Source: Scenedesmus sp. PABB004 (taxonomy: Eukaryota). From it: a stretch of 64,000 bases of DNA. A program made the translations under genes and the position numbers. This document shows positions 1-64,000 of the stretch, one piece after another. The notes under the pieces are model-generated. The model saw nothing but the letters and a program-made list of their open reading frames with translations, was not told the origin of the DNA and ran no database searches. Location: NCBI GenBank assembly GCA_014905635.1, contig JABVCE010000034.1, positions 124,001-188,000 on the forward strand, written 5' to 3'. How positions within the stretch are numbered: position 1 is the stretch's first letter; every line of letters starts with the position of its first letter.

Positions 1-124
1 CCAGCGAGCGGCAGAGCGCGAAGCTGCGCGCGCGCGGGCGTCGGTGGCGGGCGGCGCGCGCCGCGGCGGCGGCAGCGCGGCGCGGCGCGGTGCACCCACC
101 CGCTGATTGTGTAGCAGTGCGCAG

Positions 125-492
125 CGCCGACGGTGGTCAGCTCGCGGAAGCTGCTGCTCGCCTGCAGCCCCGGCCACGCCCAGGGCCGCGCAGCGCCGCC
201 GCGCTTGGCCGGCAGCGACCGCGCCACGCGCCGCTCGCCGCCGCCGGCGCCGGCGCCGGCATCGGCGGCGGCGGGGCCGCCTGGCGCCGGCGCAGGCGCG
301 GGCGCCGCGGGCTGCACGGGCGCCGGCGGCGTCGCGGGCTGCTCCGCGGGCGGCGGCGCCGCCGCCGCGGGCTGCTGCTCCTCGGACTGCTCCTCCGCCG
401 GCGGCGGCGGTGCGGGTGACCCGTCCTCGGCGGCCTGCTCCATGCTGCGGCCGACTGACGGCGCGCTGACCGAGCGCGGTCAACTCCGCTGA
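125..492 (+). CDS. Probable last exon of a gene starting upstream of the window; unknown product, Ala/Gly/Cys-rich tail
   Basis: Branch-like GCTGAT near 103, then candidate AG acceptors (114/117/124) and an open frame (VVSSRKLLLACSPGH...CSMLRPTDGALTERGQLR) to TGA 490-492. Confidence 0.4.
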
Positions 493-965
493 CCAGGCGC
501 GCTGGCCCCGCCCTGCGGCCTGGAGTGCGCGTGAGCTTGCTGGGGTGCACGTCCACACGCCGGGGGGCTGCGGAAGCGAGGGCGGACGACAGCAACAGAC
601 GCGCCGCCGCTGTACCCCGCCTGCCTTTGGCGCTGGCCCGCGGGCTGCGCCTCGCCCCAGCCCGGCACCCCAGACCAGCTCGTTTCAGCTTACGGCGCTC
701 CAGCAGCGCCCGCGGAGCCCCTTTCCCGCCGGCACCAGCTTCACTCTGCATTCGCGGCCAGCCAGCCGCGCGCCCGGGGTCGGGCAGCTCGTCCAAGCAG
801 CTCTCGCGAGCTCATCGCCCCGCGCAGCAGCTCCGGGGCAGCGCGGCGCAGCTCCGGCGCGCCGGCAGCGGCCGGGCCAGGGCGGCCAGCGCAGCAGCAG
901 CGGGCGGGACGCGCGGCCGCCACCCCCCCCCCCGCGGGCGCCTGCGCGGGCCAGTGCGGAACGCC

Positions 966-1842
966 ATGGTCTACTGGGGCTGCTCCACGCCGCGCAACCG
1001 CTGCGCCTGGGGGCTCTTCGCGCTCGCGGCGGCGGCGGGCGGGCTGCTGCTGATCGCGGGCGGCGCCAAGCTCGACGTCTGCGCCAGCCTGCCCGTCCGC
1101 GTCCACGCCGCGGGAGCGTGCGCGGTGGGCCCAGTGGCCATGATGGTCATCGGCGGCTTCGTGCTCCTCGGCACGCTCCCCAGCCTGCTCTTCTTCAGCG
1201 GCTGCGCGCGCGGCCCGCCGGCGCCGCACGACCCCCGCCAGGCGCGCGCCGCGGCGCGGCGCCGGCGCCGCAGCTTGCCGGCGCGCTGCGCGGCGCGCGC
1301 CGCGCCATGCCCCGCGCGCCGCCGCTGCGCGGCCGGCCGCGCCTGACGCCCCCCCCCCCCCCCCCCCCCCCCCCGCCCGCGCGGCGTAGGGCGTGCCCGC
1401 GTCGGGCATCACCGTCGTGCGCCGCACGCCCGGCGGGCCGCAGGTCTATCAGTATGACGCGGCGGGCAAGCTGGTCGCCGCGCCCGACTGCGCGCGCGCG
1501 GGGCGCCGGGCCGACTACGTGCTGGACGGGCACGGCCCCAAGGCCCCGCCCGCGCTGCACCTCGCGCCGGGCGGGAAGGGCGGGCCCGGCGGCGACAAGC
1601 AGCACGCGCCCGGCTTGCCCGGCTCGCCGCGCGGCGGCGGCGTGCCGCGGCTCTACGGCAGCGACAGCGGCGAGCCCGCGGCGACGGGCGAGGTCATCGT
1701 GCGGCTCGGCCCGCTCACCGCGGGGCGGCCCGCCGCCGCGCAGCTCTTCGTGGCGGCGCAGCCGCCGCCGGGGCAGGCGCAAGCGCAGGCGCAGCAGCAG
1801 CAGCGCGGGCAGCAGCCGCCGCCGCCGGCGGAGGGCAAGTGA
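966..1842 (+). CDS. Small membrane protein with two hydrophobic segments and a Pro/Gly/Gln-rich tail; 2 exons
   Basis: ATG 966 (MVYWGCSTPRNRCAWGLFALAAAAGGLLLIAGG...VAMMVIGGFVLLGTLPSLLFF). GC-AG intron ~1242-1389 joins in frame to GVPASGITVVRR...EGK*. Confidence 0.6.
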
Positions 1843-2795
1843 CGCGCGGGCGCTGGTCGGCAGGTGAGGGCAACCGAGGTCGAGGCACAGGCGCCGTTGG
1901 TTCCAGCGGCCCGCGGGGGCCTCGCTCGCTCCAGCGCGCCCGCGTCTCAGCGAGCACCACGCGCGCGTCCTGCCAAGGCAGGCCAAGCAATCCGAGGCCC
2001 GGGCAGCTCCGAGGGGAGCTCCCCGTCACCGACCCCTCCCTCCTCCGACCCCTCCCTCGGCGCTCAGGCCGGCCGCGCTCGGACAGATTGGAGTGTCAGA
2101 GGCGCGCAGACCGACGCAGGGATCGTCGCCGCCGGCCCGCCGTTCTCCGAGAGTCGCGCCCCGCTTGGGCGCTGCTGCGGCAGGCACGTGCACGCGAGCC
2201 GCAGCGCGACACTGCGCGCGCGTTCAAGTCCAACCAAAAACAGACGCGCGACCGACCGGCCGTGGGCTAGTCGGCCGCGCACAAGCTCTTCGCGGCGGCG
2301 CGCGCGCACGTGCGCGCGTGCGCTCGCCTTGGGTGGGCGGTGCGGTGCGGGCGGCCGCCAGCCGGCCCTGCCGTGCAGCGCGCGCGCAGGGCGCCTGCCG
2401 AGCGAGGCCGGCCGCGCGGCCGACCGACCGGGCGGCGCGGCGGCGCGCGGCCCCGACCGTGGGGCGCGCGCCGCCGCGCGCGAGGAAGCGGCGTGTCGCA
2501 TGTGCACGAGGCGTGGCGGCGCGGTGCAAAAAGTGAGACTAGTGTGTGTGTGTTTTGTTGGGTGCGCCCCCTGACCTGATGGAAAGCAGTGACCGGCAAG
2601 CCCCGACCTGCAAGCAAACGCAGCAAACGCAGTCGACCGGCGGCCCGAGCCGCCCTCCCGCCCGAGGTACTAGTGGTACAGGTGCCGCTGCGCCCCCGTC
2701 ACTCGCGGCGCCCGCGCGGCGCCCCTCACTCCCGAGCCGTCGCCCGCGCGGCAGCTGGCAGCCAGCACGCCGCGCGGCGGCAGCGCGCCGCGCGC

Positions 2796-3710
2796 TCAGC
2801 GGCCGCCCTGGCCGCGGCCGAGCAGCGCCAGCTCCTCCTCGTCCGCGAAGCGGGGGCGGTACGACTCGATGCTGCTCACACGGCCGAGCGCGTCGAAGCA
2901 AAACTTGTCGAGCCCCGCGACGCTCGACACGGCGCCCGTCGCGGGCGCGCCGTCGGCGCCCGGCAGCAGGTGCGCCGCGGTCGCGGTGTAGTGCGCGACC
3001 GCCACGCGGCTGCGCTCGTCCACGGCGACGCGCTCCTGCGGGCGGGGGCGGGCGGGGCGCGGGGCGCGGCGCGGGGTGAGGCGCGGCGAGTCGGCGGCGC
3101 GGTGTGCTGCGCTGTGCCGCGCAGCGCTGCGCCGTGCCGCGCAGCGCTGCGCCGCGCTGCGCTGCGCTGCGCCGCGCCGCGCTGCGCCGCGCCGCGCTGT
3201 GCCGCGCTGCGCTGTGTCACGCCGCGCTGCTGTGTCGCGCCTCACCAGCTCAAAGCGCAGCAGCGGGTGGCCGGCCTGGAAGTCGGCGATCATCGCGCGC
3301 AGGCTCCCGCGCCCGAAGAGGTCAAGGTCGTCGACAGCCCACAGCACGTCGCTGTGGACGACGCCGGGCGTGACGAGGCCCTCCAGCAGCTCCAGTGCGC
3401 CGTCGTTCCAGACGTCCTCGTAGTAGGCGGCCACGGCGCGCTCGAGGCCCTCCCGCGCGCCCGCCAGGCGCGGGTGCCACGCCGGCGGCGCCCAGGCGGC
3501 GCTCGTGGCGGCGGCCACGTCGGCGGGGTCGAATATCGGCGCCGCTAGGTGGCCGCCCGCGGCGGCGCGGCACGGGCGCCCAACGCGCCGGGCCGCCCGC
3601 CCCTGGGCGGCAGCAGCATGGGCGCCGCGGGGCGCGGCCAGGGCCCGGCCGCTGCCGCTGGGCACGCAGGGCTGCCGGGTCGCCGCATGGAAGGCACCTC
3701 CCGCGAGCAT
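2796..3710 (-). CDS. SnoaL-like / NTF2-fold (ester cyclase-like) protein with probable organellar transit peptide; 2 exons
   Basis: AVAAYYEDVWNDGALELLEGLVTPGVVHSD...GRGSLRAMIADFQAGHPLLRFEL | ERVAVDERSRVAVAHYTATA...SVAGLDKFCFDALGRVSSIESY matches the SnoaL pattern. GT-AG intron ~3243-3036. Confidence 0.75.
   Translation of the reverse strand: MLAGGAFHAATRQPCVPSGSGRALAAPRGAHAAAAQGRAARRVGRPCRAAAGGHLAAPIFDPADVAAATSAAWAPPAWHPRLAGAREGLERAVAAYYEDVWNDGALELLEGLVTPGVVHSDVLWAVDDLDLFGRGSLRAMIADFQAGHPLLRFELVRRDTAARRDTAQRGTARRGAARRGAAQRSAAQRCAARRSAARHSAAHRAADSPRLTPRRAPRPARPRPQERVAVDERSRVAVAHYTATAAHLLPGADGAPATGAVSSVAGLDKFCFDALGRVSSIESYRPRFADEEELALLGRGQGGR
3104..3240. repeat. Degenerate pentanucleotide (GCGCT/GCGCC/GTGCC) tandem array in the SnoaL intron
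   Basis: Directly visible 5-nt periodicity. Confidence 0.8.
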
Positions 3711-3937
3711 GGCGCGCGCACGCGAGGGGGCGAGGCGACAGCCGAGGCAGCACCGCCCAAGTTCAGCGCACGGCGTGCGTGCGGCGCCGCCCGCCCGCGT
3801 GTCGCGCGTGGGCGTCACGGGCGCGCGATGGGGCGCGGCAGTGCGCGTTCCGGGACGGAAACGGGCGCGCGCGGCCGGCGAGCAGCAGGCGCGCTGCGGG
3901 TGCGCTGCCCGCGTGTGGGTGCGGCAGGCGTGCGGAG

Positions 3938-4789
3938 TTGAGGCGCCGCGGTGGCGGCCGGCGGCCTTGGGTGTGCCCGGCGTGGGCGGGCGCGCGAGGG
4001 GTGGGCGAGTGGTAGGCGCAAGGAACCTATCCTAAAAATCCCGCACGCACACCCCGCCGGACCCGCGCCGCACGCCGGCGGCGGCGCGCCGTGCAGACCG
4101 CTGCCGCGGCGCCGGAACGCACGGCGCGGCGCGCCGCGGCAGTGCGCGCGCCGGCCGCGGAGCCCCCTCTCTGCGCGCATGCCGGCCGGCGCAGCGCGCC
4201 CGCGGCCCCCGCCCAGGGCTGGCGGCCCGGCGCGGTACGGGAGCGGCCAAAATGCCTCGCCCCGCCGCCCGCGCGTACTGGCGCGCTGCCGGGGCGCCGC
4301 CGCGGGCCGGGGACGGCCGCTGCGCGCGCTGCCGCGGGCGTGCTTGTCCCTTGTGCCGCGCTTGGCTGCTCCGCAGCTCGGGGCGCCCGGCGCGTCAGCT
4401 GTGCACCGCGTGCTCCGGCCGCCGCCGCGCTGACCGTCGGTCGGCGTGCGCCGGGGCCACGGCGGGCGCGCGCTGGTTGCACGCCCCAGCTGTCGGCGCG
4501 GCCTCCTCGGCAGCCTCGTGCGCTCATGGGGCGCACCGGGCGCCCGCTGGGAGCTCGTGCGCTCGCGGCGCCGCCCCGTCAGCAGGCAGCAGCGGTTTCG
4601 CCCCGCCCTTGCCGCCGCCGCCGCGACGCGAGCCCGCCCGAGCGCCGCCGCGCGCACAGCGCGGGGCGGGCTCGGCGCCAGTGGCCGGCCCACGCGACCA
4701 ACCGACGGCGGCGCGCGTGCCGGGGCAGGCCCATCGCGCGGCCCGCCACTGCGCGCAGCGGCGCCACGCGCCCGGCGCGGCGGCGGGCG
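3938..4789 (+). repeat. ~850 bp non-coding direct repeat, copy 1
   Basis: Near-identical to 8248-9102; starts TTGAGGCGCCGCGGTGG and contains AAGGAACCTATCCTAAAAATCCC. Confidence 0.95.
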
Positions 4790-4806
4790 GGCGTTCACGC
4801 GCATGG

Positions 4807-6656
4807 TCACCCGTCGGGCGCCGCGCTCTCGCCGTCATCGCCCGCGGCGGCCAGGAACTCCTCGATGCGCGCCACCGCGGTCGCGGGGCCCGACGCCCCC
4901 CGCATCGCCTCGCCCACCGCGGCCGCGGTCGCCGCAAACGCGGGCTCGCGCAGCACGCGCAGCGCGGCGGCCGTGATCGCGGCCGGCGGCAGGCCCGGCG
5001 TGAGGCGCAGCGCGAGGCCCATGCCCTTGTTGACCACGTGCTGTGCGTTGACAAACTGATCGCCCCCAAACGGCATGCACAGGATCGGCTTGCCCGCGGC
5101 AAAGCCCTCGTTGATGCTGTTCTGCCCGCCGTGCGACACGAAAAGCGACACGGCGCCCGGCTGGCCCAGCAGCGCGGGCTGCGGCAGCCAGTCCGACACG
5201 AGCACGCCCGCCTGCTCCGCCCAGCCGGGCGGCAGGTGCGCCGCGGCGTCGGGCTTGAGGCTCCAGATGAGCCGAGCATGCGGCAGCAGGCCGCCCAGCC
5301 CCGCCGCGAGCGTGGACACCTGGGGCGGCGACAGGCGCACCATCGTGCCAAACGCCACGTAAACGAGCGGCGTCCCGCGCCCGGCGGCGACAAAGTCGGC
5401 CACGCGCCCGGGCGGCAGCGGCGGCGGGAAGCCGGACGCGGCGCTGAAGTCGGTGCCGGTGGGCCCGACGACGTGGAAGTTTGCCGGCAGCGGGCGCGCC
5501 GTGTCGGTCGCGAACGACACGCCCGCAAGGTAGACCGCGCGCACGCCCGGCGGGGCGGCGCACACCGGCCAGTGCGCGGGCAGCGGCGGCAGGCCCAGCG
5601 CGGCGCGCTGCGCGGCGCGGCCGGGGCGGAACGCTGCGCTCGCAAAGTCGGGCATAAGGCGCTTGAGCAGCGGGTTGACCACGTGCCTGCGGCGGCACCC
5701 GCGGCGGCGGCGGCGGCGGCGGCGGCTTTGCGGCGGCCCGGCCCGCGCCGCGGCGGCGGGGTCGGCGCGCGCGGCGACTGCCCCGCGCGCGCGCGCCGCA
5801 CCGCTGCAGCGCGCTCATGCGCTCGGGCAGGCAGATGCTGAGCGACTCGTACGGCACGTGCTGGGGGCGGTTGTACGCGTCGTGCCCGGTCGCCTGCAGC
5901 ACGAAGTTGAGCGGCAGGCTGCCCATGACCACCAGCGGCGCGCCGAACTTCTCCGCGACGTCGTAGCCCGCCTGGGTGCGCGGCGTGTGGGCGGCGCGGC
6001 GCGTGGGCGGCGCGGCGTGTGGGCGGCGCGGCGCGGCGGCCGCCCAGCGCACGGCGCAGGCCCGCCGCGGGCCCGGCACCCCCCGCGCCGCCCAGCTCAC
6101 AAAGGTGATGATGTCGATGACGACGCAGTCGGGGCGCGGCAGCGACCCGCTGTCCGCGAGGTCGAGCAGGCGCGGCGCCATGTAGGTCGCGTAGCCCTCA
6201 AACGTCTCCCGCGTCGCCGCGAGCGCCTCGCGCGGCGGCGTGGAGGGGTTGAACACCGCCTCGTGCAGCGCGCGCAGCTCCTCCGCGCCGCGCGGGTCGG
6301 GGCCCAGGCCGACCCAGCGCGCGCCGGCGGCGGCGAGGCGCGGCTCGAGGCGCGGTGCGGCGTCGTCGAGCGAGGCAAAGTCGACCTCGTGCCCCGCGCC
6401 CACCAGCGCGAGCGCGACGCCCAGCAGCGGCCCGGCGTGGCCGTGGTCTGGCGAGGCGGGCGTGAGGCAAGGTGTGAGGTGTGTGTGGGCACGGGGCGCG
6501 GCGGCGGCCGCCGCCAGCGCGCAGCGGCGGCGCAGCTCCTGCCGCGCGCGGCGCGGCCCAGCCGGGCGCAGCGGACGCACCCGGCACGCTGATGAAGAGG
6601 AAGCGGCGCCTGCACCGCTGCTGCGCGCCGGCGGCGCCCTCACGCGCCGCAGACAT
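4807..6656 (-). CDS. UDP-glycosyltransferase (GT1/UGT family); 4 exons
   Basis: Spliced N-terminus FLFISVPDHGHAGP carries the catalytic His; CVVIDIITF; LVYVAFGT; PSPG-type box WLPQPALLGQPGAVSLFVSHGGQNSINEGFAAGKPILCMPFGGDQ. Confidence 0.92.
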
Positions 6657-6934
6657 CGCGCAGCAGCGGCCGCTGCCGCCGCGGCGCCGCCCGCTGCTGC
6701 CGCGCCTGACGCCGGGCCCGGCGGGAGAGCGGCGAGGCGAGGATCTCGGGACGGCCCTGGCGCACTGGCGCGAGGGTCAGGCGGCGGCGGCGCGAGGCGG
6801 CGGCGCTGGTGCGCACGGCCAGCCGGTGCGTTTGCGCGGGCTCGGCGCGACGGGTGACGAACAGCTCACTGCCAGGGCCGCCAGCGGCTGCAAGGGCGGG
6901 CTCCTGTCACAAGCGATGGCCCTGAACCCGGGGC

Positions 6935-8011
6935 TCACGCGGCGCCAAAACCGCGGCCGCGCGCCGCCGCGATGAGCGCGAGCGCGGCGTCGGCCACCGC
7001 GACCAGGCGGCGGCGCGCCGCTGATGTGCCGCAGTCGCAGTCGGCCCCCCGGGCAAGGCCCGCGACTGCCGCGCCGGCGGCGGCCGCGTCGCCCGCGGGC
7101 TCGGTCGCCGCGGCTCGCGGCCGCGGCGGCGGCGCCCCAGGGGCGCCTGGGCTGCTGCACCAGCCGGCGGGCGCCGGTGGCGACGGCGGCGCGGCGCGGC
7201 AGTCGGCGTCGGCCGCCGTCGCCCGTGACTGGTCAGGACCGGCGCAGCTGCCCTGCCCGCCTGCGCGCCGCCCGTGCGCGCCGGCGGACGCGAGGCGCAG
7301 CGCGCACGCGGCGTCGCGCTGGTGCTGCCTCAGCGCGGACTCGAGCGCCGCCACCCGCTCGCGCAGGCGCTGCGCCTCGGCGTCGGCGCGCGCCAGCCGG
7401 TCGTCCGTCGCCCGTTGGCGCCGCTCTGCCGCGGACGCGCTCGCTCGCAGCGCGTGCGCCTCCTCCTGCAGCTGCGCTACCTGCGCCAGCTGCGCCTCGC
7501 GGCGCGCCAGCTCCGCCTGCAGGCGCTGTGACGCCGCCTCCGCGGCGCTGGCGCCGTGCCGTGGCAGGGGCGAGCCGCCGCCCTCTGCCAGCGCCGCGCG
7601 CAGCTGCTGCGCGGGCGCCAGCAGCTGCGCCACGTGCCCCTGCCCAGCCGCCGCGCTGGCTTCAGCTGGTGGGCGCGCCTGCGCGGCGGTCGTGCCGGCG
7701 CGCTGGCTGCGGGCGCGGCGCTCCGCGGCGAGCGCCTCCTGCGCGCTGTGCAGCTGCTGCTGCAGCTTGCCGTTGGTGTAGCGCAGCTCGTGCGCCTCAT
7801 CGCGCGCCGCCGCGGCTGACGCCTCGGCGTCGAGCGCCCTGCGCAGCGCGCGCCACGCCTTCTTTCGCTCGCCCACCAGCTCCTCGGTAAGGCTTCTGAT
7901 CGCCAGCACGTGCGACCGCAGCTCTAGTGCCGCCTGCGACGGCCGCGCCGGAGAGCCGCACTCGCGCCGCTGCGCCCGCCCCTCCTCGCTGCCCAATCCG
8001 AGCCGCGGCAT
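6935..8011 (-). CDS. Coiled-coil protein of unknown function; may have an additional upstream exon
   Basis: Long open frame with heptad-like segments (LELRSHVLAIRSLTEELVGERKKAWR...LQAELARREAQLAQVAQLQEEAHALR). ATG at 8011 is preceded by a CAG acceptor. Confidence 0.55.
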   Translation of the reverse strand: MPRLGLGSEEGRAQRRECGSPARPSQAALELRSHVLAIRSLTEELVGERKKAWRALRRALDAEASAAAARDEAHELRYTNGKLQQQLHSAQEALAAERRARSQRAGTTAAQARPPAEASAAAGQGHVAQLLAPAQQLRAALAEGGGSPLPRHGASAAEAASQRLQAELARREAQLAQVAQLQEEAHALRASASAAERRQRATDDRLARADAEAQRLRERVAALESALRQHQRDAACALRLASAGAHGRRAGGQGSCAGPDQSRATAADADCRAAPPSPPAPAGWCSSPGAPGAPPPRPRAAATEPAGDAAAAGAAVAGLARGADCDCGTSAARRRLVAVADAALALIAAARGRGFGAA

Positions 8012-8247
8012 CTGAGCGCGGCCCCGCGGCACACATGCACGCGCTGCGGCCGTGGCAGGCTGAGCGGCGGCTGCCGACGCCGCTGCGGCGCCGCGCACTG
8101 TTGCCGGCGCGGCCGCTGCTCGCACGGTGCGGACAGCGCAGCTGAGCGCGGGCCGCCGCCTGTCCTGGCCGTGCGAGAGCAGCGGTTACGCCTCCGCAAG
8201 CCGCGGAGTGTGGGGTCGCTGAGCGACGACGGTCAGCGACGGTCAAC

Positions 8248-9102
8248 TTGAGGCGCCGCGGTGGCGGCCGGCGGCCTTGGGTGTGCCCGGCGTGGGCGGG
8301 CGCGCGCGGGGTGGGCGAGTGGTAGGCGCAAGGAACCTATCCTAAAAATCCCGCACGCACACCCCGCCGGACCCGCGCCGCACGCCGGCGGCGGCGCGCC
8401 GTGCAGACCGCTGCCGCGGCGCCGGAACGCACGGCGCGGCGCGCCGCGGCAGTGCGCGCGCCGGCCGCGGAGCCCCCTCTCTGCGCGCATGCCGGCCGGC
8501 GCAGCGCGCCCGCGGCCCCCGCCCAGGGCTGGCGGCCCGGCGCGGTACGGGAGCGGCCAAAATGCCTCGCCCCGCCGCCCGCGCGTACTGGCGCGCTGCC
8601 GGGGCGCCGCCGCCACGGGCCGGGGACGGCCGCTGCGCGCGCTGCCGCGGGCGTGCTTGTCCCTTGTGCCGCGCTTGGCTGCTCCGCAGCTCGGGGCGCC
8701 CGGCGCGTCAGCTGTGCACCGCGTGCTCCGGCCGCCGCCGCGCTGACCGTCGGTCGGCGTGCGCCGGGGCCACGGCGGGCGCGCGCTGGTTGCACGCCCC
8801 AGCTGTCGGCGCGGCCTCCTCGGCAGCCGCGTGCGCTCATGGGGCGCACCGGGCGCCCGCTGGGAGCTCGTGCGCTCGCGGCGCCGCCCCGTCAGCAGGC
8901 AGCAGCGGTTTCGCCCCGCCCTTGCCGCCGCCGCCGCGACGCGAGCCCGCCCGAGCGCCGCCGCGCGCACAGCGCGGGGCGGGCTCGGCGCCAGTGGCCG
9001 GCCCACGCGACCAACCGACGGCGGCGCGCGTGCCGGGGCAGGCCCATCGCGCGGCCCGCCACTGCGCGCAGCGGCGCCGCGCGCCCGGCGCGGCGGCGGG
9101 CG
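8248..9102 (+). repeat. ~855 bp non-coding direct repeat, copy 2
   Basis: Differs from 3938-4789 by a 3-nt insertion near 8613 and only a few substitutions. Confidence 0.95.
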
Positions 9103-9127
9103 CTCGTCGGCGGCGCGGACGATCCAG

Positions 9128-9978
9128 ATGGCGCCGGGCATGGCGCGGCATCACGCCGTCGCGGCGCTGGGCCTCGCGGCCATCGCGGCCGTCGCCCTGC
9201 GCCGCAGGCGTCGCGCGGAGCGGGACCGCGCGGCCCCTCCGACCATGCGTGCGACGGTGCACGCGTGGGCCGAGCCGTCGCCGCTGCCGGCGCTCGGCGC
9301 GGCGCCGCAAGCAGCGGCAGCGCCGCCGGCAGCGGCGCGCCTCACGGCGGCAGCGGCGGCCGCCGCGGCGGCCACCCTGCTCCTCCTCGGCGTCGCCGGC
9401 TTGCTGGTGGCGGGCCAGCAGCTGGCGCTCGCGGGCGCGCTGGCGGCGGCGTGGGCGCTCGCCGCGGGCGGCCAGGTGCTGGCGCGCCGGGACGTGCCCC
9501 TGGTCGCCCGCCGCCGCTCCGGCGGCAGCCTCGGCGAGGCGGACGCGCTGGTGGAGATCGGCGGCGGCGAGCTCGAGCTGCCGCCCAAGCTGCCCGACAT
9601 CGCCGGCACCTGGATCAAGGTGTGTGTTTGCTGCGCGCCGCGCCCGCGCGCCGCGCCGCTCCCGCGCGCTGGCGCCGCCGGGCGGGCGGGCCGCCCGCGC
9701 CGCCGCCGACGCGGCCGCGACGCGCGCGCGCGCGCGCAGGACGGCGCGGCCAGCGACAGCATGGACGCGGCGATGGGCCTGATCCGCCTCAACGGCGTCA
9801 TGCGCACCGCGGTGCGGCTCATCAAGGGCGTGCGCATCCAGCTCGATGAGGGCCACTTCGACTTTGCGGGTGCGCCGCGGACGCTGGCACGCGGGCGCCG
9901 CGCAGCGGTGGCGGTGGCGGGCCCGGTATGTCGAACGTGCGCGCGCACGCGCACCAGGCGCGCACGCGCAAGCGCCGA

Positions 9979-10020
<42 letters not shown>

Positions 10021-10394
10021 CGCAGTGTTCAGCGTCATCCGCTGGTTCACGGTGCACGAGCGCTACGCCCTCGGCGGCGCGCCCAGCCGGCTGCGGCGGC
10101 GCGACCTGCGGCGCGGTGCGGCGCGCGGCGCCGCGGCCCGACCGCCCGGCCGCGCGCCCTCGGCGGCCCCGCGCCCACCGCGCGCCGCGCGCCGCGCGCG
10201 CAGGCGGCTCGACCGGCGCCGCGCGGCTCACGCGGTGGGGCAGCGTGGTGCTGCAGTACGAGTGGGGCGCGCCGCACGCGGGGCGCGGCGTGGACGAGTT
10301 TTCGCTGGACGAGGCGGGGCGGCTGCGCGTCGCGACGACGATCACCGTCGGCGGGCAGAGCGCGAGCTACACGCAAATCTACGCCCGGCGCTGA
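9128..10394 (+). CDS. Membrane-anchored FABP/calycin-like beta-barrel protein; 4 exons
   Basis: Hydrophobic N-terminal helices, then PDIAGTWIK|DGAASDSMDAAMGLIRLNGVMRTAVRLIK (GxW plus helix-turn-helix, as in FABPs) and beta-strand-rich exons ending SYTQIYARR*. Confidence 0.6.
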
Positions 10395-11067
10395 GCGCGC
10401 GGATGGATTAGCGCAGCGAGCTGGAGAGGGGGGGGCTGCTGGCGGCGGCGGCGGTGTGGGAGACTGCGTGCGTTGGAACCGCGGACCCGTGGGGGGGGGG
10501 GGGGGGGGCGGGGAGACTGGGGCTTTTGTACCACCATCGCCGGCGGTCGCTCGATCGCGCCGCCTGTCGCTGTGCGGGGGGCGCCGCTGCTGCGCGGCTG
10601 TGAGACTCAGTTTTGCCGAGCGAGCGGAGGGCGGAGCGGAGCGCGGTGCTTGCGGTAAGAAGAGTCGCCATCCTTACACACAACTGCGCGCGCCGCAGCA
10701 GCCCCCCACCATGCAGCAGCCGCCGCCGTCGAGAGTTTGCATGCGCTACGCCGCCGCCGCACAATAGGTGCCAGCTGCCGCCGCCGGCGGGCGCTGTGCT
10801 GCCGCTGCGCCTGCAGCGGCAGCCGTGCGTGCACGCGCGCGGATCACGACCGACGCGCCGCCCCGCGCCGCCCATATGCAGCGACGCGCCGCGCGCGCCG
10901 CGCGCCCGCCCGCGTTCAATGCTCCGAGCGGGGCCGCGCGCCCGCCGCTGCGGCTGCAGCGCGCGGGCCGCGGCCCCCGGCGCGCCGCCCCGGCCCCGCC
11001 CACCTCCCGCCCCCGCCCTCTGCCGCCCTCTGCCGCGCCGCCCGCCCCCCGCCCTCTCCTGCGGTCA

Positions 11068-12706
11068 TCAGTGGCCGCCGCCGGGCGTGAGGGGGATGTT
11101 GAGCTTGTCGCCGACCTTGTCCACGCGGTCGACGCGCTTCAGCGTGAAAAACTCGCCGCCCGCGACCAGCTGCGGCGGCGGCGCGGGGGCGGCGCGAGGC
11201 GGCGCGCGTCGGGGGGGAGGGGGGGGGCTGCAAGACGCTCGCTCGCGGCGGGGGCGCGGGCGCCCGCGGTCGCCGGGACCACGCCTCAGCGCGCTGCCGT
11301 CGCCGCCCGCGCACGTCCCCGCCGCCGCGCGGCAGACACGCGCCCGCTCGCGCGCCGGCCGGCCGGCCCGCCCCGGCGCACCTGCTTGGGTGGCTCGCCC
11401 TCGCGGATGATGCCCCAGATGACGAGCGTGTCGTCGTCGGGGTCGGTCACGCCGATGATGCGCTCGCTCAGCAGCGCCGGCACCTGGGCAACAGGCAGCG
11501 CGGGCGGCGCGGGCAGAGCGCGCGTGGGCGGCCGCGCCGCGCCGCCGCACCGCCGGCGCGGGCGCCGCTGCCCGCGCCCCCGCGCCCTGCATCGGGTGCC
11601 GCCGCCGCTGCTGCCGGCAGTCCCGACGCCGCTGCTGCCGGCGCCGCCCGCGCCTCGCCGCCGCCGCTGCCGCTGCTGCCGCCGCTGCTGCTGGCGCTGC
11701 CGCCGCGCGCCGCGCACCTGGATCGGGTTGTCCTCGGTGCCAAAGCGCGGCTCGTAAGCCCTGCGCGCGGGGGCCGGGCCGCACGGGCGCGCGTCAGCCG
11801 CGGCCGGGCGCGGCGCAGGCCACGAGCCGGCGGCGCGCACTGCCTGGTGCGCCGCCGCGCACCAGGCCTCATCCCAAATGTCCTTGTCAGCGAGGTGCGC
11901 GTACTTCTCCTGCGGCCTGCACGCGCGGAGGGGACGGCGGACGCGCGGCGTGGGCGCTGCTGCGCGCGCGCGACGGGGAGCGCCCGCCGGCGCCGCCACC
12001 CCCTCCAGCACCGCCTGCGCGCCCGCCTGCTGCGGCTGTCGCCGCTGCCGCCGCCGCTGCTGCTGCCGCTGCCGCCGCTGCTGCCACGGCCGCCGCGCGC
12101 CATTGCGCCGACCGCGGCCGCCGGCGGGCCCCGGGCGCCACGATCCCGGGCCCCGGTCGCCCGCGCCCGTTCCCGCGCCCGGCCAGCGCCGCGCGAGCTC
12201 ACGTCGTGACGGCACCGCCCGCTGCGGTCGGCTGCGCTTGCCAGCGGCCGGAGCTGGTGGTGAAGGCGCCGCGCCCGGCGCGCAGCCAGCTGCTGGTCGC
12301 GGTGGCGGCCGCGGGGAGGGCCTGCGGCGCGCGGGGCGGGCGGGGAGGGCAGGATTCGAGGCCGGCGCGACGCGTCGCCGCGCCGCAGCGGCCCCCGCGC
12401 GGGCCGGGGCCGTGCTCCGTCTCGAACTGAGGCCGCACGCGGCGCCCCGGGCGCCCCGGGCCCCCAGCGGCGCCGGGAGGGGGCGCCCCAGATCGCGAAT
12501 ACACGTCGCGCCCCGCCCCGCGCCCGGGCCGCCCCGCCCGGGGGTCGCGGGCGCCGATGATCTCGGCCCGGCGGCGCGGGGGCGCCCTCCGCCTCGCCAC
12601 GCCGCGACGCCCGCGGCGCAGCGCTGCCCCTCACCTGCGACTGCTGCGCCGCCAGCGCCCGGCCGGCGCTGCCCGCCAGCAGGGCGGCGAGCCTGGCCAC
12701 GCTCAT
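11068..12706 (-). CDS. COX5B: Cytochrome c oxidase subunit 5b, mitochondrial; multi-exon
   Basis: Presequence MSVARLAALLAGSAGRALAA; exons EKYAHLADKDIWDEAW | AYEPRFGTEDNPIQ | VPALLSERIIGVTDPDDDTLVIWGIIREGEPPKQ | LVAGGEFFTLKRV carry the FGTxxNP and RIxG COX5B motifs. Confidence 0.85.
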
Positions 12707-13105
12707 GTCGGGACGCGCGCCGCGCCCGGCGGCTGCGGCGGGCGGTGGCGGGCGGGCGCTGCTGCTGCTGCCGGCGCCGGGGGAGCCGGGGCGCGGCGCT
12801 GGCGGCCACCCGGATGCTGGCGAGGCGAGGGACCGCTGTGGCGCACGGCGGGGCGCGGCGGAGCGCCTGCGCGGGCAGCAGCTCGAGCCGGGTTGCTGGG
12901 CGGGTTGCTGGGTCAGGGCTCAGTTGGCAAGGCCTCGCGCTCCCGGCCTCGCTCGGCAGCAGGGCGAGCAGCGGTGGCTGGCCCGGCGAGCAGCTGCCGC
13001 CCCGCCGCGCCGCCGCTCGCGGGCCGGGCGGGCGCCGCGCTCGCAGCGGCCGGGGCCCGGGCGCGGGGGCGCCCCGGGCGCGGGCGCGCCCGGGGGGCCG
13101 TCACG

Positions 13106-14345
13106 TCAGTCGCTGTCGGTGATGTAGTCCGCCTCGTCGTCGTCGTCGCTGCCCGCAGCGCGGCCGCGCGCCTTGGCCTTGGCCGCGCGCGGCGCGCCGC
13201 GCGTGCCGCCCGGCGCCGGCTCGGCCGCGGCGGCGGCGGCGCCGCCGCCGCGCGGCGCCTTGCTCGGCTTGACCGCGCGCCAGTGCCCCGAGCCGCTGCT
13301 GTCGACCACCCACTCCTCCTCGACGTCGTGGAACGTGTAGCCGTCCGGCGCCCTGCACAGAGCGCGCGCGCGGGACGGCGGGCGCGCGCGCTCCGCGAGC
13401 TGCCCGGGTGCCTGCAGCGGGGGGGGGGCACAGCGGCGCGCCGCGCCGCCCCCGGCGCGCGTGCAGCGCCCCCCCCCCCCCCCCCAGGCGCGGCGCGCGC
13501 CTGCCGGAGAGGATCTCCACGACGTCGTCCACTGCCGCGCGCATGTTGGCCTCCGGCAGCGTGATCGGCGGCCGGAAGTGCCGCGCGCGCGCCTTGCGCA
13601 TCGGCGGCGTCACGCCGTCGGGGCTGTCGTAGCTCGTCGGCGGCGGCAGGTCCGGGTCGACCACCAGCAGCACCTGCGGCGCGGCGCGGCGGCGGCAGCG
13701 CGCGCAGTGTGGGCGGCGCCCACCCCCTGCGGGCCCCGCGCGCGCGCCCCGGCGGCCGCGCTCCCCGCCGCGACGGCTGCGCGGCGCCTCGCGGGCGCGC
13801 AGGTGGTCTGCGCGCGCCCGTCTCGCCCGGCGGCCGCACCTGGCCGATGTCTGCGACCTTGACCAGGTTTGCATCGTCGAGCGTCTTGTACGACTCCACC
13901 ACCGTGGGCAGGTCCTGCGGCCGGCCGCCGGCGCGGCGCAGTCGGCGGGCCGGCGCAGCGGTCGGCGCCGGCGGCCGCGCGCCGGCGCGGCGCGTGGGCG
14001 CGTGGGCGCGCGGGCGCGCGTGCGCGAGTTGCCGGGCGGCGCGCGCGCGCCTGCAGGATGACGGTGTGCTGCTGGCCGTCGACCTCCAGCACGCCGTGCC
14101 GCTGGTGCGCTGCGGGCGGGCAGGCGGCGCTGAGCCAGGTGCCGGCAGCGGCGGCGGCAGCGGCGTCCGCCCTGGCTCTGCCGCCGCCGGCCCTCAACGT
14201 GTGCGCGGGCGGGCGCCGCACCCTGCTCGAACAGCAGCTTCACGGCGCCGTCGATGCTCGCCTGCTCGCGCAGCCAGCCACGCAGGCGCTCCGCGAGGGC
14301 CGGGTTCTGCACACGCAGAACAAAGTGCTGCTCCAGGTCCGCCAT
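13106..14345 (-). CDS. TAF7: TFIID subunit 7 (TAFII55 N-terminal domain); multi-exon
   Basis: MADLEQHFVLRV...; DLPTVVESYKTLDDANLVKVADIGQ|VLLV; DGVTPPMRKARARHFR are hallmark TAF7 motifs. Confidence 0.93.
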
Positions 14346-14869
14346 GGCGGCGCCCGCGGCGCCCGCGGCGGCGGCAGCGAGCGCGCCGGCGCCGCGCTGC
14401 CGCGAGCGCTGCTGCTCTGCGCCGCGCTGTGCCGCCGCGGCCGCGCCGGCCCCCTGGCTAGACGGGGATGAGTGGGCGAGTGGGTGTGGCCGGCCGGCGG
14501 AGAGAGAAGCGGCTCCGCGGGGCCGCGGCGCAGCGAGCAGCGGCGGCGCAGCGGCAGCGACGGCCAGCGGGCGAGCTGGAGCGTGTGGGCGCGGTGGGGG
14601 CGAGTGAGTATGTGTGTGCGCTCGAACGCGGCGAGCGGCGGCGTGCCGCCGCGGGCGCGCCGCGCCAGGGCTCAGGGGCTCAGGGGCGCGCCGCCCGCGC
14701 GCCTGCCGCCGATCGCCGCGCCCCGCCCGCGCTTCTTCCCTGAGCTACACCGACCCACACGCACCGCCAACAGCGCGCCCGGCCGCCAGCGCCGCCGCGC
14801 AGGGCCGCGGCGCGCCAGTCAAGCAGCCGCCGCTCGCGCGCCGCCGCTGCGCTCCCATTGCCGCGAGCG

Positions 14870-17292
14870 ATGGAGCGCTACGCGCGCGGCGCGCTGCTCG
14901 GCCGGGGCAGCTTCGGGGCCGCGTACGCGGCCACGCGCTTGGCCGACGGCAAGGCGTGCGTGATAAAGGAGGTGGACGTGAGCCACATGGCGCCCGCGGA
15001 GCGCGACGCGGCGCACCAGGAGGCGGCGCTGCTGCTCGCGCTGCGCCACCCCAACGTCGTGGGCTGCCTCGAGTCGTTCGTCGTCGGGCAGCCGGCGCGC
15101 CTGTGCATCGTGATGGAGCACTGCGCCGAGGGCGACCTGCACGCCCTGCTCGCGCGGCGGCGCGGCGCGCCGCTGCTGGAGGAGACCGTCCTTGACTGGG
15201 CGGTGCAGATCACGCTGGGGCGCAAGCACGTGCACGACCGCAAGATCCTGCACCGCGACATCAAGGCGCGCACACGACGACGAGCGGGCTGGCGGCGCAT
15301 GCTGCGGCGCGCGCGCCGCCAGCCCTGCGCCGGCGCTCAGCCGCGCGCGCGCGCGCCGCGCGAGCAGACCCAGAACATCTTTGTGTCGGCGGGCCGGCTC
15401 CTGAAGCTCGGCGACTTTGGCGTGTCCAAGGTCCTCGCCAGCACGCAGGCGCTCGCGTCGACCGCGGTCGGCACGCCGTGAGCGCCGCGCGCGGGCCGGG
15501 CCGGCTGGCGGCGCGGCAGCGGCTCTGCCCCACGCCCACGCCCACGCCGCGCGGCGCCGCCCCGGGCGCGCACAGCTATTACTTGTCACCTGAGATCTGC
15601 CTCAACCATATGCACAACCACAAGGCGCGCCCACCTCAGCGCTGGGCTGCAGCCGGGCGGGCGCGGCTGTGGCAGCGCGCCAGCTGCGCCGGCGCGGGCG
15701 GCCGGCCTCCAGCCGACGCGCGCCGCGTGGCCGCCGCGCAGTCGGACATGGCCTCATGCAGAAGGTGCCCGCGCCGCGCGCGCGCGCCGGGCGGCGACGC
15801 CCTCGCGACCGGCACGCGGCGCCGGGAGGCGCCGAGCCGCGTGCGTCGCCGCGGCCGCAGATCCTCAGTGGCACCTTTGCGCCGCTGCCGCCTGGGCGCA
15901 GCCCGGAGCTGCGCGCGCTCGTTGGCTCGCTGCTGTCCCTGGACCCGCGCCGCCGGCCGAGCGCCAACGAGGTGCTGGCGGCGCCGCTCGTGCGCGGCCG
16001 CATCGCGCGCTTCCTCAGTGCCACGCTGCAGCGCAGCGAGCTCAGCCACACCGTCATCCACGGCCCCGTGCCTGCGGGCCAGCTGGTGGCCGTGCTCGTG
16101 CCGCCGGGCGACGCGGCGCAGCTGCAGCCGCCGTCCAAGCCTCCGGCGCCAGCCGCGGCGCCGGGCCCGCCGCCGCCCGCGCGGCCCAGGCAGCCAGGCC
16201 AGCCCCCTGCCCCTGCCGCTCTGTCTGTCGCCACAGCACGAGGCAGCGGCGCGTGCGCGGGCGGCAGCGGAGGGCCAGGCGCGCGCGCAGGCGGCGGCGG
16301 GCGCGCGGCGCCGCGAGGCGGGCGAGCGCGCGCGCCTGGCGATGCGGGAGCAGCTGGACCAGCAGAAGCGAGAGTTCCTGCGCAGGCGCTGCATGCAGCG
16401 CCAGCGTGAGGCGGTGGCAAACCGCTGGCGTGCCGAGGAGCAGCCCGCGCCGCGCCGGGCGGCGCCGCCGCGCAGGGACTGGTCGCCGCCCACGCTGCGC
16501 CTAGAGGTGGCGGGCGAGCAGGGCGGCGGCGAGGCTGGCGCGCGGGCGGGCCACGGCGAGCCGATGGGCTGCCGGCAGGGCCGGCACGTGGCCGGCGCTG
16601 GCGAGCTGTCGGCGGAGCAGAGGTGGGCGGCAGGCTGCGCGCGCATGCGGCACGTGCGGCGGCCCCGCTGTGCTGCAACGCTGCCCCCTGCTGCCGCGGT
16701 GCTCCACGCAGGCGCCAGGCGTGGGAGGAGCTGCGCGCGGCGGCGGCGCGCAACAAGGCGCAGCTGGTCGCCGCGGCGGGGCAGCCAGGGCTGGCTGCCT
16801 TCCTGGGCGCCCCGGGGCCGCCTGGGCCCAGGCGGCGCAGAGTGCGCCGCGCTGGTGCTGGCCGAGCCCGACTTGGACGGCGCGGCACCTGGCCCGACCC
16901 CGCAGGAGCTGCGGCGGCAGCGGCTGGCGGCCGAGCAGGCCGCCCGGGATGAGGCGCTGCGCGCGCACCAGCGCCAGGCCTGGGCGGACATGCGGGCCGC
17001 CGCCGCGCGCAACAGGGCGCAGGTGCTCGGGGACCTGGGCGCCGCCCGCCCGCCAGCGGAGGCGGCGGCGGTGGTGCCGCAGCAGGCGGCCGCGGACGGG
17101 CGCGCCGCGCCCGAGGCGGAGCGCAGCGAGGCCAGCAGCGACGGCGGGTCGACCGGGGCGTTTGCCGCCATGGTCGCGGACATGGGCCTGGTGCTGGCCG
17201 GCGACGCCGCGACGCCCGACGGCGGCGGCTGGGACGACGACGGGTCGGACGCGGGCGGCGGCGAGGAGCCCGGGGCGCCGCCGCCGGGCTGA
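14870..17292 (+). pseudogene. NIMA-related (NEK1-like) Ser/Thr kinase with apparent deletion/frameshift in subdomain IX; probable pseudogene or assembly error
   Basis: LGRGSFG, VIKEV, LRHPNVV, LDWAVQI, HVHDRKILHRDIK|TQNIF, KLGDFGVSKVL, VGTP|YYLSPEIC are present. The exon at 15742-15764 is only 23 nt (SDM fused out of frame to GLMQK). Confidence 0.7.
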
Positions 17293-17719
17293 ACGCGCGC
17301 GGCGGCTGCGGGGCGCCTGGGTCTGGTGCCGCAGCTCGTCGCGGCGGCGGCAGCGGTCGTCGTCGGCGGCGGCGGCGGCTGGTGGAGGCGGCGGCGCGCC
17401 GAGCCGGGCGGCGGGCGCCGGCAGCGGTTCGCTGAACCTGAACCGCGTCACTGACGTCGCCGCGCTGCTGTGCACCGCCTCCCCACCCCCGCGGTCACCG
17501 CCACACTCGTCGCTCGCCGCCCCGTTCGCGTGTCGGCCGCCCTTTGGTGGCGGGCGCGGCGGCCGGCGACCGTCGCTGCAGCTCACCGCTGCTCGCCGCG
17601 CGCCGCCCGGCCTCCCCGCCTGCGCCCACGCCCGCACCGCTCGGCCTGCTGACCTCTCAGGCTGCCTCTCCCGGCCTGCTGGCGCCCGCACCGCCCGGGC
17701 TCCGGCGCAGCGCGCGGCG

Positions 17720-19492
17720 ATGGCCGCGGCGGCGGGCAGCGGGCCGGACGACGCGCCTGTGGCCGGCCCGATCGTGGCGGTGCTGGTGACGGTGATCGCA
17801 AACCTGCTCGTCTGGTCCGGCAACGGCAACGGACGGCTCTACCGCTGCACCTGGGGCCGCTGCACCTGGGGCCGCTGCGGCGTGCCTGCGGTGTTCTGGT
17901 GCTCCAATCGCGCCGCCGGCCACGACCCGCACGCCAAGCCGCGCACGTACTGGGCCTTTGACCTGCTCGACCCCGGGCACCTCGTCACGTCGCCGCTGGG
18001 GACGGCCGGCCTGCTCGTGCTGCACGCCGCCAGCTTCCTCTACGTCGCCGTGTACGTGATCGTGGACGTCGCGCTCGGTGCGCGGCGCTAGCGGCGCGCG
18101 GGCAGCCGCCGCGCGGCCGCCGCCGCCCGAGCGCCCCGAGCTCCCCAGCGCGCGCTCACACCGCCCGCCGCGCGCGCAGAGTACTACCGCGTGCAGTGTG
18201 ACAGCCCCAGCTGCGGGCGGCGGCACGGCGCGTACGGCCAGTGGGTGACCTACCTGACCAACATCTCCATCAGCCTCCTCGGCGCGGCCGCGCTGCTCGC
18301 GCTGGCAAACACCGCGCGCCACGCGCGCCGGCGCCGGCGCGCGCGCGGCGCCGGCGGCAGCGGCGACGCTCGCGGCAGCGACGCCAGCGGCAGCGACGCC
18401 AGCGGCGCCCCGGCGCCGGCGGGCGGCCCGGGCGCCGCGGGCTCGCCGCCGCGCGACGCGGCGCCGCAGCGCGACGGCGCGCCGCGCGGCGCCGGCCCCA
18501 AGCCGGGCGCGCCGGCGCAGGCGCTGCAGCTGGCGCACTGGGACGACCAGCAACGCCACGCGCGCGACAGCGGCGGCCCCGCGGGCGGCCGCGCCGCGGC
18601 GGCGGACGGCGTGGTGCTGCTGGTTGACGGCGACGCGCCGCGGCCCGGCGCGGCCGACGCGTGCGGCGCGGCGCTGGCGCACCAGGCGCGCGCGAGCCGG
18701 GGCCGCGCCGCGCGGCGAGGCAGCGCGGCCGCGCGCACCGGGCGCTTCTCACGCGCGTGCGCGCCGCCGCGCCGCCGCTGCCGCCGCCGCGGCCGAGCAG
18801 TGGGACGCGCTCGACCGCGCGCATGCCCTGGTCATGACTGTGGCCACCACCGCGGCCTTCTTTGTGTCCTTCTGGTACTGGGTGAGCTCAGGGGGAGCGG
18901 GGGGCGAGGGGGCGAGGGGCGAGGGAGCGCGCGCGCGCCTCGGCGCCAGCCCGACCCCCGCGCCGGCCCACGCGCGCCGCCGCCGCCGGCCCGCACGCGC
19001 CGCTCGCCGCGCCGCCGGCGACAGGTCGGCATCGTGGGCGTGGCGCGGAGCGCCTCCGACCTGAGCGCGGGCACGTTCATGGCGCACGCGGGCAACGTTG
19101 TCGTCGCGGCGGCGCAGGTCGCGCTCGTGCGCCTGCCGCTCGTGTCCGTTCACTTCCAGCTCGTCCTCTGGTACGCGACCGCGTACGCTGCCTTTCTGTG
19201 GGCCTACGGCGGCGCATCGGGTGTGTGGAGATATCGCCTCGACTGGCAGAAGGCGAAACCAGCGGGCGCGTTCGTGCTGTTGCCGGCTGTGACGGCGCTG
19301 ATGTTTGCGCTCTGGTGCCTCCTCGCGTTTGGCCGCGAGCGCGCGCTGAACGTGCACGCGCGGCGGCGCCAGCGGCGGCGGCGCGGCGGCGAGGGCGCCG
19401 GCGCCGAGGGCGGCGGCGCCGCGGCGGTGGCGCGGGCGCGGGCCCCGCACGGCGCCGCTGCCGGCGGCGCTGGGAGCGCGGCCGGGCCGTGA
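17720..19492 (+). CDS. Multi-pass membrane protein resembling the rolling-stone family; ~4 exons
   Basis: YGQWVTYLTNISISLL, TTAAFFVSFWYW, TFMAHAGNVVVAAAQVALVRLP, YATAYAAFLWAY...WRYRLDW; several hydrophobic helices. Confidence 0.7.
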
Positions 19493-19629
19493 GCGCGCGG
19501 GGGGCGTCGGGGGGCGCCCTGCATTGTGGGGGCCGTCCGCGAGGGGATCGCCCAGGACGGGGGCGCGCAGGAGTGGGCAGGAGCGTTGTGAGTTGAGCGT
19601 GGCAGGCGTTGGCAGGCGAGCAGGCGCGG

Positions 19630-19708
19630 CCGTTAATTTACGAACCGCGGCGCATCGCTGCCGCGCGCCCGCTCGCCCGGCGCCGCGGCCCCGCGCCCGG
19701 CATTCAAA
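19630..19708. promoter_or_regulatory. Candidate G2/M promoter elements upstream of TOP2 (MSA-like AACGG core and CHR-like TTTGAA, both on the minus strand)
   Basis: CCGTTAATTT at 19630 and TTCAAA at 19703-19708, AT-rich islands 200-280 bp upstream of the TOP2 ATG. Confidence 0.35.
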
Positions 19709-19907
19709 CCCGAGAGTCGCCGCGCGTGGTCTGGCAGCTCCGCGCGCCGCGCGCTCCCCGCAGCGGCGCGAGGCCGTCGCCGCCGCCAGCCGCGCCCCCG
19801 AGCGCGCCCCCGCAGCGCCGGGCGGCCCACGCCCAGCTGCGATCGATACCCGGCCCCTCAGCGCGCCGCGGCGCGCCCAGGCGGCCCCCGCGGGCGGCGG
19901 CGGCGCG

Positions 19908-29395
<9,488 letters not shown>

Positions 29396-29982
29396 CGCCT
29401 GCGCGCGGGGCGGTGACGGTGACGCGTGGCATCGCCCCCGGCGCACCCGGCGCGGGCCAGGCCAACTGCGCGGCGGCCGGCGCCGCGGCCCGCGGTGCAG
29501 CGGGCGGGGCACGGCGGCGCCGCAGCCGGCGCAGCCAAAGTACACGCCGCGAGCTCTCCCACGCCGTCAGTTCACACCTCCCGGTCGCGCTGGAAGCATC
29601 CCGCGGCGACGCAGGCCCTCGTCGCGCGCGCGGCAGTGCCCGCGCCCGCAGCGCCCCGCAAAGCGCCCCCACCGGTGAGCCCGCTGCGGCAGGACCACGC
29701 GTCGTCGCGATTCATATAGTGCATGCGACGCGACGCGACGCGGACGGGCGGCACGGGCGGGCGCCGCGCGCGGCGAGCCTGGCGAGCGGCCGCCCGGCCT
29801 GGCCCGCGCGCCCGGCACCGCTCCAGCAGCGCCCACAGCTGCGCCACGTGCCCTCAGCACGAGGCCGTGGCGCCGGGCCTGCCACGGCCACGCACGCACC
29901 GCTGCGGCCGGTGCCGCCGCTGCTCTGAGCCGCGCCGCCGCGCCGCCCGCGCGCAGGGCCGGCGAAGCAGGCGCAGGCACAG

Positions 29983-30366
29983 ATGTTTGCCTGCTGCCTG
30001 GGCGCCAGGCAGGAGGGCGGCTCACCCGCAGCGGAAGCGCCCGTCGATGCCAAGCACACGTGAGCTCTGAGGGCCGCGCCGCGGGTGGCGCCGCGCCGCA
30101 CAGCGCCGCGCTCCAGGCGGCGCGCGCTCACGCGCACGCGCGCACGCCGCACGACCCCGCCCCTCCGCAGGCCCTCGGCGGACGAGCCGGACCCCGTGCC
30201 CGACGTCGGCGCCGCCCGTGACACTGACCAGGACGCGCCCAAGCCTGGCGGCGCGGTGCTGACGGAGCTCAAGAGCCACCGCTTTGAGTATGACGCAGAC
30301 GCCCTGAGCTCTGGGCCCAGCTCCCCCGCGGCGGCCGGCGGCGACGCGGGCGGCGGCCTGGCCTAA
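29983..30366 (+). CDS. Small (~90 aa) acidic protein with N-terminal MFACC motif; 2 coding exons
   Basis: Exon 29983-30059 and exon 30171-30366 join in frame across a GTGAGC...CTCAC...CCGCAG intron: MFACCLGARQEGG...HTPSADEPD...SHRFEYDADALSSG...GLA*. Confidence 0.6.
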
Positions 30367-31036
30367 CCCGGCGGCCGTCCCGCCCGCTGCGGTCGCCGGC
30401 GCGCCCGTCGCTGGGCAGCTGCAGCCGGCGGAGCGCTCGTGGTGGCGTCGCCGCGAGCGCGTCAGCAGGCGTCGCCGGGTGGGCGGGGCTGGCCACGGGG
30501 GCTGACTGACACCACCACTGCACTCGCTCGGGCTCCGAGCGAGCACCATGTTGCTGCCGAAATGCACAATGCTGCTGCAACGCATGCACTGGCGCGACCG
30601 GCATCTGAGAGCGCAGGGACAGGCGCTGGGCTGCCAGACTGACGGCCGCACTGACGGCAGCACTGCGGAGTGGTGGTGGGCGGCTCGGAGGCCTGGCTCG
30701 CGGTCAACAAACGTTTTGAACAGTTGCACCGTGCTCGAGCTCGGGCTCGCAACGACCTGCCCGCGCCCTGCCGCCGCGTGGCACGCCCTCTCAGGAGCAG
30801 CGCGCCGCGGTTGCCAAGGCAGCCCCCGACACTCGCTCCCTGCAGTTTGGCTTGCCCGCCGGCACCAGCGCCAGCCGCGTTCTTGTGCAGCGTGCGCGCC
30901 CGCGCACGCGCGTGCGCCCGAGTCCGGGCACGACCGAGCTCATTAGAGGGACCCCGGGCAGCGGGGAAAAAAGTGCAGCACGGAGCAGCCGCGGCCGCGG
31001 CGCGCCAGCAGGGGACAAGCCGGCGGGAGGAGCGGC

Positions 31037-31932
31037 TTAGCGGCCCACCAGACCCGGGCGCACGACGCCGACGCCGCCGACCACGGCCGGGCGGCCGACC
31101 ACACCCACGCCCGGGCGCCCCACGACGGTGGTGGTCGACCGGATGCAGCGGTCGCCTGCGGGCGGGCGGCAGCAGCAGAGGGGTGTGTGTGTGTGTGTGT
31201 GTGGGGGGGGGGGCGTGGGCAGCGGCGCGCGACGGGTGGGGCGGCAGCGCACGGCCGAGCGTGCGGGCAGCATCGCGCGAAGCCAGCTGCAGCGCAGGGG
31301 ACGGCGCGCCCCTCACCGACAGGGCCGGGGATCAGACCACCGGTGCAGGCCTGTCGGGGAGAGGGTGGCGGTTGGTGGCAGGGAGGTCAGGTCAGGCGAG
31401 CGGCCGGGTGCGGCGCTGGCGGGGCCGGGCGCGCGAGCGCTCGCGCACAGGAGGGCCCCTGCTCGCTCACCGTGCAGGTGCGGCGGCCAGCGCCCCAGGT
31501 CCTGTAGGTCGCGCAGCCAGCGATGGTGGTCAGGGCGGCCTGTGGCGGGGAGGGCGTGCGGCGGGGCGGCGGCGCGCGGGCGGTGCGGTGAGGTGAGCAG
31601 CGGCACAGTCACCGGCCACCGGTCACACCCACCGCAGCACGGCAAGGCGGACCGCCCTGCGCGCTGGCGGTGGACTGCCACCAAAATGGGCGATGCGCGC
31701 CGGGCGCGCCGGCCGCTGGGCGCCGGGCGCGCCGGCCGCTGGGCGCCGGGCGCGGCCGCCGGGGCCATGCTCGCCCCCTCCTGCCGCGCAGCACCGCGCC
31801 CAGCGTCCTGCCGCCCGCGCGATCACGCACCTGGAGCTGGCGGCCCGTCACGGACTCATCGGGGCGCACAGCCTCGGTGGAGGCGGCGAACACCAGCATC
31901 GCGCAGAGCGCCACGGCGACGAAGGACTTCAT
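31037..31932 (-). CDS. Small secreted Cys-rich prepropeptide, copy 1 (107 aa, 4 exons)
   Basis: Exons 31932-31831, 31539-31471, 31350-31317 and 31155-31037 have canonical GT-AG borders and join in frame. Signal peptide MKSFVAVALCAMLVFAASTEA. Confidence 0.8.
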
Positions 31933-32683
31933 GGCGGCTGCTGGGGGGTGCGCGGGGGTGCTGGGCGGCGAGTGGGCGGGCGCGCGGAGCGGGGGAGTGG
32001 CGAGCGGCGCCGCCGGGCCGCTCTTACCGATACGCAACGGAGCTGGACGCGACCTTGACACACCCGCGTGCCCCCTGCCCGGCTCCGGTGCGGTGCGCAT
32101 CGGCGTGGCACGCCAATAGATGCCGGACGCGCTACACTCGCCAGGGCGCCGAGCAGACTGCGCAAGGGGGGGCGCTGTGCCGGCGCACACAGCGTGCTGA
32201 TGGCGGCGCCCGCTGACGCCACCGTGGCGCCCCGCGGGTCCCCTGACCGCGCAAAAGCTCTAGTAAGATCTCGACGCAGACCTGACGCTGGGGGCAGCCA
32301 GTACGGGACCTAGCGCCAGCGGCGGCGGCTGGCGGCGGGCGGCTGCGCTGGCCGCGCGGCGGCGGCTACGCTGGCCGCGCAGCTCGGCCCCAGCAGCTCT
32401 GAACAACGGCGGGATCGGTCCCAGCAGCTGCTCGGGAGGCAGCCGCAGGCTCCCTGGCAACGGCACGGTTCAACACGCGTGCTGCCCGCAGGCGCACGCG
32501 CGCACAGCACGCCGCCGCGCTCCGGCCACCCGCGCCCGCCGCACGGGGTGTCGTTGTGGCCCGCTCACACGCAGCACCCACACGCGTTCCTTGGGTGGTG
32601 AGGCATGGTCGGTTTGGTGCCAGGACGCATGCGCGTGTGCTGCATCAGGGTGTGGCGTTCGGCCGCGCTGCAACCTGCTTGTC

Positions 32684-33427
32684 TCAGTGGCCTATCGGGC
32701 GCACCACGGTGGTGGTCTTCTTGACGCACCGATCGCCTGCGGGCGGCGGCAGCGCGCGCAAGGGCGGCTGTTGAGCGGGACGCGCAGCGGCGCTTGCATC
32801 CGCAGCGGCAGCGTGCGGCGGGGCGGTTGAGCCTCACGCACCGGCAGGGCCGGGGATCAGGCCGCCGGTGCAGGCCTGTCGGGGAGAGGGTGGCGGTGGG
32901 AGGGAGGTCAGGTCAGGCGAGGGGCCGGGTGCGGCACCCGGCGAGCGGCCGGGTTTTTGGCTGGGCGCTCGCGCGGTTGATCGCTCACCGTGCAGGTGCG
33001 GCGGCCAGCGTTCCAGGTCCTGTAGGTCGCGCAGCCAGCGATGGTGGTCAGGGCGGCCTGTGGCGGGGAGGGTGTGCGGCGGGGCGGCGGCGCGCGGGCG
33101 GTGCGGTGAGGTGAGCAGCGGCACAGTCACCGGCCACCGGTCACACCCACCGCAGCACGGCAAGGCGGACCGCCCTGCGCGCTGGCGGTGGACTGGCACC
33201 AAAATGGGCGATGCGCGCCGGGCGCGCCGGCCGCTGGGCGCCGGGCGCGGCCGCCGGGGCCATGCTCGCCCCCTCCTGCCGCGCAGCACCGCGCCCAGCG
33301 TCCTGCCGCCCGCGCGATCATGCACCTGGAGCTGGCGGCCCGTCACGGACTCATCGGGGCGCACAGCCTCGGTGGAGGCGGCGAACACCAGCATCGCGCA
33401 GAGCGCCACGGCGACGAAGGACTTCAT
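32684..33427 (-). CDS. Small secreted Cys-rich prepropeptide, copy 2 (85 aa, 4 exons)
   Basis: Same exon structure as copy 1: MKSFVAVALCAMLVFAASTEAVRPDESVTGRQLQ|AALTTIAGCATYRTWNAGRRTCT|ACTGGLIPGPAG|DRCVKKTTTVVRPIGH*. Confidence 0.8.
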
Positions 33428-34287
33428 GGCGGCTGCTGGGGGGTGCGCGGGGGTGCTGGGCGGCGAGTGGGCGGGCGAGCGGAGTGGCGGAGTGGGGAAT
33501 GGCGCCGCTGCCGGGCCGCTCTTACCGATGCAACGGAGCTGGTTAAGCTAGTGAACAAATCCTGACGCCCCTACGCCGTACGCCTGTACGAGGGCTTTTG
33601 ATGTGGAGATTTCACGTTGAACGCGCCAGGCAGCGTGGCGCGCGTTGGCCTTTTGGGCGGCTGTCAACAGCGGCGACCGGCTTTCGCCCGTTACGCCGGC
33701 CGCGGCGGGCGAAGGCGCGCCCTGCGGCGCCTGGCCAGCTGCACCGAGGTCGCATGCAACCGTGCGGATCAGATCGGCGCGCCGGCGGGCCTGGAGCTCA
33801 GGGTTGCACGCGCGCGCGCCGCGCCAGCTCTGCCAGCGGAGAACGCCGCGCTGCGCCGCAGCCACGGGGCAGCACCACGAGAGCACCACGCGAGGTGTGG
33901 CGGCTCAGCGTCCATTGCGTGGTGATGATGCCCAGCCGGCAGCAGCGCTAGGAGGAGAAAGACGAACAACACGGTGCCCTCACTCAAGTGCAACCTGCGT
34001 GCAGCCTGCGCGCATGCGTTTGCCCGGCGCCCAGGCCATCCCCCCGCCGCCGCTGCGCGCCGTCGAGGGGCCCAGCAGCGGCGCCCCGCCGCAGGCACGG
34101 GCCTGCGCGGCTTATGCGACGCCGGCGCGGCGCCGGCGCGGCGCGGCTGGGGCCGCGCGCGCTCGCGCCCGCCCCCCCCCCCCCCCCCCCCCCTCCGCGA
34201 CCCGGGGTCGGTCCCCGGGGCTCCGGCTCGGCGTGGAGGGCTCGCGCCCGCCCCCGCCGCCTCACTCCACGCCCTCACTCCACGCCC

Positions 34288-34931
34288 TCACTCCACGTAC
34301 TGGGCAAAATAGGGCGTGAGGAAGCGCTGGCGCGTGAGGCGCGCGGGCAGGCTGGCCTGGCCCGGCACGAGGCCCTTGGTCTGGCTCAGGCTCGGCGCGC
34401 CGCCCTGGCTGACCGCCCACGCGGTGTACGCGGCGTTGAAGGGAAGCCACTGCGCGGGGCGCGGCGCGGCGCGGCGCCGGGGGCGGGCGGGCGGGCGGGC
34501 GTGTGCGGGCGGCGCTGGCGCGCGGCGCGTGTGCGGGCGGCGCCGGCGCGCAGCGCGGGGCCGCGGCGGCGCACGGCGCGCACGTGTGGGTGATCGGGGT
34601 TGTCCGTGATGGGGTCGAGCATGAAGCTCACGCCAGGGCCGCCAGAGAAGTTGCCGACCGGCTTGCGCACGTGCTGCGCGCGCGGCGCGAGCGCGGCGCC
34701 GCCGGCGGCGCTCACGACCGTGACCGCGGCGTCGCCGCTGCCCGCCGGGCTGATGCGGCCGCCGGCGTCCGGCGCGGGCGGCGGCGCGTCGCCGGCGGCC
34801 TTGGCGGCCGCGGCGCCGGGCGCGCCCCAGTCGCGCGTGACAAAGTAGATGCCGTAGCCGCGCGGGCCGTAGCCGTGCTCCTTGGCGTACGCGGCGTGGA
34901 AGGCCCAGCAGCCCTCCACGACCACCTGCGC

Positions 34932-34962
<31 letters not shown>

Positions 34963-37265
34963 ACGCGCGCGGTCGGCGGACGCGCGCGGCGCGCGGTCGG
35001 CCGCACGCCGCGGCGTGCTGCGGGCGCGGCATGGGGCGGTGGGGCCGTGCCTGGAAGCGCTGTGGCGAGGTGAGGTCAAACTCTATGAAGCTGAAGTCGA
35101 GGCGCTGCGACCTGCGGGGCAGGGGGGCAGGGGGGGCAGAGGGGCAGAGGGGCGGAGGGGCGGAGGGGGGCAGGGCGAGCGGGGCGTCAGCTGGGCGCGG
35201 CGGGCGAGGGCGCGCCAGCCGCGGGCGCTGCGGGCGCGGCGCGGCGGGCGGGCCCGCACCCGGGGTTGACCGGGGGTAACGGTTGACAAAGACGCGGCGG
35301 AAGTGGGTCAGCGGGTAGCGGTTGCCGGCAAAGAGCTTGGAGAGCTTGCGCCCCGGCGGGTTGCCGTACAGGAAGCACCTGGCGCGGGGCACGCGGCGCG
35401 GGGCACGCGGCGCGGGGCCGGTGGCGCGAGCGGCCGCCGCCGCCGGCGGCGCGCCCGGGCGCGCGCAGGCCCGCCGCGCTGGCGCGCAGGCCGTCCGCGC
35501 TGGCGCGCAGGCCGTCCGCGCGCTGCCCCCGCGCGCCTCACTTGTACTTGGTGTTGAACATGATGCCGTACGCGATCTCGCTGCCGCTGATGGTCGCGAC
35601 CGCCGCGGCGGCGCGGCCGCGCGCGAGCGGCGCGAGCAGCTTGGGCGCCTGCGGCGCGCGCGCGCGCGCGCGGCGCGGGGTGAGCCTCGCCGCGCCAGGC
35701 CCGCGGGCCGCCGGGCGGCTGGCGACGTGCCGCCGCCGCCGCGTGGCGCGTGGCGCGGCGCACCCGCATGCGCTGCTCGACGTAGACGTAGTTGCGGCCA
35801 GGCACCAAGATCGCAAACAGCGCGTCGCTCCTGCGGCAGCGCCCGCGGCGGCAGCGCCCGCGGTGGCAGCGCGCGGCGCTGAGGGGGCGGCCGGCGCACG
35901 CGCGAGCAGCAGCAGAGGCCGCCGCAGCCGCGCGCCGCCGCCGCCGCCCGCGCGGCTCACTTGGCGTAGAGCTTGGCGAGCTTGGCGGCCGCGGTCGCGC
36001 CGTCGGCGGCGAGCAGCGTGAAGGACGTGCTGGTCACCGCCACGCGGCGCCGCGCCTCGAGCACCACCTCCACAACCACGCCCATCATGCCTGCATGAGA
36101 GGGAGCGCGCGCCGCTGAGACCGTAGCGGCGGCGGACGCCGCGGCGTCGCCGGCGGCGTCGCCGGTGCCGGCGCGGGCGGCGGCGCGGCGCACCGTAGCT
36201 GCAGGTGAACGCCGCGAGCTCGTCCGGCGTGGCAGCCTTGCTCAGCTTGACGAAGCGGCCCGACTGCGGACACACGCGGGGGCGCGAGCGCGGCGCGGTC
36301 GGCGCGCGCGGCGCCGCCCCGGCGGTGCCGGCTCGCCCGCGCCGCCGCGCGCCGCGCGCACGCGCGTGGCCCGTGCCCTCGCCGCGCCGCACCTCGTCCA
36401 CGTAGGTCAGCTCCGACACCAGCGCCGACAGGTAGCCGGGGCCTGGGCGGCGCGGCAGCGGGGGCGGCACGCGCGTCTCGGCAACGCCGGGCACGCAGGC
36501 TGCCTGGGCGCGGCTGGCAGCGGCGGCCGCACGCGCGCGCCGCGCACCGTCGAGGCTGCTGTCCTTGCTGGTGCACACCGCGAGGCTGCCAACCGTCGCG
36601 TCGCCGATCTCCGGGCTAAACGACAGCTCCAGGTCCTGCGCGGCGGCAGTGTGAGCGCGCGGCGCGAGCGCGGCGCCGGCGCGGCCGCAGGGCGCCCCAC
36701 GGCCAGCACGCCGCGCGGCGGCGCACGTGCTGCGCGAGGAAGTCGTGCGCGTCCGCGAGCGTCACGCCCGCCTGCAGGCGCACGCACGGCCCCGGCTCCA
36801 GGCCGAGGATCTTGTTCAGGCCTGCCGCGGCGGGCGCGCGGCGCGGCCGCGCAGCGGCAGTTGGGGCGAGCGGCTGCCGGCGGCGCGCCGGGCGGCGCGT
36901 CGTGCCACGCGCCTGCGCGCGCGCCGCGACCCGCGCCGCTGCGCCTGGCGCTGCCCCACGACGCGCGCGCGCCGCCCGGGAAGCGCCGCAGCGGCCGCGG
37001 CGGCGGCGGCCGCTGCAGTGCGACCCTCGGCGGCGCAGTGAGCGGTGTGCGTTTCACCCTGTTCACCTTTGAGGTGCAAGATGGTCCCCCCCGGGCAGGT
37101 CACACAGCCGTTCACCGAGTGCAGCGAGCCCACAGCCAGCAGGGGGCTCGGGAACGTCTGCGCATCGCGGACGACGGCCGCCACGGCCTCTGCGCTGTCC
37201 GCGCTGGCCACCGCGGCCGGCGTGGAGGACTGCGTGAGCCCCCAGTTGACCACGGCGCCCGCCAT
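34288..37265 (-). CDS. FAD-linked oxidoreductase (FAD_binding_4; aldonolactone oxidase/GULO-like); multi-exon
   Basis: VVNWGLTQSSTPAAVAS, LLAVGSLHSVN (His at the covalent-FAD position), VRLQAGVTLADAHDFLAQH, PEIGDATVGSL, GMMGVVVEVVL, C-terminal RFLTPYF. Confidence 0.85.
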
Positions 37266-37609
37266 GGCTGCTACGACGCCGCCCGGGCAGCGCAGAGGGG
37301 GGCTAGATGGAGCGCGGCGTGTGCGGCAGCGACGCGGCGTGATCCTGCGGTCGCGTTGGGCTGTCGAGTGGCACGCGCGCCGGCCGCGGCCGGTCGCGTT
37401 GGCCGACGCAGGTCCCGCGCCGGCGCCGGCACCACGCAAAGCCGCCGCCGTTCGGCCCCGCCAGCGCGCGCGGGCGGTCGGCGCGGCGCGGGCGCGCGTC
37501 CGGTGTGGTCACAGGCGGGCGCGTCGACCGCCACGGCCGCGGCCCACCAGGCCGGGCCGCCGTGCGCAGCCCCGCGCGTTCGCCGCCACGCCACGGCCTC
37601 CGCCCGCCC

Positions 37610-39349
37610 TCACACAAACTTGGCGCCCTCCGGGTCCAGCGCCACCACCTTGGCGCTGTTGACCTCCAGCCCGCCGGAGCCGCGGAACGCGGCGCCCATC
37701 GCCTCGGCGACGCGCGCGCCGGTGTCGGGGTCGGGCACGACCGCGACGGCGGTCGGCCCCGCGCCGCTGATGGTGCAGCCGTACGCGCCTGCGCCGCGCC
37801 GCGCGGGGAGGGTCAGGCCGAGACACACGCGATGCATGGGCGCCCGCGCGACACCCTCGCCGCGCGGCGCGCGCGGTGCGCGCGCCGCCGCACCCGCCGC
37901 CTTGGCGGCCGCCTTGACCGCGAGCAGCCCCGGGATGAGCGGCGCGCGCACGGGCTCCACGATCACGTCGCTGTCCAGCGCGGAGCCCAGCAGCTCCGCG
38001 TCGCCGCCGAGGATGGCCGCCACGAGCGCGCCGCCCTGGCAGCTGTTGTGGATCATGGACTTGAACGGCACCTGGCCGGGGACCCAGGGGGGCGGGCGGC
38101 GCCTTGGGGCGGGGCGCCCCGCCGTGCGCCCGCGGCAGCCGGCGCCTCGCCGCCCGCGCCGCTGGCCCCTCGCCGCCGCGCGCGCCGCCGGGCCGCACCT
38201 CTTGCGGCAGCACCGCGCGCATCTGCTTCGTCGGCGCCTCGAAGCAGGGGTTGACCAGCACAAACCACAGCGGCGCCGCGTTGTTCGCGCCCGCAAACGG
38301 CAGCGGCACGAGCTCCAGCGGGTCGCAGCTCCTGCGCGCGGCGTGGCGGCTCATTGGGTCGCGCCCGCCGCGGCCGCCGCGCCGCGGCCGCCGTCCCCGC
38401 CGCGCGCGGCGCGGCGCCGCCGTGCGCGCGCCGCGTCGGCTCACCGCACGAGGACGAACCCACCGAGCAGCGCGGGGCCCACGTTGTCGGCGTGGTACCC
38501 GCTGACCGCCGCCTCGCTCGCCAGGCCCGCCACGACGAGCTCCGACTTGCTCAGCGGCGAGCCAAAGAGGCCGTTGACCGCCCACGCCGCCGCCGCGGCG
38601 CTCGCCGCGCTGCTGCCCATGCCGCTGCCCAGCGGCAGGCCCTGCGGGCGCGGGCGCGCGCGCGGACGCTCGCGCCGCGCCGACCGCGGCCGGCCTGCAC
38701 AGCGCGCTGCGTGCATGCGCGCGCGCTCGTGCGCCACCGCCGCCGCCGTCGCAGCCGCCGCCGCAGTCGCAGCCGCCGCTGCACCTTGTCGAGTGTAAGT
38801 GCCACGCCGCAGCTGGGGCTGCCCAGCAGCTTGAGCGTTTCACTGGCGGCGATGCCGATGCAGTTGTCCGAGGGGTCGAGGCTCAGCCGGCCGCCGTCGC
38901 CGCGGATGGCCTCGATCACGACCGCGCCGGGCTGGTCCTTCAGCACCCGCGCCGTCACCGTGTCGCCGTCGCCCTGCCGCCGGCCGCGGGGGCAGTGAGC
39001 CGGTGGGGCGGGACCCGGGCGAGCGCCACCAGCCGCAGCGCGGCCGCGCGCCGCGGCGCCGGTCGGCGGCAGCAGCGCGCGCCGCTGCCGCCGGCGCCTG
39101 CCCCGCGGCGCCGGCCCTGCGCCGCACCTCGACGGCGCAGCCCAGCCAGTCGAATCCGGGGCCCAGGTTGGCGATCGTGGCGGGCGCGAAGGCCGTGGCC
39201 TCGCTCTGCACGGGGTCCAGGAAGACCTTGCCGCCCGCCACCACGCGCCCCGAGCCCGCCCGCGCCGCCACGCGGCGCCCGGCAATCGACCGCGCCGCGC
39301 ACTGGCGACACGGCGCGCTGCCGGCCCGAACGCCCGCGCTGCGCTGCAT
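37610..39349 (-). CDS. HSK: Homoserine kinase, plastid-targeted (GHMP family); multi-exon
   Basis: AFAPATIANLGPGFDWLGCAV, GLPLGSGMGSSAASA, GYHADNVGPALLGGF, GCTISGAGPT. Confidence 0.96.
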
Positions 39350-39524
39350 CGCGCCCGCCGCCGGCTCGCGGCGCCGCTGCTGCTCTCGCCGCGGGTGTGC
39401 GGGGCGTATGGCGCGCCGCCGCGGTCGCCTGGCTGGCTGTCCCGTGGCAGTGGCGTGATCGGGGCGGCGGCGCTGGATACGACGGGGCCCAGCACACACA
39501 GGGGTTCAGCTGGCCGGCCGCCGC

Positions 39525-40727
39525 TCAGCCGCGCGGCCGCTTGGCGCCCGCGAGCGCGGGCCGCGCCGGCGCGAGCAGCGCCTCCAGCTGGCCGTACGTC
39601 ACGCCCGCCGCCTCGTCGGTGTCGACGCCGATCTCCTCAAACAGGTCCGCCTGCTTGCCCTCAATGCCCTCGCTGATCGTGTCCCTGCGCGGCGCCGCGC
39701 GGCGCGGCGCGCCGCGCTCGGCGCACTCCGCGCGGCGGCCGGCCGCCGCCGCCGCCGCCGCCGGCCAGCGCCCCGGCCGCAGCCGCGCCGGGCGGGCGCG
39801 GGCGCGGCGCGGCGCGGCGCTCACCAAATGCCTCGGAAGACGCTGCGCCGCTTGCGCCACACCTCCATCGCCTGCCGGAACGCCACCTCCGTCGCGCGCC
39901 GCTCCTCGGGCCGCACCAGCTTCGCGCCGCTGCGCAGCTGCGCAAGCTTCCCCAGCTGAGCGTCCCTGCGCCGCGCAGCAGCACGGGAGCGCGGGCGCAG
40001 GCGCGCGGGCGGGTGGGCGGCGGCCGCGCGCGGCCCGCGCCGCGCCGGCGCCGCCCGCCGACCTGCGCTGTGTGAGGTCGGCCAGCTTGGCCGCGAGCTG
40101 CTCCGCCGTCATGCTGCTGCTCCAGCTGCGCAGCTCTGCGCGCGCACGGCGGCGGCGCGCGTCGGCGCGGCCGGCGGGCGCAGCGCGGCGCCGCGCCGCA
40201 CGCGCGCGGCGCGCAGAGCAGCCCCGCGCGCGCCACGCGCCCGCCTCGGTCTCCTTGACCGCTTTGTTGGCCGCCACGAGCGCCTCATGCAGGGCCTTGA
40301 GCTCCGCCTTGGCCGCGTCCGTGTCCTGCGAGCGCGCGCCCGCGCGCTCGGCATGGCGTGCGCCCCGGCGCCCGCGCGCGCGCCGTGCCCAGTGCGCCGC
40401 GCGCACGGGTGCCGCACCTCCTTTGACAGCACCTCCAAGCCCTCCTGCTTGGGAATGAAGAGCTTGGTCTTGCCAAACTCCTGCGCCGCCGGCGGAGCTG
40501 CTCGCCGCCGGCCGCGCCGGCGGCGCCGGGCGCGCGGGCCGCCGCTGCGGCCGCCAGCGCACCTTGCACACGATGCGCCCCGCGTCGGTCAGCGCGTCGC
40601 AGGCCTTCACCACCGCGGCCTTCTTGATGCCCGCGCTCTGCAGGTTGTCCACCAGCCCCTGCACCCCAAAGGGCTTGTTGTGCTGCGTGATCAGGCCGAG
40701 CACCGCCGCCTCCGCTGCAGCCGCCAT
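39525..40727 (-). CDS. HOP2: Homologous-pairing protein 2 (TBPIP/Hop2); multi-exon
   Basis: AEAAVLGLITQHNKPFGVQGLVDNLQSAGIKKAAVVKACDAL...CK|EFGKTKLFIPKQ winged helix, coiled coil, and C-terminal WRKRRSVF...DTISEG...DLFEEIGVDTDE. Confidence 0.9.
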   Translation of the reverse strand: MAAAAEAAVLGLITQHNKPFGVQGLVDNLQSAGIKKAAVVKACDALTDAGRIVCKVRWRPQRRPARPAPPARPAASSSAGGAGVWQDQALHSQAGGLGGAVKGGAAPVRAAHWARRARGRRGARHAERAGARSQDTDAAKAELKALHEALVAANKAVKETEAGAWRARGCSARRARAARRRAAPAGRADARRRRARAELRSWSSSMTAEQLAAKLADLTQRRSAGGAGAARAARGRRPPARAPAPALPCCCAAQGRSAGEACAAAQRREAGAARGAARDGGGVPAGDGGVAQAAQRLPRHLVSAAPRRARARPARLRPGRWPAAAAAAAGRRAECAERGAPRRAAPRRDTISEGIEGKQADLFEEIGVDTDEAAGVTYGQLEALLAPARPALAGAKRPRG

Positions 40728-41075
40728 GGCGCGCTCGCGACGTGCTCAGCGGGGCGCGCGGGAGGGAGCGGGGCCTTCACGTGAGGGTGTCCCGCGGCGG
40801 GCGGAGTGGCGGCGGGGCGGCAGCGCGGCGCACCGCTTGCCGGCGCGCCGCCCGTTCGTGCGGCCGTCATTCCGCGGAGCCCTGTTGGCGAGCACGTCAA
40901 GCGCGCCGCCCCGGCGCCGCTCCATTGCCACCATCGCACCAAATTGACGGCGCGCGCCACTGCCGCAGCTCGGGCGCCGCGCGCGCCGCCCAGCCCGCAC
41001 TGCGGAGCGACGGCGGCGCCTCCCAGGGCCGGCCCAGCCGCGCGCTCGACACCCGCAGCGAGCCGATCGGGCTGC

Positions 41076-42785
41076 ATGGAGCTGGGCGGCGCATGGGGCG
41101 CTGCCGCGCGCAGCTGCGCGACAGCAGCGGCCGCCGGCCGGCGCGGCGCGGCCCCGCAGCGTCGCGCCGGCGCGCCCCTCCTCGCCCAGCCCCCGGCGAC
41201 GCCCAGGCTGACGCGGCCGTGGCGCGCCGCGCGCCGCCGCGGCGCCGCGCCGCTGCCGGCGGCGGCGGCGAGCGCCGGCAGCGGCGGCGCCGGGCCGGCC
41301 CAGCGCGGCGCGGACGACTTTGACTCGCTGGTCCTGGACGACGCCTACTACGAGGAGATTGGCATGACGCGCGCGCAGGCGGAGGCGCAGCAGGCGGAGC
41401 TGCTCTACAGCGCCGACCCCGACGCGCGCCCCCTCGACGACCTCGCGACCGTTGACGGCGACGCGGCGGGGCTGCCGCGCGAGTGGCGGCGGGCGATCGA
41501 GTCGCTCGAGGTGTACGGGCCCCAGGTGGGGCGCCGCGGCGGCGCGGCACGCGGCGGCACGGCACGGCCGCGCGGCGCGGCGGCGCAGCCCCCCGCGCAG
41601 GCCCCGAGCGGCGCCGCCCGCGCCGCCGCGTGGTGCGCAGGCGCTGGTGATGGCTGGCTTCCGGGCTGAGGAGTATGCGGTCGCGCGGGCCACGCTGGAC
41701 GCGCTCGGCGCGGCGCAGGTCAAGGTGCTGCCTGCCAGCGCAGACATGCTCACGGTGCGCCGGGCGCCCGGCGGCAGGCGCGCGCCCGGCCGAGCGGCAG
41801 CGGCGGGCGCAGCAGCGAGCGCAGCGTGTGCGGCCCTGCCTGGATCGCCGCCGCGCGCTTCGCCCGCGCGCGCAGGGCACGCTGGACGCAGCGCTGGCGC
41901 AGCCAGAGATTGACTGGAGCGCCCCGCGGCCGCCGGACTGGATCATGGGCGGCGCCTGGGGCAGCCAGCGCACGGTGCTGTTTGCAGGTGCGCGCCGCGG
42001 CGCCGCGGTCGCCGCGTGTGCCTCGCGCGGCCGCTCGAGCGGCCGGCGCCGCCCGCCCGCGCGCCGCGGCCGCCCGCCAGGGCTGTCCATCAAGGTGCAG
42101 GCCACGCTGCTGGAGCTGCTGGAGGCACAGGGCCTGCCGCACCTGTGCGTGACGATGGCGCTGCAGGAGGACGCGCAGCGGCGGCTGGGGGACGTGCTCG
42201 CAGAGGCCGTCAAGGTGCGCGGCGGCTCGCGGCGCGCCGGGCGCGTTGACAGGCGAGCGGCGGGTGCCACCGCGCCGCGGCTCACGCCGCCGCTGCGCAG
42301 GCACAGCGCGGCGCCAAGCCGGCGCCGGCAGCTGCCGCCGCGCCGTGGGACGTCCCCAAGCAGCGGCCCACGCCGGCGGCCGCGCAGACCGGCAGCGGCG
42401 GCAGCGCCAGCAGCAGCGCCAGCGCCGCGCCGCCAAACGTGCAGGGCAGAGCCAGCCTCAAGCTCACCGGGCTGCCGGGCAAGCGCGGCCCGCTGTTCTC
42501 GCGCGGCAGCGCCGGCAGCGGCGCCAGCGGGCGCGCCAGTGGCAGCGGCGTGCCGGAGCCTGGGCTGGAGCCGCTGCAGAATCTCATTTCACCCGAGCTG
42601 GCGCGGGCGCGGCTGAACGTGAGTGCGCGGCGCGGCTCCAGACCGGGCCGCCGGCCTGCCGCGCGTGCGGCCTGCAACCCGCCCCGGCCGCCACCGCCGT
42701 CGCTGCGCCCGCAGGCGCGGGACGCGGGGCAGGATCCTGGTCTGATGGATCTGCTGGACATGGAGCTGCCCGTGGGCGATGAGCC

Positions 42786-42829
<44 letters not shown>

Positions 42830-43475
42830 CCCGGGAGGCGCGCGGGCCGGCGGCGGACGCCGCAGCAGCGCCGGGCGGCACCACGACGGGCGCTGGCGCT
42901 GCGCTGCCTGGCGAGGAGAGCAGCAGCCAGGCGCTGCTGGATTGGTTTGCCAGCGACAGCAGCGACGCTGTCGAGCTGCCCTGGGTGGAAGGCGAGCCGG
43001 GCGGCGGCGCCGCGGTGCAGGCAGCGCTCGCGGCGGGGCCGCCGCAGCTGCAGCAACAGGCCGCCAGGGAGCCTGCGGCAGCCGCGCCGCAGCTGTCACT
43101 GGACGACCTGCTGCCGCCGCTGGCCGGCGCCGTGCCTCCAGCGTCGCCGCTGCCGGCTTCTCGGCCCGCTGCAACGGCAGTCGCGCAGGCGGCACCCGGC
43201 CTGGGCGCCGTGGAGGATGACGGCGAGGAGGCGCAGGGCCCCTCCGTGCTGTCGGCCATCCAGGCGGCGCTGCAGTCGGGCGTGGACCCTGAGCAGCTCA
43301 AGCGCTTGATTGACCAGGCGGCCGCCGCCAGCAGCGCCGCGGCAGACCCGGTGGACCTGCTGCTGCGGGAGGACGCGGCGAGGGCCAGCCAGGCGGAGCC
43401 GGCCGCGCAGGGCAGCGCAGCCGCCCCGCAGGCTGCGGCACCAATGACGCAGCAGCAAGCAGCGCAACACGTGGC

Positions 43476-43533
<58 letters not shown>

Positions 43534-44511
43534 GCACGGCCGCGGGCGGCGGGGCCGTACGGCCCCGCGCCGGCAGCGCCCGGCGAACAGCAGCCGGCGC
43601 CCGGGAGCGACCCGCTGCTGAAGCTGCGCCCCGAGTTTCAGCGCGCGTTTGAGGCGGGCCAGGTCAAGTTTGTTGACCTCTCCAAGCTGCCCAGCAAGTA
43701 CCGGCAGCAGGCCGCACCCGGCGCGCTGCAGCAGCGGCAGCAGCAGCAGCAGGCGGCCATCCTGGCGGCCGAGGCGGCCGAGGCGGCCGAGGCGCCCGGC
43801 GGCGACGAGGGCGGGGCGCAGGCGCGGCAGCGCTGGTGGCAGCGGCAGCAGCGCTCTGCGGCGCAGCAGCGCATGGTCGCGGGCCTGGCCGCCGGCGTGG
43901 GCGCCTCGCTGCCGCCGGGCGCCGCCCCGCCGCAAGGGCGCGTGGTGGAGCTGGACGTCGGCCCGCAGGCGGGGCCGGTCGGCAGCGGCTCGGGGGCGGC
44001 TGCGCCCGCGCCCGCGCAGCCGAGCGCCGCCGACGATGGCGACGACGCGGCGTTTGACGGCGCGGCGGAGGTGGAGGGCGGGGAGGCGCCGGGCGGGGGC
44101 GGCCTGGTGTTGGACGGGCCCAAGCTGGAGCAGCTCGCCGCGGCGGCGCAGGCGGAAGGCCTGGACGTCGGCACCGCGCTCGCGCAGGCGATCGCGTACG
44201 GCGTGGAGGTGGACGCCGCCGCCGCTGCCGCCGCGGGCATGGCGCTGCCGAGCGCGGCGCAGGTCGAGGCGGCGCGGCGGGAGGTCGTCGGCTCGCTGCG
44301 CGACCTGGCGCGGCTGGGCGGGGAGGAGGAGGGCGAGGAGGCCGAGGCGGCCGAGGCTGGCGAGGCAGGCTCGGAGGCGGAGGCGGGGGCAGGCGGCAGC
44401 ACGGGGGCTGCTGGCCGCCGGGCCTGGGGCGCGGGGCTGAGCGGCGCCGTTGGGCGCGCGCGCGCGAGGCTGGCTGCCAAGCAGCCCAAGCAGCAGCAGG
44501 GGGAGTCGTGA
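41076..44511 (+). CDS. DUF3783-containing protein, probably plastid-targeted, with a long Ala/Gln-rich C-terminal extension
   Basis: ALVMAGFRAEEYAVARATLDALGAAQVKVLP...GTLDAAL...RTVLFAGLS...LLELLEAQGLP...RRLGDVLAE resembles DUF3783. Two polyQ tracts (CAG repeats ~42787-42827 and ~43478-43530). Confidence 0.7.
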
Positions 44512-45741
44512 GGTAAGTCCAACGCACGGTCGAGTTACCCGAGGCGGGCATGTGCCTGCCTTCTCGTCCGGTTGGCCGCCCGCTGGTTGGCCGCCCGCCA
44601 GCACGCCTAGGTTCGTTTGCAGGCAGGACAGCGATCCCTATCCCAAAGAACGCGGTGAAGACTGCAGCAGGGAGCAGCCTGGAGGGGCCGCCCGCCCGCG
44701 CAGCCAAGGGAAGGGCCATGAGAGAGGGGCGCGCTTGGTGCACAAGGCGTGCACGCCTGCGCACGTGCGCAGAACAAAAGAAGCCAGGCTCCAAAGCCAG
44801 GGCCGAGGCGGCAGGGAAGGCAGTGCCGCGAGCAAAAGGGCATTCAGGCTCGCGGCTCGTGGCACACACACACGACCGCCCGGTCGACCCCGCCAGCGCC
44901 ACACACCGCCCGCTTCATCCCTGAACCCTTTATTGCCCATCCCGACAACGCCGCCCCACCTGCCCAGCCGCAAACTGCTCACAGCCGTTTAGTCGCCTAG
45001 TCGTTTGAACGAGCGCGCGCGTCGCCGCCACATTGCCCGGCACCACGGCCTGCCGGCGACGCGCGCGCGCAGGGCCTCGCCCGCCTGCGAGCGTCTTATG
45101 ACCGGCCAACCAAACCAACTCCAGCGCCTCGGCGCCCCGGCAGCAGAGCACCTGCCCGCGGCGCGCAGCGCAGCGCCGGCCGCCGTCCGTCCCCGTCCCC
45201 GTCTGCACCCGTCCCAGTTGGCGTGCGACGCCCCACCCCGTTGGCACCCCCGGCGCCCCCCGGTTCAAACCAACAAAGGATCGGAACGTGCTGGGTTCGC
45301 ACTAAAAGCCGACTCCCCGGCCGCGCGCGCCGGCGCCGCTGAGCGACGCGCGCGGGCACGGAGCGCTGGCATGGCCAGAGTGAGGGCCGATTCTCAAGTC
45401 CCGCACCGTGTGGCGGCTCCCCAACCACAGGGAGCCGCCGTGGCGGTGCGCAGGGTCCAGTCTTGCAGACAGCACGCCGCGCCTGCGCCACAAAGTGGGC
45501 GCCGGCAAAAGTGCACGTGCGCAGGCAGGCCAGGGCCGCGCTTCATTGGCGAACGAGACACACCGAGAGCAGGTGAATGCATTGAGACCCGATCGACACC
45601 ACCACAACAGGGTGTGCGACGGTTTGTTATTTCCCTCTCCCCTTCACTTGACAGGCCATGCCGCACGTCGAGGCGCGGGGTGGGTCTGCAAGAGCCAAAG
45701 AACACTTCAGTCGCAGGTTGGGCCAGGCGGTTGGGCCTGGT

Positions 45742-48700
45742 TCAACACCCCCCGTAGGCGTCAAGGTGCTGCTGGAGGCGCTGCATGATGACCGGGAGGC
45801 AGGGGCGCTCGGCCGCGCTGCCCGCCCAGCACGCCTCGGCGAGCGCGCGGTACGCCGGCGGCGTGGAGGCGGGCAGCTGCGGGCGCAGGCCCTGGAAAAT
45901 GGCGCGCGCGAGCGCGGGGCCGGGCGCGGCGCCCTTGTAGGGCTTCTGGCCGGCGTAGAGCTCGTACATGAGCACGCCAAAGCTGAACACGTCCACCGCG
46001 GCGCCGACGCTGGAGCCAGTCTGGAAGCGCTCCGGCGCGAGGTGGGAGAGCGTGCCCGCGGTGTCGTTGTTGCGCACGGTGCCCTTGTCGCCGAGCAGCT
46101 TGCTCAGCCCAAAGTCGGCGAGCTTGGCCACAAAGCCGCAGCCGCGCCCGCTGGCGGTGTGGAGCAGCACGTTCTCGGCCTTGATGTCGCAGTGCACCAC
46201 GCCGCAGCTGTGCATGTAGGCCAGCGCGCCGGCGACGTCCAGCAGCACGGTGTAGAGCAGGCGCATGTTGATCTTGAGGCGCCCGTCCGGCAGCTGCTTG
46301 TGCAGCAGCTGCCCGTGCCGCACCGCCGTCCAGAGGTTGCCGCGGTCGCAGCGCTCCATGACGACAATGTTGTAGGTGTCGCGGCTCGCGTCGCCGAGGT
46401 CGGCGGGGCGCGCCTTGCGGAAGCAGATGTTGAGCGCGCCGCTGCTGGCGTGCCCGCTGCTGCCGCGGCTGCGGCGGCGCTCCTCAACCATGTCGGTGAG
46501 GCAGGCGTAGGTGTTCACGATGTTTGGGTGGCGCAGCGTGGACAGCGTGGCCATCTCCATCGCAGACTTGATGGGAATGCCCAGCTTGTCGTCGTGCGGC
46601 ACGCGCATGACCTGGCACGGCGGCGGCGCAGCGGCGCGGCGGCGTGAGCGGGAGGGGAGAGGGGGCTGGCGCTTGCTGGCGCGCAGGCAGGCAGGCAGGC
46701 AGGCGCGCAGGCAGGCAGGCGGGCAAGCGGGCGGGCGGGCGGGCGGGCGGGCGGGCGGGCGGGCGGGCGGGCGGGCAGCGCGCGGCGTGCCGCGACGCGC
46801 CGCGCGACGCCCCGCCTCACCTTGACGGCGGTGCGCGAGCCCTGCCAGCTGCCGGCGTACACGGTGGAGAAGCCGCCCTTGCCCAGCACGGTGTGCAGCT
46901 CCAGCTCCTGCACGTACTCGCTGGCGCACTCCTGCTGCTTGTCCTGCAGCTCCCACACCTCTTGCAGCACCGCGAGCTTGCTGCTGTGGGATGGCAGCGG
47001 AATGGAGGCAGAGGGCGTGGGCGGACCTGCAAGGTCGGAGCTTGCAAACGAGCACGTAGAGCCCTCAACCTGCGGGGGCACAAAGGGGGGGGGTGTCAGC
47101 AGGGCTGCTTTGGCGCGTGGGCAGGCGGCAAGCACGCGCGCGGTCAGCAAGCTCTGCACCCACCTGGCCGGCCAGCGCATCAAGCGTCGCGGGCAGCGCC
47201 ACCAGCTGCTGGTGCAGCATCGCCTGCAGCAGCGCCGCCTGCTCCACCACGACCGGGTTGCTGCCCAGGAAGGGGCCGGGCTTGTCCGAGGTCACGTACA
47301 GCCCACCCACAGCGGCGCCATCGGCGCCAAAGAGCGGCACCGCCGCGATGCTGCTGACCAGCTCGTCGCCCACGTCGACCATGTCCAGCGCCGCGGCCTC
47401 CTCGCCCTCCGCAGCCAGCGCCGCGCGCGCGTCGGCTACAAACACCTCGCGCTTGGCGCGCGCCGCGTCAGCCAGCAGCGTGCCGGCCGCCGCCACGCGC
47501 GTGATGCGCAGCTGGGGGCAGGCGCTGCTGCTGGGCAGGTCAAAGCTGCCGTACTCCCCAAACGTGTGCGGCTGCAGCGACGGCAGCTGCTGCTGCTGCT
47601 GCTGCTGCTCCGCGTCGCCGCTCGACTCGATGCTCGCCACCTCGCAGCCCTCCTCGCCGGCAGCGAGGCTGCGGCTGGCAAGGTGCAGCAGCAGCAGCTC
47701 GGCGCCGTCGGCGCTCAGCAGGCCCAGCCGCACGCCCAGCTGGCGGTGCGTGGTGGCCGCGAGCAGGTCGCCGCTGTGCTGCAGGAAGGCCGCCGCAAAC
47801 GTGGCGAAGCCGTCACTCGCTGCGTCCACCAGCGCCGCCGCCAGGCCGCTCAGGCCGGACAGCCAGGGGCTGGTGAGCAGCGGCACCAGTCCGGTGCACA
47901 CCATGCTGAGAAGCAGGGGCCAGCTGTCCTCCATGAACGCGCCCGGCTCGGGGCTGGCCAGCACCAGCACGCCCGCGGGCGCGTCCTGGCCGGCCACGAC
48001 GATGTGCGCTGCCAGGAAGGTGCGCAGGCCCGCCTCGCGGTGCAGCGCCACCCAGTCCTGCGCGTTGGGCGCAGCGAGCGCGGGTTGGCGGCGCGCCGAG
48101 GCGGGGGCGCCGCGCAGCCCGGCGCGCCCCGAGCGCCCCGAGCGCCGCGCAGCCGCGGCGCGCGCGCAGCCGCGGCGAGCCGCCGCGCGCGCTCCCCCCG
48201 ACGCCCTGCCCGCGTGCGCGCGCGCACACGCACCTGCGGCAGCGCCCGCGCGTCCGCCTCGCTGCGCACGGTGCGGTAGAGGAAGCTGCAGCCCAGCTGC
48301 ATGCACGCGAGGCTGGGCGCCCAGTGCGCGCCCGTCATCACGCGCTGCCGCTGCAGCGTCGCCGCGCCCGTGCCAGCGGCGCCGGCCAGCATGCACACGG
48401 CGGGGGTGCTGGCGGTGTGTGTGGAGATGCTGCGGGCGGCGAGGCGCCGCGGCGGGCACGTGAGCGCGCGCGCGCAGCGGCGCGCAGCGGCGGCGGCGGG
48501 TGACGCTGCCCCCGCTGGCCCTGTCGCGTGCCTCACCTGACGGTGGCGACGCCCTGCAGCTCCCGCAGCAGGATGCGCGCGGCCCGCTCCCCGGCCTTGT
48601 CGTCCGGTCCCGCGCACGCCGCGGCCAGCTGCGCGAGCACCGTCTTGACCTGTACGGCGGCGGGGCGACGCGCCGGGTGAGGGACGGCCGGCCGAGCGTG

Positions 48701-48930
48701 CCGCCAGCGCTCGCCGTGCGCGCCGCGCGCCGGGCGGGCGCTGCGTCCGATGGCATCGCGCGCACCTTCTCAATGAGCTCGCTGCCCTTCAGCTTGCCGG
48801 CGCTGTGCATGCGGCCGACGCTCTGGTGCTTGCGCGCGCTGAAGCTGTCGGAGCTGTATACGGGAGCAGCGGCGTCCTCCCATTCTGCGCACGCCTCCTG
48901 CGCCGCCGGCGACGACGCGCACGCCCCCAT
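45742..48930 (-). CDS. TKL/Raf-like protein kinase with N-terminal GAF-like sensor region and putative N-myristoylation/palmitoylation motif (copy A)
   Basis: MGACASS start; LGKGGFSTVYAG, TAVK, LRHPNIV, VHCDIKAENVLL, ADFGLS, GTLSHLAPE, DVFSFGVLMYEL; SIAAVPL...AVGGLYV is GAF-like. Confidence 0.88.
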
Positions 48931-49662
48931 GGCGGCCCAGAGGCTGCTGCGGCTTGCTAGAATACGTTGATGCGCTCAGCCGGCCCGCGGCGTTCGCTAC
49001 GAAGGCGGGCGGGGTGCCCGACGCTTTGCTCAGCTTGGCTGCTTCCGCGGCGCTTCGCGTGTGCTGCGCCTGTGGTCAGGTGCTCAGTCGATTGCGCGGT
49101 CTGGGGGCGATGGCCTCGAGCGCGGCGGGGCAGCGGCGGCGCGTCATGGCGGCACAAGGAGCTCCGGGCGAAGTCGGACATCGCCTCCAGGGCGACCCCC
49201 GCGGCGCCGTCGCGTTTTCCGGCGTGCAGCTCCATCCGCGCCGCTGGGGCGTCACGATCGAGCTTGCCGAGTCCAACACACCCGGCCGAACGGCCCCGTG
49301 GCAGCTGGGGGAGCGCCGGCGGCGTGGAGCAGACATTGACTGCCGGTGACCCGCGCCGCGCTCCCGGCGGTCGTGCGTTCCCGGCGGCATGGTAATCACG
49401 TGCCAGACCTCTAGGAGCCTTGCCAGGGCCAGCAGCGGCGGTGCGCCCGCGCGGCAGATTGAGGCTGGATTTAGGTAGCGTTCACGGCAGCCCCTGCTCC
49501 GCCCTTCTCCTGGACAGCTCCACAGAGCTGCCCACCGACCTCCGAGCGTGGCTGCAGGCCAAACGCACGGCCAGATCGCCCGCGCAGCGGAGCCACCGCG
49601 TCAAGCCTGCTCCGCCGTGCGGCCGGATCGCGCCAGAAGCTGGCCTTTGCGGCGGCAGCGGC

Positions 49663-51030
49663 ATGGCGCTCGCGCTGCTGAAGCGCCCGCTGCACCGCGC
49701 TGCCGGCGCTCCCGACGCTGGCTGGCTCGCGCGGCCGGCCTCGCGGCCGCGCCAGGAATCGCCAGGCGGCCTGAAAATGAGCCGGGGCGCATCGCTCACG
49801 GGCTGCGTGACCATCAAGGAGGTGCGGCGGCGCCCCGCGGACGGCCGCGCGGACGGCTCACGCCGCCGCGCGCCGCGCGCCGCGCGCCGCGCGCCGCGCG
49901 CCGCGCGCCGGCCGCCCGCTTGCGCGGCTGACCCGGGCTCCGCGGCCCCACAGGTCATGCACATCCTCAAGGCCCTCTCGGCCGTCCCGACGGGGCACGG
50001 CCACGCCGCCGCGCGCCAGGCTGCGGCCGACGCACTCCTCGGCGCGCTCGGCGGCGCCGCCACGCTGGTCGGGTGAGCGACGCGCCTTGCTGGGGCTAGC
50101 GGGCCGACGCCCGCGCACTCTCGGTGGTCCCCCCCTCCGCCGGCGCCGACGCAGCGCGGAGCGGCCGGTGGCGCGCGCCGCCACGCCTCACGGCCCGCCT
50201 GAGCGCCGCCGCCGCTGCCGCACACCGCCCCCCCCCCCGCAGCATCTACTCCGCCCCGCCCGACGCGGGCACCTGCATGCTGGCCGGCGCGGCCGGCGCC
50301 GGCGCGGAGGTGCTGCGGCGCAGGACCGTCGCGGCCGGCCAGGCGCACGCGGCGTGCCGCTGCTGCAGGCGCCACGCCAGCAGCTTCCTCTACCGCACCG
50401 TGCACAGCGAGGCGGACGCGCGGGCGCTGCCGCAGGTGTGTGTGCGCGCGCGCATGCGGGCAGGGCGTCAGAGGGAGCGCGCGCCGCGGCTGCGCGGCGC
50501 TCGGGGCGCTCGGGGCGCGCCGGGCTGCGCGGCGCCCCCGCCTCGGCGCGCCGCCAACCCGCGCTCGCTGCGCCCAACGCGCAGGACTGGGCGGCGCTGC
50601 ACCGCGAGGCGGGCCTGCGCACCTTCCTGGCAGCGCACATCGTCGTGGCCGGCCAGGACGCGCCCGCTGGCGTGCTGGTGCTGGCCAGCCCCGAGCCGGG
50701 CGCGTTCATGGAGGACAGCTGGCCCCTGCTGCTCAGCATGGTGTGCACCGGCCTGGTGCCGCTGCTCACCAGCCCCTGGCTGTCCGGCCTGAGCGGCCTG
50801 GCGGCGGCGCTGGTGGACGCAGCGAGCGACGGCTTCGCCACGTTTGCGGCGGCCTTCCTGCAGCACAGCGGCGACCTGCTCGCGGCCATCACGCACCGCC
50901 AGCTGGGCGTGCGGCTGGGCCTGCTGAGCGCCGACGGCGCCGAGCTGCTGCTGCTGCACCTTGCCAGCCGCAGCCTCGCTGCCGGCGAGGAGGGCTGCGA
51001 GGTGGCGAGCATCGAGTCGAGCGGCGACGC

Positions 51031-51062
<32 letters not shown>

Positions 51063-53062
51063 TGCCGTCGCTGCAGCCGCACACGTTTGGGGAGTACGGC
51101 AGCTTTGACCTGCCCAGCAGCAGCGCCTGCCCCCAGCTGCGCATCACGCGCGTGGCGGCGGCCGGCACGCTGCTGGCTGACGCGGCGCGCGCCAAGCGCG
51201 AGGTGTTTGTCGCCGACGCGTGCGCGGCGCTGGCTGCGGAGGGCGAGGAGGCCGCGGCGCTGGACATGGTCGACGTGGGCGACGAGCTGGTCAGCAGCAT
51301 CGCGGCGGTGCCGCTCTTTGGCGCCGATGGCGCCGCTGTGGGCGGGCTGTACGTGACCTCGGACAAGCCCGGCCCCTTCCTGGGCAGCAACCCGGTCGTG
51401 GTGGAGCAGGCGGCGCTGCTGCAGGCGATGCTGCACCAGCAGCTGGTGGCGCTGCCCGCGACGCTTGATGCGCTCCACATGCAGGTGCGCCGCGCCCGGC
51501 TGGTAGCTCGCCCAGCCAGCCAGTTGTGCCAACACGCCGCGCTCTGCTGCCCCCTCCCCCGCGCTTGCCAGGCCTGCGTGGTGCCTGAGGCTGACGAGTT
51601 GCTGTCCTCTTCCATGGCCAGCTGTGAGGGCGTGACCTCCAGCGCCACCAACCTCTCGCTGACCACCCACGGCAGCCACCGTCCAGCGGTTCTGCAGAAG
51701 GTGTGGGAGCTGCAGGACAAGCAGCAGGAGTGCGCCAGCGAGTACGTGCAGGAGCTGGAGCTGCACACCGTGCTGGGCAAGGGCGGCTTCTCCACCGTGT
51801 ACGCCGGCAGCTGGCAGGGCTCGCGCACCGCCGTCAAGGTGAGGCGGGGCGTCGCGCGGCGCGTCGCGGCACGCCGCGCGCCGCCCGCCCGCCGCCGCCC
51901 GCCGCCCGCCCGCCGCCCGCCCGCCCGCCGCCCGCCCGCCCGCCCGCCCGCCCGCCCGCCCCCGCCCGCCCGCCCGCCCCCGCCGCCCGCCCGCCGCCCG
52001 CCCGCCGCCCGCCCGCCCGCCCGCCCGCCGCCGCCCGCCCGCCCGCGCCGCCCGCCCGCCCGCCGCCGCCCGCCCGCCCGCGCGCCTGTCTGCCTGCCTG
52101 CGCGCCAGCAAGCGCCAGGCCTCATGCCCCCTCTCCCCTCCCGCTCACGCCGCCGCGCCGCTGCGCCGCCGCCGTGCCAGGTCATGCGCGTGCCGCACGA
52201 CGACAAGCTGGGCATTCCCATCAAGTCTGCGATGGAGATGGCCACGCTGTCCACGCTGCGCCACCCAAACATCGTGAACACCTACGCCTGCCTCACCGAC
52301 ATGGTTGAGGAGCGCCGCCGCAGCCGCGGCAGCAGCGGGCACGCCAGCAGCGGCGCGCTCAACATCTGCTTCCGCAAGGCGCGCCCCGCCGACCTCGGCG
52401 ACGCGAGCCGCGACACCTACAACATTGTCGTCATGGAGCGCTGCGACCGCGGCAACCTCTGGACGGCGGTGCGGCACGGGCAGCTGCTGCACAAGCAGCT
52501 GCCGGACGGGCGCCTCAAGATCAACATGCGCCTGCTCTACACCGTGCTGCTGGACGTCGCCGGCGCGCTGGCCTACATGCACAGCTGCGGCGTGGTGCAC
52601 TGCGACATCAAGGCCGAGAACGTGCTGCTCCACACCGCCAGCGGGCGCGGCTGCGGCTTTGTGGCCAAGCTCGCCGACTTTGGGCTGAGCAAGCTGCTCG
52701 GCGACAAGGGCACCGTGCGCAACAACGACACCGCGGGCACGCTCTCCCACCTCGCGCCGGAGCGCTTCCAGACTGGCTCCAGCGTCGGCGCCGCGGTGGA
52801 CGTGTTCAGCTTTGGCGTGCTCATGTACGAGCTCTACGCCGGCCAGAAGCCCTACAAGGGCGCCGCGCCCGGCCCCGCGCTCGCGCGCGCCATTTTCCAG
52901 GGCCTGCGCCCGCAGCTGCCCGCCTCCACGCCGCCGGCGTACCGCGCGCTCGCCGAGGCGTGCTGGGCGGGCAGCCCGTGCGCGCGGCCGAGCTTCACGG
53001 CGATCGTTCAGCACCTGCAGGTGGGCCGCAGCTGCAGCATCTCGCCGGACCTGCGGGCTTAG
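49663..53062 (+). CDS. TKL/Raf-like protein kinase, inverted paralog (copy B); start could be 49777, and the end may splice at 53021
   Basis: Same exon organisation and intact kinase motifs as copy A, with different N-terminal exons. Confidence 0.85.
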
Positions 53063-54856
53063 CCTGCGGCCAGCGACTGCCACCTGGCGCAGACGGCAAC
53101 TGCTCACCCGCACGGTCGCCGCTCCGCAGGACATAATGCGCCCCGCCAATGCGCACGGTCATGCCTGAGTCACGGCGCTATTCCGCCCATTTCTTGCCGC
53201 CTGGCTGCCCGGCCCTACCGCGCCGCCCGCCGCTGCCTTCCTTGTGCGCGCACCTCGGTGAAGAGCAACTGACCTCATGCGGGGCGCTGCCGCCGCCTCG
53301 CCTTCCAAACTTCCCAACTGCACCAACAACGAGCACTGCTTGGTTTCCCCAGCATCACCGCCGGGTGCCCCGCCCACTGCGCGGCTGGTGGCCCCACCCG
53401 CACTGGTTTTTCACGCGTCTCAGCCTTGGCGAGCGGGGCGCCGCACTGCATGCTGCGTCGTGTGCCAGGCGGCGGGGCTCATGCCGCATGCTGCACAGAG
53501 AACTGTTTGACTGAATCAAGCTGCCGGTGCAGCACCTGCTCGCAGGCTGCCAGTGGTCGTCGCCGGCGCGTGGCGCCGACGAAGCAGTGCTTGCACACTG
53601 ATGACGAACGTTGGCGCTGGGTGCAGGCGGTGCTGCCGCAGCGCCGCGCCGGCGCTATCGGGCTGCGGCAGTGCCGGTGCCGCTAAAAACTGCCTCTTGC
53701 GAACCCAACATCTCTTGCAGCGTGGTGCTGTGGTGCGCACGCGTGCAGCTGGAGGGCATGCGTGCCTCCCCGCACCTGCAGAGGCCGGCCTGCACGCAGA
53801 GCCTGCCGGTTCTGGGCCGCGGTCCGCGAGGAATGAAAGCGCGGCGCGTCGTGCGCTGGCGGCGCGGGGTGCCCCGCCCTGGCCCCGCCTGGCCGCGGTG
53901 CGGCTGTTGACTGTTTGCGCTGCTAGACTGAACAGGGTCAGGTTAGGTCTGATCAGTCATTCAGGTGGCTGTGAATGCTTTTGCGGCGCTCGCGGAGGGC
54001 GCAACGGACGCCATTGCGTGTGCGTCGTTGCTGTTCCAGCCTTGGCAGAATCCTTGGTGGTGCGGTTGCGCCGCGAACGACTGGGTGTAGGCCGGCTGGG
54101 CGCGCGCTTTGCTGCATGAGCTGAGCGCTGAGCGCGGGGCGGAGCGCGGCAAGTGTGGTTATTGTTACTGCAGCGGCACGCCACCGATCACGTGACGCAA
54201 AAGCAGCGGGCAGGTGAGCGCTGGCCGCCCGATCCTCTCCCGACAGCAGCTCGCGGCGTCTCTGCCGATGGGCAGGCCAGGCCAGGCCAGTCCTTGGTCA
54301 CCCCGTCCAAGGGCCAGCCTACAAAAACACACATGGAGGGCAGGGGCACTCCAGCGCGCGAGTGCGTGCGTGCGCGCGCAGCAGAAAGGTTCAGGTACGA
54401 CGTTCTCAGTGTGCATGCTCAGTGCTGCAGTTCATGCTCGTGCATAGGCAGCAAACGAACGCACGCGTCAAGTCACCAAGGGTGGATGTGGCCACAACAG
54501 GTTCAAATGCGCGCGGCACTGCCAGTGTGGTGAGTGCAAGGTGTTCTCGCCGCCCCGCCGGCGCCAACGCAGCAACCAGCACAGGTGCCAGGGCCCCCAT
54601 CTGGGCCGGCCAGCCACGGCAGGCCTTGCTTGATCGCGGCCGCAATCAGTGGCAGTGCCGCACGCGCACCCGTGCGGTTTGGCTGCCACTCCCCCCGCGC
54701 TGCAGTGCCCCCGCGCGCCGCGCCCCCGCGCGGCGCGCCGCCGCCGCCGCAGGGGTGTGTGGCCTCGGTGGCTGGGGTGGCGCGACGCGTTCGCCGGCCG
54801 CCTGCCGCCCCGCCCGCGCACGCGCGCGCGCGGTGGCCGCGGCGCGGCGCCGCGGC

Positions 54857-56737
54857 TCAGTTGAGTGTGATGTCCATGAAGTTCCCATCATACTCGTGCA
54901 TCGCGCACCACCCCGGCGCGGCGGGCGCGGCGTTGGATGGCCCCACGTGCGCGCCGTCGGTGAAGTTCACCTTGAGGCGCGCGAGCTCCATGTCCGCGAC
55001 CGTCGCGAGCGCGCCGCCGCAGAGCGTCGCGCGGTTGGCCTCAAACGTCACGTTGGGTCCGAGGATGAAGTCGCCGCGGATGCGAAAGCCCGGGATCAAC
55101 GGCTGTGCGGTCGCGGGGATCTCGAGGCAGACGCCGCCGCCATTGCGCGCGGTGTTGTTGGCCACCTCCACGCCCGTCAGGGACAGCAGGGGCGTGCCGT
55201 ACTGGTAGTGCGCGTGCAGCCCTGCGCCGCACTCGGTGCCGTTGCCGCCGTTGGCAAAGCCGGCCCAGCCGTTCTCCCAGAGGCGCAGGCCGGGGCCTAT
55301 GAAGCCGTGGATGTGGCCGAAGAGCAGCACGCCGTGCTGCACGTTGCGCCCGATCGACACCGCGCCCGACACGTTGGCCTGCAGCAGCTGCAGGTCGCCG
55401 GTGCACTCGACAAACAGCCCGATCTTGTTCTCCACCAGCCCGCTGCGGCCCAGCAGGTTGAGCGCGCTGAACTGCACCATGCTGCAGCCATAATACAGGC
55501 CGTAGTTGGAGTTGCGGCTGGCGCGTGCGGGCGCGGGCGGCGCCGGGCGTGAGGCGGGGACGGGGAGGGACGCGCGGCGGCGCGGGCGCGCCGCCGCGGG
55601 CGTGTGGCAGCGCTGCGCGCACGCGCGCCCTCGCGCGGGCACCTTGACTTCAGGTCTGTTGCCGAGAAGTTGCCGCCGCCCAGCACGCGCACGCCGTCGA
55701 CCAGCCAGGTCGCCGACACGCCAAACAGGTGGATCTCGGGGTCGCTGCGCGGCGGCGCGGCGGCGGCGCGCGGCGGCAGCGGCGCGCGTCGGCGGCGGCG
55801 CACGCAGCCACGCGCAGGCCCTGCCCGGCCCGCCGCCAGCTGGCAGCCAGCACCCGGGCGCGCGGCGGCGGCGGCGGCGGCGGCGGCAGTGTGGGCGGTG
55901 GCGCGCGCGCGCACCCGCCGGCGATGGTGTCGATTGTGATGCCCGCGTATGGCAGTGGCGCCTTGGGCGGCGCCTCGGCGCCGCCCTGCAACGGCGTGGC
56001 ACCCGTGCGCGCGCGCGCGGTGGCTGCCGCCGCGCCGGTGACCGACACGTTGGCCAGCAGTATGTGCTCCACGTCGAGCAGCTCCACCACCGTCGGCACG
56101 CCGCACGGCCGCCGCTCGCAGCTCGGCGTCGGCGCGTGCCCGCCCGGGGGCTCGCCGATGAGCATGAAGCGCACGCCGACGAGCGTGAAATTGTGGATGC
56201 CGCCGTCGCCGTGCACAAAGAGCGCCGGCAGCGCGGCGTTGACGGAGAGGTCGACGACGATCGTGTGGCCGCAGTCGCTGACCACGGTCACGCGCGGCTC
56301 GTGCGTCGCCGTCTCCCGCGCGTCGTGCGTGATGGACCACGCCGGCGCCGCGCCGCGGCGCCAGCTGGTGCCGGCGGGGCCGTCGCACGCGAGCCGGATG
56401 ACGGCGCGGTCGCCGCCGCCGCCGCACGCGGTGTAGTTGGCCGATATCGCCAGCAGCGCGCCGTAGTCGGCGGCCACGCAGTCGCTGTCTGAGACCGGCA
56501 CTGGAAAGAAGGGGGGCAGGGATTTGGTGAGGGTGGTCAGGCGGGCCGCGCGCGCGGCGGCACCCGCGGAGCGCGCGGAGCGCTGCCGCCGCTGCGGGCG
56601 CCGGTGCCGCAGGCGCCGCGGGCCGGCGGCGCACCTATTTGCTGCATCGCTGCGCACGGCGGCGCCAGTAGAGCCATCAGCAGCGCCAGTGTCGCCAGCG
56701 GCAGCCCGCCGCGCGCGCGCAGCCCGGCCCGAGCCAT
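54857..56737 (-). CDS. Secreted right-handed beta-helix (pectin-lyase-like / Pmp-repeat-like) glycoprotein, copy 1; 4 exons
   Basis: Signal peptide MARAGLRARGGLPLATLALLMALLAPPCAA; VEVANNTARNGGGVC and VTFEANRATLCGGAL (FxxN/GGA-type repeats); many NxS/T sequons. Confidence 0.7.
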
Positions 56738-58233
56738 GTTCCGCGCTTCTGCTGCCCGGGCGGGGCAGCCCGCGGCGCCCGGCGGGCGCCGAGCCGGGCG
56801 ATAGACGAGGGAGCGCTCGGGGCGTTCGTGGAGGGAGCTGGGCGCGCCGAGGGGCCGTCCGGGCACCGAGAGGCGTGCGTGTGGCCCGGCGAACGCTGCC
56901 CGGGTCGCTCCTGCGGGCCGGCTGCGAGCAGGCCGCCGCGAGGAACGCAGGCGCAGCTGAATGGGCGAGCTGGGGCGCCGCGGCCGGGCCCGGGGGGGAC
57001 GGGCCGGGACAAAAACTTCCGAGGCGGCTGTTCAGGTCGCCCGCGCCGCTGGCCGGACGCCACGCGCGGTCCCCGCCGCGCCTAAAAAAAGGCCGGCCTG
57101 CACGCAGAGCCTGGCGGTTCCGGGCCGCGGTCCGCGAGGAATGAAAGCGCGGCGCGTCGTGCGCTGGCGGCGCGGGGTGCCCCGCCCTGGCCCCGCCTGG
57201 CCGCGGTGCGGCTGTTGACTGTTTGCGCTGCTGGACTGAACAGGGTCAGGTTAGGTCTGATCAGTCATTCAGGTGGCTGTGAATGCTTTTGCGGCGCTCA
57301 CGGAGGGCGCAACGGACGCCATTGCGTGTGCGTCGTTGCTGTTCCAGCCTTGGCAGAATCCTTGGTGGTGCGGTTGCGCCGCGAACGACTGGGTGTAGGC
57401 CGGCTGGGCGCGCGCTTTGCTGCATGAGCTGAGCGCTGAGCGCGGGGCGGAGCGCGGCAAAGTGTGGTTATTGTTACTGCAGCGGCACGCCACCGATCAC
57501 GCGACGCAAAAGCAGCAGGTGAGCGCTGGCCGCCCGATCCTCTCCCGACAGCAGCTCGCGGCGTCTCTGCCGATGGGCTGGCCAGGTCAGTCAGTCTTGG
57601 GTCACCCCGTCCAAGGGCCAGCCCCGCCCAACGCACGCAGATGGAGGGCAGGGACGCTCCAGCGTGCGAGTGCGTGCGCTCGCAGGGTTGAGATACGACG
57701 TTCTCAGTGTGCATGCTCAGTGCTGCAGCTGCCGGTTGTGCCCTGCGGTGCCGCAGGTTTATGCACGAGCAAAGGCAGCAAATCAACGCGAGTCCCGCAC
57801 GCGTCAAGTCACCAAGGGTGGATGTGGCCACAACAGGTTCAAATGCGCGCGGCACTGCCAGTGTGGTGAGTGCAAGGTGTTCTCGCCGCCCCGCCGGCGC
57901 CAACGCAGCAACCAGCACAGGTGCCAGGGCCCCCATCTGGGCCGGCCAGCCACGGCAGGCCTTGCTTGATCGCGGCCGCAATCAGTGGCAGTGCCGCACG
58001 CGCACCCGCGCGGTTTGGCTGCCACGCCCACGCGCGCCGCGCCCACCCGCGCGGTTTGGCTGCCACTCCCCCCGCGCTGCAGTGCCCCCGCGCGCCGCGC
58101 CCCCGCGCGGCGCGCCGCCGCCGCCGCAGGGGTGTGTGGCCTCGGTGGCTGGGGTGGCGCGACGCGTTCGCCGGCCGCCTGCCGCCCCGCCCGCGCACGC
58201 GCGCGCGCGGTGGCCGCGGCGCGGCGCCGCGGC

Positions 58234-60111
58234 TCAGTTGAGTGTGATGTCCATGAAGTTCCCATCATACTCGTGCATCGCGCACCACCCCGGCGCGGCG
58301 GGCGCGGCGTTGGATGGCCCCACGTGCGCGCCGTCGGTGAAGTTCACCTTGAGGCGCGCGAGCTCCATGTCCGCGACCGTCGCGAGCGCGCCGCCGCAGA
58401 GCGTCGCGCGGTTGGCCTCAAACGTCACGTTGGGTCCGAGGATGAAGTCGCCGCGGATGCGGAAGCCCGGCAGCGGCTGCGCGGTCGCGGGGACCTCGAG
58501 GCAGATGCCGGCGCCATTGCGCGCGGTGTTGTTGGCCACCTCCACGCCCGTCAGGGACAGCAGGGGCGTGCCGTACTGGTAGTGCGCGTGCAGCCCTGCG
58601 CCGCACTCGGTGCCGTTGCCGCCGTTGGCAAAGCCGGCCCAGCCGTTCTCCCAGAGGCGCAGGCCGGGGCCTATGAAGCCGTGGATGTGGCCGAAGAGCA
58701 GCACGCCGTGCTGCACGTTGCGCCCGATCGACACCGCGCCCGACACGTTGGCCTGCAGCAGCTGCAGGTCGCCGGTGCACTCGACAAACAGCCCGATCTT
58801 GTTCTCCACCAGCCCGCTGCGGCCCAGCAGGTTGAGCGCGCTGAACTGCACCATGCTGCAGCCATAATACAGGCCGTAGTTGGAGTTGCGGCTGGCGCGT
58901 GCGGGCGCGGGCGGCGCCGGGCGTGAGGCGGGGACGGGGAGGGACGCGCGGCGGCGCGGGCGCGCCGCCGCGGGCGTGTGGCAGCGCTGCGCGCACGCGC
59001 GCCCTCGCGCGGGCACCTTGACTTCAGGTCTGTTGCCGAGAAGTTGCCGCCGCCCAGCACGCGCACGCCGTCGACCAGCCAGGTCGCCGACACGCCAAAC
59101 AGGTGGATCTCGGGGTCGCTGCGCGGCGGCGCGGCGGCGGCGCGCGGCGGCAGCGGCGCGCGTCGGCGGCGGCGCACGCAGCCACGCGCAGGCCCTGCCC
59201 GGCCCGCCGCCAGCTGGCAGCCAGCACCCGGGCGCGCGGCGGCGGCGGCGGCGGCGGCGGCAGTGTGGGCGGTGGCGCGCGCGCGCACCCGCCGGCGATG
59301 GTGTCGATTGTGATGCCCGCGTATGGCAGTGGCGCCTTGGGCGGCGCCTCGGCGCCGCCCTGCAACGGCGTGGCACCCGTGCGCGCGCGCGCGGTGGCTG
59401 CCGCCGCGCCGGTGACCGACACGTTGGCCAGCAGTATGTGCTCCACGTCGAGCAGCTCCACCACCGTCGGCACGCCGCACGGCCGCCGCTCGCAGCTCGG
59501 CGTCGGCGCGTGCCCGCCCGGGGGCTCGCCGATGAGCATGAAGCGCACGCCGACGAGCGTGAAATTGTGGATGCCGCCGTCGCCGTGCACAAAGAGCGCC
59601 GGCAGCGCGGCGTTGACGGAGAGGTCGACGACGATCGTGTGGCCGCAGTCGCTGACCACGGTCACGCGCGGCTCGTGCGTCGCCGTCTCCCGCGCGTCGT
59701 GCGTGATGGACCACGCCGGCGCCGCGCCGCGGCGCCAGCTGGTGCCGGCGGGGCCGTCGCACGCGAGCCGGATGACGGCGCGGTCGCCGCCGCCGCCGCA
59801 CGCGGTGTAGTTGGCCGATATCGCCAGCAGCGCGCCGTAGTCGGCGGCCACGCAGTCGCTGTCTGAGACCGGCACTGGAAAGAAGGGGGGCAGGGATTTG
59901 GTGAGGGTGGTCAGGCGGGCCGCGCGCGCGGCGGCACCCGCGGAGCGCGCGGAGCGCTGCCGCCGCTGCGGGCGCCGGTGCCGCAGGCGCCGCGGGCCGG
60001 CGGCGCACCTATTTGCTGCATCGCTGCGCACGGCGGCGCCAGTAGAGCCATCAGCAGCGCCAGTGTCGCCAGCGGCAGCCCGCCGCGCGCGCGCAGCCCG
60101 GCCCGAGCCAT
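58234..60111 (-). CDS. Secreted beta-helix glycoprotein, copy 2
   Basis: Identical to copy 1 by eye except for one short patch. Confidence 0.7.
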
Positions 60112-60667
60112 GTTCCGCGCTTCTGCTGCCCGGGCGGGGCAGCCCGCGGCGCCCGGCGGGCGCCGAGCCGGGCGATAGACGAGGGAGCGCTCGGGGCGTT
60201 CGTGGAGGGAGCTGGGCGCGCCGAGGGGCCGTCCGCGCACCGAGAGGCGTGCGCGTGGCCCGGCGAACGCTGCCCGGGTCGCTCCTGCGGGCCAGCTGCG
60301 CGCAGGCCGCCGCGAGGAACGCAGGCGCAGCTGAATGGGCGAGCTGGGGGCCGCCGGAGGAGCTGGGGACGCGTGCTGGCAAAAAACGAGGGCGGACAAT
60401 CGTGCGTCAGGCTGGTCAGTGCACCAAAGCTGACCCAGAGGCCTCCGCGCAAAGCCAGAAGCTCTTTCAGCAGCCAGGGCGCGCTCCGGACCGGACGAAC
60501 GCGCTCTCCGCGCGTGGCCTGCGCGAGGTGAAGAACCGCACTTCTCGGTCCCTGGCCTGCGCCGCGCCAGCGACCGCGCGCGCCCCGCTGCCCGGCCCAC
60601 ACTCTAGGCCTCCACCAACACGCCACGACGAGGCAGCGGGGCAGCCCGTCCCAGCCCGCTGCGCGCG

Positions 60668-63600
60668 ATGGCGCGGTGGTGGCCGCTGGTGTGCGCGCTG
60701 CTGCTCCTTTCAACCGCTGCCGCGGCTGGCGAGGGCGCGACAGGTGACCTGGAGACGCTGCGCGTTCGGCCAGGTGCGCGTGCGGCCAGCGCGCAGCGCG
60801 GCGGGAGAGCTCCAGCTTGGCGCCCAGCCCGCGCCTCGCGCGGCCCGCCGTGCGCGCGTGCGGCAGCTCACCGCCCTGATCGCACCGCCCGCCCGGCGCC
60901 CCGCAGGCGGCGCGCAGCAGCCGGCCACGCGCGGAAAGGTGCCCGCCGGCCCCGCATCGCAAGCCGCCGCGGACGGTGCGCCGGGCGCCCAGGCGCTCGC
61001 CCGCGGTGGCACCTCGCCGACCGCCGCCGGCCGCCGCGCCGGCGGCGGCGTCACCGCCGGCCGCCTCCGACGCCGCTGCGCGCCGCCGCCCTTGCCGCCG
61101 CGCAGACCAGCTGGTGGCCCAATCGCGCATCCCGGGGCGCTACGTGGTGCTTTTCGACAATGTGGAGGCCGGCTGCGACGTGCCGACAGCCACCGCGCGG
61201 TGCGCGCGCCGCAGGCGGGCGGGGGAGCCGCTCGCACGGCCGCCGCTCGCGCCGCCGCTGGCTCACGCGCCGCCGCGGCCCCTCGGCCCGCGCGCAGGCT
61301 GGCCGCGCACGTCCAGGGCGTGCTCGCGGCGGGCGCGGGCGCGCGCGGCGCGGCGGCCGCGCAGCCCCTGAGCGCGCTGCTGGCGGTCGAGCGCGCGCTC
61401 GGCCCGGAGGCGGTGCCCGACGCCCAGCAGCCGCAGGCCCGCGCCGCGGCGGCGGCGGCGATGGAGGGCGGGGTGGGCGCGGCGGCGGCGGCGCCGCGCT
61501 GCGCCTCGCGAGCGGCGCGGCGCGCGCAGCGCGGCGTCGTGGTGCGGCTGCTGGCGCAGGAGGCGGAGCTGGTGGGCGCGATGCGCTCGGCCAGCGTGGT
61601 GCGCGCGGTGCTGCCAGACCGCCTCGTCGGCACCGCCTCGCGCACGCTCAGGCAGAGCGGCGGCGAGGACGCGGGCGGCGAGCGCGGCGCCGCGGTGGCC
61701 AACCCTGCGCAGACGCGCGGTGAGCCGGCATGCGCACGCGGGCGCCCGGCTGCCGCGGCAAGCGTGCGCTGCTGTGCTGCCGCGCCAGCCCCTCCCTCTC
61801 CTGATCGAGCGCGCGCGCCTGCCGCGCCCGTACCTCACGCCCGCCGGCCGCCGCCGCCCGCGCGTGTGTGCGCGCGCGCCGCGCAGCACCGAGCAACCCC
61901 GGCGCCCAGGCGTGCGCGCAGCCGGCGGCGCTCGGCGCCGGCGTGCCGAGCAGCCTGACGGGCAGCATCACGTGGCCGGGCTGCGCGACCAAGGACACGC
62001 AGCTCCTGTGGCTCGGCAGCCGCTGCGGCGACGGCCTCTCAACCGTGCAGTACAACATGGTCGTCGCTGTCTTCCGATCCAACGGCTCGCTCGCGCGCGC
62101 GGGCGGCAAGGACTGCGTGCAGCCCCGCCGCCGCGGCGCGGCGCAGGCGGCCTGGAACCGGCAGTGGCTCGGCAGCGGCTGCGGCATGGTGCCGTCGCTC
62201 GCGCCAGACCTGCCCATCAGTGTGTGCAGCGCCGCGCCCGCCGCGGGCTGCCTCACCGCGCTGGACGCGCCCGCCGCGCTGGGCGCCACGCTGGTGCTGC
62301 GCGCGCCCGTGGCCTGCGCCGGCGAGGTGGCGACGTCGCTGACCTACACGGGCGTGCCGTGCGGCCCCGGCGGCGGGCTGGTGTCGTGGACGCGCGCCGT
62401 CACGCCGCGCGGCTGCGTGCTCACGCCCAGCTCGCCGGCGGTGCGCGGCAAGCCCAAGGCGCTGTCGGACGTCTTTGGCAGCTGCGGCGTGCCGCCCGGC
62501 GCGGCGACGGCCGCGCCGCCGAGCACGGTCTGCCCGCCGCCCCCGGTCGACTGCGTGGGCAGCTGGGGGCCCTGGGGCGCCTGCAGCGTGACCTGCGGCG
62601 CGGGCGCGCAGACGAGCACCTTCACCGTGACCGTCAAGGCGGCCAACGGCGGCGAGGACTGCGAGGCCCTGCACGGCGCCACGCGCGCGCAGACGTGCAC
62701 CAACGCCCCCTGCGCGCCGCTGTTTGACATCCCCAAGCTCCCCCGCGCGCCTGTGCTGGCCGACCAGATCATGCCGTCCGGCGCGCGCCGCATCGAGGCC
62801 GCGCGCGACGACGGGTCTGGCGGCGGGGCGCTGGTCGTGGACATCGACGGCCTGCCCACGGAGCGCCAGGTCCTGGTCGGCATCGTCGGTGCGCGCGCCG
62901 CCGCCCCGCCCGCCGCGGCGCCGCCGGCGCGCCCGGCGCGCGCGCGCGGCCGCCGGCGGCGCGCCGACGCACGCCGCCGCGCGCGCGCGGCCGCGCCGCC
63001 ATCGCGCAGACTCTGGCATCGACAGCCGCCACCCCGACCTGAACTACGCCGGCGGCCAGTCGTTCGTGCAGGCCTCGGCCACGCACCCCAACGACACGTC
63101 AGACCCCGGCGTCGACCACTACGGTGCGCCGCGGCGCGCGGCGCTCCCTGGGCGTGCACGCGTGCGCACACGCACACGCACACGCGCGCGCTGCCGCCGC
63201 GCCCCAGCCCTGCCGTGCCGCCCGCTGACGCGCCGCGCCGCGCGCGCAGGCCACGGCACGCACGTCGCGGGCATCGTCGGCGCGCTCAACAACGGCCTGG
63301 GCACCGTGGGCATCGCGCCCGGCACGGGCCTGTTTTCGCTCAAGGTCCTGGTGAGTGACGCGACGCAGCGGCGCGGCGCGCGCCGCAGGCGCCCCGCCGC
63401 GCGCGCCCCGCCCGTGCGCCCGCCCACGCCGCCCCGCCCGCGGCGCGGCGCGCCGCGCCGCGCAGGACGGCGACGGCCGCGGCACGCTGAGCGGCGTGCT
63501 GTCGGCGGTGCAGTGGGCCGCGGCGCAGGGCCGGTCGCTGGGCATCCACGTGCTCAACCTCAGCCTCGCCGCATACATCGACCCGTCCAGCGAGGACTAT

Positions 63601-64000
63601 GACGCCACGCGGGCCTACATCTGCGGCGTCATGCAGGAGGCCTCGGACGGCGGTGCGGCGGCCCCGCGCCGCGCCCGCCGGCGGCCGCCGGCCGCGCCGC
63701 CGCCCCCGCCGCGCGGGGCCGCAGCGGCCCGCACGCACACCAGCCACCACCAGCCCACACCCTTGCCTGGCCGCCCGCCGCCCCCGCGCCGCGTGCAGGC
63801 ATCGCCGTCGTCATCGCCGCCGGCAACTACGCGTCGGTGAGCGGCGCCGCGCCCCGCCCGCGCCACGCCCGCGCCGCTCACGCCACGCCCTCACCACCAC
63901 GCACCTCACCACCACGCACCTCACCACCACGCTCACCCCCCCCCTCCCCAGGACCTCCACGCCTACCTGCCCGCCAACTGCCCCTGCGTCGCGAGCGTGA
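60668..64000 (+). CDS. Secreted subtilisin-like serine protease (S8) with I9-like prodomain and a TSP1/spondin domain; truncated by the window end
   Basis: Signal MARWWPLVCALLLLSTAAAA; IPGRYVVLF; VDCVGSWGPWGACSVTCGAG; VGIV|DSGIDSRHPDL (Asp); GHGTHVAGIVGA (His); LNLSL; VIAAGN (oxyanion Asn). The catalytic Ser lies beyond the window. Confidence 0.92.

Follow-up and report, generated by a model that had tools for sequence, protein, structure and literature searches.

The minus strand of the window, the whole 64,000-nt stretch of DNA that was analysed, carries two tandemly duplicated, separately promoted nuclear genes of Scenedesmus sp. PABB004, and these genes are real. Their products probably belong to a group of small, secreted, cationic four-cysteine proteins that is private to the Scenedesmaceae and acts outside the cell. 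On that view, the products are more likely to be a ligand or defence-type peptide than an enzyme or a bulk structural polymer, a class assignment drawn from size, charge, cysteines and tandem arrangement only. That the gene pair exists beyond chance is confirmed by the joints in RNA contigs, by a deposited protein, by colinear homologues in three other genomes or assemblies and by the GC content of the codon positions.

Spliced by coordinates, copy B (33427-32684; copy 2 of the sequence-only reading) and copy A (31932-31037; its copy 1) are both four-exon genes, and their translations of 85 aa and 107 aa, respectively, reproduce the products that had been claimed (Table 1). All six introns are of the GT..AG type, measure 105-291 nt and have C-rich tracts before the acceptor. 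In the two copies, GC content by codon position was 0.59-0.69, 0.63-0.64 and 0.91, and that of the introns was 0.78-0.80.

Table 1. Features of the tandem gene pair (positions in the window)
Feature	Position	Strand	Remarks
Copy B 5' UTR and proximal promoter	33428..33505	-	Duplicated at 31933-32010 upstream of copy A, 97% identity (repeat family D1)
Copy B exon 1	33326..33427	-	Start codon, signal peptide, spacer ending R-Q-L-Q; 34 codons
Copy B intron 1	33058..33325	-	268 nt, GT..AG; loose end in X4
Copy B exon 2	32989..33057	-	A-A-L-T-T-I-A-G, Cys1 and Cys2; 23 codons; X4 contig spans exon
Copy B intron 2	32876..32988	-	113 nt; X4 joint skipping 113 nt, CT..AC ends on + strand
Copy B exon 3	32842..32875	-	Cys3 and second hairpin (predicted); 34 nt, ends in phase 1; X4 and X5 contigs
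Copy B intron 3	32737..32841	-	105 nt; joint in X5 and X4, loose end in X2
Copy B exon 4, coding part	32684..32736	-	Cys4, short tail ending Gly-His, stop codon
Copy B 3' UTR, minimum extent	32545..32683	-	RNA contigs end at 32545 (X2) and 32550 (X4)
Copy A exon 1	31831..31932	-	102/102 identical to copy B
Copy A exon 2	31471..31539	-	67/69 identical to copy B; Gly where copy B has Asn
Copy A exon 3	31317..31350	-	31/34 identical to copy B; 2 synonymous changes, 1 Val/Ala
Copy A intron 3	31156..31316	-	161 nt, contains (AC)n microsatellite
Copy A exon 4	31037..31155	-	Cys4, T-T-T-V-V, three V-V-(G)-R-P repeats, ending Gly-Arg, stop codon

The proposed splice junctions agree with contigs from environmental RNA libraries, which are joined exactly at the predicted positions of the copy B introns with 0-1 mismatches. 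The joint across 32737-32841 (intron 3) was found in X5, an oligo-dT RNA-Seq run, and in X4, and the joint across 32876-32988 (intron 2) in X4. Intron 1 was removed as well, since an X4 contig has at 33060 a loose end of 14 letters that match 33329-33342 in exon 1. Introns 1 and 2 are backed by X4 alone, a run labelled metatranscriptomic and flagged 'probably DNA'. In X2, an 8-letter loose end equals 32843-32850 and runs into copy B exon 3. These observations support the transcription and splicing of copy B. A further X2 joint (32338 to 32739) was discounted as spurious, having a side of 21 and 188 letters between. TGTGA lies 115 nt past the stop codon of copy B and gives, together with the ends of the RNA contigs, a weak hint that the poly(A) site is nearby. 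No RNA contigs were placed on copy A among the four runs compared, which is no evidence of silence; 31173-31227 in its intron 3 was treated as repeat and left out of contig placement. One X4 contig has Lys for Arg where the family member P0006 likewise has Lys. DNA contigs of a relative strain (X1) showed three differences in exons 2-3, read as synonymous, and their indels were confined to introns.

The tandem unit repeats every 1495-1525 nt, and the divergence between the copies is distributed unevenly. Intron 1 is 98.9% identical over aligned bases, and exon 3 with the start of exon 4 differs by 4 synonymous and 4 conservative changes. The 300 nt upstream of the copies, when aligned, are 82% identical overall. 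Hardly any alignment is possible for intron 3 and the 3' flank, and identity in intron 3 is just 40% when all columns are counted. A tblastn search with both products found no third copy in the 64-kb window. The window as a whole carries many recent segmental duplications. In the relative strain, an X1 joint from 32071 to 33568 skips one repeat unit, which may stem from the route taken by the assembler through the repeat or from a haplotype with a single copy. However, other X1 contigs cover the intergenic 32021-32332, and this argues for two copies in that relative too.

The product of copy A is already known as a hypothetical protein of Scenedesmus sp. PABB004 (NCBI HT031_006369, here P0001) and is identical to it letter for letter. 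The protein collection searched contains this product but did not yield that of the RNA-supported copy B, which marks an annotation gap. The earlier remark that the ORF track never recovers the full products carries little weight, given that a gene model of copy A has already been deposited. Against 1.84 billion representative proteins, phmmer gave five matches at E <= 0.001, all of 76-127 aa, and a profile search gave 11: four proteins of Tetradesmus obliquus, three of them with consecutive locus tags, and others from Scenedesmus NREL 46B-D3, PABB004, and Logan and JGI contigs. For exon 1, which at 34 aa was too short by itself, the query had 40 aa and ran 6 codons into intron 1. By the phmmer and profile searches the family appears to be limited to Scenedesmaceae and contigs without a name, and nothing beyond was found. 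Metagenome contigs gave no confirmed family locus, either with the profile or with P0009. All source names of family members are 'hypothetical' or 'uncharacterized'. The literature searched held no mention of the accessions or locus tags and nothing relevant on the T. obliquus secretome.

The two window copies share the features of this family, which is defined here by P0001-P0004, P0006 and P0007. A signal-type hydrophobic N-terminus is conserved in the alignment and present in both, and so is the motif R-x-L-x-A (R31, L33 and A35 are constant). The site reads R-Q-L-Q, R-E-L-K or R-E-L-Q, with a single Arg throughout, and follows a spacer of 0 to about 10 residues. The pattern C-x12-C-x2-C-x12-C occurs in 7/7 full-length members, both copies included, and the four Cys are among the invariant columns. 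Past Cys4, the sequences continue with T-T-(V/A)-V, then (R/K)-P-G and a variable, cationic Val/Gly/Arg/Pro tail; copy B has a minimal form of this motif with Ile replacing Gly. Tail length varies from 13 residues in copy B and 22-28 in P0004, P0006 and P0007 to longer repeats, such as the five Tyr-containing G-V-Y-G-R-P-type units in T. obliquus P0003; Thr clusters lie ahead of the repeats, and the tails of the window copies have no Tyr. Net charge is +4 to +10 and pI 9.4-11.5. Six of the eight known C-termini end in Gly-Arg (copy A, P0003) or Gly-His (copy B, P0004, P0007, P0010), and those of P0002 and P0006 end in neither. Overall identity is 44-51% across at least three genomes, with the four Cys, R-x-L-x-A and TTVV-RPG kept. 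The orthologue of NREL 46B-D3, JGI 1567971, is recorded with SignalP = 1, TM = 0 and no domain (PMC7955037, supplementary file 4). Its expression in published tables is about 5-89, roughly 2-3 times higher in cold and lower in heat, and it belongs to the cold-responsive 'blue' co-expression module, which is enriched in translation and amino-acid metabolism and is uninformative on defence or signalling. Hence the sequence-only reading was right about the N-terminal signal sequence, the 12/2/12 cysteine spacing and the cationic products, and its suggestion of a possibly undescribed family fits the names above and the lack of a Pfam domain.

Structure predictions point to a compact head and a loose tail. 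In the AF2 model of P0004 (mean pLDDT 55.5) the head was best predicted, with 10-residue block means of about 68-77 over residues 41-70, and it forms two hairpins (strands 40-46/50-56 and 60-63/68-71) with Cys flanking each. The strand layout of the P0001 model matches it at low to middling confidence (mean pLDDT of the two models 47.9 and 55.5). The head is thus predicted to consist of two consecutive disulfide-braced beta-hairpins, and the tail, with pLDDT < 50 in P0004, to be disordered. Searches for known families were negative. For P0001, Pfam returned 0 families at E <= 10, and six members gave only a weak match to TAP35_44 (E 0.063); the RALF model (PF05498) matched none of the members searched. 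A sequence profile search of the PDB gave no significant match (best E 0.43), Foldseek with both models gave nothing at E <= 0.001 (best E 0.43), and the best VIA-align wide hit (Z 3.8) lay on helices matching the signal peptide. The best Foldseek rows were EGF domains of coagulation factors and LRP2, all insignificant (E >= 0.4, probability <= 0.41) and obtained with low-confidence models. An Atlas feature search gave no usable match; Atlas structure neighbours of residues 35-82 were VSP, DUF4215 and EGF clusters, with TM 0.4-0.7 by query over 41-48 residues at a model pLDDT of 0.47. The C-terminal R-P-G-x-G-H may resemble plant CEP peptides, but this comparison was dropped because the stretch is too short for a test.

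Taken together, the protein would begin with an ER signal peptide and a short spacer ending in the invariant R-x-L-x-A, followed by a four-Cys head of about 30 residues. After the head, Thr-Thr-Val-Val-Arg-Pro(-Gly) would lead into a disordered, strongly cationic Val/Gly/Arg/Pro(/Tyr) tail, built of one to about seven variants of the TTVV-RPG-type motif and mostly ending in Gly-Arg or Gly-His. We infer that the protein is exported, carries two disulfides once oxidised and works extracellularly as a small, stable, cationic molecule; its functional unit would be the conserved head. The tail would evolve fast as repeats are gained and lost, and it would adhere to anionic surfaces, for instance polymers of the wall or the envelopes of microbes. 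Cleavage after R-x-L-x may occur in addition, as may trimming or amidation of the C-terminus.

One alternative is a structural protein of the cell wall or matrix, whose Cys head would provide anchoring or cross-links and whose Val/Gly/Pro/Tyr repeats would make up an elastomer-like segment, cross-linkable or glycosylatable in the wall or between coenobium cells. Repeats of the Val/Gly/Pro/Tyr type may resemble elastin and resilin motifs. The tail is indeed rich in Val, Gly, Pro and Arg, with Tyr in addition in P0003, and Thr clusters lie ahead of its repeats; its predicted disorder would fit too. However, several members have very short tails, those of the window copies lack Tyr, and Ser-Pro or Hyp-type motifs are absent. 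In the part of PMC11839794 available to us, nothing of this size is among the secreted wall-fraction proteins, though few tryptic peptides are expected from a family protein. A structural role is thus unlikely.

Equally doubtful is the prepropeptide reading in full, namely that an S1P-type subtilase cuts after R-x-L-x, a carboxypeptidase trims Arg or His and PAM amidates the Gly, yielding a disulfide-bonded, amidated hormone or antimicrobial peptide. R-x-L-x-A is invariant although the spacer before it varies in length, and both copies fit the pattern of PAM substrates (a signal peptide, and at the C-terminus a Gly with nothing but basic residues after it). Such ends recur in six of eight C-termini despite very unlike tails. 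For comparison, just 24/771 signal-peptide proteins of C. reinhardtii have a Gly(K/R)n end, and verified amidated peptides of this alga derive from -GRRR or -GR ends, also after removal of Arg and His, as far as the accessible part of PMC6919629 goes. However, the Gly-basic signal stands only partly, because in the Arg-ending members the tail repeat itself finishes in Gly-Arg (e.g. ...VYGR-P...), and P0002 and P0006 end otherwise. The claim that signal and propeptide form exactly exon 1, ending at RQLQ, is specific to this genome and fails in relatives: the unspliced ORF fragments P0008, P0009 and P0011 read continuously through RELK-AA... to the first Cys, and in P0002 and P0003 RELK directly follows the likely signal-peptidase site, leaving a 4-residue 'propeptide'. 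The argument from the PAM of Chlamydomonas loses force as well, since the host is Scenedesmus. PAM or PHM is known in several chlorophytes, among which the Scenedesmaceae are not named in the accessible part of PMC6529398, and no paper joining peptidylglycine with Scenedesmaceae names was found in the literature search.

A bolder form of this idea makes the genes Scenedesmaceae-private precursors of peptide signals, in which R-x-L-x would release the two-disulfide head and the trimmed Gly-His or Gly-Arg end would be amidated, serving cell-cell communication (e.g. coenobium formation, gamete behaviour, stress signalling) or acting against bacteria; we consider it quite improbable. A transcribed yet functionless young lineage-specific gene, or a non-secreted product, might be suspected from the narrow taxonomic range, the lack of a known domain and a window full of recent segmental duplications, but it is very improbable in view of the motifs kept in three or more genomes at an overall identity of 44-51%, the synonymous bias of exon changes beside indel-rich introns, and the regulated expression of the orthologue.

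We therefore prefer small secreted four-Cys proteins with an extracellular role. Peptide signalling and defence in green microalgae are almost unexplored outside Chlamydomonas, and this family offers a compact, expressed and clearly conserved candidate in a genus of biotechnological and ecological use. Intron positions apparently differ among close relatives, as judged from ORF fragments only, and the small gene would be well suited to studying how introns are gained, are lost or slide. If the amidated-signal reading were true, the cilia-linked amidated-peptide signalling of Chlamydomonas would reach a further order of algae and include a new class of peptides; if this is merely another lineage-specific small secreted protein without an assigned role, the finding is an ordinary one.

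Several known systems resemble the family in part. RALFs are small cationic secreted peptides with four Cys in two disulfides, released by S1P-type subtilase at R-R-x-L, and the invariant R-x-L-x ahead of the Cys region recalls them (PF05498). However, RALFs have their own Cys pattern, a dibasic R-R-x-L and a YISY-type motif, whereas the family has 12/2/12 spacing, a single Arg at the site and no YISY-like motif in its alignment; RALFs also lack the repeat tail. EGF, Giardia VSP and DUF4215 modules may share the predicted hairpin pair around a central C-x-x-C, but the family has four Cys instead of six, occurs as a single unit and not in arrays, and has no Pfam match. Penaeidins, arasin and crustins are chimeric antimicrobial peptides known from crustaceans and not from algae, which combine a Cys-stabilised domain with a Pro/Arg- or Gly-rich domain; they are small, secreted and cationic, form multigene families and are in some cases C-terminally amidated. 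Their two-part build is like that of the family, with the domain order reversed and no homology. The amidated-peptide precursors of C. reinhardtii (e.g. Cre12.g487700, Cre03.g204500) showed no detectable sequence similarity to the family, for which the searches gave Scenedesmaceae and contigs without a name alone. In the accessible part of the report, these precursors are large (94 kDa for Cre03.g204500) and proline-rich, with paired-basic sites (Luxmi et al., 2019; PMC6919629), while the family has 85-127 aa, a four-Cys head and a tail without paired-basic sites, and its amidation is only putative. The same part of that report describes them as green-algal secreted proteins with a signal peptide, with C-termini of Gly plus basic residues, some of which need removal of Arg and His, and as gene families in tandem clusters; in each of these respects, including the Gly-Arg or Gly-His ends, they are like the family described here (PMC6919629).

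The observation of a tandem pair of four-exon genes, made in the sequence-only reading, was confirmed and both genes are real. In the window, which has a G+C content of 77.9% and contains no N, copies A and B are arranged head-to-tail on the minus strand, within 33427-31037. Splicing by coordinates regenerated all the proposed peptide strings, the C-x12-C-x2-C-x12-C pattern and the two differing tails. All six introns start with GT and end with AG after a C-rich tract, and G+C at the three codon positions was 0.59-0.69, 0.63-0.64 and 0.91, compared with 0.78-0.80 in the introns. A tblastn search of the entire window with the two products found no third copy. An (AC)n microsatellite following a C-run (31173-31227) lies within intron 3 of copy A and is missing from copy B, which in part explains the length difference of this intron.

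Exons of the two copies and neighbouring genes identified in the window
Feature	Positions	Strand	Remarks
Copy B exons 1-4	33427-33326, 33057-32989, 32875-32842, 32736-32684	-	85 aa by coordinate splicing
Copy A exons 1-4	31932-31831, 31539-31471, 31350-31317, 31155-31037	-	107 aa by coordinate splicing
Topoisomerase II gene exons	21849-26877	+	Pfam DNA_gyraseB, TOPRIM_C, DNA_topoisoIV, E down to 2e-24
FAD_binding_4 protein, GHMP kinase (N and C domains), Hop2/TBPIP meiotic recombination protein	36819-40745	-	Pfam

A deposited model already exists for copy A: the single longer protein matched by a 40-aa reference covering exon 1 in a protein collection search (P0001, NCBI 'hypothetical protein HT031_006369 [Scenedesmus sp. 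PABB004]', 107 aa) is identical throughout to the spliced copy A, which places the window in this alga or in a nearly identical strain. For copy B, no matching protein was found in the three protein searches able to show it. Five sequencing runs matched with small word shares (0.05-0.13), and contigs of four were placed on the window. In an oligo-dT pond metatranscriptome (X5), one contig with 0 mismatches joins 32735 and 32841 (cut +1), exactly removing intron 3. One 151-nt contig from a soil library (X4), recorded as metatranscriptomic though flagged 'probably DNA', links exons 4, 3 and 2 of copy B across introns 3 and 2, and its 14 terminal loose letters are identical to the end of exon 1 (33329-33342). 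A freshwater RNA-Seq contig (X2) spans the 3' UTR and exon 4, its next 8 letters being 32843-32850, inside exon 3. Intron 3 of copy B is therefore supported by three studies, and introns 1 and 2 by X4, a single library whose nature is uncertain. At 33020, the one change in the X4 contig replaces Arg by Lys, the residue that the homologue P0006 has at this position. The unspliced form is carried by X1, probably DNA of a related strain (90-99% likeness), whose differences in exons 2 and 3 (33046, 32864, 32867) read as synonymous and whose indels fall in introns. The RNA contigs run about 20 nt past a TGTGA and stop at 32545 and 32550, a weak hint of a copy B poly(A) site near these positions.

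The period of the tandem repeat is 1495-1525 nt. Its 5' half is near-identical between the copies: exon 1 is identical at 102/102 positions, intron 1 shows 98.9% identity over aligned bases with a single 23-nt indel, and exon 2 matches at 67 of 69. The 3' half has diverged, with 90% identity over aligned bases and 23 gap columns in intron 2, 40% over all columns in intron 3, and essentially unalignable 3' flanks. We infer that the duplication is older and that its 5' half was homogenised afterwards, probably by gene conversion. Across exon 3 and the opening codons of exon 4, the copies differ by four synonymous and four conservative changes (Val/Ala, Ile/Val, Arg/Lys and Ser/Lys), which suggests constraint on the coding part. 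One X1 contig joins 32071 and 33568, skipping exactly one 1496-nt repeat unit; it represents either a single-copy haplotype or an assembly path through the repeat.

According to a Pfam scan of 143 long ORFs at 21-43 kb of the window, the neighbours are ordinary nuclear genes, none with a link to copies A and B. A large inverted duplication (45772-48165 and 50477-53020) has arms of 895, 599 and 449 nt with 98% complementarity; it looks as if it carries a protein-kinase exon, a kinase-like motif having appeared in tblastn noise at 45898-46059 (minus strand) and 52733-52894 (plus strand). A tandem duplication at 53782-58770 has a period of about 3.3-3.4 kb, 98-99% identity and three collinear 300-nt families. 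Together with copies A and B, these repeats indicate that this stretch has many recent segmental duplications, or perhaps assembly artefacts.

The reading best supported by the data is of a family confined to Scenedesmaceae, whose members are small secreted proteins with two disulfides and a cationic repeat tail that evolves fast. When P0001 was run with phmmer against 1.84 billion representative proteins, without a length limit, five matches reached E <= 0.001, all of 76-127 aa, and no larger protein carrying the Cys module was found. A four-member profile matched 11 of 5096 candidates: T. obliquus A0A383VCW0, OEZ85_000558, OEZ85_000559 and OEZ85_000560; COO60DRAFT_1567971 of Scenedesmus sp. 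NREL 46B-D3, which from JGI naming habit we take to be JGI protein 1567971; P0001 of PABB004 itself; two Logan proteins; and three JGI metagenome proteins. Consecutive tags and a common 3.9-Mb longest contig point to a tandem trio for the three OEZ85 genes. Six of the 11 are complete (P0001-P0004, P0006, P0007); P0005 and P0008-P0011 were left out of family alignments A3 and A4. P0008, P0009 and P0011 match the first-exon part only, and P0010 the last part only. The deposited P0005 model (OEZ85_000558, 76 aa) loses the family sequence beyond its third Cys and closes with unrelated residues, probably because its last exon was mis-called or because this third copy of the trio has decayed. Invariant alignment columns are M1, S3, F4, R31, L33, A35, the four Cys, T77, T78, P83 and G84, and the Cys spacing is 12/2/12 in 7/7 sequences. 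Downstream of R-x-L-x, the putative cleavage motif before the Cys head (RQLQ in the window copies, RELK or RELQ in relatives), the net charge ranges from +4 to +10 and the pI from 9.4 to 11.5. The tails consist of between one and about seven versions of a unit resembling T-T-V-V-R-P-G, for example V-V-G-R-P (copy A) and G-V-Y-G-R-P-G (P0003); the tail of copy B is the minimal one.

The earlier interpretation stands for a secreted, cationic, undescribed family with four conserved Cys; the proposed processing and bioactivity are hypotheses. The most interesting possibility for the family is that cleavage at R-x-L-x, C-terminal trimming and amidation might yield an amidated peptide. R-x-L-x-A is invariant; however, in P0002 and P0003 RELK immediately follows A-L-E-A, a likely signal-peptidase site. 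The PABB004 exon pattern, with its correspondence of exon 1 to signal plus propeptide, does not appear to be conserved in relatives: unspliced fragments P0008, P0009 and P0011 continue through RELK-AA... to the first Cys and P0010 through the site of PABB004 intron 3. Gly-Arg or Gly-His ends six of eight known C-termini, although the tail repeat unit itself closes with Gly-Arg too. For comparison, Gly(K/R)n is reported to end just 24/771 signal-peptide proteins of C. reinhardtii, where verified amidated peptides derive from proteins ending in -GRRR and -GR, and also arise after Arg and His removal (Luxmi et al., PMC6919629). PAM was reported in Chlamydomonas, Gonium, Volvox and Ostreococcus, and PHM in Coccomyxa and Chlorella (PMC6529398); a literature search gave no such report for Scenedesmaceae.

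The PMC7955037 supplement lists JGI 1567971 with SignalP = 1 and TM = 0 and gives it neither a domain nor a BLAST description. Its expression values there are about 5-89, with about 81 vs 25 at the earliest time point in cold and about 5 vs 19 at the latest in heat, in a unit that may differ from the FPKM of the paper's figures. It belongs to the 'blue' co-expression module, described in the text as cold-responsive and enriched for translation and amino-acid metabolism (PMC7955037).

That the family might be undescribed was borne out by Pfam, PDB profile and Foldseek searches, none of which gave a significant match. Pfam returned 0 matches for P0001 at E <= 10 and, for six members, solely TAP35_44 (E 0.063). 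One source names the cluster of P0003 (OEZ85_000560) 'Apple domain-containing protein'; the Pfam scan shows no PAN/Apple domain in it, so the name looks inherited or mistaken. The best E in the PDB sequence profile search was 0.43. AF2 models had mean pLDDT of 47.9 (P0001) and 55.5 (P0004); in the latter, the Cys head (about 68-77) forms two beta-hairpins, each flanked by cysteines, and the tail is below 50. Foldseek found nothing at E <= 0.001 with either model, its top rows being EGF domains at E 0.4 or more. VIA-align gave Z of 3.8 or less with the signal-peptide helix dominating. Atlas structure neighbours of residues 35-82 were VSP, DUF4215 and EGF-type cysteine repeats (TM <=0.71 over short stretches, model pLDDT 0.47). 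The predicted head may thus be a double disulfide-braced hairpin of the kind seen in EGF-like or CxxC-repeat modules, a likeness that we regard as a lead rather than as membership.
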